Shown here in pieces: positions 1-64,000 of a stretch of 64,000 nt of DNA. The stretch covers positions 1-64,000 of the IMG/VR virus record IMGVR_UViG_2786546905_000002; one strand, given 5' to 3'. The position numbers and the translations under genes are program-made. Source of the DNA: a virus (lineage: Duplodnaviria > Caudoviricetes). How positions within the stretch are numbered: the first letter of the stretch is position 1; the number at the start of each line of letters is the position of its first letter. The notes below the pieces were generated by a model that saw only the letters and a list, made by a program, of their open reading frames with translations, made no database searches and had not been told where the DNA came from.

Positions 1-207
1 TCGCGTGGAACGATAGAAGCGACCAAAGTCAGAGAGTCGTACCTCTTTGTTCTCGGCCAGTGCTTCACCAATGATCTTAAAAGTCATATCTATCACGTCA
101 CGGACAATGTTCTCGTCCTCGGCCACCAGCAAATCTTCTAAATCTTTACGTATGATTTGCTCGAACTCAGGACGGTTGATGCGGCGTGGCTCTTCTGCAG
201 GCTTCAA
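1..207 (-). CDS. HU/IHF-family DNA-bending protein, truncated by window edge (not in ORF track)
   Basis: Manual translation from TTG at 207 with GGGAGG RBS: MKPAEEPRRINRPEFEQIIRK...IIGEALAENKEVRLSDFGRFY. EALxxxxxVxLxxFGxF is the HU/IHF signature. Confidence 0.75.
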   Translation of the reverse strand, partial: MKPAEEPRRINRPEFEQIIRKDLEDLLVAEDENIVRDVIDMTFKIIGEALAENKEVRLSDFGRFYRSTR

Positions 208-218
208 GTGACCTCCCG

Positions 219-554
219 TTATTTGATTTGATTGATAATGCGCTTTCTGAAAGGGGGTGTAACAGAGAAGCGGAGCTTTTGACGTGCGGGGATATTGCTA
301 GGAACGCCAGTCTTAGGGTTACGGCCTACTCGCTCGCCCTTGGTGTTACAGCTAAATACCCCAATACCACTAAATACGACGGTCTGGCCCTCATTCATAA
401 CGCTAGCCTTGATTTGCTCCAGCATCTTATCTATCACAGATTCACAAATTACTTTGCTGCCACGGTGGCGGTCATAAATACGATGACTAACTTTGTCCAC
501 TATGTCGCTTTTGGTCATGACCTCTACGTCGTTTTTGGTGGTGATTTCAGACAC
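219..554 (-). CDS. HU/IHF-family DNA-binding protein
   Basis: MTKSDIVDKV...GQTVVFSGIGVF...ERVGRNPKTG..IPARQKLRF, the canonical HU/IHF arm motif GRNPKTG. Confidence 0.92.
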   Translation of the reverse strand: MSEITTKNDVEVMTKSDIVDKVSHRIYDRHRGSKVICESVIDKMLEQIKASVMNEGQTVVFSGIGVFSCNTKGERVGRNPKTGVPSNIPARQKLRFSVTPPFRKRIINQIK

Positions 555-802
555 TCTAAATCCTCTTTTATCTGTTTTAATGTAACCCCATATTTCAAGC
601 CATACTCCCTTATCGCCTCTGCTATAACTTCTTCATTGCTATTGCATCCTGATCGCTTCTTAACTTCTTCTATAAGGCCTCTCTGGGTGGCTGAGCTACG
701 AAAATAAATGCGCTTGACTCCAAAACTATCCATTCGCGCCTTGTGACGCTTGGAGCGTTGGGCTGGGGTTAAAGGGGCTCGTTTCTTCTTTCGCTCTTTC
801 AT
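524..802 (-). CDS. Small basic putative DNA-binding protein (ORF track extends start to 868)
   Basis: LTPAQRSKRHKAR motif typical of small phage regulators. TATAAT and the operator motif lie just upstream of ATG 802. Confidence 0.6.
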   Translation of the reverse strand: MKERKKKRAPLTPAQRSKRHKARMDSFGVKRIYFRSSATQRGLIEEVKKRSGCNSNEEVIAEAIREYGLKYGVTLKQIKEDLECLKSPPKTT

Positions 803-850
803 ATCAACGATTATACACACATTCCGAACCACTATTATAAAAAGAGTATA

Positions 851-881
851 AAAAAAACGCGGCATCAAATACCGCGTTTTT
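851..881. terminator. Intrinsic terminator (bidirectional)
   Basis: AAAACGCGG-catcaaata-CCGCGTTTT flanked by A/T tracts just after the stop of 902..1603. Confidence 0.75.
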
Positions 882-901
882 ATTAAGAGTGATTCAACTG
901 T

Positions 902-1603
902 CTATTGCCGTTTGAACTGAGAGAAATGGCTAAGCGTACCTTGCTGGGTGTTGAGTGGCTTCTTAATGGTCTTGGCCTGCTTGGCAATCTTATACAGCAA
1001 AGCCTCCCACTCCATGTAAGGCATATCACGCCAACCACTTACAGGCTGGCCCTGATCATTCATGAATATGTAAGTGTGCTTAGCTTCTTTGAATGGGATA
1101 GGTTCCTCGTTCTGGCCCTTACGGACCTCAAAGATGCTGCGACTAGGGATATAACGAACTTTTAGGCCTACTGTCGCTGCTACCGCTTTAATTACACCGC
1201 TATCAACTCTAATGTCTTCTTTGAAGATCTTCGTATTCACGATCTCACGGCGGTTCTCTATCGTCTCTTTGCGCCATTCAAAAATGATGCAGCGAACGTG
1301 AGGGGTGCGAATGTCGCTTTTAAGCTTAAGCATGCCAGCTTCATACAGCTGAGTGATGATTCGATAGTTGATCTTAGTTCTTGGTGCAATGGTGTTACCC
1401 ACGCCCTCATAATCACAAACGTATGCACCGGTTAACCACTTGTAAGCCTGCTGGCTGCCAAACTCACTCGCTGGGGTGTAGCTTAAGATCAGGTTGTCTC
1501 GATACAGGTAGTCGCAAAGGAAATTCCGAACGGCCTTAGACGCATTCAGTTTAGATAGGTCAAAAGGACGAATTTCGTCCTTTTGATACTTCTCAGCTAG
1601 CAT
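902..1603 (-). CDS. Hypothetical phage protein, 233 aa
   Basis: Long ORF tightly packed in the operon; no motif recognised. Confidence 0.75.
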   Translation of the reverse strand: MLAEKYQKDEIRPFDLSKLNASKAVRNFLCDYLYRDNLILSYTPASEFGSQQAYKWLTGAYVCDYEGVGNTIAPRTKINYRIITQLYEAGMLKLKSDIRTPHVRCIIFEWRKETIENRREIVNTKIFKEDIRVDSGVIKAVAATVGLKVRYIPSRSIFEVRKGQNEEPIPFKEAKHTYIFMNDQGQPVSGWRDMPYMEWEALLYKIAKQAKTIKKPLNTQQGTLSHFSQFKRQ

Positions 1604-1626
1604 AACTTTTCCTAGTGTTTGTCACA

Positions 1627-2355
1627 TTATGCTGCCAGTGTAGTTTTGTTATCGAATGATGGCAACGCTAAGTAATTCGTCAGCTGCTCCATGCAGGCAT
1701 CAAACCCTTTGGCCGCAACCACGTAATACCCCATTTTTTGATACCGTTCCATCTTGTCTTTCTGCTCTTTGCTAACGGTACCTTTATCGGTTTTTACCTC
1801 CAAAAACATCCCGTGATAGATCCCTTTGGGGATGGGAATAAATACATCCGGTGTGCCTTTCTTTTGGCCCTCATACTTCATGAGGCTAGCCGCTCTAGGG
1901 GTTCGATAACCACCATTGGGGATAGCAAATACGAACTCATACTCGTTCGGGTATTGGACCTCTATCGTGTAGAACAAGCGTACCTGCAGCCAGTGCTCTG
2001 CTAGCTTTGTATCATTGAGCTCTTTGGGTGTCTTAATCCCTTGGGCCAATCGCTGCTTGTGTGGCGATTCCAGTGTGACTTTCTTTTGTGTGGCCGCTCT
2101 GGCCACCTCACTGTCTCGCTTAAGAATGGCCACCAGCCAATTAGGAAGCTCAGACGTATCCATTAGCGCTGTGCTTACCTGTGCTGCAGTTGGTGGAGTC
2201 ATTACACTTGCTGATATTCGATTAAGCTCTGCTATGGGAGCGTCAATGTTGAAGTCGCCACCATGGCCAGCCTTAACCCCTTTCCTCTTCCATTTTTTAC
2301 GCTTCTCTACCTGCTTGAATAGGAAGTCGTTTCCGAACCTTGCGCCTTTAGCCAT
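1627..2355 (-). CDS. VRR-NUC domain (PD-(D/E)XK) nuclease
   Basis: FAIPNGG...GTPDVFIP...GMFLEVKT.KG.VS.EQ...GY.V motif. Confidence 0.9.
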   Translation of the reverse strand: MAKGARFGNDFLFKQVEKRKKWKRKGVKAGHGGDFNIDAPIAELNRISASVMTPPTAAQVSTALMDTSELPNWLVAILKRDSEVARAATQKKVTLESPHKQRLAQGIKTPKELNDTKLAEHWLQVRLFYTIEVQYPNEYEFVFAIPNGGYRTPRAASLMKYEGQKKGTPDVFIPIPKGIYHGMFLEVKTDKGTVSKEQKDKMERYQKMGYYVVAAKGFDACMEQLTNYLALPSFDNKTTLAA

Positions 2356-2371
2356 AATCCAAGTTCACTTA

Positions 2372-2400
2372 TTGCTTTCTAAAATCAATGCTCTTAATGT
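2372..2400 (+). promoter_or_regulatory. Candidate sigma70 promoter for antisense sRNA-1
   Basis: TTGCTT-17 nt-TAATGT; no plus-strand CDS follows. Confidence 0.45.
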
Positions 2401-2406
2401 CTGTTC

Positions 2407-2565
2407 GTAGCTTGGTTTAAGTTCATCGTCTCTGGGGGTTAGTTACCCCATAAGCTCAGAGGCCGTCTTGGAGGCGTGAGAAACCTCAACAAGACGTTAA
2501 GGAAATTCCGAATTGATATGCTAGTACGTACAAAGCCCCCCGCCATTTTGGTGGGGGCTTTTTAT
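2407..2565 (+). ncRNA. Candidate structured small/antisense RNA (sRNA-1)
   Basis: Promoter-like element, two adjacent bulged hairpins (2430-2461, 2464-2496), terminator hairpin 2532-2563. Confidence 0.4.
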
Positions 2566-2784
2566 ATCAAGATAACGCCTTGAGCTGCGCTCTCTTATTT
2601 TCTGATTCCAGAGCATTTCCAGCTCTCCATTCCTTGCCTCATAAGTTTCAATCTCAAACTTACATTTGGAGCACGTTAGCCATTCATGGCCAACACCATC
2701 GCCGTCATAAAGAGGACGGCCACCACACGGGCAAGGTAACGCGGTGCGCTCTGTTACATCGATGTAAGCGCTACTGGGATACAT
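2521..2784 (-). CDS. Lar-family (restriction alleviation)-like Zn-finger protein (likely start MYPSS at 2784)
   Basis: LPCPCGG...WLTCSKC...LWNQK pattern resembles the Lar family CPFCG...C..C...WN.R. Confidence 0.6.
   Translation of the reverse strand: MYPSSAYIDVTERTALPCPCGGRPLYDGDGVGHEWLTCSKCKFEIETYEARNGELEMLWNQKIRERSSRRYLDIKSPHQNGGGLCTY
2532..2563 (+). terminator. GC-rich intrinsic terminator with T-tract on plus strand
   Basis: AAAGCCCCCCGCC-atttt-GGTGGGGGCTTTTT. Confidence 0.6.
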
Positions 2785-2968
2785 GCTCGATACCCCTATA
2801 GGCCTGTTTCGACTCGCGCATCGTGCTACCTCTGGCCTTGCCATTGGCTAGCTGGTGGCTGATACATTTTCTGTCTGAACATTCAGTTACAAGACTGAAA
2901 AGCTCACGACGCGTTCTGGTTAATACCCCGCACCAGTGACAGCGCGGGTTAATCTTCTTGTTAATCAT
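2771..2968 (-). CDS. Small C4 Zn-finger protein (C-x2-C-x16-C-x4-C)
   Basis: CHWC...CSDRKC. ATG 2968 overlaps the stop of the upstream gene (ATGATTAA). Confidence 0.55.
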   Translation of the reverse strand: MINKKINPRCHWCGVLTRTRRELFSLVTECSDRKCISHQLANGKARGSTMRESKQAYRGIEHVSQ

Positions 2969-3323
2969 TCGATGGCAATCCCAATGCTGTAGACCAAAGG
3001 CCAAGGTTATTCTTAGGTGAGACACGTTCGGGCTTATGTCGCTTCTGGATCGATTCCGCAGCTTTGCCTATGTCGCCGTCACACTTCTTTAAGTGATGAT
3101 GCACAGTTGTTTTTGAGACGCCTAAAGCCTTAGCAATGGCCGGTACCCCAACATGACCGTTCCATACATGACGCGGAGCGCCGCCGTTGCTCTGGCGAAG
3201 ATCCACATCCTGAATCGCTTCCTCAATACTCATACCCTTTGCTACCCTTGCCTTAATCGTTACAGCTGGAATGTCGCACTGGCGCGACAATTCCTCATAC
3301 TTAAACTCTCCCTTATGCCTCAT
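2961..3323 (-). CDS. Helix-turn-helix DNA-binding protein
   Basis: YEELSRQCDIPAVTIKARVAKGMSIEEAI and VPAIAKALGVSKTTVHHHLKK HTH-like segments. Confidence 0.7.
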   Translation of the reverse strand: MRHKGEFKYEELSRQCDIPAVTIKARVAKGMSIEEAIQDVDLRQSNGGAPRHVWNGHVGVPAIAKALGVSKTTVHHHLKKCDGDIGKAAESIQKRHKPERVSPKNNLGLWSTALGLPSND

Positions 3324-3325
3324 GG

Positions 3326-5026
3326 CTACTTCCTTTTTGACTTCTTGCCTCGCTTGCGGCTATTGGCCTTTGGTTGGGGTTTATCAGGCACACGACCACC
3401 TTTGCTTCTCATCTTGTAATCAGTGTCAAAACGCTTGTTAATTCGGTTCAATAGGGCTTGAGATTTAGGCGCTAGTAACTTGGCCTTTTCAATGTTCGCC
3501 AATGCACGGGTAAGTTCATGTTCTGGGATGTATTCATATAAGCGCTGAGCAATCTCAACGTAGGAAACTTGGGTACACCACTCGATATCAAAGTGGTTCG
3601 CGTAGTGGATCACTTTCTTGGCGCGTTCAGTGGCACGATACAGAGCCAATTCCATTTTCTTAACCGGTACCGCTTTTACAGCTTCGGTAAACTCGTCCCA
3701 ATATTGCTCTGGCAATGCGTATTGAGGATCCACTAAATCAGATAGATATGGCTTGCCATCTTCACCAATGTAAGCAGTGTGGCCACGGCCAGTATTAAGA
3801 TCCATAAGGTACATCAAGCCAAAGTCTAGGTGAGGCATTGGCTGGCCATCTTGAGGACGAATAGAGTTAGACTTGGCCAACATAAACGCTTGCCAGCTGC
3901 CCCCTTTCCATACCACTTTCATATCGTGGAACTCGACGGCCTGACCTAAGTACAGGTTGTCATTGCGAAGCTCATGGTTTTCAGCGCAGATAATCGACGT
4001 GAAGCCCATTAGCTCATCAAGGTGATGCATCACAAGGTGGTAATTGCGATCAGCGTTTCTCAAACCCTCGTCTGTGTGGGCGATCTGTGCTCGTTGGGTT
4101 TCCACCAGCTCTGTGAGCATTTCAATGTGTGAACGGCCCTCTTCCAAATCTTTCGCATTGCCTTTCACCTCTTGGTCAAGCTTTGCGTTTGTCGCAGCGG
4201 TCTTTTGTTGACGTTCGGACATAACCGCCAGCTCATTGGTTAGCGATTTCACCTTGGCTTGCGCTTCACTCAAGTCTTTTGGATCGACTTCCGTCTTTCC
4301 AGCCAGAGCCACTTTGACTTTGTTCTCGATAAGCTTCGGCACACCCTCAAGCTCTGCCTTAGCAATACGGTGCGCGTTCTCAAGTTCAGAGTTAGAACGC
4401 TTTAGCTCGTCATACTTGGTCTGCAGCTGCTCAAGTTCTCCAGACACTCGGCTCGCTTCGGCTTCGGCGGCGTTTCGCTGGGTTCTAAACACCTCCGTAC
4501 TGCCCTGTAGGCGTTCGAGGTTGTTCTTAGTCTCTTCCAGCTCTTTTTTAACGGCGGCCAGCTTTTCCTCTTGGGGCTTGCCAAGCGCCGAAAGCGTTTG
4601 AATTTGAATTTCTAAATCGGATACTTCACCTGTCAGGTTCTCCACCTTTTCGCTCAAGGCTTGCTTCTCTACGCCATACTCACCAATTTGAGTTAGGTAG
4701 CTCTGGTTCATTGCCTCAAGTTCAAAGTTCTTCGATTTATAGTTCTCCACTTCATCATTCAATTTGGCTTTATCACCCAGCGCTTTGGCTACCGTTTGTT
4801 GAATGATTTCAGGCGTGCGGTCCACTTTAGCCTGCAGTTCGTTACGTTCCTGCTCTAAAGCGCCAAGGCCAGACAGCTTGGACTTCAAATCATCAATGGT
4901 TAGTTCGAGTACCATGATGGTGGAGATCTCGCTTTCAGAAAGCTCTACACCTGACTCACTCAGTGGCCAAGGGATCTCTACAGCTAGAATGTTTTCGGTC
5001 GGGTTTTCTAAGGTGTTTGTGCTCAT
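3326..5026 (-). CDS. Long coiled-coil protein with globular C-terminus and basic tail, 566 aa
   Basis: About 330 aa of heptad-rich E/K/L sequence; C-terminus ...SRKRGKKSKRK. Confidence 0.85.
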   Translation of the reverse strand: MSTNTLENPTENILAVEIPWPLSESGVELSESEISTIMVLELTIDDLKSKLSGLGALEQERNELQAKVDRTPEIIQQTVAKALGDKAKLNDEVENYKSKNFELEAMNQSYLTQIGEYGVEKQALSEKVENLTGEVSDLEIQIQTLSALGKPQEEKLAAVKKELEETKNNLERLQGSTEVFRTQRNAAEAEASRVSGELEQLQTKYDELKRSNSELENAHRIAKAELEGVPKLIENKVKVALAGKTEVDPKDLSEAQAKVKSLTNELAVMSERQQKTAATNAKLDQEVKGNAKDLEEGRSHIEMLTELVETQRAQIAHTDEGLRNADRNYHLVMHHLDELMGFTSIICAENHELRNDNLYLGQAVEFHDMKVVWKGGSWQAFMLAKSNSIRPQDGQPMPHLDFGLMYLMDLNTGRGHTAYIGEDGKPYLSDLVDPQYALPEQYWDEFTEAVKAVPVKKMELALYRATERAKKVIHYANHFDIEWCTQVSYVEIAQRLYEYIPEHELTRALANIEKAKLLAPKSQALLNRINKRFDTDYKMRSKGGRVPDKPQPKANSRKRGKKSKRK

Positions 5027-5063
5027 GTTTCTTTTTCTTTTATCGGGACGGGGAACGTCTTAC

Positions 5064-5357
5064 TTATTGCTGGGCGAACGCTTCTAAACGCTCAGTTAAA
5101 TCCGGTAGCCATACCATGGTTTCGCTACCTCGATGTGAGTAATCAAGATCGCTATCTAAGATCGTTTCAGCTGCGTTCTTAGGACAACCATTGAGCTCTT
5201 TGGCTATCTCTCGGTGCGAAAAGTGAAAGGCAGATTCGTTATCAGTAAAATCCGTCTCTTGGGTATCTTCCCGCATATCGCGAAGAGCCTTGTTTGTCAT
5301 GCGGCGCAGAACAATGATGAGATCTTTCTGTCCGGTTAGTTTGGTTACTGTAGCCAT
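5064..5357 (-). CDS. Hypothetical protein, 97 aa
   Basis: In-operon ORF abutting ssb. Confidence 0.7.
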   Translation of the reverse strand: MATVTKLTGQKDLIIVLRRMTNKALRDMREDTQETDFTDNESAFHFSHREIAKELNGCPKNAAETILDSDLDYSHRGSETMVWLPDLTERLEAFAQQ

Positions 5358-5364
5358 GTGTCAC

Positions 5365-5871
5365 CTATGAACATGCGTATGCGCTGCGAGCGTTTCGAGC
5401 GTAGGTGTCACGAAACGGCATATCATCATCGAAGTCCATTGGAGGCTCGTTGTATTGCGGCTGGGCCTGCTGTGGCTGCTGTGGTTGACCCCAACCGCCT
5501 TGCTGTTGACCTTGGCCACCACGGCCACCCAGCATTTGCATAACACCATTGAAGCCCTGCACCACCACTTCTGTGGTGTAACGGTCCTGACCGCTTTGGT
5601 CCTGCCACTTACGAGTTTCCAGCTTACCCTCAATGTAAACCTGTGAGCCTTTGCGCAAGTACTCACCAGCTACTTCGGCTAACTTCCCGTACAGAGCGAC
5701 ACGGTGCCACTCTGTCTTTTCGCGCTGTTCGCCAGTGGCTTTATCGCGCCATGTTTCAGACGTCGCAACGGTAATGTTCGCCACTGCTCCGCCGTTTGGC
5801 ATATAGCGGATTTCTGGATCGTTCCCCAAATTCCCCACCAATATGACCTTATTAACACCTCTTGATGCCAT
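5365..5871 (-). CDS. ssb: Single-stranded DNA-binding protein
   Basis: [22 protein letters not shown]-fold, G/Q linker, DFDDDMPF acidic tip. Confidence 0.98.
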
Positions 5872-5899
5872 GTTGATTCCTTAAATTTGATTACTGGTG

Positions 5900-6250
5900 C
5901 TAGCTGTTGCCATGCATCGTGCCAACACCAAAAAATAACCATTCTCTGTTTACACCACTTATTTCAGCGGCTAACTCAAGAGGCCGACACTTAAAGTCGA
6001 CCTCACCTTTTTCCATCAACTTGTAGGTGCCATTGCTGATACCAATCCGTGATGAAAATTCATTCATAGACATGCCTACTTGCTGCCTTGCTTGCCAAAG
6101 CCTTACACCCCGTTCTTTTCGGTAGCTGGCTGACTGAATCTCATTAATCCGTTCTTTTGGACGAACCATGAAATTCTTGGATTGCATCCTCTTCACGCTC
6201 TGCCTCGGTTTTTGTTGCTCGATATAAGGCCTCACGGCTTCTTTGCACAT
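5900..6250 (-). CDS. XRE/Cro-CI family HTH regulator (true start probably internal)
   Basis: RLWQARQQVGMSMNEFSSRIGISNGTYKLMEKG...LELAAEISGVNREWLFFGVG. Confidence 0.85.
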   Translation of the reverse strand: MCKEAVRPYIEQQKPRQSVKRMQSKNFMVRPKERINEIQSASYRKERGVRLWQARQQVGMSMNEFSSRIGISNGTYKLMEKGEVDFKCRPLELAAEISGVNREWLFFGVGTMHGNS

Positions 6251-6581
6251 CGCGTTTAGCCCACTCCATACAAAGCTTTTGCCATTTGATGATGGCGATC
6301 GGATTGCTTAAGTCGTAAGTGGTACCCCAGCAAGCCGAGCACTCCCATTTACTGAAAAGAGTCTTTACCCACCCCTTGCCTCCACATGTTGGACAAGGGG
6401 CTGGCCTATCTCTCAAGGCAGGATCGGCATCAGCCAAGTTGCTGAGTACTTGTTGCTCTTGCTGTTGGTTCGGATCCTCAAAACCGTAGCTTTCCAAGAT
6501 AGAGGGAGTTGCGTTGTCACGCTTCTTTACTCGCTCTTCGAGTGTTGCTCGTTTTTGCTCTGCAATCTCATTCATCACCAT
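6144..6581 (-). CDS. DnaJ-type CxxCxGxG Zn-finger protein
   Basis: CPTCGGKG...CSACWG; first gene of the leftward operon. Confidence 0.75.
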   Translation of the reverse strand: MVMNEIAEQKRATLEERVKKRDNATPSILESYGFEDPNQQQEQQVLSNLADADPALRDRPAPCPTCGGKGWVKTLFSKWECSACWGTTYDLSNPIAIIKWQKLCMEWAKRDVQRSREALYRATKTEAEREEDAIQEFHGSSKRTD

Positions 6582-6714
6582 TATTCCGAACCATTAATTT
6601 TATATGAGTATTACAAATAGGTACAAATAATGCAAAAAGTATTGAAGTGTTTATGTGTTTTGTGTAAATTTCAAATCGAGCAAGCAAACAAAATGACAAT
6701 TTGAGGCAAAAAAA

Positions 6715-6948
6715 ATGGCAATTTCAAAAACTAAAAGCGTACACGATGGTTTTCAAAGTGATTTAAAGTCGTATCAGAAATCTCATAAAGCAACCGTGTT
6801 TGACGTGATGGTGGTTCGCCACATCCAAAGCGGTACAAATGAGATTTCACGACTTGAGAAGATACTTAGAATGAACAAAGAGCGCATAATAGGCGCAATT
6901 AGCAAACATCTATTTAAGGTCAATGAGAAAACAATCGACCTAATCTAA
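6715..6948 (+). CDS. Small divergent protein, possible HTH (Cro-like) regulator
   Basis: Divergent from 6581 across an AT-rich region, GAGG RBS, followed by a terminator. Confidence 0.6.
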   Translation: MAISKTKSVHDGFQSDLKSYQKSHKATVFDVMVVRHIQSGTNEISRLEKILRMNKERIIGAISKHLFKVNEKTIDLI

Positions 6949-6967
6949 ACCACCAGCAATAACGAAC

Positions 6968-6994
6968 AAAGGCCGCTTAATAAGCGGCCTTTTT
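6968..6994 (+). terminator. Intrinsic terminator
   Basis: AAAGGCCGCTTA-a-TAAGCGGCCTTTTT. Confidence 0.8.
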
Positions 6995-7088
6995 ATTTGT
7001 TCGTAATAGACAAATCCGAGAACCCAATAAAACAAAACAAACGTGTGATTAACCAAAATCACCAATAAACTTAGGCGCTCGGAACAGA

Positions 7089-7322
7089 TTAGATAATCGA
7101 ACAAGATTTAGGATAGATTGACTCTGCACCAATTACAATTCTATCTGTCGCATTTAGAGTTACGCCAGATATCGACACGTCTTGCAAAACACACAAGATA
7201 GCCCCCAACCGGTACACGTTCCCCTCGCCTTTTCCGATCACTGATAAGCCCTCAAATTCGAACTCACCTAAATGATCCTTTTCTTTGATGAGCACACGCT
7301 CGCCACGTTTAATCAATGGCAC
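7089..7322 (-). CDS. Hypothetical protein, 77 aa
   Basis: GTG start with AGAGGGGGAG RBS downstream of the replication gene. Confidence 0.6.
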   Translation of the reverse strand: MPLIKRGERVLIKEKDHLGEFEFEGLSVIGKGEGNVYRLGAILCVLQDVSISGVTLNATDRIVIGAESIYPKSCSII

Positions 7323-7354
7323 TCCCCCTCTTGGTGGTTTCCAGTTCTTTAGCG

Positions 7355-8299
7355 TTATAGTAGGCGCAGCTGAACTCGGCCAAAACGGTCGCGATAGAAC
7401 TCCGCACGGCCCATAGCTACGTCATTTTCATTCATTTCAATAAACATTTGGTTTGCAGCGACCTTGGCTTCGTCTGGTGTACCACCAAAAGCAGCAACTT
7501 CTAGCGCTTCCCGCTCTTTCTGGGCCTTATGCTCTCCACCAATGACGTAATGTAAGAACTTCTTAAACGGTTTCGCGAGTTCAAAGCCGTGCTCAGCATG
7601 GAGTCTGATCAGCTTCTTAGCTCCAGAGGCCGTTATTCTCTTAGTCTTAGCTGCTAGTTGTAGAGACTTTACGGTGTTGGCATCTTTCCCAAAGAATCGA
7701 ACAAAAAAGGTATCACTAGGAAAAGCACAGCTCTTATTTTTATTCCTCTCTTTAGAGAGATCTTTTGATCTTTGCCTGCAATTTTGAGGATCCTGTTTTT
7801 GGTGTGAGCCCTTACAGGTATTAACAGGATCGCACTTATCCACGCTCGACCGACCCAACTGCAGGTTTTCGCGAACCACATACTTTTCAGCTGCTTGCTT
7901 AGCGTAGTTATACACACCTGTGAACAATGATTTAACGCCATCAACCAAGATCTGGATGTGACGACGTGATTGGCCAGTTTGTTGGTTGAAGACCGAGTGA
8001 CGGGTAATTAAATTGGCCTGCTGGGCCTTGGTAAGAAGATCGTAAACGGTGCGTTCGCCAACCATCTTGCAGCCGAACTTTGCCGCGCTCTGGTTGTAAA
8101 GAGAAGTAAGACGATCTGTTGATGCGTAGCAGTCGCTACCATGCTTCAAAATATGACTAGCAATACCTGACATTAGACAGGCCAGCTTTCTAACCACGGC
8201 GGGTTGTGTCTGGCTTATGTTGCCAGCTTGGCTCCTAAAACCGCTCGAAAGGTAACGCGGGTTTAAGATTAACGCGGAATTATCCATAAAAACGCTCAA
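7355..8299 (-). CDS. Putative lytic replication initiator (winged-HTH, RepL/O-like role)
   Basis: N-terminal YASTDRL...GERTVYDLLTKAQQANLITR HTH pattern, central KDLSKERNKNK linker encoded by a GATC-rich tract. Confidence 0.6.
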   Translation of the reverse strand: MSVFMDNSALILNPRYLSSGFRSQAGNISQTQPAVVRKLACLMSGIASHILKHGSDCYASTDRLTSLYNQSAAKFGCKMVGERTVYDLLTKAQQANLITRHSVFNQQTGQSRRHIQILVDGVKSLFTGVYNYAKQAAEKYVVRENLQLGRSSVDKCDPVNTCKGSHQKQDPQNCRQRSKDLSKERNKNKSCAFPSDTFFVRFFGKDANTVKSLQLAAKTKRITASGAKKLIRLHAEHGFELAKPFKKFLHYVIGGEHKAQKEREALEVAAFGGTPDEAKVAANQMFIEMNENDVAMGRAEFYRDRFGRVQLRLL

Positions 8300-8316
8300 A
8301 TTCTAGGCGTGATTGT

Positions 8317-8345
8317 TTGCCAGCGATCTGAACTATGGTTATAAT
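8317..8345 (+). promoter_or_regulatory. Near-consensus sigma70 promoter, antisense to the replication-gene leader
   Basis: TTGCCA-17 nt-TATAAT. Confidence 0.75.
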
Positions 8346-8351
8346 TACAGC

Positions 8352-8584
8352 TGTTGGTGTTTCTGTAATTTGTTCCGTTCCATAGCTTAGGGCTGGTCGA
8401 CTTACGAACCACATTGAGATTGAGAAGCGGCTAACTTCCTTTCTCTCATTGGGTTCTTCGGAATCCAATAAATAACTTACGGCATATCAAGGCATCCTTA
8501 GTGTGTCGTTCAGCTTAAAGTTTCTCAGGCTTTAAGCTTCTTTTTCGAAGTAAAGGCTCAGTGTTTGCGCACTGGGCTTTTTCT
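8352..8584 (+). ncRNA. Candidate antisense RNA (sRNA-2) to the leader of the replication gene
   Basis: Consensus promoter, no plus-strand CDS, two tandem plus-strand terminator hairpins (8512-8545, 8552-8584). Confidence 0.6.
8552..8584 (+). terminator. Intrinsic terminator
   Basis: AAAGGCTCAGTG-tttgcg-CACTGGGCTTTTTCTTT. Confidence 0.75.
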
Positions 8585-8815
8585 TTGTCTGCTGGTCGAA
8601 AAATCAACACACTTTGTTGGTCAATGAGTTACTGGCAGACAACCAAGATCCATTATTGATCATTCTGAGAGGATCTAACAAGGCATTTCACCCAACCAAA
8701 TCAAACTCTCCTGAAATAATCGCGGACGTCATATTATCAAATAAATCTAAATTTTGTAGCCGTTTTCGTTTAACATTATTCCGAACAACTTCCCTAGACT
8801 GTTGATAAGGCTGTT

Positions 8816-9181
8816 ATGAAATTTATTCCGAACAAGACACCAGAGCAAGAACTCAAAGATAAAGTAGATCTTGTAAAACAAGAGCTTAAGAGAAAGCAAT
8901 ACCCATCAAAACACGCGCCAAAAGTCGAATCTGACCTGTTGATAACTATTTCAGGCTGTAGCTTAAACTTTTTGAAGCAAGAAAAGGGAATGCTGGTTTT
9001 GCAGGCAAATAAGAAGCTGGCCTTTGAGAATGGTACCAATATTCTCAGAGCCTTATCTTACATTGCTGGGGTGTATGAGCATGTAACGATTGCTGGCTGG
9101 ACTTGGCGACCAATACGCTACAAAAAGCATAAGTTGTATCTACGCCCTGTCGCTCCTGTAGATTTAGGTAGATCCGAGTGA
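8816..9181 (+). CDS. Hypothetical protein, 121 aa, preceded and overlapped by two ATTCCGAAC sites
   Basis: TAAGG RBS; converges on the shared terminator at 9191. Confidence 0.7.
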   Translation: MKFIPNKTPEQELKDKVDLVKQELKRKQYPSKHAPKVESDLLITISGCSLNFLKQEKGMLVLQANKKLAFENGTNILRALSYIAGVYEHVTIAGWTWRPIRYKKHKLYLRPVAPVDLGRSE

Positions 9182-9190
9182 TTAATCAAT

Positions 9191-9222
9191 AAAAAAGAGC
9201 CTCTATCACTAGAGGCTCTTTT
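9191..9222. terminator. Bidirectional intrinsic terminator
   Basis: AAAAAAGAGCCTCTA-tcac-TAGAGGCTCTTTT between convergent genes. Confidence 0.85.
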
Positions 9223-9249
9223 CTGTGATCGCTATCACGCAGGATCTTC

Positions 9250-10221
9250 TTAGCTGAAACGTGTCGTTGATGGATCGAAGTCGATAGCATTTCTCTTAAG
9301 AATAGAACCCGCCTCAGACGTGCGACGAGTAATCGTACTAGCTGGCTCATACCCGCCTGTTGGAAGTGTCTTAGACTGATTACCGCCCAATGATTCAAAT
9401 AACGCCTGTACGACCTTTACATCGTCTTCACTGGCCATGCTGCCAATTGCTTTGCGCTGAGCGTCTGATAGGTACACTGGCAAGCTATTCGCGGCCTCCA
9501 GCAACATATCACCAATAGAGTTACGCGAATCAATCTGATCACGCAGTTCATTGTTGACGCTCTCCAGATACATAACATGATTTTCTAGATCTGCAGTGTT
9601 GGGTACCAGTGATGCACTTTGGATAGAATCAGCAATGGCCATTGCGTCGTCATACTCGAAACCGCCATGATTCTGCAGTGATTCAAGGATCATATCGCTC
9701 GCGTTCGCGCTCTCCAACATCATTGATGGATGGTCCAATGATAGGTAGTTAGGCTGCAGAACGTAATCCATACCATGGAATGACGTCGTTAGTGATGCTT
9801 GTGGTGTATCACGGCCACCGGTAGCCCATGACCAGCCACCAGCGCCAGATTCCCAAAGAGAAAGAGCAATTTTGCCCGTTGGGGTATCGAAAAACTCTTC
9901 TTCATGAGTGATCACGCCATTGTCATCACAAGTGATTGACTTGGTGCGGTTCGATGGCACGTTCTCCACCACCACCGGCTTACCTTGGACCATAATCACT
10001 TCGGTTTCGCCAATATCTAACTTGTTCGCACGTTGGCGCGGCTGGTGGCCATAATAACCATACGCCTCACCAACACGCAGTAACTCTTGTGTGCGTTGGT
10101 TGGCCAGCATGGATTGCACGCCTTTCACAATGTAATTGCGCTTATTCGCGCTTAGCTGTCGACCATCGTTGAACAGGCTAAAGCTATCTTTGACGGTCTT
10201 TAGTGTTTTTAGCTGTCGCAT
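9250..10221 (-). CDS. pro: Prohead (head-processing) protease, P1 Pro-like
   Basis: YGYYGH...GGWSWA...HGMDYVLQPNY motifs; coupled to portal as in P1. Confidence 0.8.
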   Translation of the reverse strand: MRQLKTLKTVKDSFSLFNDGRQLSANKRNYIVKGVQSMLANQRTQELLRVGEAYGYYGHQPRQRANKLDIGETEVIMVQGKPVVVENVPSNRTKSITCDDNGVITHEEEFFDTPTGKIALSLWESGAGGWSWATGGRDTPQASLTTSFHGMDYVLQPNYLSLDHPSMMLESANASDMILESLQNHGGFEYDDAMAIADSIQSASLVPNTADLENHVMYLESVNNELRDQIDSRNSIGDMLLEAANSLPVYLSDAQRKAIGSMASEDDVKVVQALFESLGGNQSKTLPTGGYEPASTITRRTSEAGSILKRNAIDFDPSTTRFS

Positions 10222-11906
10222 TAATTATCCCCCTGTGGAATGTGTTGAATTTCGCTCATGAGTTCGAGCAAGGTATCCCTGACGAACATCTCCGCTTCTT
10301 GGCGGTCTGTGGTACCAAGAGACTCAAGCATCGAGTCGTTTTCAGACGCGGATTTAGCGAGCTCTTTGATCGCTTTCTTAGCCAGCTCTGGGTCGATTTC
10401 TAGAACGGATGTGTAGATGTGGTTTTTGAGTGATTCACTATTGCCAATTGGTGATTGCTCGATTAGGTCAAGAACGGTGGCAAAGATCGTCGCGTAGTTA
10501 GCTTTCGCCTCTTGGTTCGCTGCTTCTTCTTGAGCTACTGCGGTATTGACGGAGTTGAATTGAATTTCGAAAGGTTCTTCACCTGTTGGCCAGTACTTGC
10601 CATCACGGTGAATCGTATGAATATCGATAGCACGACGAACAAAGCGAGCGACTGCAGCGCGAATTTGATGTGCTCGCAATGCGGATTGGATAGAGGTACG
10701 CAAAAAGCCGCCCTCCCCTAGCCCACCAGAGAGAAGATCACCAAAACCAAGCATTGACGGGTCCAACCCGATGCTTGCGGCCATGCGTTTAAGGTGGAAC
10801 ATAATATCTTCGATATGAGAGATATTCGGGTCAGTCGTGAACGTGTCGATTTGCACGCCGCCCTTACCCTCAGTCATTAATGGGATAAGGGTATTAATAA
10901 CCGTTGGGATAAAGCCTTGCTTGCGGGAGTTCTTTACAATCTTCTGGCGGTCTGACTGCATTTGAGCAGCAAGTAGATTGACGTATTCTGCCGCGCCTGC
11001 AGAATCAAGACCGGCTGTATTCACACCTACCAAACGATCAATTAGTGAGGCATTAACACGGCTGGCCCCTAATGATGCGATGCTCTGGCGTAGCATTTCC
11101 CACGACTCATACGTGCTGTGCAGTATCGAGGTACCGTAGTTTTGAGTTTCAATTGGTTGACGGCTGTAAGCATCGTCAAAGAGTGAGTATGCTTGGCCAG
11201 TGTAGTTAACCGGCTCTTTATCCATGTTCGGACGCCAAACCGGCATCTTAAGAGGGATAAGCGCCCATGGTTCAGCTAATCGCACTTGCTCGCCGTCTTG
11301 ACGTACCTTGAGGTGTTCAGACGTGAAACCACACAACACACCGGCACGCTCATATTCTCGAATCTGCTTAGCTTGCGTATAAAAATTCGATTCAAAGTGA
11401 GTGATGCCTTTGCCGTTCTGGGCGTATGGCCTGACGTAATTCACCCCGAAGACCAGCATGGGATAAGACCAGTTCATGATCTCTTCATTGATGGCCACCA
11501 TGAGTTCACGATTTAGCTGCGCTACATACTCTGCATGCTCTTCTGATTTCGGATGCAAAAAGACCGCTAGACCATTTTTGTCTGACGCGGATAGAGCGTG
11601 GCCAAGGTGAATGTTGAGTGCTGCATCAATGGTACTGTCCTCTGACATTTCCTTGAAAATCTCATAGAGCATGTACCGGTCTTCGGGGAGCTTGCGAATG
11701 TGAAAACGCTCACGACCTTTGCGGCCCTCTTTGGTTAAAGAGCCACTTTTCTCGCTTGGTGATTCGCTGCGTTCTTGGAAATTAGAGGCTCCATAGCTCG
11801 CACCGCTCTCATAACTTACACCAGCCTCTTTATCGTCTTTATCACTCCAAAAAGGAAAGGCTCGCCGTAGAGCTTCCTGTAAGCCATTGGTGCTGTTATC
11901 CGACAT
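10221..11906 (-). CDS. prt: Portal protein, P1 Prt-like
   Basis: 561 aa, R..LYE.F.EM..D..I..AL..H motif, divergent from darB as in P1. Confidence 0.85.
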   Translation of the reverse strand: MSDNSTNGLQEALRRAFPFWSDKDDKEAGVSYESGASYGASNFQERSESPSEKSGSLTKEGRKGRERFHIRKLPEDRYMLYEIFKEMSEDSTIDAALNIHLGHALSASDKNGLAVFLHPKSEEHAEYVAQLNRELMVAINEEIMNWSYPMLVFGVNYVRPYAQNGKGITHFESNFYTQAKQIREYERAGVLCGFTSEHLKVRQDGEQVRLAEPWALIPLKMPVWRPNMDKEPVNYTGQAYSLFDDAYSRQPIETQNYGTSILHSTYESWEMLRQSIASLGASRVNASLIDRLVGVNTAGLDSAGAAEYVNLLAAQMQSDRQKIVKNSRKQGFIPTVINTLIPLMTEGKGGVQIDTFTTDPNISHIEDIMFHLKRMAASIGLDPSMLGFGDLLSGGLGEGGFLRTSIQSALRAHQIRAAVARFVRRAIDIHTIHRDGKYWPTGEEPFEIQFNSVNTAVAQEEAANQEAKANYATIFATVLDLIEQSPIGNSESLKNHIYTSVLEIDPELAKKAIKELAKSASENDSMLESLGTTDRQEAEMFVRDTLLELMSEIQHIPQGDN

Positions 11907-12261
11907 TTTAAACCTCTATAGGTTAGAGGCTGTTTTCTTAGTTTTGCGGGGTTTATTGATAATAACTCATTGAGCATTAAGCCACCAATAGGGATGTTAA
12001 GGCCTTTTGTAATAAGGGCTTAAAGAACTAACTAAACAAATCAACACTCAAGCCACCCTTTCAAGTTACCCATGAAAATGGTTAATTTTTGTTGTTGTTT
12101 TGGCTGTTCTTATTCGGAATAATCAACCCGTTCAAAAAACAGTGTTATGAAAGGAGCAATCCTCAAATAACATATCATTTCATTAATTTAAGTGGCGTTT
12201 TTTTGGGCGGGGAACTTGAGAGGCCAAGCTATTTATTTAGCTTGGCCTTTCTGCTTTCTGG

Positions 12262-12284
12262 CTTAAAATTTCGCATGCGAAAAT
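12262..12284. repeat. Dar-associated palindrome copy 1 (CTTAAAA-TTTCGCATGCGAAA-AT)
   Basis: 14-bp perfect palindrome 12269-12282; the 23-mer is identical to 19094-19116. Confidence 0.95.
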
Positions 12285-12349
12285 CTCCCTTTCCTTTATC
12301 ATATCGTTAGCTTCCCTGCTGAAAAATGCCCTCCTACGTGGAGGCAACG

Positions 12350-15300
12350 ATGGATAAAGCCATTATCCAAGCGATTGATAGCACCCGTAACATTGATGAG
12401 CTGGTCGCCCAGTTCGAAACGTTACTTAAGGTGGATCTCAGTAATACCCCTACCGGCAAGAAACGGATTGCCGCAAACCAAAAAGCGAAAGACATTCTCG
12501 CCAAATACAATGGCGACTACTCCAATGTTTCACCGGAAGACAAAGCCGCATTGCGCGATTACACCGGCTTTGGCGGCATTGGTGGTTCAACCAACGAATA
12601 CTACACACCAAAATGGGTAGCCGAGGCGGTCTGGGAATCGTTGCGCTCCTATGGCTTTGATGGTGGTTCAGTTCTAGAGCCTAGTGCCGGTGTTGGCGTG
12701 TTCAGTGAAACCAAACCCGCGAACGCGCTTAATACGTCTGTAGAAATGGATCCGACTTCTGCAGCGATTAACCAAATCCTCCACCAAGATGACCACGTTA
12801 TTAACTCTGGCTTTGAGGCTGTGGCCAACGATCCAAGTGTTGGTAACTTTGACGCCGTAATTGGCAACCCACCTTATGGTGTCCGAGACGCCAGTGCGAA
12901 CGATGACCGTGAGTACAAAAACATTAAGTACGCAGATCAGTACTTCGTGACACGTTCAATTGATAAGGCCCGTGCTGGTGGTTTGATCGCTTTAGTTCTG
13001 CCTACGCGTATTGTGGAATCTGGCAACCTGAAAAAATGGCGTACCAGCATTGCATTAAAAGCCGAGTTCTTAGGCGCTCACCGATTACCAACAGGCACGT
13101 TTGCCGATACTGGTGTTGTGACTGATTTAGTGATCTGGCGTAAACATAGTGAAGCTGGCCAAGAGCTAATTGATAACGCCAGCAAAGAAGCGCTCGAGCA
13201 GAGCGGTGTACTTTGGGATACATGGCTAACCGGCAAATGGTTTAAGCGTGAGGGTAAGAAGTTCATCAACGGTGAAGAGTCGACACAAGGTGCGGGTAAG
13301 TTTGCTCGTAAAGTCGTGGACCGTGGGAACCGCTCTAACATGGATATCAAAGAAGCCCTAACCCGCCGCTTTGATAGCCATATTGACTGGGACTCACTTG
13401 ATAGCAACGTTGAGCCACCAGCAAGCACCAAGTATGACGACGGCGATACCATTTTCAGAAATGGCCTCCAGTTCGAAATGCAAGATGGTGAGTGGATTGA
13501 ATCCGAAAACAACGCCAAGCGCGGGAACGTCGACAAATCGACATATGGCGTGACGCATTCTGACGATCTGCAAGCAGCGACCTACTCGATTGATTCCATG
13601 ATGAACCTGACGGCCAGCCAAGCGCTTAAGGCCTATGAAGATTTCCCATACCTTTGTCATGATGATTTTAAAGCCGTTGTACGTTCTATTGCCAAGCTGC
13701 CACAAGGCCAGCAAGAACTCGCATACAAGGGGGTGTTATTAGGGCGCAAAGTCAAAACCTTATCGACCATGGTAGCCGGTGGCCGTAGCCGCTCTAAAAC
13801 GGAATTACTTCACGCTGCAGTGAATAGCGAAGAGCAAAGTATTGCTGATTATCGCACCCGTCTTGGTGGCCAGATAACAGAGCTTAATGCTCTTATGGGA
13901 AACAGCCATATTTCGCAGAAAGAGCTAGCCAAGCTTGATGAGTCGTTTATCTCTGACTGGCATAGCTATAAATCGTCTATCGATAACTCTGGCAAACTGT
14001 CGGACCTGTTAACCGGTGATCTACGAGTTGAGCACACAAACCAATATAACAGCTCGAGAATGGCTGACGTTCTTCACTTCTGTGAGCGTGAGCTTGGCCA
14101 TACTTCACTCACCCTTGATGAAATCCGTGTTTACTACACGGCCCCAGACATTGCCAACCTAAGCGATGATCAGTTGCTCGAGAAGCTTGCGCTTATGGAT
14201 GAGGTAGCCATCAATAACGATGGTTCTATTCAGGCCATGCACCGTGCTTGCTCTGGCCATGTTGGACGTCGCATCGAAGCCCTGCAGAATCAACTATCTG
14301 TGGCCACCAGCGACAATGTAAAAGCCAACTACATGCGTCAGCTCGAAACCATTGAAGCTAAGCGAAACAAGATCTCACTCGATGAGGTGAAAGTTAAACT
14401 CACAGACAACTGGATCCCGCGTCATATCATGCTGGAGTTCCTGCAGGATTCTGGCTACGTCGATTTTGAGCTAGGTGAATGGGAAGAGAACGAATTTACT
14501 TACATTGATGATGATGGCGAAGAGAAGACCAGTGTTGAGCGTGAATTTGTTCAGAGCGAAACCGGCACCCAGTTTAGTGGGTACCGTTGGCGTGATGGCA
14601 AGAAGCGTAATGCTGGTGATGAAGCTTTTGAGCGTCAAATCGAATCCTACATCAATGAGGGTAAAGTGCGTGGTGGTGGCGATAACGCTGAAAAGTCACT
14701 GGTCCGTTCTAAGATTCGCTCTCTCGATGATGAGTTCACCAACTGGCTCGCAGCCAGCGATCACTCTGACGAACTGGAAGAGCAGTATAACAACACGTTC
14801 AACAACTGGATTAAACCAGAGTTCGATGGTAGTGACTTAGGCCTAGAGGGTGTTTCTGGTGCCATTGAGTTCATGCCTTACCAAAATTCGACCATTCGAC
14901 GCCATAGCGCAGACGGCAACGGGATCCTTGCTTTGGGTACCGGCTTAGGTAAGACCCTCACGGGCTTAGGTCTGATTCAGCACAACCTATCAACCAAGCG
15001 TGCAAGCCGTGTTGGTGTCGTGGTCCCTAAATCAACGCTAGAAAACTGGTTCTATGAATCGGATCTGTTCTTTGGTGAAGAGAATCTAAGTGACAAAATT
15101 TTTGTTGGTTTAGACGTGGCCAAAGACAAGAACGGCACTATTGAGCGTGAGACGGTTCTCGATGAGAACGGGGATCCTCGCCTTGATAAGAAAGGCGAAC
15201 CAATTAAGCGTGCCAAGCTAAAAGTTGTCACCAACGGTAAGAAGATAGCCGAGCAGCTTCACGCGGTAACACAATCTACCGCTCGCATTGTGGTGATGAC

Positions 15301-18300
15301 TAAAGACGTTTACGGACGTATTCCAATGAAACCGGAAACCATCAGTGAAAACGTGATGGAAATGAAAGAAGCCGGTTTGATTGCAGGCTCTCATAAGCTG
15401 GTGAAAGACGCTCAAAACCACCGCGATAAAGAGAAGAACGCACGATTCGAAAATAAGTTCTCAGACGACGGTACCGCGAAGAATGAAACCCTACCGTACT
15501 TTGAAGATCTGCTATTCGATTCTGTCATGGTGGATGAGGCTCACGACTTCCGTAACTCGTACAAAGGCGGCTCATATCGTAACAACCTGGCATTCCTGCC
15601 AAGCCAAGCGCAAGCAAACCGCGCTATCGATATGCAGCTTAAAAACAACTTGGTGAAAGCACGTAATGACGGCAACGGGATCTACTTCCTGACGGCTACA
15701 CCTACGGTTAACTCACCGGTTGATATGTTCAATATGCTGTCTCACATCGTACCGGCTGAAACGTTCGCCAAGATGGGTATTTTCGATTCCGACGACTTTA
15801 TCCGTATGTTTGGTAAGACTGGTGAAGCTCTGGTAACTAAGCTCTCTGGTGAAGTGGAAAGCAAAGAGGCCTTGCTGGGTTTCCAGAACCTCGACGCGCT
15901 GCGTAACATCGTTAACCGATACATGACGATGGAAGATGCCAAGAGTGTTGGTGCAGAGGTCCACATTCCCGATCTCATTGCAGCCACCAGCAAAGTGCAA
16001 ATGAACGATGAGCAAGAAGCCCTGTATGAAGAGCTGCGCCATCGTGCTGACGCTATCTCAAACCCTGACGAGCCAGAGAACCAAGAGATTGTCGAACAGT
16101 ACCCAAATGACACTGTTTTCGGCCTTATCCGTAAAATGGATAAAGTCTCAACCGACTTGGACCTTTACCACGAACGTGTAACTTATCGTTTCAGCAAAAC
16201 CAAAATGAATGACGTGCAGGCCGCGCTCGATGCGCTACCAAGTACCGTTACTATCTTGGTGGAAGAAGTCACAGACAGCGGTGAAGTAAAGTTCAAGAAA
16301 AAAGCCGTCAAACTTGAGAAAGAGATCGTTGTTGAGGGTAAGCACGCGGTTGTTCGTCTGCGCCAAGAGTTTGCAGATCAGTTCGTTGATATGCTCGACA
16401 AGGGCAAAATCAAATACTCACACCCAGTGTCACCTAAGTACGCCAAGTTCTTAGACAAGGCCAAAGAAGTGTACATGGCTGGCGGTAAACAACTGGTATT
16501 CAGTGAAGAAAAGAGCCAACACAAAAAGCTCGCCAAGATCATTGCAGACCATACCGGTTGTAAGATGAGTGAAATTGGCATTCTGAACAGTGACACCGTA
16601 GCCGGTAAGAAAGGTTCAAAGGCGTCCGAAGATGATCAGGAAGCTGGCTTAGAAGCGATGGCCAAGAGCTATAACACCAGCAAGTACAAGTTTATGATCC
16701 TCAACAAAAAGGGCGAAGTCGGTATTAACTTGCATCATGGTACCACTGACATTCATCACCTAACCTTGCCTTGGACGCCGATGAGCATCACCCAGCGTAA
16801 TGGCCGCGGTGCGCGTGTTGGTTCTAAGCAAGCAAGCGTGAACGTTCACTACTACACATCCAAAGGCAGCTTTGATGACTTCCGTCTGGCCACTATCACA
16901 CGTAAGGCGAACTGGATTGAAACCATGTTCAAAGGTGATGAGAAATTTGTTGCGAACGCTGACGCGGATAGCTCTGGTGAAACGGCGATCATGCTGGCAG
17001 CTGATCCAGAAGAAGCCAAGCGCCGCATTGAAGCGAGCAAACGAGAAGCTGAACGCAAGCAGAAAGCCGAGAAAGTGCGTCAAACTTCAATCAGCATGAA
17101 TAAGTTCATTCACGCAACGAACCAGCTGAATGTTGACCTTGATGAAATCAGTAGCGAGATCACCGAGCTGGAAAGCAAGCTTGAAGAGCAAGCGGAGAAA
17201 GTCGAAAAAACCAGAGCAAACGCTGACGGTGCGAAAAGTAACTCGTATGAGTACCGACAATATACCCGCGCCAAGTCTGACCATCACGAAACTCAAAAGC
17301 GTCTGACTACGCTAAACCGAGCTCGCGACAACCAGAAGAAAGCCGCAAATACTCTTAAGAAGCTCACGCCATCTATTCAGAACGAAATCAATGAGGGCAA
17401 CCTAAAAGATTACCCTGACTTTTTGACGCACCCAGAGCTTTACCTAGTGAAGAACGGCAAGATTGTTCGCCAAGGTTACACCTACAAAGTGAAAACCAAA
17501 GAGCGCTCTTGGGATCTCGACTACGTGAACGATAGCATTATGACTATTCAAAAATTGGATCGTAAGTCTGGTACCGTGAACGGCCTACTGGTGGAAGAGA
17601 ACGGGAAAGAAGTTAGCCGAGGTAATAACGCGCACCCAATTGAGCAAGTCTTTGAACTGGCCAACGTGGACCAATCTCGCGCTGAACTCGAAGCAAAAGC
17701 ACTAACCGGTGTATCACTGGCTGATACCTGCAAAGTGTTTGACCGTGAAACTTACTTTGAGCTGGTTGAGGCTGGAAAAATCAAACGCTACGGCTTTGAA
17801 AGCAATTGCCTGATTAAAACCGCCGACGGCTACAAAACGCCTTATGGATTTAAGCACTCTGCAGAAGAGCCGCTTGTTTATCCTGACGCAACCGACAAAG
17901 CCGTATTTAAAGGCTTGCTGGCTCAAATTGTGAATGAGTTAGAAAGCAAGGGCCGCGTACAGCTGAGCTCTTCTATCCTGACTCACTTCCTTGGCCGTAA
18001 CTGGGAAGAAATGGCCAAAGAGCAAGGTAAGAAAGCCGACGAACAAGACGTAATCGAGCGTATCACGCTGGAGATTAAGAAGTTCGAGACGGATAACCAA
18101 GCACTCTACAATCAAGCCCTCCTGAAAGCAGAGAGCACCTATCACGGCTCTATTGAGTTCTTTAAAGCTCTAGAAAAGTACATTGATGATCTGAACTGGA
18201 AAGGCTACGTGAACCGTACTGAGATCGTGACATTCAAGCGCCGCCAAATGACGCGCTATGGTGAAACGTTAAAAGAGCGTTCGGCCCAGCACATTGCAGA

Positions 18301-19093
18301 ACAAGAGTACTTACTGTTTAGCAGCTTCACCAAACTTGTCGCCAGCGACCCAACGCGCCCTAAGCGACTGGCAGAGGTTGCCACGGCCATGAAGAAATAC
18401 AAACCAACGTCTGACCATCACCTCATTAAGGTGGTCGATAGTCTGTACTCTGGTGACGTTCAAGAGGCCATGCTGCAGGTGTGTGCTGACCTCCACGCAA
18501 TTGGCTACAAGTCGTTTGATTCTGGTGATGGCCTGCTGGTGGCTGAAAGCTGGGACTTTACTCGCGCCAAGGGCAACTTTGGATCCATGTTCATGGGTTA
18601 CGGTAGCAGCGGCATCGACCGCCAAACGTTCATTGATAAGTACCTCACTGCAGAAGCGATGAAGCCAACGCCGGTTGTCGTGACAGAAAAGCAAGCTGAG
18701 AAGCTGGAGAACATCGACGGCTTTGACGCTGGCTCTGTTGATACGTTCGCAGAGGCCGTATCTCAACTAGGCATCGAAGTGAAGACGCTAACGCAAGATA
18801 TTCCTAAATGGTCATTCCAACGTAATGGCCGTGGTAAGCGCTACGGTGGTCAGCCAATGGAAGCATTTAAGTTCATTGGCCTTATGAGCAACGAACGCGG
18901 CGGCGGCCCACTGAAAGAGCTCCTAGCTGGCAACCGATCATTGAAAGCTGAGCTCGATGCGAAGTTCATCCCAGCGGGGGCGTTCGTAGAGTATGGCTTT
19001 GAGGGTGGCTGGTGGTTCATTAATGCAAGCAGCGACCTAGCCAGCCTAGCCGATCAGTTATTTGATACTGCAGGCGTATCAAAAGCGGCGTAA
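12350..19093 (+). CDS. darB: DarB anti-restriction protein: N6-adenine methyltransferase plus SF2/SNF2 helicase (ORF track start 12326)
   Basis: EPSAGVG motif I, NPPY motif IV, LGTGLGKT Walker A, DEAH, QRNGRGAR motif VI; GGAGG RBS before ATG 12350. Confidence 0.95.
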   Translation: MDKAIIQAIDSTRNIDELVAQFETLLKVDLSNTPTGKKRIAANQKAKDILAKYNGDYSNVSPEDKAALRDYTGFGGIGGSTNEYYTPKWVAEAVWESLRSYGFDGGSVLEPSAGVGVFSETKPANALNTSVEMDPTSAAINQILHQDDHVINSGFEAVANDPSVGNFDAVIGNPPYGVRDASANDDREYKNIKYADQYFVTRSIDKARAGGLIALVLPTRIVESGNLKKWRTSIALKAEFLGAHRLPTGTFADTGVVTDLVIWRKHSEAGQELIDNASKEALEQSGVLWDTWLTGKWFKREGKKFINGEESTQGAGKFARKVVDRGNRSNMDIKEALTRRFDSHIDWDSLDSNVEPPASTKYDDGDTIFRNGLQFEMQDGEWIESENNAKRGNVDKSTYGVTHSDDLQAATYSIDSMMNLTASQALKAYEDFPYLCHDDFKAVVRSIAKLPQGQQELAYKGVLLGRKVKTLSTMVAGGRSRSKTELLHAAVNSEEQSIADYRTRLGGQITELNALMGNSHISQKELAKLDESFISDWHSYKSSIDNSGKLSDLLTGDLRVEHTNQYNSSRMADVLHFCERELGHTSLTLDEIRVYYTAPDIANLSDDQLLEKLALMDEVAINNDGSIQAMHRACSGHVGRRIEALQNQLSVATSDNVKANYMRQLETIEAKRNKISLDEVKVKLTDNWIPRHIMLEFLQDSGYVDFELGEWEENEFTYIDDDGEEKTSVEREFVQSETGTQFSGYRWRDGKKRNAGDEAFERQIESYINEGKVRGGGDNAEKSLVRSKIRSLDDEFTNWLAASDHSDELEEQYNNTFNNWIKPEFDGSDLGLEGVSGAIEFMPYQNSTIRRHSADGNGILALGTGLGKTLTGLGLIQHNLSTKRASRVGVVVPKSTLENWFYESDLFFGEENLSDKIFVGLDVAKDKNGTIERETVLDENGDPRLDKKGEPIKRAKLKVVTNGKKIAEQLHAVTQSTARIVVMTKDVYGRIPMKPETISENVMEMKEAGLIAGSHKLVKDAQNHRDKEKNARFENKFSDDGTAKNETLPYFEDLLFDSVMVDEAHDFRNSYKGGSYRNNLAFLPSQAQANRAIDMQLKNNLVKARNDGNGIYFLTATPTVNSPVDMFNMLSHIVPAETFAKMGIFDSDDFIRMFGKTGEALVTKLSGEVESKEALLGFQNLDALRNIVNRYMTMEDAKSVGAEVHIPDLIAATSKVQMNDEQEALYEELRHRADAISNPDEPENQEIVEQYPNDTVFGLIRKMDKVSTDLDLYHERVTYRFSKTKMNDVQAALDALPSTVTILVEEVTDSGEVKFKKKAVKLEKEIVVEGKHAVVRLRQEFADQFVDMLDKGKIKYSHPVSPKYAKFLDKAKEVYMAGGKQLVFSEEKSQHKKLAKIIADHTGCKMSEIGILNSDTVAGKKGSKASEDDQEAGLEAMAKSYNTSKYKFMILNKKGEVGINLHHGTTDIHHLTLPWTPMSITQRNGRGARVGSKQASVNVHYYTSKGSFDDFRLATITRKANWIETMFKGDEKFVANADADSSGETAIMLAADPEEAKRRIEASKREAERKQKAEKVRQTSISMNKFIHATNQLNVDLDEISSEITELESKLEEQAEKVEKTRANADGAKSNSYEYRQYTRAKSDHHETQKRLTTLNRARDNQKKAANTLKKLTPSIQNEINEGNLKDYPDFLTHPELYLVKNGKIVRQGYTYKVKTKERSWDLDYVNDSIMTIQKLDRKSGTVNGLLVEENGKEVSRGNNAHPIEQVFELANVDQSRAELEAKALTGVSLADTCKVFDRETYFELVEAGKIKRYGFESNCLIKTADGYKTPYGFKHSAEEPLVYPDATDKAVFKGLLAQIVNELESKGRVQLSSSILTHFLGRNWEEMAKEQGKKADEQDVIERITLEIKKFETDNQALYNQALLKAESTYHGSIEFFKALEKYIDDLNWKGYVNRTEIVTFKRRQMTRYGETLKERSAQHIAEQEYLLFSSFTKLVASDPTRPKRLAEVATAMKKYKPTSDHHLIKVVDSLYSGDVQEAMLQVCADLHAIGYKSFDSGDGLLVAESWDFTRAKGNFGSMFMGYGSSGIDRQTFIDKYLTAEAMKPTPVVVTEKQAEKLENIDGFDAGSVDTFAEAVSQLGIEVKTLTQDIPKWSFQRNGRGKRYGGQPMEAFKFIGLMSNERGGGPLKELLAGNRSLKAELDAKFIPAGAFVEYGFEGGWWFINASSDLASLADQLFDTAGVSKAA

Positions 19094-19149
19094 CTTAAAA
19101 TTTCGCATGCGAAAATGTGGAGAGATTCGCTAGAATTTCGCATGCGGAA
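19094..19149. repeat. Dar-associated palindrome copies 2 and 3 (35-bp tandem unit)
   Basis: TTTCGCATGCGAAA at 19101-19114 and TTTCGCATGCGGAA at 19136-19149, each followed by TGGAGAGA. Confidence 0.95.
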
Positions 19150-19151
19150 AC

Positions 19152-19580
19152 TTGGAGAGAAAAATGATTACTCAAGTACAACTGCCAACACAGGCACAGA
19201 TAAAGTCATTGGTTGATGAAGCCACCAGCAAGGTAGGCCGTGAGGTTTTCTTGGAGAATAACCTGCGCGGCATTAAGACGATGTTAGACAGTAACCCTAG
19301 TCTGTATCATCACTATGGCCCGTATTGGTGGGCCGTTAAGGGCTTGCTGGTCGCCAATGGGGTTTTAGATGGCCAAGAAGACGAGCCAATCACACGCGAG
19401 CACTTTAAGTTTGATGATCCGATTTATACATTGTGTGCGGCTTGGGCTTACCACCAGCATCAAATCGAAAGCATGGTGATTAATACCAACCTGCACTATT
19501 TTGACTTGGACGGCGAACCATACGAATATGCACTTGAAGATCTAGAAATGGAAACGTGGGCGAAAAGTAGAAAGCGTTAG
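19152..19580 (+). CDS. ulx: Ulx-like Dar accessory protein
   Basis: NPSLYHHYGPYWWAVKGLL resembles recalled P1 Ulx NPRLYRSYGPYWPEIKKLL; directly downstream of darB. Confidence 0.85.
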   Translation: MERKMITQVQLPTQAQIKSLVDEATSKVGREVFLENNLRGIKTMLDSNPSLYHHYGPYWWAVKGLLVANGVLDGQEDEPITREHFKFDDPIYTLCAAWAYHQHQIESMVINTNLHYFDLDGEPYEYALEDLEMETWAKSRKR

Positions 19581-19584
19581 CCGA

Positions 19585-19600
19585 TTTTCGCATGCGAAAA
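19585..19600. repeat. Dar-associated palindrome copy 4
   Basis: TTTTCGCATGCGAAAA, 16-bp perfect palindrome 4 nt after the ulx stop. Confidence 0.95.
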
Positions 19601-19610
19601 CTGAGCATTA

Positions 19611-19652
19611 AAGGGGGGTGTTTGTGGTGAACAGCCCCCTTGTTTTTTTTGG
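19611..19652. repeat. Left copy of ~40-bp inverted repeat enclosing the rep-par module (also terminator-like)
   Basis: Reverse complement aligns with 23678-23717 (core TGTTCACCACAAA identical). Confidence 0.85.
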
Positions 19653-19717
19653 TAAATCTAATTTATCTATTTAGATACAACTACTTAGAGTGGTTTTTAA
19701 CGTGGTGCAAAAATCAC

Positions 19718-19824
19718 GGTAAATTTGTCACGACTAGGTGTGCTAAGGTAAATCTGTCACGACTTGAGCGCCAGAGTGATGTTTACGGTAAATTTGTCAC
19801 GGTTGGGCGGTAGATCTGTCACGA
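19718..19824. repeat. Four iterons downstream of repA (incA-like copy-control locus)
   Basis: GGTA(A/G)AT(C/T)TGTCACG at 19718, 19747, 19787, 19809. Confidence 0.92.
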
Positions 19825-19864
19825 TGCGTGTAGCCTGCGCATCCACAGACCACACGTTGAAACA

Positions 19865-20767
19865 CTATAAGGCTCTCAATGCTTCGATTGCATCTTCACA
19901 TAACTGGCCGCCAGATAAAGAAAACTCTGTTAGGTTCTTTTTTAAAACCTGCAGTTCCTTTTTGGTTACGTCCTCTTTGGCCACCAGCTTGCTATGAATC
20001 ACTTGAGCTTGCTCTAGTGGCGTCAGCTCTTCCTCGATCACTTTGGTAGATTTGTCACGAATGATGCTATCCCACTCAAAGTTTATGTATATTTCACCGT
20101 TGCGCTTTTCTTCGGTGTATCTCAGCTTAATATCTGTTTTCTTTGCAATGTCCTCAACCGATGGCTTAAGGAAACGGCGTCTAAAGTCGCTCATACGCTC
20201 GTAAGACTTTGGCAAGCAATAACGGTCAATCATCCACTGAACAGTGAACGACACGCTATTGCGGCGGTTAGACCATTGCTTGATTGACTCATACAGCCTC
20301 ATCGAGTGGCCAGAGCCAAGTTCACCAGCGTCACCAATCAGGAACTTAGTAAAATCAGATTTCACCTCTGTGATGATGCTTATCAGCTCCGCATTGAAAT
20401 AGAACGTCGTTACACCACGCTTAGGACGATGAGAGCGCTTAACCATCCAAGTAAAGCTGTCATAGGCCTTGTCCTCGTCGGTGTCCTCATCAGGAAGATA
20501 AAACACAACCTCTTTCCCTTTCATAGCGCTAGCAGCTGCAGCAATCTCTTTGCTGGCGTTCTCGCTATTGAACAACGAAGCATAACGGTTCGTTTCTATA
20601 TCGACACTTACATGCCCGAACTCGGTTTTCTTGTAGTCGACGGGATTATCTAGAAAGTGTTTCAGCGCAATATAAAGGATCCGCTTTTCATTTCTACCAA
20701 GGCTATAGGCTGCTGTAGTCAGCGCGTTAGACTGGCGAAGCACATCCTGTTTTGTGATCTGTGACAT
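19865..20767 (-). CDS. repA: Plasmid replication initiator, Rep_3/RepB family
   Basis: VLRQSNALTTAAYSLGRNEKRIL...HSMRLYESIKQW...Y.RMSDFRRRFLKPSVEDI; flanked by iterons. Confidence 0.95.
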   Translation of the reverse strand: MSQITKQDVLRQSNALTTAAYSLGRNEKRILYIALKHFLDNPVDYKKTEFGHVSVDIETNRYASLFNSENASKEIAAAASAMKGKEVVFYLPDEDTDEDKAYDSFTWMVKRSHRPKRGVTTFYFNAELISIITEVKSDFTKFLIGDAGELGSGHSMRLYESIKQWSNRRNSVSFTVQWMIDRYCLPKSYERMSDFRRRFLKPSVEDIAKKTDIKLRYTEEKRNGEIYINFEWDSIIRDKSTKVIEEELTPLEQAQVIHSKLVAKEDVTKKELQVLKKNLTEFSLSGGQLCEDAIEALRAL

Positions 20768-20780
20768 ATCTACCTTAAAA

Positions 20781-20809
20781 ATCGTGACAAGTTATTCTGT
20801 TGTCACGAT
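20781..20809. promoter_or_regulatory. Inverted half-iteron operator (repA autorepression)
   Basis: ATCGTGACAA-9 nt-TTGTCACGAT immediately upstream of the repA RBS. Confidence 0.75.
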
Positions 20810-20886
20810 AGTTGGTATTCAGAAACAAAACAACTATTCATTTCAATAATTGAGAGAATAAATACACACACCAAGGCTATCTTTTC

Positions 20887-20997
20887 GGTAAATCTGTCAC
20901 GAAATAGCGGTAGATCTGTCACGAATTGGGGTAAATCTGTCACGAAATACGAGGGTTAACGGTAGATGCGTCACGGCGCACGGTAGAACTGTCACGT
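20887..20997. repeat. Five origin iterons (incC-like)
   Basis: GGTA(A/G)A..TGTCACG at 20887, 20909, 20930, 20961, 20982 (spacing 22/21/31/21). Confidence 0.93.
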
Positions 20998-21039
20998 AAA
21001 AGTAATGTAAGTCCATGAATGCAATAGCTTTTGCCAACC

Positions 21040-21139
21040 TAAGAAGATCTTAAGAAGATCCTAATAAGAGTTAAAAACTATTGTAATAATGAATGTGGGT
21101 AAAAGGGATAACTCTATGAGTGGCTTAAAGTTATCCACA
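21040..21139. promoter_or_regulatory. Plasmid origin: TAAGAAGATC repeats, AT-rich tract and DnaA boxes
   Basis: TAAGAAGATC x2 at 21040-21060; TGTGGGTAA 21094-21102; consensus TTATCCACA 21131-21139. Confidence 0.8.
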
Positions 21140-21184
21140 TAATTAAAATCAAATGCAACAAGTGAAACGTATTTGATGATTTAT

Positions 21185-21203
21185 AATTGAAATCGTTTCA
21201 ATT
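21185..21203. promoter_or_regulatory. Inverted repeat in the parA promoter (par operator candidate)
   Basis: AATTGAAA-tcg-TTTCAATT upstream of parA. Confidence 0.6.
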
Positions 21204-21246
21204 GGGGTATATATTTATCTCAACCTAAATAAATTGAGAGCATCCC

Positions 21247-22497
21247 ATGCGTGAATTAGATCGACTGCAGCAAATCGCGGAAAACATGAAATCTGAGCAA
21301 TTAACCCATAAAGAACTGATTGCACAGCGTACTCATATCAACGTTTCAGACGAAGAGATCGACGGTATGGATAGACTTATCTATAACCACTCTCTGAATA
21401 AAAAAAGTTTCCGTGAGTTCATGAAACTTGCTCCTGTCACCTTTCAAAATCGCATTCAAAAAGAGATTGATGATGGCGTGATTCCAGAGCCGATCTATCA
21501 AAATAAACAACACCTGTTTACACGCATGCACATTCAAACCCTAATGGACCACTGGGGGATGCCGAAATACAGCGACCAGTATGAACCTAGAGCTATTGCG
21601 ATTGAAAACCAAAAGGGCGGCACTGGAAAATCCTCGACCTCTGCAATACTTGCTACAGCTTCGGCTTTAGACTTACAAACCAACGCTAAAGTGTTACTGA
21701 TTGACCTTGATTCTCAAGGTACGCTGGGCCAAAGCATGATCTCAACGAATGTAGACGACGATGCTATCTATCTAACTGCAGTTGATATCGCACTAGGTAA
21801 AAAAGAATCAACGGGCGACTACGCGAACCTTGTTCAGAATGGTTACACCGACCGTGAAATCATTCTGAATGCCCCTTTTAGCACGCATTTACCAAACTTA
21901 GACGTGATGCCTGCGTTCAGTACCGATGAACGCTTTCATGACTTATTCTGGCAGGCCCAGACCGACGAAGAAAAGAACCAGTTGGTGAGTCGCTTTGCGC
22001 ATGAAGTTATTCCAGTGCTTAAAGAAAAATACGACTTAATCATCATAGATACACCACCACAAGAGTCGCCGTTAATTTGGATGGTGAACGAAGCAATTGA
22101 TTGTTTGCTAGTTCCTATTTCTCCGCGTGAATACGACTTTGCAGCTACCGCGAACTATCTTTTGACCACGCACGCACGATTTGAGGGATTACCGTCGAAT
22201 GGTAATAACTTACTTTGGAGCCGTGTACTTATTGTTAATCATGATGAGAAAAGCCCGTCCGAACTGGACGTAATCGACAAACTAAGCCGTACAGTTCAAG
22301 ACCGTTTGCTTTCTACTTACATCGTACATTCTGAATTGGTTGCTGCAGCTGCAGAACTTAACCGAACCGCATTAGATGTGGCCAAGTCAGAAAAGCTCGT
22401 ACCGCCTAGAAAGTATGATGATGCAATGACGTCAATTAACTCTGTTTATAAGCAGTTCATTCGTGAAATTAAATCTATCTCAGTGAGAGGAAAATAA
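21247..22497 (+). CDS. parA: Partition ATPase ParA (type Ia)
   Basis: N-terminal HTH extension, deviant Walker A NQKGGTGKS, LLIDLDSQG, IIIDTPP. Confidence 0.97.
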   Translation: MRELDRLQQIAENMKSEQLTHKELIAQRTHINVSDEEIDGMDRLIYNHSLNKKSFREFMKLAPVTFQNRIQKEIDDGVIPEPIYQNKQHLFTRMHIQTLMDHWGMPKYSDQYEPRAIAIENQKGGTGKSSTSAILATASALDLQTNAKVLLIDLDSQGTLGQSMISTNVDDDAIYLTAVDIALGKKESTGDYANLVQNGYTDREIILNAPFSTHLPNLDVMPAFSTDERFHDLFWQAQTDEEKNQLVSRFAHEVIPVLKEKYDLIIIDTPPQESPLIWMVNEAIDCLLVPISPREYDFAATANYLLTTHARFEGLPSNGNNLLWSRVLIVNHDEKSPSELDVIDKLSRTVQDRLLSTYIVHSELVAAAAELNRTALDVAKSEKLVPPRKYDDAMTSINSVYKQFIREIKSISVRGK

Positions 22498-22498
22498 G

Positions 22499-23521
22499 AT
22501 GAATCAAAACTGGGACCGTAAAGTTAGTAAGAATCAATTGTTAGGTAAGGCAGGCTTGAGCACAGTTAGCCAAGGAAACAAACTGTCTACCTCAAAAACC
22601 AGCAATATGAAAAGCTATAAGCTTGAGAACGGGGCAGTCGAGGCTATACGCCGCGTTATACCGGCGTCTGAGGTGGCCGCTAAGACGGCGGTTCACCCTT
22701 TGAACCCTCGTAACCAAGAAGCCTTAAACCCCACGTCTGTGGCCAACACGTTGGCGTCTATCGAGAAAAATGAAATTGATACCGATTGTTTGGGTATTTG
22801 GTCAGACGATAATAAAGTCATTCTGATCATTGAGGGCAGCGTTCGCCGTTACTGTGCGATTGAGGCTCAAAAAGAATACCCTGTTTGGGTACTTCCAGCT
22901 GGTAGCGCGACCAACAAAGACATACGTCGTTTAATCAACGATGCCGAAGACGGCAAGAAACCGCATTCTCTGAGAGAAAAAGGCGGGGCTTACATGAAAG
23001 AAGCGTTAGAGCTCAACAAAGACGCTGAGAACTTGAAAGTAGATGATGTGGCCAAACTTATCGGGGTAGGGCGTGAAACGGTTAGAAAGGCGCTGCAAGC
23101 TTACACTCTGGATATTTCGCTATTAAAACTGCTTCCCGATTATGAGGGCGTATCAGGCGGTATTTACCCTGAACTATCTAAGATTGAAAAGGCCGTTAAG
23201 AAAGCCGACATAGCTATGAAAGATTTTGTTGATGCGGTAAAAGCGCACGCTACCTATCAAGCTGTTTTAGAGAATCAATCCACTGGCTCAGCTCAAAAAG
23301 CTGTCGTTAAAGTCATTCAAGATCAGCTCCAAAAGATGACGAACAAACGAACTGCAAATAAAGCTGAAAATTTTGAATTAGCGTCGTTCTCAGACCGTAA
23401 TAAATCGGCAAAGATGAAAGTCTCTGCAGACGGTCGAAAACATACCATTGAATTGAGTCGGATTGAGAAATCCATCGTTGATGACATAGAAAATTTCATC
23501 CGAGAAAGGCTGAAACAATAG
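22499..23521 (+). CDS. parB: Partition protein ParB
   Basis: IIEGSVRRYCA CTPase motif, HTH DDVAKLIGVGRETVRKAL; coupled to parA. Confidence 0.95.
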   Translation: MNQNWDRKVSKNQLLGKAGLSTVSQGNKLSTSKTSNMKSYKLENGAVEAIRRVIPASEVAAKTAVHPLNPRNQEALNPTSVANTLASIEKNEIDTDCLGIWSDDNKVILIIEGSVRRYCAIEAQKEYPVWVLPAGSATNKDIRRLINDAEDGKKPHSLREKGGAYMKEALELNKDAENLKVDDVAKLIGVGRETVRKALQAYTLDISLLKLLPDYEGVSGGIYPELSKIEKAVKKADIAMKDFVDAVKAHATYQAVLENQSTGSAQKAVVKVIQDQLQKMTNKRTANKAENFELASFSDRNKSAKMKVSADGRKHTIELSRIEKSIVDDIENFIRERLKQ

Positions 23522-23539
23522 CGCTAAAATCACCAAAAG

Positions 23540-23568
23540 AACCATGGCCAAACGCCATGGTTTTTTTT
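23540..23568 (+). terminator. parAB terminator
   Basis: AACCATGG-ccaaacg-CCATGGTTTTTTTT. Confidence 0.75.
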
Positions 23569-23572
23569 ATTT

Positions 23573-23717
23573 TTGCACCACAAGTTATCCTTGTTTAAGT
23601 TGTTGTTTTATTTGGTTAAAGTCAGATTTCCCAAAAAAAACAACGGGGTTGTTTTTTTGGGGAACAAGGGTAGGCGGCAAAAAAACAATAGGGTTGTTCA
23701 CCACAAAAATCCCCCTT
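23573..23717. promoter_or_regulatory. Candidate parS centromere region, including right copy of the ~40-bp inverted repeat (23678-23717)
   Basis: Downstream of parB as in P1; CACCACAA boxes at 23576 and 23699; IR CCCAAAAAAAACAAC-GGG-GTTGTTTTTTTGGG 23630-23661. Confidence 0.55.
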
Positions 23718-23727
23718 GCTTTGGTCC

Positions 23728-25581
23728 TTATCGACCTGTTGCTGGTACGCTCATATCGCCCGTGCGTAACCACCATGCAAAATCAAATACACTCATGGCC
23801 ACCAGCGAACCAATACCATCCCAGCCCTCGGAATAGTTCGACAAATACGCTTCTTTCGCTTCACCTGCAGAATCAAAACCCAGCATTACTTTGTGTTCGT
23901 CAAAGTCGCCGTTGTCGTTCACTTGGTTCACGATAAAGACCTCTTTGCACTGCTGGTTGTGACCTAAAAATACATCAATCGGATCACCATCGGCCCCCAT
24001 CGTTCCGCTTATGTCACCGTAATGATTTTTTAGCTCAATGGACCATTGCTGGCCATTATCATCGGTACCCGCTCTTAAGCTGCCTTTTGGGTTCTCTATG
24101 GCAATCGCAAAGCCTGAAAATGTAAGTCGGCCCTTGCGGTAGTTCCCAGCTTCTTTTTGGGCGGCAGTAGGCTCTGGTAGATCGTTCTCTGGCGAAGTGG
24201 CAGCTTCATTCGCCATGCTATCAATTGATTCAAACATGAATCCAGCCTGCTGGCCGTCGCTCTCTAATTCTTGGTTAACGCGCCCTAAGATATCAATTAA
24301 AGTCGCTTGGCCACCGCCAAACATATCACCCATGGCTTGCCCTTGGTGCAACAACTCTTGGTTGATAGCTTCGGCCATAGCCTTAAATGCCGTCGCCATA
24401 CGTTTAGCGCTTCGATTATTGTTGGCAATGAAACGGGCCAAAGCTTCGGCCTCTGGATCGTTATCTCCGAACAAACCAGATTGCGCCAGTAGTTCGTCAA
24501 TGTTCTGACCTGAGTCTTTTGCTTGCCTTACTAGCTCAGTCGCTTTCACTAGTGATTCCAGTGCGTTCTCTGCCAGTGTCGGCTCTGACTGGTTGATATC
24601 AATAGCGTTAGCGACAAGGCCTACGGTTTGTTTATGCGCCTCCCCATTTAGATATTGCATTTCAACAAACGAACTGGCCGCACTGTTCATAGCATTTAAG
24701 ATATTGCGAATCTCTGGATCCGGTTCTTCGGACACAAGCTTAACCAGTTTTTCATTCTTATAGGCCTTGGCGAATACTGCGTTTTGCATACGCTCGATGA
24801 GCTGCTTAGTTGGGCGCCCATCTTCGGTAAGTAACCCAGCTGTTGAGTTATCCCCAATTTCAGTTAGGAAACTGTTTATAAAACCTTGGTTAGTTTGTGC
24901 GAGCAAGTTACCTGTTTCGCTTGGATTGAATAGAGCAATCATTTGGTCGTTGATGCGTTCAGCGTCCACCCACGCGGTTTCTGCAGCGCTCATTTGCTGC
25001 AAATCCGATAGGTTTGAATCACGGGCGAACTTAGCTCTATCGAGCTCAGTGATACGCTCACGAACCAGTACCGGCTCTTTCATGCTTTTAACGTCGTTAG
25101 CATCGAGATCAAAGCGTTCAGCATTATCAATCAGGTATTGGCGGTAGTGATCGGCTTTGCCTTGTTGGTAAGCACTGATCAACGCCATGGTTCGACCGTT
25201 GCCAGACTCCACCACGTTATCACCGCCGACAATTGGAGCACCATGGGAGCTTAGGCCGCTGTCAGTAAGCTGCTGCGGTCTTAAGTCGCTGGCCATCTTT
25301 GAGATTTGCAGTTTGGAAGATACGCGGGTGCGATCACGGGGCTGGAGCTCTTGAGGAAAGTCTGGGTTAATTCGACCATCTTGAGTGTTAGACGGCACCA
25401 AATCGGACGCTTCCACTAGCTTAAAGCCTGTTTCAACCTCATCACCTTTGGCTGTCACTACGTAGCTTGTACGGCCCGTGGATGGGGTAGGGGAGGGAGC
25501 CGATTCGGTTTGAGAACTTTTAACAATGTCACACAGCTCATTGATACTGGCTGCGGCGGCGATTTTTTCTTTTTTAGACAA
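23728..25581 (-). CDS. ddrB: DdrB-like polyvalent protein: ddrB-ParB-like domain plus C-terminal inorganic-pyrophosphatase-like domain (ORF track start 25593)
   Basis: NP.FPQELQPRDR...GAPIVG...VESGNGR; C-terminal AQKEAGNYRKG...IENPKGS.R...HYG......GADGDPIDVFLG...DEHKVMLGF; GGAGG RBS before TTG 25581. Confidence 0.85.
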   Translation of the reverse strand: MSKKEKIAAAASINELCDIVKSSQTESAPSPTPSTGRTSYVVTAKGDEVETGFKLVEASDLVPSNTQDGRINPDFPQELQPRDRTRVSSKLQISKMASDLRPQQLTDSGLSSHGAPIVGGDNVVESGNGRTMALISAYQQGKADHYRQYLIDNAERFDLDANDVKSMKEPVLVRERITELDRAKFARDSNLSDLQQMSAAETAWVDAERINDQMIALFNPSETGNLLAQTNQGFINSFLTEIGDNSTAGLLTEDGRPTKQLIERMQNAVFAKAYKNEKLVKLVSEEPDPEIRNILNAMNSAASSFVEMQYLNGEAHKQTVGLVANAIDINQSEPTLAENALESLVKATELVRQAKDSGQNIDELLAQSGLFGDNDPEAEALARFIANNNRSAKRMATAFKAMAEAINQELLHQGQAMGDMFGGGQATLIDILGRVNQELESDGQQAGFMFESIDSMANEAATSPENDLPEPTAAQKEAGNYRKGRLTFSGFAIAIENPKGSLRAGTDDNGQQWSIELKNHYGDISGTMGADGDPIDVFLGHNQQCKEVFIVNQVNDNGDFDEHKVMLGFDSAGEAKEAYLSNYSEGWDGIGSLVAMSVFDFAWWLRTGDMSVPATGR

Positions 25582-25610
25582 TGTAGCCTCCAAAGTATGG
25601 AAGCGGCGAA

Positions 25611-25626
25611 TTTTCGCATGCGAAAA
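25611..25626. repeat. Dar-associated palindrome copy 5
   Basis: TTTTCGCATGCGAAAA in the ddrB leader. Confidence 0.95.
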
Positions 25627-25644
25627 CTTTTGAGCGGGGAGTTC

Positions 25645-25785
25645 TCAAAGAGCTAGCAATAGTCGATGGAGTTCATCAGCGTATTGAACGCGTTCGGCTT
25701 TGGTAAGTTCTACGTTACTCGCTTGTTTCAGATAATACTCGCATCGGTGTTCGTGCCAAGCTTCATCTTCTTCCTGTTTACTCAT
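25645..25785 (-). CDS. Unannotated 46-aa ORF bracketed by two palindromes
   Basis: MSKQEEDEAWHEHRCEYYLKQASNVELTKAERVQYADELHRLLLAL; AGGA RBS; fills the gap between ddrA-like and ddrB. Confidence 0.6.
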   Translation of the reverse strand: MSKQEEDEAWHEHRCEYYLKQASNVELTKAERVQYADELHRLLLAL

Positions 25786-25798
25786 AATAGATCCTAAT

Positions 25799-25812
25799 TT
25801 TCGCATGCGAAA
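25799..25812. repeat. Dar-associated palindrome copy 6
   Basis: TTTCGCATGCGAAA 1 nt after the stop of 25814..26539. Confidence 0.95.
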
Positions 25813-25813
25813 T

Positions 25814-26539
25814 TTATGCTGCAGTAGTCATCTTATCTGGGTTTGCTTCAAACCAAGCTAACGCGCCCTGCTTCACTTCATTTAGCGTTAAGCCCTCACT
25901 ATGGACGTCTCGCATCACCTCGACAAACTCTGCCGGTGCACTGGTGTTGAAGTCTCCAGCTTTATATTTTGCGATCAGCTCACTTTCGCTTTCTAGCGGC
26001 TCGGTACCAGCTTCGACGTGCTTGTTTATCGTTTTCTTGGCTTTGGTTCGATCTGCTTGCGACCAACTACCAAACCCGCCGTTTTTCTTAGCTGAACCAG
26101 CCTCTTTGTCCCAGTAATCATAACCACGCGCAATGTGGCCCTTATACCCAAACGAGTAGCCATACCGAGATTTATATACAACGTAGTTTTTGCCTTTCTC
26201 GACTAGCTTGATCTCAGGATCAAAAGCCATTTCGTATTCGTACCAGTTTGGCGCATTTAGCACGCTACCAAGTTGTTCAATCTTGTCTGAACGTGATAAC
26301 GCTGAGAAATCTTGGACAGAGATAAACGACTCTTGATTATCTGGCTCAGGCTCCGCAACCGGCTCAGATTCATCTTTGGTTACTGAACCGGTACCTTTGA
26401 TTTTCTTAATTGTGTCTGCGAGCTCACGGGTTTTCTGAATGCGTTCACCAATAGGCAGCTGGCCGCCTTTGATTTGTGATTTTAGATCGGAGGCTTGGCG
26501 AGTTAGCCCCATTCTTTCTTTTAAACTTAACATCATCAT
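25814..26539 (-). CDS. Dar operon protein at the ddrA position, 241 aa
   Basis: Between darA and ddrB; N-terminal LSLKERMGLTRQ...IGERIQKTRE helical repeat. Confidence 0.75.
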   Translation of the reverse strand: MMMLSLKERMGLTRQASDLKSQIKGGQLPIGERIQKTRELADTIKKIKGTGSVTKDESEPVAEPEPDNQESFISVQDFSALSRSDKIEQLGSVLNAPNWYEYEMAFDPEIKLVEKGKNYVVYKSRYGYSFGYKGHIARGYDYWDKEAGSAKKNGGFGSWSQADRTKAKKTINKHVEAGTEPLESESELIAKYKAGDFNTSAPAEFVEVMRDVHSEGLTLNEVKQGALAWFEANPDKMTTAA

Positions 26540-26574
26540 TCCTATTGGCCGCCATTGCTAGCGGCCTGTTCGTG

Positions 26575-29500
26575 TTAAAGCGCTTCAATCATTGCAGTGA
26601 TGGCCAACATAGCCGACTCCATGAGGGCTTCGTTTTCATCCACGCTATCTGCAGACTCAAAATAGGCATACGCCGCTTCAAGTTCATTTTGATGCTTGTC
26701 GATAACGGCCTGTTCTGGCTCGCCGGTATAGTCTCGGATTGCTTCCAGATTTTTGATGTGTTCCATTTCTTCACCATCTTGTTCTTGTTCTGGTGCCTTA
26801 TCTGTTAGCCCCAAACCAAAGATACAAAGCATTTCTAGTTCACTATGATTATCAAAATCCCCGAAGTGCTGAGCTTTGTCATGGCTATAGGCCGCAAACT
26901 TAAACTCACCGCCTCTAACCACTGGGTAGATTAATACTCGCTGTGTGCCAATCATCGCGCTTAAGGCACTGTGGCCATATAAGCCATCAATTGACGGGTC
27001 AGGGTTTGAGCTTAGAGATTTGCCAATGTTAATCTGGCCTTGGAACCCATCACCAAAATAAACATTTTGTGATTGCCAGTCGGTTAGCGCTTCAAGGTTC
27101 GCTTTGGCCTTTTCTTCTAGCGCGGCTGTTAGATGCTCATGAAGATCTGCAATCTTGTCGATCAGAGATTCTTCATCGTTGGCCTTGAACGTTTTAGCAT
27201 TGCCGTTTGGTAGTGTGACAGACTGTTCACCAAGCTTGATTTCGAAGTTAGTGAACTCTTCCAACTGCTCCAACATGATCGCGCTGTCAGAGTCTAGAGC
27301 TTCACGAATACCATTTACGTCGATAGTGGGTTCTGCTGACTCTTCACCTTGATGGTGAACCTCCTCTAGCGATTCAAGCTCTTCTACTTTCCGCTCACGG
27401 CGTAGCTCGCTATCGACTTTTAGGCGTCCACCATAGAAATTCACATCGAAGTAATCAGTCATTGAGTCACTTTCGTCATAGTTGAACTGATCTGTGAAAG
27501 CATCGACAAAAGTAATCAGTTGGCGAACTTCCTCGCTGTACTGTTCAGGCGCACCGGCTAATGAACCTTGCGGATTGTCTATTTCCCATTGTAGGAACTC
27601 TGGGCTATATAGCGTCACGTTCTCTGGTAGTTCAACAAGATTTAGATTGATACCATTACCATCTTTTTTGACTGAGATTTTTACGCTCGATGGCAGGCGA
27701 CCGGATTTGCGCATTTGAGTCATAAAGGCACGGATACGCTTAGCAATCTGCGTAGTATCTGTAATGCCCTCTTCCTCATAGATTGATCCAGAAGTGAACT
27801 CATTAGCGTTTAAATCCATGAGTTGTTGCTGTTCTTCGGTGCGCCCCTTTGCGGCTTCGTCTGCGTCATCGCTGGCCAAAGCATTATCTATATTTAAGTC
27901 TTTGTCTGGTTCTGACTGTGATTCAGGCTCAGTACTTTGACCTTGCTCTGATTGGCGTTCAGATTGCTGTTGAGCGTAGTCTGCAAGGATAACCGACTTA
28001 ATCTGGTCCCAAGTCGTTAGGCCAGTGCTGCCCTCTGTCGATAGCGGAGATCCCTCTGAATGGTATACAGAGAACGTCGCGTTATCGTAAGCGCGAACTA
28101 AGAACTCACCATAAACGTCGTCTTCGTCAGCGTCCGGTGCGTAGAAGTACACAAACGGATCTGTTGGGTCGGCCTTGTCCATGGTCCAGTCACTTGCAAT
28201 GTTCTTACGGCCAATCACGCTCATTAGCGCTTCTTTGAGTTGCTTATTAATATACTCTTCTGTCAGCTCTGGGAACGCTGGTGATAGGTTGTTTTCGACA
28301 AGCTCAATGAGGCTTTCATTTTGAAGATCAGAAAAGTCCATCTGGCCACCGTTGATAAGTGCGACCGCATCTTTAACCACATCGTCCATGTAGTCTGGAA
28401 TCGTGGTTGCAGCATCACGGCCATTGGCCTGCAGGCGTTGCTCAAACTTATCGGTGAGTTCTGCCTGTGCCGCTTCGTAACCTTGAGGGAAGCCAGCACT
28501 GATCACTGCCTGACGACGCTCATCACCGGTCATATCATCCCATTGCGGTGTATCTTCGCCTCCAGCACCATTTAAGCTAACAACGTTGCTTGTTGCGCCA
28601 CTTGCGCGGTCTAACTCTTCTTGAGTGTAACCATTTCGCATTAGAGTGTTTTTCACATCAGTGCCGAACTGTTCCATCTTCTCAGTACCGTAGTGCTTGA
28701 GCTTTGATAGGCTTGGATACGTGATGGTTTCTACAAACAGGCCACCAGCAACAACCCACGTCGCTTGGACCTCTTTACCCGTTCTTTTCACGGTGATGTG
28801 ACAATGTTCGCCATACTCAATGACATACTCGCCATCATCCAAAGCAGCTGCTTTTAACTTGGTTAATGAGTTTTTGGTTGGGAACCCATCAGCATCATCA
28901 ACTAGGTAGTAATAATCATCGTATTGGTTGCTTGGGTAGTTGTCCGATGGCGTTGACTCCACCGAGTTTTGAACCGTGATTTGTTCAGCGTAGTAATCTA
29001 AGTGCTCTTTAAAGGCTGAGTAAGTGCTGCCGGTCGCCTTTACGTCTCCTGCAGGGTTTACGATTGAATAACCGGTGTTGCCATCAAATAGCACTTCGTA
29101 ACCAGCATCACGCAGTTTTTGAACCGTCGCTTTATCTTGGCCAGACAAGTTAGCTTGGAGCTCTGGCTCATTAAACGAAACATGAGTCACATCCCCTGTC
29201 GGGCTCTCTTCTGGTGCCTGTTCTGGCTCTGATTCTACCGCGTTAACATTGCCAAGCTTCCAAATGCTATTGCGTGAGGTTACAGCTGGCTTATCAGCTA
29301 CGTCGTTAAATGCGCTTAGCATTGTTAGTGCGTCATCAACAAGCTGTTGCTCACCGTTCTTATGCATGGTTTTAATGCGGCCTGTCATGTTCTGAACGAA
29401 CAGAGAACGATCCGAACCATTAGCGCCATTGATATCGATATCGGCAATGGTACCCAGCGTAGAAATGAGATTGGTCCCTTTAGGACCGTGGCCCTGAACG

Positions 29501-30384
29501 GTTTTCATAGCCGCTCTTAGTTTAGGCTCATCAAATAGGTCACGATAAGGATCACCACTGTTAGGCGCTGCATCAGCCGCCGTGGCTGGCTCTTGAGCTT
29601 CTGGTGCTTGGGTGTTCAGTTGTTTACGCAGCTCTTCTTGAATTTCATTTTGCGTATCAATCTTGGTTCGCGCACGGCTGATTTTCTTTGAAAGTGCGTC
29701 AGATTCGCTCTCAAGTGAATCGGTTTCTTCATTTAGCTCGGCGGTTTGCTCTTCAAGGGATTGGGCTTGCTCTTGAGCTTGTTGGAGCGCTGCAGCGTCA
29801 GCGTTCTTTTTCTCTTGAGCGGCTGCGAACTTCTCGCTATTGGCCGTTACCAAAGAGCCAAGCTTTGTGGTTGCTTCTTTAAGTGATACATCCATGCCGC
29901 CTTTTGGTGCGACCGTATGAGTCACATCACGACTGTTGATCATGAAGCGAAAAGCGATAAGCGTATCGTCGCTGTTAATTTTCAGTGGATCATTGTCTGG
30001 GGCGTGGAACGCGATAGAAACACTCTGGCCATCAGATAAAGGAATCTTAGCGATTTGAACGGCGACCGCGCCCGATTTACGAGGCTTACCGATCTCGATA
30101 TCACCTGCAGTTATCTCGCCTGTCTTTTTCGATAGCTGGTTAGCAAACTTTTTCATTCGCTGGCCAAGCATTGCGGCTTTTGACTTGAACGCTTCGAGCA
30201 TCATTTGTGGCACTGGCTCACACTGGAACAAAAGCGTATTTTCCAGATCTTCCAATGAAACAGACTCAAGAATAAGGTCATTAGGATCCGACTTAAACAC
30301 ACTGTCTAGCTGGGCTGGAGTAAGTGGTTTAGCAAGGTGCTCGATGCGGTCCACTACTTTGATTTGTTTTTGGTTCTTAAACAT
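26575..30384 (-). CDS. darA: Enlarged DarA anti-restriction/head protein with inserted polyvalent-protein domains, 1269 aa
   Basis: N-terminal DarA domain (LSDGQSVSIAFHAPD.DP.KI...DTLIAFRFMINSRDVT..VAP), internal FNYDESDSMTDYFDVNFY motif, follows hdf. Confidence 0.85.
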   Translation of the reverse strand: MFKNQKQIKVVDRIEHLAKPLTPAQLDSVFKSDPNDLILESVSLEDLENTLLFQCEPVPQMMLEAFKSKAAMLGQRMKKFANQLSKKTGEITAGDIEIGKPRKSGAVAVQIAKIPLSDGQSVSIAFHAPDNDPLKINSDDTLIAFRFMINSRDVTHTVAPKGGMDVSLKEATTKLGSLVTANSEKFAAAQEKKNADAAALQQAQEQAQSLEEQTAELNEETDSLESESDALSKKISRARTKIDTQNEIQEELRKQLNTQAPEAQEPATAADAAPNSGDPYRDLFDEPKLRAAMKTVQGHGPKGTNLISTLGTIADIDINGANGSDRSLFVQNMTGRIKTMHKNGEQQLVDDALTMLSAFNDVADKPAVTSRNSIWKLGNVNAVESEPEQAPEESPTGDVTHVSFNEPELQANLSGQDKATVQKLRDAGYEVLFDGNTGYSIVNPAGDVKATGSTYSAFKEHLDYYAEQITVQNSVESTPSDNYPSNQYDDYYYLVDDADGFPTKNSLTKLKAAALDDGEYVIEYGEHCHITVKRTGKEVQATWVVAGGLFVETITYPSLSKLKHYGTEKMEQFGTDVKNTLMRNGYTQEELDRASGATSNVVSLNGAGGEDTPQWDDMTGDERRQAVISAGFPQGYEAAQAELTDKFEQRLQANGRDAATTIPDYMDDVVKDAVALINGGQMDFSDLQNESLIELVENNLSPAFPELTEEYINKQLKEALMSVIGRKNIASDWTMDKADPTDPFVYFYAPDADEDDVYGEFLVRAYDNATFSVYHSEGSPLSTEGSTGLTTWDQIKSVILADYAQQQSERQSEQGQSTEPESQSEPDKDLNIDNALASDDADEAAKGRTEEQQQLMDLNANEFTSGSIYEEEGITDTTQIAKRIRAFMTQMRKSGRLPSSVKISVKKDGNGINLNLVELPENVTLYSPEFLQWEIDNPQGSLAGAPEQYSEEVRQLITFVDAFTDQFNYDESDSMTDYFDVNFYGGRLKVDSELRRERKVEELESLEEVHHQGEESAEPTIDVNGIREALDSDSAIMLEQLEEFTNFEIKLGEQSVTLPNGNAKTFKANDEESLIDKIADLHEHLTAALEEKAKANLEALTDWQSQNVYFGDGFQGQINIGKSLSSNPDPSIDGLYGHSALSAMIGTQRVLIYPVVRGGEFKFAAYSHDKAQHFGDFDNHSELEMLCIFGLGLTDKAPEQEQDGEEMEHIKNLEAIRDYTGEPEQAVIDKHQNELEAAYAYFESADSVDENEALMESAMLAITAMIEAL

Positions 30385-31006
30385 TATTGGCCGCCTCTAC
30401 TTGCTTCTCTAATTCTTTGGTTTCTTGTAGCTCTGCTTTCAGCTCGGCTTCTAAGGCCTCTAGAGTTTGGCGTTTTGAATCAACGTCAGTTTGGGCGCTG
30501 TCTCGCGCAGCTTGAGCGTTAGCATGGTTGGTAGTTGCTACAGATAGCGCTTGGTTGGCTTCTTCAAGACGTTTGCCAATAGAGCGAGAGGCGGGTGCTG
30601 TGCTCGATGTGTCTTTGATTGCCTTGGCTGCTTTACGGGCCACTGCCTTATCAAATTTCTTCTGGTTACGATCCAATAATCGCGTCATTTCTTTAGCCAG
30701 TTGGCGCTCATTTTTCACGCTTGGGATTGGCTGCTTGGTCGCGTTAAGTTGCATCTGGAAAATGTCGCCAGCATCACCGATAAACAACGTCATAGTTTGG
30801 CCATTCTCAAAGAAGAACTTAGCCTTTTTGACTTGTTCACCATCGCGGCGAGATTTTTTATTGGAGGCTTCAACATCAGTTACCGGAGAACCGGCACTTT
30901 TCAAAGCGGTGATGAGCTTTTTAAGCCCTTTCTCGGTTACATTGTCAAAGTCCACCACCACGTAACCGTGAGATTGGTCTTTGGCAAATCGACTGTGATT
31001 TCGCAA
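30377..31006 (-). CDS. hdf: Hdf (DarA-fragment homologue)
   Basis: VVDFDNVTEKGLKKLI...GDIFQMQLN...IP matches the recalled P1 Hdf pattern; synteny lydB-hdf-darA. Confidence 0.88.
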   Translation of the reverse strand: MRNHSRFAKDQSHGYVVVDFDNVTEKGLKKLITALKSAGSPVTDVEASNKKSRRDGEQVKKAKFFFENGQTMTLFIGDAGDIFQMQLNATKQPIPSVKNERQLAKEMTRLLDRNQKKFDKAVARKAAKAIKDTSSTAPASRSIGKRLEEANQALSVATTNHANAQAARDSAQTDVDSKRQTLEALEAELKAELQETKELEKQVEAANNV

Positions 31007-31071
31007 GGTGCCACCTCTATGAAAGAGTGGCGTTAAGAGGACGGGGATCCGGTGTCGATTGTAATCCTAAT

Positions 31072-31488
31072 CTATTCGATTTCAAATTCCTCCGTGTACG
31101 TTACGACCGTTGAAAAAATCTTATACAGTGGATTTAAGAGCGAACAAGAACGCTCTATTTTCACATTTAAGATCCAATCCCCTGATAATGCGCCACCAGC
31201 CTCTTTGGCCAGCTCTACACGGTCAAAGTTAATATACTCGCTGTTGAGTCCACTTTTAGAAAAGTCTAAAGATCTGGTTTTTGTGACCACTGCAGACGGA
31301 CGTTTCTTACTGCGCAGTGAGTAAGTCAATGTACCGCTGGAAATTGCTCTTTTGGCTGAGAACGTCAGCGCAAAGCGCACTGTCTGCTCATCATCAACAT
31401 GTCGTGCATCTTCAATGGTTACAGCGTTACGTTGAAGCAAAACTCGATCAGCAACGGCCATACCACCAATGATTGCTAATTCCATCAT
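31072..31488 (-). CDS. lydB: LydB-like antiholin
   Basis: AVADRVLLQR...LNPLYKIF similar to P1 LydB; overlaps the lydA stop. Confidence 0.8.
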   Translation of the reverse strand: MMELAIIGGMAVADRVLLQRNAVTIEDARHVDDEQTVRFALTFSAKRAISSGTLTYSLRSKKRPSAVVTKTRSLDFSKSGLNSEYINFDRVELAKEAGGALSGDWILNVKIERSCSLLNPLYKIFSTVVTYTEEFEIE

Positions 31489-31808
31489 TTGCCCTGTCCT
31501 CCAATATTAAATAGTCTCGTTAAACCATCACTTGCGGATTGCCTCAGAAAAGCCAAAGAATCCGCGCCATTGTTTGAAAGAATAAGAACCAGAGCACAAG
31601 TAATATTGCGATCCACTTCCTCACTCTCACACATATAGGCGACCACTAAACCGACTACTATGGCCAGCGTTATCTCTGTCATGAGGTCCATAAATCCACC
31701 TTTCAAACGCGACACGCGCTTGCCGTGAAGAAATGACCCCACACCAGAGAGAAAAGACAAAGCCAAGACGCTAATGGCAAAGCTTTGTTCAAGCTCAAAA
31801 ACTGGCAT
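31485..31808 (-). CDS. lydA: LydA-like holin
   Basis: Three hydrophobic segments, TEI..A...G...LSNNG motif, C-terminal GGQGK as in P1 LydA. Confidence 0.85.
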   Translation of the reverse strand: MPVFELEQSFAISVLALSFLSGVGSFLHGKRVSRLKGGFMDLMTEITLAIVVGLVVAYMCESEEVDRNITCALVLILSNNGADSLAFLRQSASDGLTRLFNIGGQGK

Positions 31809-31897
31809 GAATCCCCCTTTTGTTATGTGTAATTTGTAGTCTATTCGGAATGAGAACCACAGCTCAATAGATGGGCGTTACCTTGTTTTTAAGGCAT

Positions 31898-31924
31898 AAA
31901 AAAAAGGGCTCGATTGAGCCCTTT
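31898..31924 (-). terminator. Terminator of the tail-fibre operon
   Basis: Minus strand AAAGGGCTC-aatc-GAGCCCTTTTTTTT after the stop at 31936. Confidence 0.85.
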
Positions 31925-31935
31925 AGTGATTAGTT

Positions 31936-33762
31936 TTAGTTGATCAGTTGCCATGTAGCGTTGGATGGGTTGGTTTGGAAACCATTTATTTTTGGCAGGT
32001 AGTTGTTTGAACCATGACCACACGCGTACAGCTTTCCTGCGCGGGTTAAACAATAAGTCGTTTGGTCATTGTAGTGTTGCGCTGTATACATACCTACAAC
32101 CTCATCACCCTTATCAATCGGAACCTGACGTACTTTCATGGTCTTGTAGCTGGCTTCTTTGTCTTTGAGCCCGTAGCCACCAGCACCATAACGATTGGTA
32201 CCAAAGTAACAATACATACCGCGCTCATTCCAGAACACCTGATCCATTAGGTATGGAGTGTAAGAGCCGCTGCATTGGAAATTGCACTTAGGGCTACTTA
32301 GACCTGACAGGTTTACGTCCCTTGGGCGAGATAGATCTGCAGCCTTTGCAGCCCATCGGTTGTTATGGTTCATGCCCCATACGCGATATGTATTACTTTG
32401 CTTCATAATATGAGAGCCGTAATGCCCTCCACTGTAAAGCTCCATTACATTGGTTGCGACTCGAACAAACGTTGTTGAATCAGTATGAGTACCACGACCT
32501 GCAGCGTAATTGGCACCATCACCAGCAAAATAAAGCTCACCACTATTGGTGCGAATGAATGTAAAGCCCGCTGCAGATTCGCCGCCGCCTGTGTGGTAGC
32601 CGTACCCACCGCGAATCTCTTCAATCTTGGCTACAAGGCCGGTCGACAAGTTTACTTTTTTCCATGTGCTGGTATTTGTTGTTGAACCTATACCTAGCTG
32701 GCCCTGACCGTTATAGCCACAAGCAAAAAGTTTATTGTCCGTGGTAACTAAGAACGTACATCCATACCACCCACCCATTGAGAATATTTTCTTTACTTTT
32801 TGTGCGGCGATATTTTCAGGCAGAGCAATTAACCGACCTGAATTAGCAGTAATTGCAGACGTATTGCCGTCCCCAGTTCGACCATAAGCATTCGCGCCAA
32901 AAGCCATAATTTTCGTTCTAGTTTTGTCTCTCACGTAGAACATGGGAGTGCGGCCATAACAGAAGTCTATAGGCTTCCAATATTCAGTCACTTCCTTAAT
33001 GATTGGCGTTGGTGAGAAACGATTCGCTGCTTGGCCACCCATCCCGCCATAGCTAGCGTTACCACAGCCCCAAATTTCATGTAGATTATTTTCTCGGTTG
33101 TACAAGACAAAGTATGAGGTTTGATGCCCCATAAAGACGTCTTCAACTTCATGAGTGCTGTAAGGGAGATTTATCAGAACAAATCCAAACTGATTAACCG
33201 CTTGCCCCTCGCCTTGCCCTAGTGCGTAATCATCGCTAAGACCAAAACCGTACAAACGGCCATTTTTCATCAATGCAAATCGCTGTCTCCACCCGCCATG
33301 GAGGAATAGTTTCTCGACGGCCATCGAGCCTGCACCGGCTTGTTCAGCTGCCGTTTTGACGGCTAGAGCACTGGCGTACTTTGTCGAGCTAGAGTCGTTA
33401 ATGTCACTGGTAATGTTTCGATTGTTGGGGCTGAAAACTCGCTGGGTACCATCGTATACCCCTTTCTTACCCGTGACCTTATGGTCTGATTCAAAGTCTT
33501 TAAAAGCGCGAATGTACTTGTCGGTAAAGTCGATTGTAGAGTCACCAGCGGCATTATTTGAAATAGCCACTGTGCCATTCTCATGGATAGTGATATGAGC
33601 GTTTTTGCCATGCAGGCCAGCCATGAGCTCGCCATCCACAGGCTGAAATGAATAAGAGACTTGGTATTGAGGGTTTCCACCATCAATGACAAATGACTTG
33701 GCGGTGCTTTTCCCGCGAACGTCATGATTGCCGTGTACTTTTGTTGGGCCTAACTCAGCCAT
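31936..33762 (-). CDS. Fibre-associated protein with RCC1/BLIP-II-like beta-propeller, 608 aa
   Basis: Fibre repeat QRVFSPNNRNIT..INDSSSTKYASALAVK, then repeated G.LY.FG...YGQLG.G (LFACGYNGQGQLGIG) blades. Confidence 0.85.
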   Translation of the reverse strand: MAELGPTKVHGNHDVRGKSTAKSFVIDGGNPQYQVSYSFQPVDGELMAGLHGKNAHITIHENGTVAISNNAAGDSTIDFTDKYIRAFKDFESDHKVTGKKGVYDGTQRVFSPNNRNITSDINDSSSTKYASALAVKTAAEQAGAGSMAVEKLFLHGGWRQRFALMKNGRLYGFGLSDDYALGQGEGQAVNQFGFVLINLPYSTHEVEDVFMGHQTSYFVLYNRENNLHEIWGCGNASYGGMGGQAANRFSPTPIIKEVTEYWKPIDFCYGRTPMFYVRDKTRTKIMAFGANAYGRTGDGNTSAITANSGRLIALPENIAAQKVKKIFSMGGWYGCTFLVTTDNKLFACGYNGQGQLGIGSTTNTSTWKKVNLSTGLVAKIEEIRGGYGYHTGGGESAAGFTFIRTNSGELYFAGDGANYAAGRGTHTDSTTFVRVATNVMELYSGGHYGSHIMKQSNTYRVWGMNHNNRWAAKAADLSRPRDVNLSGLSSPKCNFQCSGSYTPYLMDQVFWNERGMYCYFGTNRYGAGGYGLKDKEASYKTMKVRQVPIDKGDEVVGMYTAQHYNDQTTYCLTRAGKLYACGHGSNNYLPKINGFQTNPSNATWQLIN

Positions 33763-33820
33763 GCTGCCTACCTCTAAAAGTAAGCGGCGTTTTGGTTAAG
33801 AACGGGGAACTGTTCTTAGT

Positions 33821-36800
33821 TTATACTTCTATGAAGTTTTGAGAAACAAAGGCACCGTGTTTCTTTGCTCCGCATTCGTCATCATACTCTACACCATTGC
33901 TGTAAGAGTGAATCAAAGGCACATGGTCACAACCGTTTAAGATATCCTCCAGTGGCATTTCTGACCCGTCCATAGCTTCTACGCGTGGCTTATAGAATGA
34001 CTGTTTCGTGTTGGTGATTGTTGAGTAATACAGATAAGAGCGTGCGCGGCCCTTAACGGCATTCGCACCCCAACGATAAGGCGTCAGACCCGACTGAATC
34101 TTGGTACCGTCAGCTTTATAAATACCATCGTCTGTAAATGTCTCTGCAGTGGTACCCGCTGGATAGACGTAAGCCACCAGCAACATCCAATCATTGTCGT
34201 GGCCACTTGGAACGGCACCAGCATAGAAATATGGATTTCCGTTTGCGCTGCCGCCTAGACTCTCTAGTGCGGTTTTATTTGCACTATCAAGACCGTAGCA
34301 ACCCCAGTACATCGAACCATTGCCCGTAACGTCGCGCTTTATCCAAATGCAGTAACGATAGGCTTTAGTCTTATCGATAGGGAATGATGAGCTATTAAAG
34401 CCACCGTCTGAATCACTGCTCGCGCTATTGCTTGGCGTTTGCCACATCACATCCATTTCGCCTTGCGGGTTCTCATCAATAACGATGTTATTCTCTTCGG
34501 CCCCACCATTGCGACCAAAACCAACCGCCGACGTATCACCAATACGCCACGTTGAATAGTCAAGTAATGTAGGTTTAAAGTTGTTCTCAATGATCGCTCT
34601 TGAGCTCACGATGCCCTGCTTGTTTATGTTGGTGTGCTCTTTACCCTCACTGATTTCAAAGCCATTGCGAAGAACGTAGAGTTCTACGTGACGCACCGTT
34701 GTAGGTGTGCTCGGCGCTAGAGCTGGGATACCTAGCCCATGAGTCACCTTAGAGCCAAGGGCGTAATACCAGTTTGTGGAATACGTACAAGCCTCTGCGA
34801 TACAACTAGTGGGAGAATCCGATAACTTCATTGCCCCAAAGCGTGACTTATCTTTACCAGCTGGGAACTTAATCAGTTTAAAGCCACGGGCCGTGGATTC
34901 GTTGATGTTGTTCTGTTGCTTCCAGATAATTTCAATATCGTGCTCTGGGTATACCAGCTTAAACGTGAGTTCGTCCTGACCGTTACGATACTGTTCTAAA
35001 TCGCCTAATCGGCTGTATTTTGCATCATTAGGGTTAAGACCAACCGGCTCGAACAACTCATTTCCTGACCACCACTGCTTAGTTTGCGTTAGATCGTGGT
35101 TATACACCTTTTCCCATGGCAACTCTTTGATGCTGCTAGCGCGGAGTTCTCCAGACTTACTCAAGGATGCTGCAGTGTGATACAGCGCTTTAATGTCATC
35201 ATCAGACATAAGACCACCAGACAGCTCCCACCCTGCAATATCACCCATGAATGACTCATGGAAGTAATCTGAATAGGCGCGAGGGTGGCCACCAATGGTC
35301 CATTTGTTTGCTGGTGGATTATTAAAGGATGCGGTTTCGTGGAAGTTGTAACTACTGACCAGCTTCACACCGTCAACAAAGAGCGACACCGTTTTACTTT
35401 GATAAGAGAATCGAGCTGAAAACAAGTGCCATTCGCTGTCATTGGTGGCCAGTGGTACTGTTGGATCTTTTGTTCCCCAGCCGTGCATCTGGAAACGGTT
35501 GTTTTGAATACCGAACCACAAGTCGCCATAAATTCCAGATTCAATGAATTCTTGACTGTTATATGTGGCCAGAGGATAACGATCCCCGCTTGGCAAGGTG
35601 CCGTGACGCGCCCATACATTGAGAGTGAAGCCATCACCGTGCTTTGCGTCGGTGAAAATCATTTCTCGACCGTCATTGTTGGTCGTTTCATCACGGTTTA
35701 CGGTTGGAAAGTGGTAATAGCCGCCTCCTTTTGGCGCTGTTGAGTCCTTTTTCCAGACTGGTGCTTGGTTGAGTTTTAGCTGGCCAATAGATAACCCCCC
35801 AACAATATCCTGATTCATTAGATCGATGCTCGAAAAACCGGTGGCCCACTCTCGACGCTCCAGCTGGATCTTATCCGCGTATAGTCTAGAGCCCTCGGCG
35901 CTGTAGTTGCCATAAAAATAAATCGATAAGTTAGCTTCGATATTGACGGACGCAGGAATGTAAGTGGAATAAATGTGGTGTTCCCAAGTGTTGTTGACCT
36001 TGTTCACATGCGTTCTTTTGTGAGGCAACCATGTGCGTTTGCCATTGGTCCCGATTACGTAGAAACCTACATTGAACCCAGCCAATGAGCCCCCAGCGTT
36101 TTGCTCTACTTTTTGCATCCAAGATATAGTAATAGGATCGCCAATCTTAAAGCCCAAATCGTCAAGATTACCAAGAGAGGTGGCAGTACCTAACCAGCGC
36201 TTAGCTTGGCCATGCTTCGCATTGTCGTTGATATGAAGAATACAGTTGCCACCATCGACGCCCTGACCAGCGACACCCATGGCATGGTACCCAATGTTTG
36301 GTGAGGGTACGCCACTGTTGTAACCACCGGACCAGTTGTTAAGTGAGATAGCGTCAGCATGTAGGGTTTTATCCCATCCGTAGCTGTTTGTTGTCGACGC
36401 ACCGCCATTCAATAGCGGGTTATTAATGATATTTTCGGTAACGTTGCACTCTTCGGAGAAAGAGAAGTTAGCGATATCACCACGGGCCAATTCTTTAATC
36501 GTCTTAAGTGAAATAGCGCCATCGTACAAACGCACATCTTGGAGATGGGATTTTGCGGTGTGGTGAGCGTGAAGATTCAACGTTGTACCGGCTTTAATAG
36601 GACAGATTTCGCCTTGAACACCATAGGTACCATCAAGCTGGCCATTCAACCATACTTCAATTGTGCTGCCTTTACGGCGCACCACAACGTGAAACCATGA
36701 GTTGATAGAACCTGCTTTTGTCGCTGAAGCATTATGGCGAACAGAACCATTACCTGATTTTGCGCCATTGAACCAGTTACACCAGTAATCCGGTGCGTTG

Positions 36801-37117
36801 GTGTTAACACTGATATCGCCACGTTCGAAACGAGCCGTAGCTGCGCCACCGTCAGGTGTGTAGCTAATAATATCCCCCCAATCAACCACGCCAGACGCAT
36901 AAGATTGTCGAACCCAAAAGGCCAGCGTGGCCTCGGTACCTGATAACACCTTATCCAAGGTTTTTGACTTGGGAATAGCAAGAATGTCAGCTAAGGCCTT
37001 ATTCGATAAGACCCCGCCGACGTCAGACGGCTGAGTGGAATTGGTCGGGTGATTCCCATTACCCGACCAGTCCTTAGCGTCTTTGTGAAGTGGATACCAC
37101 GCCAACAAATTAGCCAT
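33821..37117 (-). CDS. Multi-domain LamG/concanavalin and carbohydrate-binding tail protein, 1098 aa
   Basis: LLAWYPL...D.SGNGNH start, WFHVVV.R.G.....WLNG..LQDVRLYD and W.LF...F.......FVDG LamG signatures. Confidence 0.85.
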   Translation of the reverse strand: MANLLAWYPLHKDAKDWSGNGNHPTNSTQPSDVGGVLSNKALADILAIPKSKTLDKVLSGTEATLAFWVRQSYASGVVDWGDIISYTPDGGAATARFERGDISVNTNAPDYWCNWFNGAKSGNGSVRHNASATKAGSINSWFHVVVRRKGSTIEVWLNGQLDGTYGVQGEICPIKAGTTLNLHAHHTAKSHLQDVRLYDGAISLKTIKELARGDIANFSFSEECNVTENIINNPLLNGGASTTNSYGWDKTLHADAISLNNWSGGYNSGVPSPNIGYHAMGVAGQGVDGGNCILHINDNAKHGQAKRWLGTATSLGNLDDLGFKIGDPITISWMQKVEQNAGGSLAGFNVGFYVIGTNGKRTWLPHKRTHVNKVNNTWEHHIYSTYIPASVNIEANLSIYFYGNYSAEGSRLYADKIQLERREWATGFSSIDLMNQDIVGGLSIGQLKLNQAPVWKKDSTAPKGGGYYHFPTVNRDETTNNDGREMIFTDAKHGDGFTLNVWARHGTLPSGDRYPLATYNSQEFIESGIYGDLWFGIQNNRFQMHGWGTKDPTVPLATNDSEWHLFSARFSYQSKTVSLFVDGVKLVSSYNFHETASFNNPPANKWTIGGHPRAYSDYFHESFMGDIAGWELSGGLMSDDDIKALYHTAASLSKSGELRASSIKELPWEKVYNHDLTQTKQWWSGNELFEPVGLNPNDAKYSRLGDLEQYRNGQDELTFKLVYPEHDIEIIWKQQNNINESTARGFKLIKFPAGKDKSRFGAMKLSDSPTSCIAEACTYSTNWYYALGSKVTHGLGIPALAPSTPTTVRHVELYVLRNGFEISEGKEHTNINKQGIVSSRAIIENNFKPTLLDYSTWRIGDTSAVGFGRNGGAEENNIVIDENPQGEMDVMWQTPSNSASSDSDGGFNSSSFPIDKTKAYRYCIWIKRDVTGNGSMYWGCYGLDSANKTALESLGGSANGNPYFYAGAVPSGHDNDWMLLVAYVYPAGTTAETFTDDGIYKADGTKIQSGLTPYRWGANAVKGRARSYLYYSTITNTKQSFYKPRVEAMDGSEMPLEDILNGCDHVPLIHSYSNGVEYDDECGAKKHGAFVSQNFIEV

Positions 37118-37130
37118 TAATCATTACTCC

Positions 37131-39206
37131 TTAGTGGAAAACAAAGTTGATTGATTCTGTAGCAGCATCAAACTTGATACCAGCTTTGGACGTTAAACCT
37201 ATCTCGTCGTTGAACGTCTTCTTACCGGCTACAGTCTGATTGCCAGACGTTTGCACAAATGCTGTTGAGTCTTTGCCGTCTAACTTGTTTGCGTCTGCTG
37301 CTTTCGCTGTCTTACCTAAGTAACGGCCATCACCAGTAGCTTGCGTCATCTTGCCATTAGCAAGGTTGTAAGCTGACACCGCTTTGTCGTAAGCCGTTTT
37401 GACACCTTTGGCCGTCGCATACTTCGTTGTGCTTGCATCGTTTACAGCGCTTGTTTGAGGCGCATTCACAACTGAGCTCAAACCAACATCCGATTTAGTC
37501 AAGGTTAACCATGCTTTCATGGCCGTCTTGGTCATCGCTCGGAGGAAGTTATCGTTTGAGTTGTTGTTGCGGAATACGATTGCAGCGCTTGATGATGGCG
37601 CAGAGGTTTGGTTGTCGTAAGTTGTTCGAACTAGACGAGCAGACAAATCACCAGAGCCATCACGCTGGGCGATTGTGTTACCCGATGGTGCCGTGCTTTG
37701 AACTTTACCGCCTAGCTTGGCAGAATCAGCCGCTTTGGCTGCCTTGCCTAACCACCAGCCATCACCTTGTGCTTTAGTGATCTTGCTTGCGGCAAGGTCA
37801 TACGCTGCTTTAACCGCTTTTGCACTCGCGTAGATCGTGCTCGATGTGCTCGTCACGGAATCCGTGATATTGCGGTTGTTCGGGCTGAATACGCGCTGGC
37901 CAGCTTCATAGATATTGTTGGCAACACGTAAGCCGTCTCTTTTCAGCGTCGCCTCTTCAATACCGTCAATCGTCCATTTAAAGAACTCATTGCCGTTATC
38001 AAGCGTGCCAAACTCAAGGTATGAGTTAGTATCACCGTCAGAGTCATTCTTGAACTTAATGAATGCACCGTCAGTGTTGCGCGTCCAGAAAATACCCTCA
38101 TTGTTATCAACAAACGTGATATTTCCTTTCATGGTACCGCCGTTTTTCGGCAGTGCAGCACTCGCTAAGTTATAGGCGGAGTTGCCCTTATTTAGCGCTT
38201 CGACACCTTTGTCATAAGCAGTTTTAACAGCTTTCGAACTTGCATAGACAGACGTGTTAGAGCTGTTAATCGCTTCACTAATGTTGCGGTTGTTCGGGCT
38301 GAATACGCGCTGACCTTTCTCATACAAGCCCGTTGCATTGAACTTAACGATCTCTTCGGCTCGACCGCCAACCATTCTACGGAATGAGAAGTTGGAAGCA
38401 TCGCCATCGGCATCGTTGTTGTGAGTAAAGAAGATCGAGCTGTCATCGACGTGAACCGAAACATTGTCGTCTTGGCCCGTTTGCGAATTGGAGCTTCTTT
38501 GAAAACGAAATGGAGTGCTACCAGCGCTGGTGTTGACGTTGATGCCTTTCGCGTTCAGCACAGAGGATAAGGTACCCCCGACAAGCTTGAGATAGCGACG
38601 ATCGGCGCTTGCCTGCGTCATCTTGCTTGCTGCCAAGTCATAAGCGGCCTTAACCGCTTTTGGCGTAGCCGCTAGAGCCTCGCTGGTAGAGTTAATCGCA
38701 CTTGATAGCTTAGTTGCACCAAACACACTGGTCGATGCCACCACATAGGACCACTTTGAGTTGGCTTTACTCAAGGCTTGAACTGCTTTGTCATACGCTG
38801 ACTTAACCGACCTAGCACTGCCATAGACAGTGCTTGATGGATTGTTGACGGCATCGGTGATGTTGCGGTTATTTGGGCTGTAAACACGCTGGCGGTTGCT
38901 ACCATTACCATCGAATACGGCTAGGCCCCACAAGCCATCCCCTCCCATTGCTGCTTTAGGGTTGCCATTTTCAACCCATACAGCTTGGTGGCTACCGGCC
39001 ATAGTGCCACCAGTTTTGTTATTGGTGTGTTTGTAAGCCAGTCCGTAAAGATTGCCGAAATTAGAACCGTCAGCCGCGTTTTTATATGATTCCCCCATAG
39101 ACCAGATTTGATCGGTTTTGTGAGAATCATAGACCCCCACAACACCGCGATCTCTTGCTTGAGAAATTAGAACCCCGTTGAGGTAAACGTTGTTTAGCTT
39201 TTGCAT
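37131..39206 (-). CDS. Secondary tail fibre protein, 691 aa
   Basis: Multiple fibre stalk repeats (AINSTSEALAATPKAVKAAYDLA), DGAFIKFKNDSDGDTNSYLEFGT.DNGNE.F fibre domain. Confidence 0.9.
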   Translation of the reverse strand: MQKLNNVYLNGVLISQARDRGVVGVYDSHKTDQIWSMGESYKNAADGSNFGNLYGLAYKHTNNKTGGTMAGSHQAVWVENGNPKAAMGGDGLWGLAVFDGNGSNRQRVYSPNNRNITDAVNNPSSTVYGSARSVKSAYDKAVQALSKANSKWSYVVASTSVFGATKLSSAINSTSEALAATPKAVKAAYDLAASKMTQASADRRYLKLVGGTLSSVLNAKGINVNTSAGSTPFRFQRSSNSQTGQDDNVSVHVDDSSIFFTHNNDADGDASNFSFRRMVGGRAEEIVKFNATGLYEKGQRVFSPNNRNISEAINSSNTSVYASSKAVKTAYDKGVEALNKGNSAYNLASAALPKNGGTMKGNITFVDNNEGIFWTRNTDGAFIKFKNDSDGDTNSYLEFGTLDNGNEFFKWTIDGIEEATLKRDGLRVANNIYEAGQRVFSPNNRNITDSVTSTSSTIYASAKAVKAAYDLAASKITKAQGDGWWLGKAAKAADSAKLGGKVQSTAPSGNTIAQRDGSGDLSARLVRTTYDNQTSAPSSSAAIVFRNNNSNDNFLRAMTKTAMKAWLTLTKSDVGLSSVVNAPQTSAVNDASTTKYATAKGVKTAYDKAVSAYNLANGKMTQATGDGRYLGKTAKAADANKLDGKDSTAFVQTSGNQTVAGKKTFNDEIGLTSKAGIKFDAATESINFVFH

Positions 39207-39209
39207 AAG

Positions 39210-42200
39210 TTACCCCATGATCTTTGCTAGTTTCACAGTGAAAGGCACTGCTTTGGAAAGAGATTTGTTGCACATGATTTCGACTTTCTGGTCGATTTTG
39301 TTGCCAAGCTCTGTGCGAGTTCGAAGGAAGATGTATTCGCTGTTATCCGCATGACCCATGTTGTGCAGAGGAATCTCTGATAGGTCGACTTGGTTTGTGC
39401 CGCCAGCGAACCAATAGAATTGGCCCGTGTAGCTTTGGGTGTAAGCATTCCCGCCTTTGCCAGCGCTGCTGTACTGAATGAGGATCTGGTAAACCCCGCT
39501 TCCACCTTTAAAGTCAGAATTGTTCAGTAGGCCTTTCCATGCGTTAGCGGTGAGCTGCAGCGTTTTAACCGATTCGCTATTGACGGCGAGCTGTTTGGAT
39601 TGCTTGGCATCGTCGTTAATGCCAAGGTACTTGGCGGATAGCTTTTGGCTGCCCTCAATGAAGCAGTCAGAAACCCACATACGGCCTTTTTCAGCACTAA
39701 TGTAGGCTCTGGCATCACCATCACTGGCGAAGTAAGCGCCCCAACCGATACAACCAGCATCTTTTGCCGCTTTTAGGAATCCAGCATTAGTGTGCGAGTA
39801 ACCAATACCGTACATGTTGCCAAGCGAGGTATCTGACGGTTGGTAGTTGCTACCAATCGTGTAGATAGGGTTCGTTTTACCACTGTTCTCACCCACGTTG
39901 TTGTAAGAGCCAACCATATAACCTGCAGCGTGCGCCGTTCGTCCGATGTAGCTTTGGTTTAGTACGGGGTTTCTAAACGTGGTTTGGCCGTTTATTGTGA
40001 TCTTGCCAAAATCGTTGCCGTAGTTAATTTCCAGCCCCAAAGTTGAATGACCGACAAGCGCACGTTTACCGCGACAAAGCAGATCTTGGTTGCCGTTTGT
40101 GTCCCAAAATGACTTAACAAAATTATCTAGCTTCACATGCTTAGGTTGTGCCCCAACCTCTGCTGCCGTTGGCTTATGGTGTGTGCTGTATGCTTTTGCA
40201 ACACTCACATCCACTTTTTTGCTTGATGTTGGTTTGGTGCTATCAACAATGTCGACAACACGGTTTATACGTTGCCCTTTGCCGTTCGCATCCCAAACCA
40301 TGACAGAGAACGATTGCCAGTAGCCCATTCTTGGGAACCAGAACCACAATTTGCCATCACTACCATTCATCATGGTGATCTTGTCGGTAAACTCACCACT
40401 TAAGGCCAAGGCAGATACACTCATGAAGCCGTTGTTATAGAGATAGCCTTGAGCTGTCACACTAAATGGGGGCGCACCGCTGTATGACTTTCCGGTGATC
40501 TCCATGACAAACGACGGTCCATTTTTTTCAGACGATGTGAGATCGGTTTTAATCAACGTCCCGTGCGTAAAGTCACTTTGAGAATTGAAAGGAACAATTC
40601 GAGATAGAGTGTGGCCACTAATTTTGCTCGTATCTGCTGCTCTATCTGTTTTACCTAAGTAGTAGCTATCACCTTGCGATTTGCTGAGCTTACTAGCTGC
40701 AAGGTCATAGGCCATTTTTACCGCTTTAGGTGTGGCCGCTAACGTTTCGCTGGTTGAATTGATCGCGGTCAGTAGCTTGGTTGCACCGTAAGTTGTTTTT
40801 GAAGCAACAACATAGGTCCATTTTGAGTTGGCCTTGTTTAGTGCTTCGACGCCTTTATCGTGGGCCTTTTTAACAGCTCTGGCTGTGGCAGCAAGAACTT
40901 GGCTTGTTGAGCCTACCGAGTCGGTAAGCTGAACAGCACCCTTTTGACCTGTCGTTGCATCTTTAATCCCGATAACGCGATTAGCTGATAAATCACCGCC
41001 ACCGGTTAACGGGCCGCTAACAGAGACTTTGGTGGTCTTGTTTGCTTTTTTCCCTAGCTCAGTGTTGATGGCGCCAATATCAGAGTCGTTGTCTTTGAGC
41101 GCTTCACCTAGCTCTCGGATAGTATCGAGATCCTGTTGAGTTGCGCCGCCAAGTAACTTGCTGATTTCTGCGTTGGTGTGGTTTTTAGCGTTGTTCTCTG
41201 CAGCTACGGCGCGATTGTAAGTATCACGAACGGCTTTTGAGCTGGCCACAGTTGTAGTTGAAGTGGAACTTACCGAGTTAGAGATAGACGACTTGGCCAC
41301 TTTGGCGTTAGCAGCATTTAGCGCCTCTGTACCTCGGTCGTAAGCCGTTTTTGCCCCTTTCGCTGTTGCGTACTTCGTTGTGCTCGAATCGTTTACCGCG
41401 CTCGTTTGAGGCGCGTTAACCACATGATTCAGGCCTACGTCATTCTTATTGGGCTTGTTAGCTTCGGTGTAAATCGCAGAAGCAACACCCCAAGAGGTTG
41501 AATCGTAGTCTGGCTGTAGATGGAAAATTTTCTTAGCGGTTTTGCTAAACGCAAGGGCGTTCGGCTTACCACCTGTCGCATCCGAATAGGTATCAAGAAG
41601 TAACAGATCGCTGTAACCCGAACCAGCACCTACGGTTGGCGATGATACAAAGAACGGCTTAACCGCTTTTCTTGCTGAAATCCCCGATGTTTTTGGTTGA
41701 ACATCACGATCATCTACGGCTTCTAAACGGTGCGCGTCATGTGCTTTTACCGCTGTGCTGGTCTTACCTAGTTTGGTATCAATTGCTTTCTTAATGTTAT
41801 TCAGTTCAGTAGATAAGCCGTCAATATTGCCGATAACATGGTTGTGAGAGTCATCCTTAACCGTAACCGTGATCGTTTTGTTGCCAGAACCGTCGAACGT
41901 GGTCGAACCGGTAGCGTCACCAGCAAGTGCGATAGTACGAGCCGATTGCAGTTTAGTCGCCGTCTGAGCTGCTGGGAGGCTGGCTGAAACCGTGTCCTGA
42001 ACAGTGTCAAATTGAGAGGTAATACTTACTGTCCACCCCGCGGCGTACTTGGTTGCGTCGGCTGAGTAACCAACTAGAACGTTAAACACTCCAATCTGCA
42101 GATGATTCCAAGTGCTATTTAATTCACCAATCCAAAGACAGTGACTAGTACCGTCGTTACCAAAGCGAACGCGGTAATCTTTACCTGCGCTGTTAGTCAG

Positions 42201-44786
42201 TGTGATAACGGTTTGGTTGGTCCAGTCTTTGGAGCTGTATTGATAGCCTGCGATTAAAAGCTTCACAGATTCGTTAGCCGCGTAGTCGAAGATAGACACC
42301 TCGAACGACAACATATCGCTTTGGCCTTTAGTGATAGTTGGCAGTTTGATCTTGATTGCGCCGGTAGCCGATGAAGCGCCATTGTAAAGATAAGCACCAG
42401 CTGGGGCAGGAATGCGACCACCGTTGGCGTTATCTTTCAGATAAGGCGCATGGCCACTCGCCCATTGCGTATTACCCGTAACTACGTCGTCAGCGTCAGA
42501 ACGAATAAGCTGAGAGGCGCTTAACCCATCTAGTTTTGAAGCATTATCCGCTTTCGCATTTTTAGCTAGATAGTAGCTATCACCTTGAGCTTTTGTAATC
42601 TTGCTGGCTGCAAGGTTATAGGCTGACACCGCTTTGTCGTAGGCGACTTTTACCGCCTTTGGCGTTGCGGCCAATGTTTCACTGGTGGAGTTGACCGCCG
42701 TCAGTAGCTTGGTAGCACCATAAGCAGCTTTTGACGCAACAACATAGGTCCATTTTGAGTTGGCCTTGTTTAGTGCTTCGACGCCTTTATCGTGCGCAGC
42801 TTTTACAGCCTTTGAGCTGCCGACCGTAGAGCTTGATGATGATGTGACAGAATCCGAAATAGACGACTTTGCAACTTTAGTGTTAGCCGTGTTAATCGCC
42901 GCGATACCTTTATCATGCGCGGTCTTAACTGCTTTCGAACTGGCCACGGTTGTATTTGAACTTGATGTGACAGATTCAGAAATGACCGCTTTCGGGATCA
43001 TCGTATTGGCTTTGTTGAGCGCCTCGACGCCCTTATCATGCGCAATCTTAGCCGCTTTTGAGCTGGCAATATCTTCGCTCGAATCAGACGTAACCGAATC
43101 AGAAATATCGGCCTTGGCCACTTTAGTGCTGGCCAAGTTGTACGCTTGGTTTGCTCGGTCGTTCGCGGTCTTAACGGCTTTAGAGCTACCAACATTTGTT
43201 TGTGAATCAGACGTAACCGAATCAGAAATGACCGCTTTCGGGATCATCGTGTTGGCCTTGTTCAGCGCTTCGACGCCTTTGTTGTGCGCAATCTTAGCCG
43301 CTTTTGAACTGGCAACGTTTGTTTGTGAATCAGAGGTAACGGAGTCTGATACCTGAGTCTTGGCTACCTTTGTATTAGCAAGGTTGATCGCATCTACAGC
43401 TTTGTCGAATGCTGTTTTAATTGCCTTGGAACTACCAACGGTCGTTTTAGACGCCGACGTAACTGAGTCAGAGATAGACGTTTTGGCCACCTTGGTGTTA
43501 GCAAGGTTGATCGCTTCTACTGCTTTATCAAAAGCAATCTTAACGGCTTTAGAACTACCAACGGTCGTTTGTGAAGCTGAGTTGATAGCGTCAGAGATAG
43601 ACGTTTTAGCCACTTTGGTGTTAGCAAGGTTGATCGCCTCCACCCCTTTATCAAAGGCCGTCTTAACCCCTTTTGCGCTCGCGTAGATAATCTCAGATGG
43701 ATTATTGATAGCGCTTGTGATGTTACGGTTCCCCTCATGGAAAACCTTATGATTGGCCCATTTAAGCAGACCGTTACCATCACTGGTTAGAGAGAATGAT
43801 TTGCCGTCAGAACGGTTCAAAAATCGCAGTGCGCCAATGATGCCGGTGTTATCTGGGCGGTGGCCCTCGATATCGACATTTGAGTTTGCTTCGTCTGCAG
43901 ACTTAACCTTAAACGCACCAGTAAAGGTCCAAGCAGCTGTGACCGTTTGAGCCTTAGTTTTCGCCTTTTCCCACCATTGCTGAGTGCGAAGCGCGGTCAT
44001 GATCTTGTTGTTCGTCGATCCCGCCTCGGCGTCGGCTTGGGTGGCCGTTTCGTCGTTATGCCAGTATTTAGGGAACGGGTTATGCTCGGCTTTTAGGTTG
44101 TTGATAGCTCGCCAGAGCTGGGAAAGTTTAACGTGCTTAACTGCAGTGGATTTACCATCAATTTCAGCATTGTTCGCGGCGTTATCTTCGCGCTCGTACT
44201 GTTCGTGTGGATCTAGTTCGTCTTTGTGCGCGTCAAGGTCATAACCACCCGCTTTGCGATCTTCGTAATGGAAGTTAGACGGTTGCAGGCTTGTCGCACC
44301 ATCCGGTACCACGACTTTCGCTAAGATTAAGTGATGAGGCTTTACGTCGCCTTTTGGAAGCACTTTGACGCTGGCCGCATCGACCGTCGCATCTTTACTC
44401 ACCTGCTTGGTTTTCACGCCATGCTTATAGAACGCTTCAAGAACGACATAGGACGTAGCACCAGCTGGTACCGGTAAGACGATATCGTGCTGCTGTCTTA
44501 CCGTTAATAGGAAGTCTTCACGCTCGATGAGAGCAACACCAAAATCAACGGCTTTTCCATTTTGGCTTTGAGTGTTTTTGATCTTAACGTTTAGGCCTTG
44601 GTCTGGTAGACAGGCAAAACCACGATAGATACCGGCGCGAGCAACACCAAAGAACTTGCGGTTGATACTGGTCGATGATGCGATTTCAAGGTACTGAGTA
44701 TCTGTGATAAGAGGTAGTTGCTGGGTATCAGCAACACTCAAAGGCAAGATCACCGTTTCTTTAACTTGAGGGGTTTGGTCGCTCAT
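39210..44786 (-). CDS. S: Main tail fibre, P1 gpS-like, 1858 aa
   Basis: N-terminal baseplate-anchor domain, about nine tandem 41-aa stalk repeats, several variable modules; downstream of R. Confidence 0.92.
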   Translation of the reverse strand: MSDQTPQVKETVILPLSVADTQQLPLITDTQYLEIASSTSINRKFFGVARAGIYRGFACLPDQGLNVKIKNTQSQNGKAVDFGVALIEREDFLLTVRQQHDIVLPVPAGATSYVVLEAFYKHGVKTKQVSKDATVDAASVKVLPKGDVKPHHLILAKVVVPDGATSLQPSNFHYEDRKAGGYDLDAHKDELDPHEQYEREDNAANNAEIDGKSTAVKHVKLSQLWRAINNLKAEHNPFPKYWHNDETATQADAEAGSTNNKIMTALRTQQWWEKAKTKAQTVTAAWTFTGAFKVKSADEANSNVDIEGHRPDNTGIIGALRFLNRSDGKSFSLTSDGNGLLKWANHKVFHEGNRNITSAINNPSEIIYASAKGVKTAFDKGVEAINLANTKVAKTSISDAINSASQTTVGSSKAVKIAFDKAVEAINLANTKVAKTSISDSVTSASKTTVGSSKAIKTAFDKAVDAINLANTKVAKTQVSDSVTSDSQTNVASSKAAKIAHNKGVEALNKANTMIPKAVISDSVTSDSQTNVGSSKAVKTANDRANQAYNLASTKVAKADISDSVTSDSSEDIASSKAAKIAHDKGVEALNKANTMIPKAVISESVTSSSNTTVASSKAVKTAHDKGIAAINTANTKVAKSSISDSVTSSSSSTVGSSKAVKAAHDKGVEALNKANSKWTYVVASKAAYGATKLLTAVNSTSETLAATPKAVKVAYDKAVSAYNLAASKITKAQGDSYYLAKNAKADNASKLDGLSASQLIRSDADDVVTGNTQWASGHAPYLKDNANGGRIPAPAGAYLYNGASSATGAIKIKLPTITKGQSDMLSFEVSIFDYAANESVKLLIAGYQYSSKDWTNQTVITLTNSAGKDYRVRFGNDGTSHCLWIGELNSTWNHLQIGVFNVLVGYSADATKYAAGWTVSITSQFDTVQDTVSASLPAAQTATKLQSARTIALAGDATGSTTFDGSGNKTITVTVKDDSHNHVIGNIDGLSTELNNIKKAIDTKLGKTSTAVKAHDAHRLEAVDDRDVQPKTSGISARKAVKPFFVSSPTVGAGSGYSDLLLLDTYSDATGGKPNALAFSKTAKKIFHLQPDYDSTSWGVASAIYTEANKPNKNDVGLNHVVNAPQTSAVNDSSTTKYATAKGAKTAYDRGTEALNAANAKVAKSSISNSVSSTSTTTVASSKAVRDTYNRAVAAENNAKNHTNAEISKLLGGATQQDLDTIRELGEALKDNDSDIGAINTELGKKANKTTKVSVSGPLTGGGDLSANRVIGIKDATTGQKGAVQLTDSVGSTSQVLAATARAVKKAHDKGVEALNKANSKWTYVVASKTTYGATKLLTAINSTSETLAATPKAVKMAYDLAASKLSKSQGDSYYLGKTDRAADTSKISGHTLSRIVPFNSQSDFTHGTLIKTDLTSSEKNGPSFVMEITGKSYSGAPPFSVTAQGYLYNNGFMSVSALALSGEFTDKITMMNGSDGKLWFWFPRMGYWQSFSVMVWDANGKGQRINRVVDIVDSTKPTSSKKVDVSVAKAYSTHHKPTAAEVGAQPKHVKLDNFVKSFWDTNGNQDLLCRGKRALVGHSTLGLEINYGNDFGKITINGQTTFRNPVLNQSYIGRTAHAAGYMVGSYNNVGENSGKTNPIYTIGSNYQPSDTSLGNMYGIGYSHTNAGFLKAAKDAGCIGWGAYFASDGDARAYISAEKGRMWVSDCFIEGSQKLSAKYLGINDDAKQSKQLAVNSESVKTLQLTANAWKGLLNNSDFKGGSGVYQILIQYSSAGKGGNAYTQSYTGQFYWFAGGTNQVDLSEIPLHNMGHADNSEYIFLRTRTELGNKIDQKVEIMCNKSLSKAVPFTVKLAKIMG
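40804..42794. repeat. 59-bp identical direct repeats inside the fibre gene (40804-40862 and 42736-42794)
   Basis: GCAACAACATAGGTCCATTTTGAGTTGGCCTTGTTTAGTGCTTCGACGCCTTTATCGTG read twice, 1932 bp apart. Confidence 0.9.
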
Positions 44787-44788
44787 AA

Positions 44789-45250
44789 TTAACCCTCCAC
44801 AATCGCAGATTGCAGTGAGTCACTACGGGCGGTTTTGATGATGATCTCTAGAGAAACACCACGGTGTGAATACACCCATACCGGCTGAGTTACAGCAATG
44901 GCAACGTAATTGCCTTTCTGGTCTTTAATACCGACACAAGAAAATTGATGCTGTGCGCCATCAGGAAAGGTACCGGCTGGTAAGCTGGCCGTTACAACGA
45001 TATTCCCGTTAACGTAGGTGTAGTTGGCATCAGAGGTGTGAAAGATGCCTTGAATGCTTTGCTTATCGGTAGGGATTGGCTGACAACTTGGTTTACCGCC
45101 AATTTCTTCGATTAAATCATAGCCCCAGTCGATCTGGCCGAACTGGAAAAAAGCGCTGTAACCATTAGGCAGACTAGATAAGGCTCGCTCATCATAGTAT
45201 TTGTCTAATAGTTCAGATCTTTCTAAGACAATATTAGATTGTGATTGCAC
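44789..45250 (-). CDS. R: Tail fibre attachment/structure protein, P1 gpR-like
   Basis: LLDKYYDERALSS...F......WG...P.D; position between 16 and S. Confidence 0.75.
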   Translation of the reverse strand: MQSQSNIVLERSELLDKYYDERALSSLPNGYSAFFQFGQIDWGYDLIEEIGGKPSCQPIPTDKQSIQGIFHTSDANYTYVNGNIVVTASLPAGTFPDGAQHQFSCVGIKDQKGNYVAIAVTQPVWVYSHRGVSLEIIIKTARSDSLQSAIVEG

Positions 45251-45298
45251 TGCGTCACCTGTGAGGTTAGCGCAGCGTCTTGAGCTGGGGAGCTTTTT

Positions 45299-46141
45299 CT
45301 AATAGTACACTCTATCTAGAGCCAACGCATCAAGTGGAATGGCATCTAATCTAGGGCTGGTATAAACCGGTGTTACGGGTTTGTCTTCTGTGATTGGAAT
45401 TTTAGTTTGGGCCGTGGTTTTCTGGCTATCTGTTGAACATTCAACCTGTGTGATTGGTTCTATATAAGTCTTGGTCGATGTGCTTTGTTCTACCCATTCA
45501 ATCAGCTCGATGATATTAAGCTTGATGTAGTACACGTTACCGTCACAAGAGATACGCAGCGGGATAAGTGGATAGATTACTTGTCGAATACGCGCCTCAA
45601 AGGCTCGGATCTCTTCCTCACCAATGCCTCGCGAACCTGACTGAATCATGTTTACTGGGATGCGAATTACACCGCGACTTGTAAGGAAAAAGTCTTCACG
45701 CTTTAGATCGTGAAAGTCATCTAGTTTGTCTTCCTGAACAAACAAAGTGCCGTAAGGGTAACGATCTTGGTCGATAGGTGCATAGAGCCTAATCCACTCA
45801 ACATTCATCCCGTTAAACTCACGCGAGATTGTGGCCATGAGTGGGTAAACGGTTTTCTTAAAGTGAATTTCATCCCGACGCTGCATGATAACGTGAGGTA
45901 AATCCTCATCCGACACGTCACCCAAAGGGAAGATCTTGCGGAGCTCTTTGGTTTCTTCCAGTAGGTCGGTTTTGTTCATTTCATAAATGGAGCTGCGAGT
46001 TTTTAGCCGGTCGATGTAGGTTTCGACGTGGTTCTCCAGCACCTCACCAAATGCGAGCACAAAATCAGACCAGCTCTGCTCATTTTTTTTAGCGTTAGTA
46101 AGCTGGCCCTTAAGCCAGCTTTTGATTTTCGATTCAGACAT
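45299..46141 (-). CDS. 16: Baseplate wedge protein, P1 gp16-like
   Basis: WL...LT.AK...WS.F...QRRDEIHFK.T..PL; synteny bplA-16-R. Confidence 0.75.
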   Translation of the reverse strand: MSESKIKSWLKGQLTNAKKNEQSWSDFVLAFGEVLENHVETYIDRLKTRSSIYEMNKTDLLEETKELRKIFPLGDVSDEDLPHVIMQRRDEIHFKKTVYPLMATISREFNGMNVEWIRLYAPIDQDRYPYGTLFVQEDKLDDFHDLKREDFFLTSRGVIRIPVNMIQSGSRGIGEEEIRAFEARIRQVIYPLIPLRISCDGNVYYIKLNIIELIEWVEQSTSTKTYIEPITQVECSTDSQKTTAQTKIPITEDKPVTPVYTSPRLDAIPLDALALDRVYY

Positions 46142-46149
46142 GTTTTCCC

Positions 46150-47538
46150 TTAGTTGTAATTAAAACGAATAGTCGAGTTTTCTAGATCTAAAAATTGATA
46201 AGTGTCGACTGGAATCTCATTTACAAGGCCGATGCATTTCACTTCGAACTGCTCGATGCCAAGAGGGATTGATTCACTTTCAATCGATTTCCAGATCGTG
46301 TTTTTGTAGACCTGTTCGCTTTGCTTGGCGCTGCGACCAAAGCGTTTGGCCAACATGGCCGAAATGGCTTTTTCTACGTCCGTTGGGTTAATACCATTTA
46401 GCACCGAGCCGGTTACTTCGACCGTGTACTTGTGATCGCGTCGTGGCGAGAATATATAGTTCTCGTTGTAACCCTCACGCCCTTTGAATATTTCTAGGAT
46501 CTCAGCCTTAAGTGCATCGTCGGTTTTGATATCGGAATAAGCGGAAATAAAGATTGTGTTGATGTTCTTTAAGTCTGCCTTACCTGTCAGCTTCTCTTGG
46601 GCCTTTTCACCCCAAACAGACATCCACACGATACCGGCCACGTTGTTGGTAATGAACGTACTGTAATCGGCATCCCATGACAGCTGATCATCGTAAACGG
46701 TTGAGTAAAGCGCACTGTTGCGGATTGATTCGATATCTTCGCCACCAGCACCGCCGACAATGGCGGTTTTGGTTTTGACTTCAATCGGGATTTTCTGGCC
46801 ATCAAAGCCCTCGCTATCAATGAGCTCTAAAGGTTGGTCGTTAAGTAGTGTCGAATCGCCCACGGTAAGCCAAAGCTCGACCTCAATAACATCACCCTCT
46901 TTTGGTGCCTTGCCTGTAATGTTGTTACCAAATCGCACACCCAGCTGATCAGATGCCTTGTAATATTCCATGTAGGCTTTGGTTTCTGGACCACAGTTGC
47001 GGAACTTAAATGAGTGCTTCCAGAGCTCACCATTCACTCGAATCACCACGTTATGAATTTGCTCGGTAATATCATTAGGGAACAAGATCGATAACCAGTT
47101 TTTCTCATCAGTCACAACATGGCGCATCTTGGAGATTTCTAGTTGTTTGACTAAGTACTCGCGAGTTTCGTTTGCCTGCAGTTCGACACTATCCATGATG
47201 GTGTATCGCAGCTGGTTTGGTCCGAGGGCTTGAGTCAGCGCGGGTAATGTTTCTCGAAATGGTCCTGTATTTTTTAGGATGGCTGTACCACTGGATGGTG
47301 CAATTTTCCGACCTACATAACCTGCCCCCTCGGCACCGGCCAGAATGGAAGATCGGCGCGTGGCCAGTGTTAAAAATGACTCTTGGAGCGTTCGCTCGGA
47401 AGCTTGCGCGACACGCTCAATGATTTGAGCGACAAACAGAGCAATGTAAGCGACAAACTGAGAACCAATGAAGCGCTGCCACCAATCGGATTGCTTCAAT
47501 AGGTTTTCAAAGTCTTGTTTGATTTGCTCTTTATTCAT
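46150..47538 (-). CDS. bplA: Baseplate wedge (J-like) protein
   Basis: ESFLTLATRRSSILAGAE..GYV; GGAGGEDIESIR..A baseplate-J motif. Confidence 0.88.
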   Translation of the reverse strand: MNKEQIKQDFENLLKQSDWWQRFIGSQFVAYIALFVAQIIERVAQASERTLQESFLTLATRRSSILAGAEGAGYVGRKIAPSSGTAILKNTGPFRETLPALTQALGPNQLRYTIMDSVELQANETREYLVKQLEISKMRHVVTDEKNWLSILFPNDITEQIHNVVIRVNGELWKHSFKFRNCGPETKAYMEYYKASDQLGVRFGNNITGKAPKEGDVIEVELWLTVGDSTLLNDQPLELIDSEGFDGQKIPIEVKTKTAIVGGAGGEDIESIRNSALYSTVYDDQLSWDADYSTFITNNVAGIVWMSVWGEKAQEKLTGKADLKNINTIFISAYSDIKTDDALKAEILEIFKGREGYNENYIFSPRRDHKYTVEVTGSVLNGINPTDVEKAISAMLAKRFGRSAKQSEQVYKNTIWKSIESESIPLGIEQFEVKCIGLVNEIPVDTYQFLDLENSTIRFNYN

Positions 47539-47879
47539 AGTCGTGTTTCCTTTTTGATATCTTGCTGGCCAAGGATCCCCACTTGAATTGAGTAGGTATC
47601 TACTTCGTGAGGTTTGACTGAAATGTGTGTAATCACCGCGCTTGGAACATCCTCTGGCAGGTTCATTAAGATTGAGTTCTCAATGGCTGCGGCGGTATCG
47701 TCACAGATCGGTAAATGTTTATATTGCTTGAGCTTGTTACCCCATTGCGGAGCTCCCCAAATCTCCCCTTGGGGAGTGTCTAACCATTCCGCGACTCGAA
47801 CGGCTACGGCTTGGTCTTCCCCGTAGGTATTAACACCGTCAATGTTTAGATTGAGTAGGTAATCAATTTCTTGGCTCAT
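47535..47879 (-). CDS. pmgA: gp25/W-like baseplate (sheath initiator) protein
   Basis: EWL.TP.GE.WG.PQWGN.L gp25-like motif. Confidence 0.85.
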   Translation of the reverse strand: MSQEIDYLLNLNIDGVNTYGEDQAVAVRVAEWLDTPQGEIWGAPQWGNKLKQYKHLPICDDTAAAIENSILMNLPEDVPSAVITHISVKPHEVDTYSIQVGILGQQDIKKETRL

Positions 47880-47882
47880 CGG

Positions 47883-50800
47883 TTACTCCAAGTCAGCGCT
47901 TTGGCGCTGCAGTGAATGATCGTTAAAGTTGTTTGGAATAGCCCCCGTGCTCTTACTTGTTGATGCTGGAGTACTGTCTTTCGCTTTCACTGGACCGCCG
48001 TATCGGTAGATCTCTTTGGTGTTGGTACCACCAGCGGCCTTGCCGACCTCTTTGATGGCATCAAGAGACGCCTTATCGAGCGTGACCTCTTGCTTGCTGG
48101 ATTCACTTTTCAACTTCTCCGCGTCACGTTGTGCATAAATCTGGTTAACACTTTCGTTTTGGGCGATCTGATTAGTCGCCGTGGCCACGGTCTGGGTTGA
48201 GGTAGGCTGAGAAGCTTGCGCTACGTTCTTGGCTTGGCTCTGACGGCTTTGGCGCTCGATGAATGCCACACTGTTAGCCAGCTGGGTGTCTGCGCTGGTT
48301 TCAGTGTTATCACTGATAGATTTCATCGACTCCAGCTGTTTGGAGCGATCCACTTCGCTTGCTTCGGTCTGGGCCGTATTGCTTTGTGATTCCGTTGCTA
48401 GCTGGTTGGATTTTTCAATGGCTGTGCTAACACTCTCAAGCTGAGCGGCAGCTGCAGTGTGTGAAGCTTGGGTTACTTCATTGCTCATTACCGTGCGTTC
48501 ACTGATCGCCCCAATGCTTTCAAGTTGCTTGTCTACATTGCTTTGAGAGGCTTGAACCGTTGAGCTTTGTGATGTGCTCTGGCTTGCGCTTTCCAATGCT
48601 TTGCTTACGCTTTCTACTTGATTGTTTTCTGCAGAGGTTTGGCTCGCTTGGCTGGTGGATTGATCGCTGCTTCGCTCGATGAGCTGGCTATCGTTCTGCT
48701 TTGAAATTTGGCTGTCAGATTGGCTGTCGCTTTGCTGTGACGCCTTTTCAAGCGCGTTGCTAATGTGACTTACCTCATTTGCACTCGTCGCCTGTGAGGC
48801 CTCGCTGGTGCTGCTGGTTGCCTGTGTTGTTTCGTTGATGCCTTGAGCTCGAAGTTCAGAACGTTCGCGTGCTGATAACTGGCTTCGTGAGTCACTAGCT
48901 GTATGGCTCTCTTGTGTTCCAGTTTCGCTGCTACGTTCTTTCGCTTCGGTGGCCACATCACTTGAGCTCACAACATGCTGACGTTCTGCCGCTTCGATAG
49001 CATGGGTAGACTGGCGATCTCTCACTTGTTCAGTCGAGCTTTGATCACTTGACGCTTTCTCTTGCGCTTCGCTTACTAGTGACGACTGGCTACGTTCACT
49101 GCTTGAGCTTTGAACCTTATTACTTTGGCTTGATGCTTCGCTTTGAGTGGCTTGATGTGCGCTTTCGGAGACAGAAACCACCGAATCTATCTGGGAGTCA
49201 GACGCAACTTGTACAGCTTCGCTATGAGTACCGGTTTGATTGTTTTCGGAGCTTTCAGAGCGAGCGTTAACTTGCTCACTCTCTGTTGAGCTTTGCTCGC
49301 TGGTTTGCCCTGACTTATCCACGGTTGACGCGCTAGTACCATGAGTTGAAACAGACGACGCTTGGCTATCAACATGATCCGAGGCTGCAATCTCACTTAC
49401 TATGCTGACGCTTTCAGCTTGTGTTAAATCTTGAACCTGACTCGCTTCACTCGCGCTTGAGCTTTGTAATGAATCCAAGCCCGTGGTTGCCTCGATACGT
49501 TCGCTTTCTGCTGTTGTGTCGACACTGTTTGAATTGCGTTCATGCGTTGTGCCATCCGTCTTAGATGACTGCTCAGAGGCTTGAGAACTAGCCGAGGATG
49601 CTTGGCTATCTGTGGTTTCGCTTTGGCTTGCGCTTTCCAAAATAGAGGCGGTGCTGGCCAGTGGTGTATCGATATTGGTGTGCTCTGCTTGGCTGGTACC
49701 TTGCGAGATTTTAGTGTTGATATCTTCAAGCCTAGAGGCTGTCTCGATATCAACAAACCCACCATTGGCGAATGAGCTTTCGCTGTTCGCTTCTTGGATC
49801 TTCGCCACTTCCTCACGGCGTTTGATTTCAGCATCGACAACGGCCAGCTGTGCTTCTTTCTTGCTGCTCGATACAAGATCACCGCGCTCTGTTGCGACCT
49901 TGCCATCAATCGGCTGACCGATCTCGGAGGACACACTCTCGCGCTTCTCTTTTAGCTCTTTGTCGCGCTGCTCTTTAACGCTTTTAGCTTGGTTGTAAGA
50001 AATCCCCTCTTCATTGGCAATCGCCCATGTAGCCTGCATTTGACTGTAGGCGTCGTTTTTCCTTTGGTTCTCTTGTAGCGTGCGGCTAGATTGGCTATTA
50101 CCAGTATTCATTGCGCTGTTGTGAATAGCTTCGGCTTTGAATCGTGCCTCTTCCTGCTCACTAAACGTTTTGGCCACGCTATCCTGATCGCTTTGAGTGC
50201 TAACTTGCTGGCTGACTGCAGACGCACTTTGAGTGCTTTCATCAGTGGTTTGATTGGCGTTCGTCGTGCTTTCGGTTTTGCTGTCGCTTTCAGTGGATTC
50301 ACTCTCGCTATCATCACCGGCAAAGAATGAATAAATGCCCTTGGCCATATCACCAGAGGTAAAGCTCATTGCTTCTTGCGCACCCTCAATCCCCAGCGCT
50401 TCAAGGCCAGAGCCGATTAACCCAGCACCACCGCTAACAAGACCACCCATATCAAGGACCGACGCTAGAGCCATACTAGACTTTTGCCCTGTGGTAGCTT
50501 CTTCACCCTCTTTGAGATTGAATGTTTCACGCTGACGCTCAGTGTCAGTAAATCCACTAAATGCGTCATAGGCCATTAACGCTGGAGCGAGTAAAGGAAC
50601 GGCTTTTGCGGCTACACCACCAATCTTTGAAAGACCTTTAAACGCGGTACCGGCCATAGAGGTTCCTTTGGCCATTAGCGAGGATCCTTTGCCAGCTGCG
50701 CTACCTGCTACGTCACTCGCACCGGACAGAACCGAACGAATACGGCCACCTCTTCGGGTACCCTTGGCACCTTTACCTTTGCGACCTCTTCGACCTTTGC

Positions 50801-58490: not shown

Positions 58491-60158
58491 TTAAGCCGCT
58501 TTCTTCGCTGGAGCTTCATTAATTAGCTTGAGGCGGTAGAAGTAATCTTCACCGTCATACGGGTGGATTTCACCGTAAGCCAATTCATAAAGTGTGTTGC
58601 TTGCTACAAGGTTCTTACCGATGCTGTGCGTGTACATCGTTGCAGCGATTGCGTCACCTGCTACGTAGCCTGCTTCTGAGTGAGAATCACCACGGCCATA
58701 ACAAAGCATTTCCATGGTGCCGATAACCACCGGTGCTTCGTACACTTTCCACATGCCAAATAGACGGCCTGCGTAGTGAATAGAGTTCTTCTGACGGTAG
58801 TTTGATGGAGTCACAAAGTATGGTGCGCCAAGCGTTTTCAGGATGTTCGCCGCTTGGGTGCCTGCGAAGATGCCGCGTAGGCCTGTTGTCTTCGTTTGTT
58901 GCAGGATCTTCGTAGAAATGTTCAGTAGCACTTCGTTTAGGCGCTCACGGTGCAGTTTCCAGTCTTCACCAGCTTCTACGTACAGGTTGAACGTTTCTTC
59001 ACGCTTACAAGAGAAATTCATATCGTTTAGGTGGCGAACTGATTTCTCTGCCGCTAGCGTGTTACGCATGTGAGACGTTTGCATTGACTTGATATCAATT
59101 TTGAATTCACGTTGCATTGTGAACATTGCTTGAATCGTTGCATCTGCAGCTACCGCGTTTTGACGTGGGCGCAGCGTCATTGAATCCATTTCATGTTCGA
59201 TAGTCGGGATAAGCTCTGGCTTCTTCTCGATATCGACTTCAAACTCAGCGTGAAGCTCAACACCTGTTGGTAGAGCTGTAGCCGACGCCGTAGTCACATC
59301 GATCTTGCCTTTCACGTAATCCACGTCACAGTTGAATACGATCTCTTCGCCAGACTGCAGCTTGTACTTGCCGCTCATCATGCCGCCTTTCGAATCCATA
59401 TCGCGACAAACGCGCTTACGGTCAACGAATAGAGACACTGACGTCTTAGTGAATGGGATTTCAAAGTCTGTGTGTTTGAGATCCGTTTTCGTACTGAACG
59501 TGAATTTCTTCTTAGAGCCGTCTGGGCGTTGACCGGCTGCGAACTCATAACGTTGGCGCATTGACGTGTACTGGCCAACCGTTGTTTGGTCGATTTCAGT
59601 ACCCACTTGGAAGTCACCGAAGTTAGAGCCTGTTTTACGGTACACTTTGAAGATCTCAACTTCGGTCGTGTTTGCAGGCATCATCGTTACTGCGTCTAGT
59701 GTTGCTGTTTCTAGCAATACAGGAAGAACGATACCCACCATACGAGCGCGAATTTCGACACCTTCTGACGTTGATAGTGACTGGCCAATCGACTCAAGCA
59801 TCATTTGACCCATGTTGCCGGAATTTGAACGGCCCTCTAGGCCCATCATGTTTTCCATTGTGCTGTACGCACTTGCTAACACTTCGTCGCGAGGCAGCTC
59901 ACCGTGAGATTTTTCGTACTCACGTAGTGCCGACTGCATGCCCGAAACAATACCGATGGATTGATCTTGAGTTAGGCCTGAAAGCATTGAGTCTTTGCTG
60001 ATCGCTTCCAGCATTGCGTCTGCACGCTCGCCATCGTCTGTTAGAAAGACGCCGGTTTGCGCGTTGAATTGCGAATCAAGACATAACGCACGCATAGATT
60101 GACTTAGCTCTGCGATTTTGGAAATTCGCTTGTTAAATGATTCTTTTTTATCTGACAT
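58491..60158 (-). CDS. 23: Major capsid protein, P1 gp23-like
   Basis: 555 aa, N-terminal propeptide ending near MMLES, RE......D.........R..LA.EK, GRLFG...VY motifs. Confidence 0.92.
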   Translation of the reverse strand: MSDKKESFNKRISKIAELSQSMRALCLDSQFNAQTGVFLTDDGERADAMLEAISKDSMLSGLTQDQSIGIVSGMQSALREYEKSHGELPRDEVLASAYSTMENMMGLEGRSNSGNMGQMMLESIGQSLSTSEGVEIRARMVGIVLPVLLETATLDAVTMMPANTTEVEIFKVYRKTGSNFGDFQVGTEIDQTTVGQYTSMRQRYEFAAGQRPDGSKKKFTFSTKTDLKHTDFEIPFTKTSVSLFVDRKRVCRDMDSKGGMMSGKYKLQSGEEIVFNCDVDYVKGKIDVTTASATALPTGVELHAEFEVDIEKKPELIPTIEHEMDSMTLRPRQNAVAADATIQAMFTMQREFKIDIKSMQTSHMRNTLAAEKSVRHLNDMNFSCKREETFNLYVEAGEDWKLHRERLNEVLLNISTKILQQTKTTGLRGIFAGTQAANILKTLGAPYFVTPSNYRQKNSIHYAGRLFGMWKVYEAPVVIGTMEMLCYGRGDSHSEAGYVAGDAIAATMYTHSIGKNLVASNTLYELAYGEIHPYDGEDYFYRLKLINEAPAKKAA

Positions 60159-60445
60159 GAAATAAACCTTAGTTACTTTTTAAAAAAGCTGTTCGGAATG
60201 AACATTAGCCACCTGCATGCGGCGTTAAAATTGTTCAATTTCCGATAGTAATTAAGATTTAAACTGAAAAAAATAGCCCGATTTTGTGCTTTAACTTATT
60301 GTAATTAAAAGAAAAGTTAACAAAAGGTAGGGGTTGATTAACAGGTAACTGTGAGAGGGGGTTTGATGGCTGATCGGATGACGATGAGGTTTTTAGATGT
60401 GGGCGGGGAACCCTGATTAAAAAAATCAAAAAAAAAATTACGAGA

Positions 60446-60787
60446 TTAGAGCGTACCCGCAATAATGCCGACAAGGTGCTCTAAGAGCTCAGCAGAATCG
60501 ATAGCTGCATCTGGGAGTTCGATACCCATAAACGCTGCCGCGATATCACGGATCACCCAGTTATAAACGCCAGTGATGGCCAAGGCCCACATGATCGCTG
60601 CGCGGCCTGTTCGTGCCAGTGGGTTGTTGCTCAGTGATGCGATGAGCTCCATTTTGACATGGAACTGTTGGCGCTCTTCGTCAGACGTGAACCATGAGTC
60701 ACCAAGTTCTTTGGTTTCTCGGATCACCTTGCTTAGTGAGTTGTTCGTGCCAAATAGGCCACCTAGTTTACCTAGTAGTGCTTTCAT
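60446..60787 (-). CDS. Holin (GTA 3TM-holin-like)
   Basis: D.WFTSDEER...R.AIMW...YNWVI.....F pattern; coupled to the amidase. Confidence 0.75.
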   Translation of the reverse strand: MKALLGKLGGLFGTNNSLSKVIRETKELGDSWFTSDEERQQFHVKMELIASLSNNPLARTGRAAIMWALAITGVYNWVIRDIAAAFMGIELPDAAIDSAELLEHLVGIIAGTL

Positions 60788-61335
60788 TGTGTTACCTCGT
60801 TTAGTACATGGTCGGCCAGCGCTCCAGCGATCACATTAGCTAGCTGCTCGCGTAGCGTAAGGCCCAGTTTTAAAGACTCATCATTTGAGAGAAAGAACGG
60901 CTCCAGAATCACCGCTGGCATGGCGGTTTTCTTTAGGAAGTACCAACCTCGATCCCCTTTCTTAATAGCCTTAAGGCCACGGTTTCGCTCATTGAGTAAG
61001 CCGTGAATTGGTGTCTGTAGTCGTGCTGCTAACGCTTTGCTGGCCTTGGATGTGTGCCAGTGCAACGTTTCAGCCCCTTTGGCGTTTTTGTTCTTCGCGC
61101 CGTTACAGTGAAGCTCGATAGCAAAGTCAGCGTTGGTGGCATTTACGTCTTTCACCATGCCGCTATAGCTTGAGCCTCGATACATGATGATCGGACGGAC
61201 ATTGCGGCTATGTAGACGCTCGGCAATGTGACCCGCCAATACATGGTTGAAGTCATATTCGTTCATTTCGGCGTTCGGGTTGTAACAACCGCCGTCAGCA
61301 TGACTATGACCCACAACGATACAAACAGTTTTCAT
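60784..61335 (-). CDS. N-acetylmuramoyl-L-alanine amidase (Amidase_3) endolysin
   Basis: VVGHS...EYDFN...FAIELHCN...GAETL...PAVILEPFF Zn-amidase motifs. Confidence 0.95.
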   Translation of the reverse strand: MKTVCIVVGHSHADGGCYNPNAEMNEYDFNHVLAGHIAERLHSRNVRPIIMYRGSSYSGMVKDVNATNADFAIELHCNGAKNKNAKGAETLHWHTSKASKALAARLQTPIHGLLNERNRGLKAIKKGDRGWYFLKKTAMPAVILEPFFLSNDESLKLGLTLREQLANVIAGALADHVLNEVTQ

Positions 61336-61353
61336 GTTAAGTCTCTTTTAAGG

Positions 61354-61381
61354 TTGCGTTGTTCGGAATAGAGTATATAAT
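61354..61381 (+). promoter_or_regulatory. Divergent overlapping promoters with operator motif
   Basis: Plus: TTGCGT-16-TATAAT; minus: TATACT 2 nt before ATTCCGAAC (61361-61369). Confidence 0.55.
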
Positions 61382-61386
61382 CCCAA

Positions 61387-61470
61387 TCTCCTAGACATCC
61401 TTAATTAAGATATTTTCAGTTCCATGCTAACGGTTCTTTAGCCAAGCCTAACCCGCTTGGCTTTTTTTTA
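61387..61470 (+). ncRNA. Candidate ~85-nt small RNA (sRNA-3)
   Basis: Promoter plus terminator AGCCAAGC-ctaaccc-GCTTGGCTTTTTTTT with the T-tract on the non-coding strand. Confidence 0.45.
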
Positions 61471-61812
61471 TTCTGCGTTTTCTACCTCAAACCCATTTCT
61501 TTTAAAATAAGTCTTTGTTGACGCCAGCGTCTTGTATGGAATCTCAAATGATGCCGAAACATTCCGGTTGTTAAACAGGTAAAAAATGCCACCTTTCTCG
61601 CTTGGTGAGACTCGAACCTCATCAAAAATCACATGCACCAAAGGACTTTTAAACATGGCCTTACCTGATTCGGTGTAGTTCTTGATTACAATAAAGCTAC
61701 GGTTTGTGTATGCCTTGCAGTAATAATTGAATGCCATGTATGCAGCGAATAAGGCTGCAGTGGTAGCAATAGCAAGGATATACGATGGAATAGTAATTAC
61801 CGTGTTAAACAT
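61468..61812 (-). CDS. Membrane-anchored hypothetical protein, 114 aa
   Basis: N-terminal hydrophobic helix YILAIATTAALFAAYMAF. Confidence 0.7.
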   Translation of the reverse strand: MFNTVITIPSYILAIATTAALFAAYMAFNYYCKAYTNRSFIVIKNYTESGKAMFKSPLVHVIFDEVRVSPSEKGGIFYLFNNRNVSASFEIPYKTLASTKTYFKRNGFEVENAE

Positions 61813-61861
61813 TTCTCATCTTCTTTCATCTATTTGGTTCGGATTGGTAGTGTAACAAAAC

Positions 61862-62620
61862 TCAATCTAACGGATAGACTTCTTTTACCGCATCCATGAT
61901 CGCGGGGTTGTTTAATTGATTCTCCCCTATCGTAAAGTCGACGGCCTTTTTGAAGTACGTATGTGCAGTGACACGTTCAGCGTGGGCGCTTGTGGTCATG
62001 GTCCCGATCACTCCTGCAGGCGTGGCCATGGTACCAATGAGCGGCTGCAGTTCACTGGCAAGGGTGGCTGCTTGGTTCTTGAGGTGTTGCGGTAGGTTAG
62101 GCTTAGAAGAGCCCCCACCACTATCACTGCCACCACTATCACTCGGCTTGGCCAAGATCCCGTTAATCTGCCCCATAAGAGACACAATTGGCGACTCTTT
62201 GGCCTTAACCGGTTTCACGGAGTTCTCCAGCGCGATTAGCTCAGACTTGCTCAAGATTGGCTGCAGGGAGGGCGCAGGCGTATCGTTGGGAATCGACTCT
62301 AACAGTCGATAGATTTCCACGCCCATGGCCACGGTGTTGAGTTCTTCTGGTTTCATGGCCAGAGCGATGTACCCATTCCAAGCATCAAGCTTACCGTGAG
62401 CGTCTGTAAGCTCACCTGACAACGATGTAATTGCGTTCGTGAGTGATTGCACACCACCAGCAACATAGTCGGCGTCATCGTCCATACACGCAGAAAACGA
62501 CGCCATCATTGCTGCCACGTCAGCCTTAATAGCTTGGCCTTTCGTTAGGTTAACGGCTTGGCCAATACCGCTACTTTTTGCAAAGCGCTTAAAACGCGCT
62601 AAATCTTTCTGTTGGATCAT
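61862..62620 (-). CDS. upfB: Baseplate-associated protein, UpfB-like
   Basis: L..FK.FA.SSGI...GSDSGGGSS linker, size and position next to PAAR as in P1. Confidence 0.7.
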   Translation of the reverse strand: MIQQKDLARFKRFAKSSGIGQAVNLTKGQAIKADVAAMMASFSACMDDDADYVAGGVQSLTNAITSLSGELTDAHGKLDAWNGYIALAMKPEELNTVAMGVEIYRLLESIPNDTPAPSLQPILSKSELIALENSVKPVKAKESPIVSLMGQINGILAKPSDSGGSDSGGGSSKPNLPQHLKNQAATLASELQPLIGTMATPAGVIGTMTTSAHAERVTAHTYFKKAVDFTIGENQLNNPAIMDAVKEVYPLD

Positions 62621-62624
62621 TGCC

Positions 62625-62909
62625 CTACCCTACGTTAAATCTAGGTTCGCCACTGACGACGGTATCACCACAAGCGGTACCATCACCGACTAATACAACC
62701 GGCTGGCCATATACCAGCATTTTGCTAGAGCCTAAAACCACACTGCCATGAGGCGGGGATTTTGGCTTTACGTGCGGTGCGATAGCGTGTCCGGTGGTCG
62801 CGATTGGTGAACCGTAGATCTTGAACTGGCCATTACCCCCGACAACAACGGTCGGATGGAATCCACCATGGCCAGAGGTGGTGGATCCTTGTTTTGCTGC
62901 AGCTGCCAT
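62625..62909 (-). CDS. upfC: PAAR spike-tip protein
   Basis: TSGHGGFHPT...PH.....PPHG...YGQPVVLVGD..ACGD PAAR motifs. Confidence 0.93.
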   Translation of the reverse strand: MAAAAKQGSTTSGHGGFHPTVVVGGNGQFKIYGSPIATTGHAIAPHVKPKSPPHGSVVLGSSKMLVYGQPVVLVGDGTACGDTVVSGEPRFNVG

Positions 62910-62918
62910 AGCTTTTCC

Positions 62919-63680
62919 TTACTTAAAGTCGTAACTGGACGCTTTACCCGTCACATTGTTTGCTTTGAGGTTCAGACTTCCACCAGCCTCAAGATTCAAA
63001 TCACCTCCCGCTTTCACGGTGGTATCACCTCCACTTTTGAGCGTCCCATTACCGCCGCAATTGACGGAGGCATCTCCTGACACTTTGATTTCAATCTCGT
63101 TGTACTGGCCTAAGTGCTTACCGGTCGCGCTCTGGAACTGATCGCCCTCGGTGTGTATGACGCACTTACCATCGGGTGTTATCTCGATGGCGGTACCCGT
63201 GGCCACATGAGTGATGGACCAACCGCCTTGGTGCGTTTTGTGCTCGCGCAGACCTAAACGTTGGTAGAGATCATCTTTGCGGTCATACGCTGGTGGCGTA
63301 GGTTCTCCAGCTGAACGCTTGGGTGCAAATACGGGCTCATTTACATCGTCAGGCAGGTTTGATTCATAATTTGGCGCATGATAGAGGCTGCCAGTAATGA
63401 GCGGATAGCGAGTATCACCGCCACGCGGGAACGACACCCAAACAAGATCCCCAGCTTCGACCGGTACAACATGACCAGCGCTTGGTTTTGCCCCTAGAGG
63501 GAGTCGAAACTCAGCAAAAGGGAGATCCTTATCGGGGATATCATCCCAGAGCTTAAGCAAGCGAATTGACACCATGTACAGGCCTTTGGGATGGACCACA
63601 TCCACGACTTTAGCTTGGTAATCGCCTATTAGCCGGTTGGTTACGTTCGTGCGCTTTTGGTTTGAGTAATCATCACTCAT
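62919..63680 (-). CDS. 5: Central baseplate spike (gp5/gpV/VgrG-like OB-fold plus beta-helix)
   Basis: Y.AKVV.V..P...V......P..GD.VWV.F..GD..YP.I.G; C-terminal beta repeats. Confidence 0.9.
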   Translation of the reverse strand: MSDDYSNQKRTNVTNRLIGDYQAKVVDVVHPKGLYMVSIRLLKLWDDIPDKDLPFAEFRLPLGAKPSAGHVVPVEAGDLVWVSFPRGGDTRYPLITGSLYHAPNYESNLPDDVNEPVFAPKRSAGEPTPPAYDRKDDLYQRLGLREHKTHQGGWSITHVATGTAIEITPDGKCVIHTEGDQFQSATGKHLGQYNEIEIKVSGDASVNCGGNGTLKSGGDTTVKAGGDLNLEAGGSLNLKANNVTGKASSYDFK

Positions 63681-64000
63681 AAGTTCTTTACTCCAAGCTC
63701 AATACGGCACTGGTACCGGTTGCCCTTTTGGTAGTGTGTGACACGGTTGATGATCTGCAGCTCTGGCATGGATTCATCAACTTCACTTTGTGGTAACTGC
63801 TTGTGAAGAATCACAGAGCACACAGCGATAGGTTTAAATTGAGTGTGACCGGTTAGCTCAACATCAATCACTGGGATGATGCCTATTGACTGGTTGTTGA
63901 GTGCCTTGATTTGGTTCACGCTGATCAACGTTGCTGGGCCGGTACCGGATTCACTCATACCTGTTACCGTGTCCCACGTAGCGTAATTTCGGTTGAGAAC
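63677..64000 (-). CDS. 6: Baseplate hub protein, C-terminal part (starts beyond the window)
   Basis: Frame open to the window end (VLNRNYATWDTVTGMSE...); DESMP...I.RVTHYQ.GNRY.CRIELGV. Confidence 0.7.
   Translation of the reverse strand, partial: VLNRNYATWDTVTGMSESGTGPATLISVNQIKALNNQSIGIIPVIDVELTGHTQFKPIAVCSVILHKQLPQSEVDESMPELQIINRVTHYQKGNRYQCRIELGVKNL

What the first reader, a model, noticed from the sequence alone, without database searches (positions are those of the whole stretch)
8317..8584. sRNA-2: strong antisense RNA poised to silence the lytic replication gene
Seen: near-perfect TTGCCA-17-TATAAT on the plus strand just upstream of the minus-strand rep gene. No plus-strand CDS follows. 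Two tandem plus-strand terminator hairpins follow (AGCTTAAAG/CTTTAAGCT perfect 9 bp; 8552-8584). The RNA would be fully complementary to the structured rep leader. Known: CopA, RNAI and Inc antisense RNAs control plasmid initiators, and P1 C4 controls ant upstream of kilA-repL. Inference: a compact antisense switch acting directly on the lytic initiator, replacing the c4-icd-ant-kilA cassette that is absent here.
Basis: partly seen in the sequence, partly recalled or inferred. Interest (0 to 1): 0.7.

Follow-up and report, generated by a model that had tools for sequence, protein, structure and literature searches.

The report
Antisense small RNA guarding rep-like operon

Summary
TTGCCA-17-TATAAT (8317-8345, +) is the only 11/12 sigma-70 match with a 17-bp spacer in the 64-kb window. 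Two plus-strand terminator hairpins follow (8512-8538, 8552-8586), with no plus-strand ATG between.

The unit is conserved in Vibrio phage-plasmids whose flanking proteins are only 42-57% identical. Promoter hexamers and spacing are kept. A consensus structure with four helices is 95% paired, with 12 compensatory pairs. G-U versus A-C counts favour the plus-strand RNA.

More distant relatives carry unrelated but equally structured 70-174-nt RNAs at the same position. That argues for a cis-antisense role.

RNA-library contigs from a Vibrio alginolyticus relative run unbroken from the rep-like gene across the sRNA promoter to about 45 nt past the terminator, then stop. This fits a long sense leader from a conserved GATC-flanked minus-strand promoter (8681-8652).

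Not supported:
- The target is not shown to be lytic. It is an uncharacterised winged-helix protein with no detectable RepL homology.
- The RNA does not cover the ribosome site; it ends about 63 nt upstream of the ATG.
- It does not clearly "replace" c4-icd-ant. The closest precedent is P1's own P53as antisense RNA.

Verdict: a new RNA family of a known regulatory kind. No direct strand-specific expression data were obtained.

The parts
8317..8345 (+). sRNA promoter: -35 TTGCCA (8317-8322), 17-bp spacer carrying a GATC (8325), -10 TATAAT (8340-8345). An A-rich stretch lies upstream in relatives.
   Evidence: Hexamers, spacing and the spacer GATC are conserved in THAF64, V. campbellii and V. 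alginolyticus plasmids. Related TTTGCA-18-TATAAT sits at the same position in L006/L008/L009.
8350..8586 (+). Predicted sRNA, about 235 nt (5' end inferred from the -10; 3' end at the U-run of terminator 2).
   Evidence: MFE -77.6 kcal/mol, z -5.2. No ATG. No Rfam family. The covariance model of the 3' domain hits only this place in the window and in the whole genome.
8350..8447 (+). Variable 5' domain of the sRNA (stem-loops differ between lineages).
   Evidence: Poorly conserved in alignments A1 and A3. Identity drops to 0.53-0.87 among V. alginolyticus plasmids that are 0.92-1.0 identical in the flanks.
8448..8469 (+). Stem-loop with UUCG loop (AUUGGGUUC-UUCG-GAAUCCAAU). Relatives have different stems at the same place.
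   Evidence: Read. Per-sequence folds show the equivalent hairpin in L017 and the V. alginolyticus group.
8479..8509 (+). Conserved stem-loop (ACGGCAUAU ... GUGUGUCGU) that holds the nearly invariant UACGGCAUA motif.
   Evidence: Helix 2 (94% paired). Its G-U pairs would be A-C mismatches on the other strand.
8512..8538 (+). Hairpin 1 (9-bp perfect stem, then UCUUUUUCG): structural element and possibly a partial terminator.
   Evidence: 26 nt identical in THAF64. Compensatory changes at two stem positions across lineages (helix 3).
8552..8586 (+). Hairpin 2 plus U-run: the main intrinsic terminator.
   Evidence: Seven stem pairs change on both sides across lineages (helix 4).
8288..8349 (-). 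Proximal part of the rep leader not covered by the sRNA. It is A/U-rich with a weak Shine-Dalgarno sequence, and has a short hairpin plus U-run just before the ATG.
   Evidence: Direct reading. Inferred, not tested.
7355..8287 (-). Target gene: 310-aa rep-like winged-helix protein, first gene of a minus-strand cluster that continues to an HTH regulator and SSB.
   Evidence: 14 homologous protein clusters. 23 Vibrio/Photobacterium plasmids. AlphaFold model with pLDDT 76 and one winged helix. Weak Cdc6_C hits. Language-model neighbours are plasmid/phage replication proteins.
8652..8681 (-). Candidate sense promoter of the rep-like operon: TTGTTA-18-AATAAT, with GATC at 8647, 8658 and 8672.
   Evidence: ATTATTGATC is invariant and TTGTTN is kept in all group A relatives. 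The RNA contig end in the relative lies about 22 nt inside the predicted start.
8776..8835 (.). Two exact copies of TTATTCCGAACAA (8776-8788, 8823-8835) flanking a DnaA-box-like TGTTGATAA (8800-8808) at the start of the 121-aa ORF.
   Evidence: The motif and box are conserved in relatives, where the box is a perfect TGTGGATAA.
8816..9181 (+). Conserved 121-aa ORF of unknown function downstream of the terminators. Context only, probably not part of the sRNA unit.
   Evidence: In the relative it lies in a separate, roughly ten-fold shallower RNA contig after an uncovered gap.

Best explanation
A strong, probably constitutive sigma-70 promoter sits about 30 bp upstream of the start codon of a replication-initiator-like winged-helix gene and fires away from it. 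It produces a structured, non-coding RNA of about 235 nt that stops at two tandem intrinsic terminators.

The sense mRNA of the rep-like operon most likely starts about 300 nt further upstream, at a conserved GATC-flanked promoter (8681-8652). The sRNA would then be perfectly complementary to most of its 5' leader.

The inferred action has two parts. First, RNA-RNA pairing in the leader leads to duplex cleavage or decay, or to premature termination at the weak hairpin plus U-run just before the ATG. Second, convergent-promoter interference adds to this: sense polymerases must run through a strong, occupied opposing promoter. Together these would keep expression of the rep-like operon low and set a threshold.

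Shown: the gene's anatomy, its conservation, its strand-specific structure, and transcription across the sRNA promoter in a relative. Inferred: the transcript ends, repression itself, and its molecular route.
For: 1. Anatomy.
2. Conservation: promoter hexamers, spacing and terminators are kept while the flanking proteins are 42-57% identical.
3. Covariation: 40 consensus pairs are 95% paired; 12 pairs change on both sides; 0 of 500 shuffles reach this; slid controls give 2-4.
4. Strand: standard pairs number 31-40 of 40 on the sRNA strand against 28-35 on the leader strand. G-U counts are 1-7 and A-C counts 0-2 per sequence.
5. Position without sequence: L006/L008/L009, L007 and L018 carry unrelated 70-174-nt RNAs with their own promoter and terminator at the same place, z -4.0 to -6.4. 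This points to a function tied to the locus.
6. Sense transcript: in RNA library X11, one 3.9-kb contig runs from the downstream genes through the rep-like gene, across the sRNA promoter, to 45 nt beyond the terminator. No coverage follows for 175 nt. RNA covering the sRNA promoter cannot come from the sRNA.
7. No complementarity longer than 13 nt elsewhere in the window.
8. In two Photobacterium relatives a ProQ/FinO RNA-chaperone gene directly follows the rep-like gene, one of them with an antisense RNA. FinO-family proteins assist replication-control antisense RNAs (PMC8053102, PMC8136791).
9. Precedent: P1's lytic replicon has the constitutive antisense promoter P53as (reference).
Against: - No strand-specific reads were obtained. 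The two raw-read runs lacked the plasmid, and contigs show neither strand nor ends.
- The window's own element has no expression data at all.
- The sRNA does not overlap the ribosome site or coding region, and no conserved leader peptide exists for coupling, so the repression route is conjecture.
- Three rep-like lineages (L002, L011, L019) show no evident antisense unit.
- The sense promoter is only a 9/12 consensus match.
- The GATC cluster is not enriched above chance window-wide: 2 clusters found, 2.5 expected.
Confidence: 0.62

Rival explanations
1. Trans-acting sRNA. The RNA is real, but its main targets are other phage-plasmid or host mRNAs, and its position opposite the rep leader is incidental.
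For: The 3' domain is conserved much better than the 5' domain, like a chaperone-binding scaffold. Segment 8453-8476 is 17/23 complementary to the start region of the 121-aa ORF, and 11/12 to the dispersed ATTCCGAACAAC motif.
Against: That complementarity is absent in THAF64 and V. alginolyticus relatives. Nothing longer than 13 nt is found elsewhere in the window. Unrelated RNAs occupy the same position in distant relatives. Host targets were not searched.
Confidence: 0.1
2. Pure transcriptional interference or insulation. The act of transcription from the strong promoter, stopped by the terminators, is what matters, and the RNA product has no function.
For: Face-to-face promoters lie about 300 bp apart. 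Tandem terminators shield the sense promoter. P1's P53 and P53as are reported to inhibit each other (my recollection of Heinrich et al. 1995; the paper itself was not held).
Against: Compensatory changes and the G-U bias indicate selection on the RNA fold beyond the terminators, in helices 1 and 2. The very low folding energies are a feature of the RNA.
Confidence: 0.1
3. Origin-associated transcript. The RNA primes or transcriptionally activates a replication origin in the adjacent region, which holds a DnaA box and GATC sites.
For: A DnaA box (8800-8808, perfect in relatives), GATC sites and 34-37% GC at 8650-8900 lie next to the terminators. RNA-based origins exist in extrachromosomal prophages (PMC7157519, abstract only).
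Against: Two efficient-looking terminators end the RNA about 60 nt before the GATC block and 215 nt before the DnaA box. No iterons were found. In L018 the RNA points into the end of a head gene, not towards such a region.
Confidence: 0.07
4. Leader with attenuators for the downstream 121-aa ORF. The promoter serves that gene, and the hairpins are regulated terminators.
For: Same strand. The ORF begins 230 nt after the terminators, and no strong plus-strand promoter was found between them.
Against: In library X11 a 175-nt uncovered gap separates the terminators from the ORF contig, which is about ten times shallower. L018 has the RNA but no such ORF downstream. The ORF has its own operator-like motifs and DnaA box at its start.
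Confidence: 0.06
5. Chance promoter-like and hairpin-like sequences with no transcript.
For: One 11/12 match per 64 kb occurs in 27% of shuffles.
Against: Conservation of all parts across deep divergence, with covariation.
Confidence: 0.03

Closest known systems
P53as (PaskilA) antisense RNA of the phage P1 lytic replicon (Heinrich et al. 1995, Nucleic Acids Res 23:1468; annotated in NC_005856)
   Same: Both occur in a P1-type phage-plasmid. Both have a sigma-70 promoter firing against the 5' part of the transcript that leads to a replication gene, giving a short RNA (about 180 nt in P1 by my recollection, about 235 nt here). In both, the sense promoter region carries three GATC sites (P1; here: 8647, 8658, 8672).
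   Different: No sequence relation. The P1 RNA starts inside kilA and runs over P53 and its C1 operator, whereas this one lies in a non-coding leader and is stopped by two terminators before the sense promoter. The target proteins are not detectably homologous. Here the RNA has a conserved fold.
Plasmid replication countertranscripts: CopA (R1), RNAI/Inc RNA (IncB, IncI-alpha), RNAIII (pIP501), RNAI/II (pT181)
   Same: A constitutive, highly structured antisense RNA is complementary to the leader of an initiator-type gene. The body varies between close relatives, as expected of a specificity or incompatibility determinant.
   Different: No Rfam match. No leader peptide for coupling. The duplex ends about 63 nt before the start codon. 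The RNA is two to three times longer. It is not shown that the target is the maintenance initiator; this element has a separate repA-parAB module according to an earlier scan note that was not checked here.
Lambda OOP RNA
   Same: The antisense promoter abuts the start of the replication initiator gene (O) and points back into the upstream part of the same transcript. The product is a short terminated RNA, and its action is via RNase III (from memory).
   Different: OOP targets the cII coding region, not a leader. It is 77 nt long, with no homology.
P1 c4 RNA (Rfam RF01695) of immI
   Same: A small regulatory RNA of a P1-type element that guards a lytic-promoting operon.
   Different: c4 is processed from the same strand as its targets and pairs with short a2/b2 sites at a ribosome site. 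No RF01695 match was found in the window or genome, although the control genomes did not ring either.
FinP/FinO, and the FinO-family copy-number helpers PcnR, FopA and FinO-RepX (PMC8053102, PMC7491321, PMC8136791)
   Same: Cis-antisense RNAs with a terminator-proximal structured 3' end. Two Photobacterium relatives have a ProQ/FinO gene right behind the rep-like gene.
   Different: No ProQ/FinO gene was found in this genome, which is 88% complete.

Membership tests
P1 P53as-type antisense control of a lytic replicon | Antisense sigma-70 promoter inside the 5' part of the replicon's transcript, giving a short RNA | tested here: met
   Promoter 8317-8345 and terminators. A sense transcript covers the sRNA promoter in a relative.
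P1 P53as-type antisense control of a lytic replicon | Target operon is kilA-repL or homologues, with the origin inside repL | tested here: not met
   hhalign of the rep-like profile against P1 RepL gives probability 0.3%, and against KilA 0.1%. No tblastn hit in 50,697 phage records. P1 RepL was not found in the genome with that query. No internal repeats.
P1 P53as-type antisense control of a lytic replicon | Sense promoter overlapped by the prophage repressor's operator | tested here: inconclusive
   A dispersed operator-like motif (9 sites against 1.9 expected) lies about 95 and 140 bp upstream of the candidate sense promoter, not over it. The repressor was not identified.
CopA / Inc RNA (R1, IncB, IncI-alpha) countertranscripts | Homology to the RNA family | tested here: not met
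   No Rfam family at gathering score in the window. Only chance-level hits at E up to 10 in 7900-9300.
CopA / Inc RNA (R1, IncB, IncI-alpha) countertranscripts | Leader peptide (tap/repY) whose translation is blocked and coupled to rep | tested here: not met
   No conserved leader ORF ends at the rep start across lineages. Only a 2-codon mini-ORF lies far upstream (own reading).
Attenuation-type countertranscripts (pT181, pIP501, pAMbeta1) | Terminator in the sense leader downstream of the pairing region, formed when the antisense RNA binds | tested here: inconclusive
   A weak 3-5-bp hairpin plus a U5-U8 run lies directly before the rep ATG in the window, THAF64 and V. alginolyticus (read). 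The terminator scan does not call it, and no antiterminator partner was identified.
P1 c4 RNA (RF01695) | Match to the covariance model; same-strand targets a2/b2 at icd | tested here: not met
   No match in the window or the genome (where the controls did not ring either).
FinP/FinO-type pair | Cognate ProQ/FinO-domain protein encoded by the element | tested here: not met
   PF04352 was not found in the 88%-complete genome. It is present next to the rep-like gene only in the Photobacterium relatives L018 and L019.
Iteron-type plasmid initiators (Rep_3/RepA, pi, RepE), as the identity of the target | Two winged-helix domains; Rep_3 or related Pfam family; iterons nearby | tested here: not met
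   No Pfam, NCBIfam or PHROG family. The model has one winged helix. No iterons. Only leads support a replication role: weak Cdc6_C hits and language-model neighbours that are replication proteins.

The most novel reading that the evidence does not exclude
The antisense RNA and the winged-helix protein may together form a fast-evolving specificity (incompatibility or immunity) module. Among otherwise 92-100% identical V. alginolyticus phage-plasmids, only two patches are diverged: the RNA's 5' domain and the protein's DNA-reading winged helix. In addition, both convergent promoters carry conserved GATC sites, in the spacer of the sRNA promoter in 5 of 6 lineages and flanking the -10 of the sense promoter. 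Dam methylation state after fork passage could therefore flip the sense/antisense balance once per replication. That would be a replication-coupled RNA switch that also lets near-identical phage-plasmids coexist.
Probability: 0.15. Interest if true: 0.7.

Novelty: new variant of a known kind. Interest (0 to 1): 0.5.

Why it matters
Phage-plasmids must keep lytic or runaway replication functions silent while living as low-copy plasmids. How marine Vibrio P1-like elements do this is unstudied.

This work defines an RNA family that is absent from Rfam and that was not found in the four literature searches run here. It also defines positional analogues in related lineages at the head of an operon led by an uncharacterised initiator-like protein.

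The same family is present in V. alginolyticus ATCC 33787-type plasmids, for which many RNA-seq libraries exist. The prediction is therefore cheap to test.

If confirmed, antisense control of the P53as type would extend from one E. coli phage to a broad group of marine phage-plasmids, and it would give a handle on their incompatibility and copy control. It would not be a new principle.

Tried and rejected
- Rfam found nothing at gathering score, and only chance-level hits at E up to 10.
- INPHARED phages gave no DNA or protein match.
- The genome contigs protein scan found no relative. The genome contigs pattern scan with a loose stem-loop pattern returned 50 unrelated chance hits.
- The exact hairpin-1 scan of IMG/VR found only the THAF64 plasmid again.
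- Searches of 144 genomes at family level and 401 at order level around the host genome found neither the 121-aa ORF nor the rep-like gene outside this genome.
- The raw-read RNA runs X21 and X24 hold no reads of the element, so there is no strand or end information.
- A leader peptide of the tap/repY kind was rejected.
- A type I toxin in the leader was rejected: no conserved or hydrophobic small ORF was seen.
- Trans targets in the window were rejected.
- Iterons inside or beside the rep-like gene were not found.
- GATC cluster enrichment was not significant.
- Structure searches of the rep-like model gave only a generic winged helix (Foldseek E above 0.01, VIA Z at most 7.7). The PDB sequence profile search found nothing.
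- PMC306884 (Heinrich et al. 1995) is not held. Its content is cited from memory and by title.

Full report
**What is there.** On the plus strand, TTGCCA-17-TATAAT lies at 8317-8345 (11 of 12). It is the only match to TTGACA-N17-TATAAT with at most one mismatch on either strand of the 64-kb window. Shuffles give 0.31 on average and 27% have at least one, so the match alone is not significant.

From about 8350 the plus strand has no ATG. It runs into two terminator-like hairpins, 8512-8538 and 8552-8581, the second followed by TTTTTCTTT. The 237-nt RNA 8350-8586 folds at -77.6 kcal/mol, z = -5.2.

On the minus strand a 310-aa ORF starts at ATG 8287, 30 bp from the -35 hexamer, and runs to 7355. 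Downstream on the plus strand lie a 121-aa ORF (8816-9181), a bidirectional terminator (about 9190-9225), and minus-strand head-processing and portal genes.

**Relatives.** The rep-like protein has 14 homologous clusters in the large protein collection. tblastn finds it in 23 Vibrio or Photobacterium plasmids of 19-217 kb, all non-mobilizable, and in no deposited phage.

Most of these plasmids are syntenic P1-like phage-plasmids, with the order head-processing gene, small ORF, gap of about 540 bp, rep-like gene.

In Vibrio sp. THAF64 the two flanking proteins are 45% and 57% identical to the window's. Even so:
- The intergenic alignment keeps both promoter hexamers and the 17-bp spacing.
- 26 nt of hairpin 1 are identical.
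- Hairpin 2 is kept through compensatory changes (GTG/CAC to TCG/CGA).

The same unit is in V. campbellii and nine V. alginolyticus-type sequences.

**Structure and strand.** On nine sequences RNAalifold gives 40 pairs in four helices. These are 95% paired, and 12 pairs change on both sides. None of 500 shuffles reaches this, and sliding the partners gives only 2-4 such pairs.

Standard pairs number 31-40 of 40 on the sRNA strand against 28-35 on the opposite strand. G-U pairs (1-7 per sequence) outnumber A-C (0-2). Selection therefore acts on the plus-strand RNA in three of four lineages.

Single-sequence folds show the same 3' architecture in every lineage: a hairpin, the conserved ACGGCAUA stem-loop, hairpin 1, then the terminator.

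A covariance model of this domain hits only the cis copy in the window, in the whole genome and in group A loci.

**Position is conserved where sequence is not.** L006/L008/L009 carry TTTGCA-18-TATAAT at the same place followed by 99-174-nt RNAs. L007 and the Photobacterium plasmid L018 have 70-nt and 84-nt units. These RNAs are unrelated in sequence, end in terminators, and fold with z of -4.0 to -6.4. I saw no such unit in L002, L011 or L019.

L018 has no same-strand ORF downstream. The RNA is therefore tied to the rep-like gene, not to the 121-aa ORF.

**Is it antisense to a leader?** The 30 bp between the rep ATG and the -35 hexamer leave no room for a conserved sense promoter. Downstream of the terminators, ATTATTGATC is invariant in all group A sequences. 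On the minus strand it reads as TTGTTN-17/18-AATAAT flanked by GATC (8681-8652).

Expression data came from L022, which is identical over 772 nt to pMBL128 of V. alginolyticus ATCC 33787. Fourteen runs labelled RNA-Seq hold L022, six of them on record as RNA and eight only guessed. Two of these were laid, together with two raw-read runs chosen by species label; the raw-read runs hold no reads of the plasmid.

In contig library X11:
- One 3.9-kb contig (depth 78) runs from the downstream genes through the rep-like gene, across the sRNA promoter and the whole sRNA, and ends 45 nt past the terminator.
- No coverage follows for 175 nt.
- A contig of depth 7 then begins 19 nt before the small ORF.

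RNA covering the sRNA promoter cannot come from the sRNA, and the clean gap argues against DNA carry-over. A sense transcript therefore overlaps the sRNA. Its end lies about 22 nt inside the start predicted from the conserved promoter. Contigs give no strand, so this is supportive, not decisive.

**Mechanism.** The RNA stops about 63 nt short of the start codon, so it cannot directly mask the ribosome site. No conserved leader peptide exists.

I infer two routes: pairing-dependent cleavage, decay or attenuation in the leader, and convergent-promoter interference. A weak hairpin plus U-run directly before the ATG in three lineages could serve as an attenuator. This is unproven.

No complementarity longer than 13 nt is found elsewhere in the window.

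In L018 and L019 a ProQ/FinO gene follows the rep-like gene. This fits antisense control, since FinO-family proteins assist replication countertranscripts (PMC8053102, PMC8136791). This genome has none.

**The target.** It has no Pfam, PHROG or NCBIfam family. The model (pLDDT 76) has one generic winged helix and a helical C-terminal part. hhalign against P1 RepL or KilA is null.

Leads towards replication:
- Weak Cdc6_C hits.
- Language-model neighbours named plasmid replication protein, RepA_N, Phage_rep_O and HTH_36.
- A 19-kb plasmid that carries the gene and has no annotated initiator.

'Lytic' is not shown. In the V. alginolyticus lineage the gene sits just upstream of an annotated plasmid initiator that is absent from the window, and it is covered by the deeper RNA contig.

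**Comparison with known systems.** The nearest precedent is P1's P53as/PaskilA antisense promoter in the kilA-repL lytic replicon, whose sense promoter also carries three Dam sites (paper title). Lambda OOP and plasmid countertranscripts work alike. Membership in any of those RNA families is excluded or untestable.

Four literature searches (on Vibrio phage-plasmids and antisense RNA, on P53as, on these plasmids' names, and on FinO-family proteins) turned up no description of this RNA.

**Extra.** Among V. alginolyticus plasmids that are 0.92-1.0 identical in the flanks, identity falls in only two places. It drops to 0.53-0.87 in the sRNA's 5' domain and to 0.50-0.75 in codons of about 50-110 of the rep-like gene, which encode the winged helix. 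This pattern is expected of specificity determinants.

Noticed in passing
window 6581, 6997, 8776, 8823, 12110, 47929, 60189, 61359: TTATTCCGAACAA occurs 9 times with at most 2 mismatches, against 1.9 expected and 0 of 100 shuffles. The sites I checked (near 6581, 6997, 8776/8823 and 12110) lie at gene starts or between genes. The core ATTCCGAAC is conserved in Vibrio relatives whose winged-helix domains differ. It looks like the dispersed operator of a conserved prophage repressor.
   Followed up: partly
window 8800-8808; L022 5231-5239: DnaA-box-like TGTTGATAA lies directly before the ATG of the 121-aa ORF. It is a perfect TGTGGATAA at the same place in V. alginolyticus and V. campbellii relatives. 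It could mark an origin or DnaA control of that ORF.
   Followed up: no
L010, L013, L016 at locus positions 1601-1713 and 1950-2130: Near-identical V. alginolyticus plasmids differ sharply in only two patches: the 5' domain of the antisense RNA and the winged-helix coding part of the rep-like gene. The two patches are separated by about 200 bp of 83-100% identity.
   Followed up: partly
window 8478-8500, minus strand: Opposite the conserved UACGGCAUA...UCCUUA of the sRNA, the sense leader reads as a Shine-Dalgarno sequence (AAGGA), then 7-10 nt, then a two-codon mini-ORF. The mini-ORF is AUG-CCG-UAA in the window and in V. alginolyticus, AUG-CCU-UAA in L017 and AUG-UCA-UAG in THAF64. This may be a by-product of the stem or a real ribosome-loading site that the sRNA would cover.
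   Followed up: no
L018 2723-3226, L019 2568-3056: In two Photobacterium phage-plasmids a ProQ/FinO-domain gene (Pfam E 6e-14 and 4e-20) immediately follows the rep-like gene.
   Followed up: partly
window 8325; same position in relatives: A GATC sits in the spacer of the antisense promoter in the window, THAF64, L017, most V. alginolyticus types, L006/L008/L009 and L018. It is absent in L007 and mutated in L014. The sense promoter's -10 is also flanked by GATC. Dam-dependent control is possible.
   Followed up: no
window 8453-8476 against 8778-8789 and 8813-8835: The sRNA's UUCG hairpin region is complementary 11/12 to the operator-like motif and 17/23 to the start region of the 121-aa ORF. 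This is not conserved in relatives, so it is probably chance.
   Followed up: partly
L009 about 1680-1728; L020 about 2590-2625: L009 has four tandem units of about 12 nt (CCGTTAATCG core) inserted just after the antisense start, relative to its close relative L008. L020 has a tandem duplication of about 17 nt in the variable domain. The RNA body tolerates or attracts repeat expansion.
   Followed up: no
whole genome G000: All relatives of this element are in Vibrio or Photobacterium. None of 401 genomes sampled from the host genome's order, nor 144 of its family, carries the rep-like gene or the small ORF. The contig may be mis-binned into this 88%-complete draft genome, or the host range may be wider than known.
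   Followed up: partly
L010, L012-L016 at locus positions 2808-3887: V. alginolyticus relatives carry an annotated plasmid replication initiator (rep_cluster_803) directly downstream of the rep-like gene. It lies in the same RNA contig and is absent from the window.
   Followed up: partly

What the first reader, a model, noticed from the sequence alone, without database searches (positions are those of the whole stretch)
12269..25812. TTTCGCATGCGAAA palindrome found only at boundaries of anti-restriction (Dar) genes
Seen six times: 12269, 19101, 19136 (one mismatch), 19585, 25611, 25799. All are intergenic and bracket darB, ulx and the 46-aa ORF/ddrB leader. Three start within 1-7 nt of a stop codon. 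Other GCATGC cores I saw lack the TTTC/GAAA arms. I know of no such site in P1. Inference, alternatives: (a) operator for a Dar-specific regulator; (b) loading or anchor sites that let co-injected Dar proteins (ParB-like DdrB, DarB MTase-helicase) recognise their own DNA, which would explain cis-only protection; (c) recombination sites for gene-cassette exchange; (d) UUUUCG-CAUG-CGAAAA mRNA hairpins for processing or co-translational packaging.
Basis: partly seen in the sequence, partly recalled or inferred. Interest (0 to 1): 0.8.

Follow-up and report, generated by a model that had tools for sequence, protein, structure and literature searches.

The report
Orphaned ParB centromere/operator sites among dar genes
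The repeated palindrome is real, but it is not specific to the anti-restriction (Dar) genes: it is the DNA site bound by a widespread plasmid-partition protein (a KorB-like ParB) that this phage-plasmid recently lost in a partition-cassette swap, which left six sites with no partner.

Summary
There are five exact copies and one one-mismatch copy of TTTCGCATGCGAAA (0.03 expected by chance). All are intergenic, and there are no other exact copies in the 3.35-Mb assembly.

The window is a distant P1-like phage-plasmid. In public sequence the same 14-mer occurs in clusters and tandem arrays on unrelated plasmids and phages (GC 26-67%), typically bracketing a small-parA/KorB-like-parB operon. Its 10-bp core equals that of the NAH7 parS, which ParB binds in EMSA (mBio 2025). 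P1-like relatives carry that parAB between ulx and ddrB, with 14-15 sites in a ~19-kb zone.

Relative L171 is 98.7% identical to the window through darB-ulx and still has the KorB-type operon. Its homology to the window ends within 4 bp of a palindrome. The window instead has a P1-type parAB with a different conserved parS downstream (23570-23727), and no KorB-like ParB apart from a chromosomal Spo0J-type protein.

A Vibrio relative has a 78%-identical DdrB and no palindromes, and P1 has none. So the sites are not needed for Dar. I read them as recently orphaned ParB sites. It is a new member of a known kind, of moderate interest.

The scan noted this palindrome once before, on an overlapping window of the same genome.

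The parts
12269..12282 (.). Site 1. Exact palindrome in the portal-darB intergenic region. It overlaps the last base of a sigma-70-like promoter (TTGGCC-16-TAAAAT) that points into darB.
19101..19114 (.). Site 2. Exact palindrome starting 7 nt after the darB stop. It is the upstream member of a pair that flanks a TAGAAT -10-like hexamer.
   Evidence: Conserved in L171 at 8052.
19136..19149 (.). Site 3. One-mismatch copy (TTTCGCATGCGGAA) ending 14 nt before the ulx ATG. The equivalent copy in L171 is exact.
19586..19599 (.). Site 4. Exact palindrome starting 5 nt after the ulx stop, followed by a terminator hairpin.
   Evidence: Conserved in L009 and L171.
25612..25625 (.). Site 5. Exact palindrome 18 nt upstream of the ddrB-like start (minus strand).
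   Evidence: Conserved in L008. The equivalent site is at L134:19262.
25799..25812 (.). Site 6. Exact palindrome between the ddrA-like stop and the 46-aa ORF. It lies about 172 nt from site 5 in both lineages (gaps of 172-173 nt).
21247..23521 (+). P1-type parA (416 aa) and parB (340 aa, PF08775). This is the replacement partition cassette and is not the cognate of the palindrome.
23570..23727 (+). Candidate parS of the window's own ParB. It contains repeats of AAAAACAAnGGGGTTGTT followed by CACCAC. The repeat is conserved downstream of every P1-type parB in this lineage, with seven tandem 33-bp copies carrying TCGCCA in L013.
21105..21120 (.). Left breakpoint of the par-cassette swap. Homology to L171 ends at about 21113, within 4 bp of where L171 has a palindrome ahead of its orf72-parA-parB (KorB-like) operon.
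19865..20767 (-). repA (Rep3 family), flanked by GGTAAATCTGTCACGA iterons. It is 93% identical to the repA of L171 and so lies outside the swapped segment.

Best explanation
TTTCGCATGCGAAA is the binding site (centromere parS and/or operator) of a KorB-like ParB, a protein with ParB_N and HTH_ParB/KorB domains that belongs to a small-ParA/ParB partition system widespread on proteobacterial plasmids and phage-plasmids.

In this clade of marine P1-like phage-plasmids, that parAB normally sits between ulx and ddrB. Its sites are scattered through a zone of about 19 kb that includes the dar genes. Many lie in promoter-overlapping positions, so ParB probably also regulates those operons (this step is inferred).

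The window's lineage recently replaced that cassette with a P1-type parA-parB-parS cassette. The six palindromes are the surviving sites outside the replaced segment, and they now have no cognate protein in cis. They probably have no role in Dar function here (inferred).
For: 1. Co-occurrence. A KorB-like ParB is encoded in 16 of 34 loci with three or more exact copies, against 8 of 97 single-copy loci (Fisher p = 3e-6). The usual layout is two sites upstream of parA and one just after parB (L136, L143, L146, L156, L157, L160, L164-166). Tandem arrays with periods of 20, 60, 68 and 95 bp also occur.

2. Experimental precedent. NAH7 ParB binds TTTCTCGCATGCGAGAAA in EMSA, which has the same 10-bp core. 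NAH7 has six dispersed intergenic copies that activate downstream genes (PMC12421886). NAH7 ParB is homologous to the ParB of L171 (E = 4e-9).

3. Recognition helix. The ParBs encoded beside exact sites are only 25-33% identical overall, yet they share GK(S/P)xxF(V/I)SKH(L/M) in the helix.

4. Distribution in P1-like relatives. Those with this ParB have 14-15 sites, all within about 19 kb around parAB.

5. Recent swap. L171 is 98.7% identical to the window over darB-ulx and has a KorB-type parAB with flanking sites. Homology ends within 4 bp of a site.

6. Missing partner. The window's assembly has only a chromosomal Spo0J-type ParB.

7. Separate centromere. The window's own ParB has a different conserved parS downstream.
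Against: No binding was measured for this exact sequence or for these ParBs. The assignment rests on co-occurrence and on a related, not identical, experimentally tested site.

The assembly is 88% complete and contig C7 is 79 kb, so a cognate ParB on an unassembled replicon cannot be excluded.

Five of the six window sites are still perfect, and the three sites visible in relatives 92-94% identical to the window that also have the P1-type parAB (L008, L009) are all intact, even where the flanks have diverged. That is compatible with a recent swap, but it also hints at residual constraint. The sample is too small to decide.

Some multi-copy contigs (the inoviruses L026, L093 and L064) show no ParB in the sequence held.
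Confidence: 0.8

Rival explanations
1. The sites are still functional in this phage. In this view, a window-encoded protein binds them to control or mark the dar genes. Candidates are the ParB-superfamily domain of DdrB, the P1-type ParB, the 46-aa ORF product, or an unrecognised regulator.
For: The sites sit at every dar junction. Some overlap -10-like hexamers (TAAAAT or TAGAAT immediately 5' of sites 1-3). They are intact in L008 and L009 although the flanks have diverged. DdrB carries a ParB-superfamily domain.
Against: L013 has a 78%-identical DdrB, a 50%-identical P1-type ParB and the same synteny, but no motif. The motif occurs on many replicons without dar genes. The P1-type ParB has its own conserved parS. 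The 46-aa product is acidic and has no DNA-binding features. Only the KorB-like ParB family is shared among the motif-bearing contigs.
Confidence: 0.08
2. The palindromes act mainly as recombination points for module exchange between related phage-plasmids.
For: - The left breakpoint of the par swap lies within 4 bp of a site.
- The DUF3800 insertion/deletion boundary lies about 18 bp from site 4.
- In L171, one flank of a site is the reverse complement of the window's site-6 flank.
- In L169, a PIN toxin-antitoxin cassette is flanked by two sites.
Against: No dedicated recombinase is associated with the sites. Sites and module junctions are both confined to short intergenic regions, so coincidence is expected. 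The tandem arrays and the parAB-flanking layout on unrelated plasmids point to a centromere or operator role. The L171 junction could be an assembly artefact. The pattern is most simply a by-product of conserved repeats 14-26 bp long.
Confidence: 0.05
3. The motif is this clade's late-promoter activator box, or alternatively an RNA hairpin or terminator element.
For: In the Vibrio relative, three junctions have the order site, 21 nt, TATAGT or TAAAGT, site, upstream of dar and structural operons. With extended flanks (AAAAGT...ACTTTT) the element resembles a weak bidirectional terminator.
Against: P1's late box is AAGTGACTT. A different recurrent motif, RTTCSGAAY, has 14 copies on the contig, and earlier notes place it before late and lysis genes. 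The palindrome also occurs on conjugative plasmids and in non-transcribed arrays. The RNA stem is only 5 bp and is absent from two of the five minimum-free-energy folds. There is no covariation.
Confidence: 0.04

Closest known systems
parS_NAH of the IncP-9 plasmid NAH7 and its ParB (mBio 2025, PMC12421886)
   Same: Both are perfect inverted repeats with the identical 10-bp core TCGCATGCGA and TTTC/GAAA-type arms. In both cases about six copies are dispersed in intergenic regions of the backbone, near parAB and upstream of other operons. The ParB has ParB_N plus HTH domains and is homologous to the ParB of the window's relatives.
   Different: The NAH7 site is 18 bp (TTTC-TCGCATGCGA-GAAA), whereas this one is 14 bp (TT-TCGCATGCGA-AA). 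The two ParBs are only 23% identical and their recognition helices differ. Here the replicon is a P1-like phage-plasmid, and the window itself lacks the ParB.
KorB and its OB operators on IncP-1 plasmids RK2/RP4
   Same: A ParB-family protein doubles as a global regulator through about a dozen dispersed 13-bp palindromes (TTTAGCSGCTAAA), some of them directly upstream of -35 elements. The ParBs of the window's relatives hit the Pfam KorB domain. Site pairs centred near -40 and +1 resemble KorB class I operators.
   Different: The sequence differs. No KorA partner has been shown. Whether the effect on transcription is repression or activation is unknown.
N15 prophage-plasmid SopB and its four IR centromere sites
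   Same: N15 is a phage-plasmid whose centromere consists of several separate palindromic sites (IR1-4; PMC7205306). From my own knowledge, these lie among phage genes and affect late gene expression.
   Different: N15 has a type Ia SopAB system, a different site sequence, and its cognate protein is present.
P1 parS (BoxA ATTTCAC, BoxB TCGCCA, IHF site) downstream of parB
   Same: The window's actual partition cassette is of this type (PF08775), with a repeat region directly downstream of parB that carries TCGCCA/CACCA-like boxes.
   Different: That region, not the TTTCGCATGCGAAA palindrome, is the P1-type centromere. P1 has no copy of the palindrome.

Membership tests
ParB-binding parS/operator site (KorB / IncP-9 ParB type) | A short perfect inverted repeat (13-18 bp), present in several near-identical copies | tested here: met
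   There are five exact copies and one one-mismatch copy of a 14-bp palindrome.
ParB-binding parS/operator site (KorB / IncP-9 ParB type) | Copies cluster at or around a parA-parB operon across independent replicons | tested here: met
   Sites bracket parAB in loci L136, L143, L146, L156, L157, L160, L164-166, L171, L167 and L134. The association test gives p = 3e-6.
ParB-binding parS/operator site (KorB / IncP-9 ParB type) | A cognate ParB (ParB_N plus HTH) is encoded on the same replicon | tested here: not met
   This is not met in the window. The assembly has only a chromosomal Spo0J-type ParB on C2. It is met in the close relative L171 and in L167, L024, L061 and L134. The window's sites are therefore filed as orphaned members.
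ParB-binding parS/operator site (KorB / IncP-9 ParB type) | Direct, sequence-specific binding by ParB (EMSA, ChIP), and CTP-dependent loading | not testable with these tools
   The only support is by analogy: NAH7 ParB binds a site with the same 10-bp core in EMSA.
P1-type parS (BoxA/BoxB centromere of a PF08775 ParB) | Lies immediately downstream of the P1-type parB and is conserved with that ParB among relatives | tested here: not met
   The palindrome is absent downstream of parB and absent from L013. A different repeat occupies that position in the window, L008, L012 and L013.
P1 late promoter (Lpa-dependent, -22 box plus -10) | A conserved 9-bp box (AAGTGACTT in P1) 4 nt upstream of a -10 hexamer, preceding late operons | tested here: not met
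   The sequence differs, and its position relative to -10-like hexamers is inconsistent. A separate motif, RTTCSGAAY, recurs on the contig.

The most novel reading that the evidence does not exclude
The orphan sites may not be inert, and two readings remain open.

1. In sibling phage-plasmids, the KorB-like ParB would directly control expression of the virion-packaged Dar anti-restriction genes, tying plasmid maintenance to the anti-restriction load.

2. In this window, the retained sites would act in trans. They could be decoy centromeres or operators that titrate the ParB of co-infecting KorB-type siblings, which would be a form of partition incompatibility used as a competitive weapon. Alternatively, they could let a co-resident element regulate this phage's dar genes.
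Probability: 0.2. Interest if true: 0.6.

Novelty: new member of a known kind. Interest (0 to 1): 0.35.

Why it matters
This work turns an apparently Dar-specific mystery motif into a recognisable element. It is a previously unlisted parS/operator sequence of a large ParB family, related to the NAH7 site.

It also shows three things about a clade of marine P1-like phage-plasmids:
- The ParB sites are interleaved with the dar anti-restriction operons.
- Partition cassettes are exchanged cleanly at these sites between near-identical phages.
- The exchange leaves orphan sites behind.

That gives a natural system for testing ParB-mediated control of phage genes, the decay of orphan centromeres, and partition-based incompatibility between sibling phage-plasmids. 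It does not reveal a new kind of mechanism.

Tried and rejected
- **The window's own ParB as the binder (my first idea).** I first thought the sites were dispersed parS sites of the window's own ParB. I rejected this for three reasons: relatives carry the motif without that ParB; that ParB has a different conserved parS downstream; and L013, which has the same ParB type, lacks the motif.
- **P1 late-promoter box.** The sequence is different.
- **Host factor regulon.** There are no copies elsewhere in the host assembly, and only one copy among 143 genomes of the same family.
- **The 46-aa ORF as a small repressor.** Its product is acidic and has no family hit.
- **Nucleotide searches.** Searches against the phage and plasmid collections found nothing. 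Single-sequence locus searches with ParB also found nothing.
- **RNA folding.** Only weak hairpins were predicted.
- **Host canonical parS.** None was found in the assembly, so the host ParB's own sites remain unidentified.
- **Failed look-ups.** The P1 genome paper was not held. One alignment call failed on wrong coordinates, and one literature query was malformed.

Full report
**Observation.**
A search for TTTCGCATGCGAAA at up to one mismatch finds six sites, starting at 12269, 19101, 19136 (one mismatch), 19586, 25612 and 25799. Shuffles give 0.03 expected. All six sites are intergenic and lie 1-43 nt from the neighbouring gene ends. The bare GCATGC core is under-represented, and the other six cores lack the arms. 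The 3.35-Mb assembly holds no further exact copy. Among 143 other genomes of the same family, only one carries a single copy.

**What the window is.**
The region encodes, in order:
- portal (10221-11906, minus strand)
- DarB-like protein (12326-19093, 2255 aa)
- Ulx-like protein (19164-19580)
- a Rep3 RepA flanked by iterons (19865-20767, minus strand)
- a large ParA and a P1-type ParB carrying PF08775 (21247-23521)
- DdrB-like protein (23728-25593, minus strand)
- a 46-aa ORF
- DdrA-like and DarA-like genes

Ulx is only about 28% identical to P1 Ulx and ParB about 23% identical to P1 ParB. This is therefore a distant P1-like phage-plasmid, and its nearest protein relatives come from Vibrio and marine metagenomes.

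**Hypotheses eliminated.**
- P1's annotated late promoters use a -22 box, AAGTGACTT, which is unrelated to this palindrome. P1 has no copy of the palindrome even at one mismatch.
- As RNA, a single site gives only a 5-bp stem, and the hairpin is missing from two of the five minimum-free-energy folds.
- I first suspected dispersed parS sites of the window's own ParB, because the TTTC...GAAA arms recall ParB-family sites. That failed. Downstream of every P1-type parB in this lineage (window, L008, L012, L013) there is a different conserved repeat, AAAAACAAnGGGGTTGTT followed by CACCA or TCGCCA. L013 has seven tandem copies. L013 has the same synteny and a 50%-identical ParB, yet it has no palindrome.

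**What the motif travels with.**
An exact scan of viral contigs found several contigs with four to six copies. Apart from the dar genes shared among the P1-like contigs, the only protein family linking those contigs to the other multi-copy contigs was a canonical ParB with ParB_N plus HTH_ParB/KorB domains. In the P1-like contigs this ParB is preceded by a small ParA, and the pair sits between ulx and ddrB, exactly where the window has its P1-type cassette.

A probe for two sites 160-190 nt apart recovered contigs from Vibrio, Erwinia, Providencia, Marinobacter and Pontivivens, plus 27 metagenome contigs, with GC from 26% to 67%. These loci show tandem arrays with periods of 20, 60, 68 and 95 bp, and one has 15 copies in 14 kb. 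The recurrent layout is two sites upstream of parA and one just after parB.

A KorB-like ParB is present in 16 of 34 loci with three or more copies, against 8 of 97 single-copy loci (p = 3e-6). The ParBs next to exact sites are 25-33% identical overall but share the recognition-helix motif GK(S/P)xxF(V/I)SKH(L/M).

**Precedent.**
A literature search for the core sequence found the NAH7 study. NAH7 ParB binds the 18-bp repeat TTTCTCGCATGCGAGAAA in EMSA. Six copies are dispersed in intergenic backbone regions, and binding activates downstream conjugation genes (PMC12421886). The 10-bp core is identical to ours. NAH7 ParB is homologous to the ParB of the window's relatives (E = 4e-9, 23% identity).

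**Distribution in complete relatives.**
In a complete 137-kb Vibrio alginolyticus phage-plasmid, all 15 sites (at up to two mismatches) lie between 14.4 and 33.5 kb. They are found:
- between darB and ulx
- after ulx
- upstream of orf79-parA-parB
- 3 nt after the parB stop
- at the ddrB start
- between the small ORF and ddrA
- as two pairs upstream of the dar operon and another operon

Two viral contigs show 14 sites each in comparable zones of about 19 kb. At three junctions the order is site, 21 nt, TATAGT or TAAAGT, site. This places the sites near -40 and +1 of a promoter that lacks a -35 element. From that I infer a regulatory role like that of KorB or NAH7 ParB. The direction of the effect is unknown.

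**The swap.**
L171 encodes an Ulx 98% identical to the window's. It is 98.7% identical in DNA from darB through ulx, and 93% through repA. It then continues into a palindrome, orf72, a small ParA, a KorB-like ParB and two more palindromes. Homology to the window and to L009 ends within 4 bp of that palindrome. Beyond this point the window carries a different inverted repeat and the P1-type parA. A more distant relative (L167, Ulx 66% identical) also has the KorB-type cassette with sites at the same junctions. The KorB-type system is therefore the usual state in this clade, and the window's lineage (with L008-L011) acquired a P1-type cassette recently.

The window's assembly has only one ParB_N/HTH_ParB protein. 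It is a Spo0J-type gene in a housekeeping context on contig C2, and no chromosomal contig carries the palindrome. The six sites are thus orphans in cis. One of them (site 3) differs from the exact copy in L171. That is about what neutral drift predicts, so constraint can be neither shown nor excluded.

**Dar-specific readings.**
The window's DdrB is 78% identical over its full length to that of L013, which has no palindromes. Many motif-bearing replicons have no dar genes. The sites are therefore not required for Dar function and are not DdrB loading sites.

Several module junctions lie at or near sites: the par swap, the DUF3800 insertion/deletion, an inverted junction in L171, and a PIN cassette in L169. 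I read this as a by-product of conserved repeats lying in short intergenic regions. It was not tested statistically.

**Verdict.**
This is a real motif of a known kind: a ParB-binding parS/operator site with a sequence not previously listed. In this window it has been orphaned by a recent partition-cassette exchange. Binding itself and any residual function remain to be tested.

Noticed in passing
window 23570-23727; L013:11080-11310: This is the candidate centromere of the P1-type ParB. It contains repeats of AAAAACAAnGGGGTTGTT followed by CACCAC (window) or TCGCCA. TCGCCA is P1's BoxB hexamer, and L013 has seven tandem 33-bp units. The repeat is conserved downstream of parB in the window, L008, L012 and L013.
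   Followed up: partly
window 19717-19826 and 20884-21000: There are four and five copies of the iteron GGTAAATCTGTCACGA on either side of repA, an arrangement like P1's oriR/incA.
   Followed up: no
contig C7, e.g. window 821, 1523, 6583, 8778, 8825, 12112, 31843, 55165, 60191, 61361: The motif RTTCSGAAY has 14 copies on the contig. One lies in the portal-darB intergenic region, and the Vibrio relative has a similar GTTCGGAATAAT there. It is a better candidate for this clade's late-promoter box, as earlier notes suggested.
   Followed up: partly
window 24585-24625 and 25494-25518 versus L008:3632-4363 and L008:5234-6102: DdrB varies in length among relatives: 621 aa here, 1130 aa in L008 (94% nucleotide identity elsewhere), and 850 aa in L167. 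The difference comes from two internal insertions or deletions.
   Followed up: no
window 19619-19863; L009:188-1276; L171:8611-9309; L169:1297-1954; L171:20-1117: Variable cargo sits next to the sites. A DUF3800 gene lies between ulx and repA in L009 and L171 but is absent here. L169 has a PIN toxin-antitoxin pair after ulx. L171 has an IS605-type TnpB upstream of darB.
   Followed up: partly
L171:13020-13151: The sequence to the right of a palindrome matches window 25816-25768 and then 25063-24982 in inverted orientation. This is either an inversion or deletion that occurred at the palindrome, or an assembly artefact.
   Followed up: no
L026:6965 and 7008; L093:7481 and 7525; L064:1054-2210; L058, L060, L076: Inovirus contigs (they carry Zot) hold two to four exact copies of the same palindrome. 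In L026 and L093, a pair 43-44 bp apart lies about 55 bp after zot. No ParB was seen in the sequence held.
   Followed up: no
window 25645-25785 (minus strand); L134:19276-19447: The small acidic ORF (46 aa here, about 39 aa in the Vibrio plasmid) is conserved. In both lineages it is flanked by two palindromes about 172 nt apart (gaps of 172-173 nt).
   Followed up: partly
G000:C2:35871-36887: The host's Spo0J-type ParB has no adjacent parA, and the assembly contains no canonical parS (TGTTNCACGTGNAACA). The phage contig has 47% GC against 51% for the assembly as a whole.
   Followed up: partly
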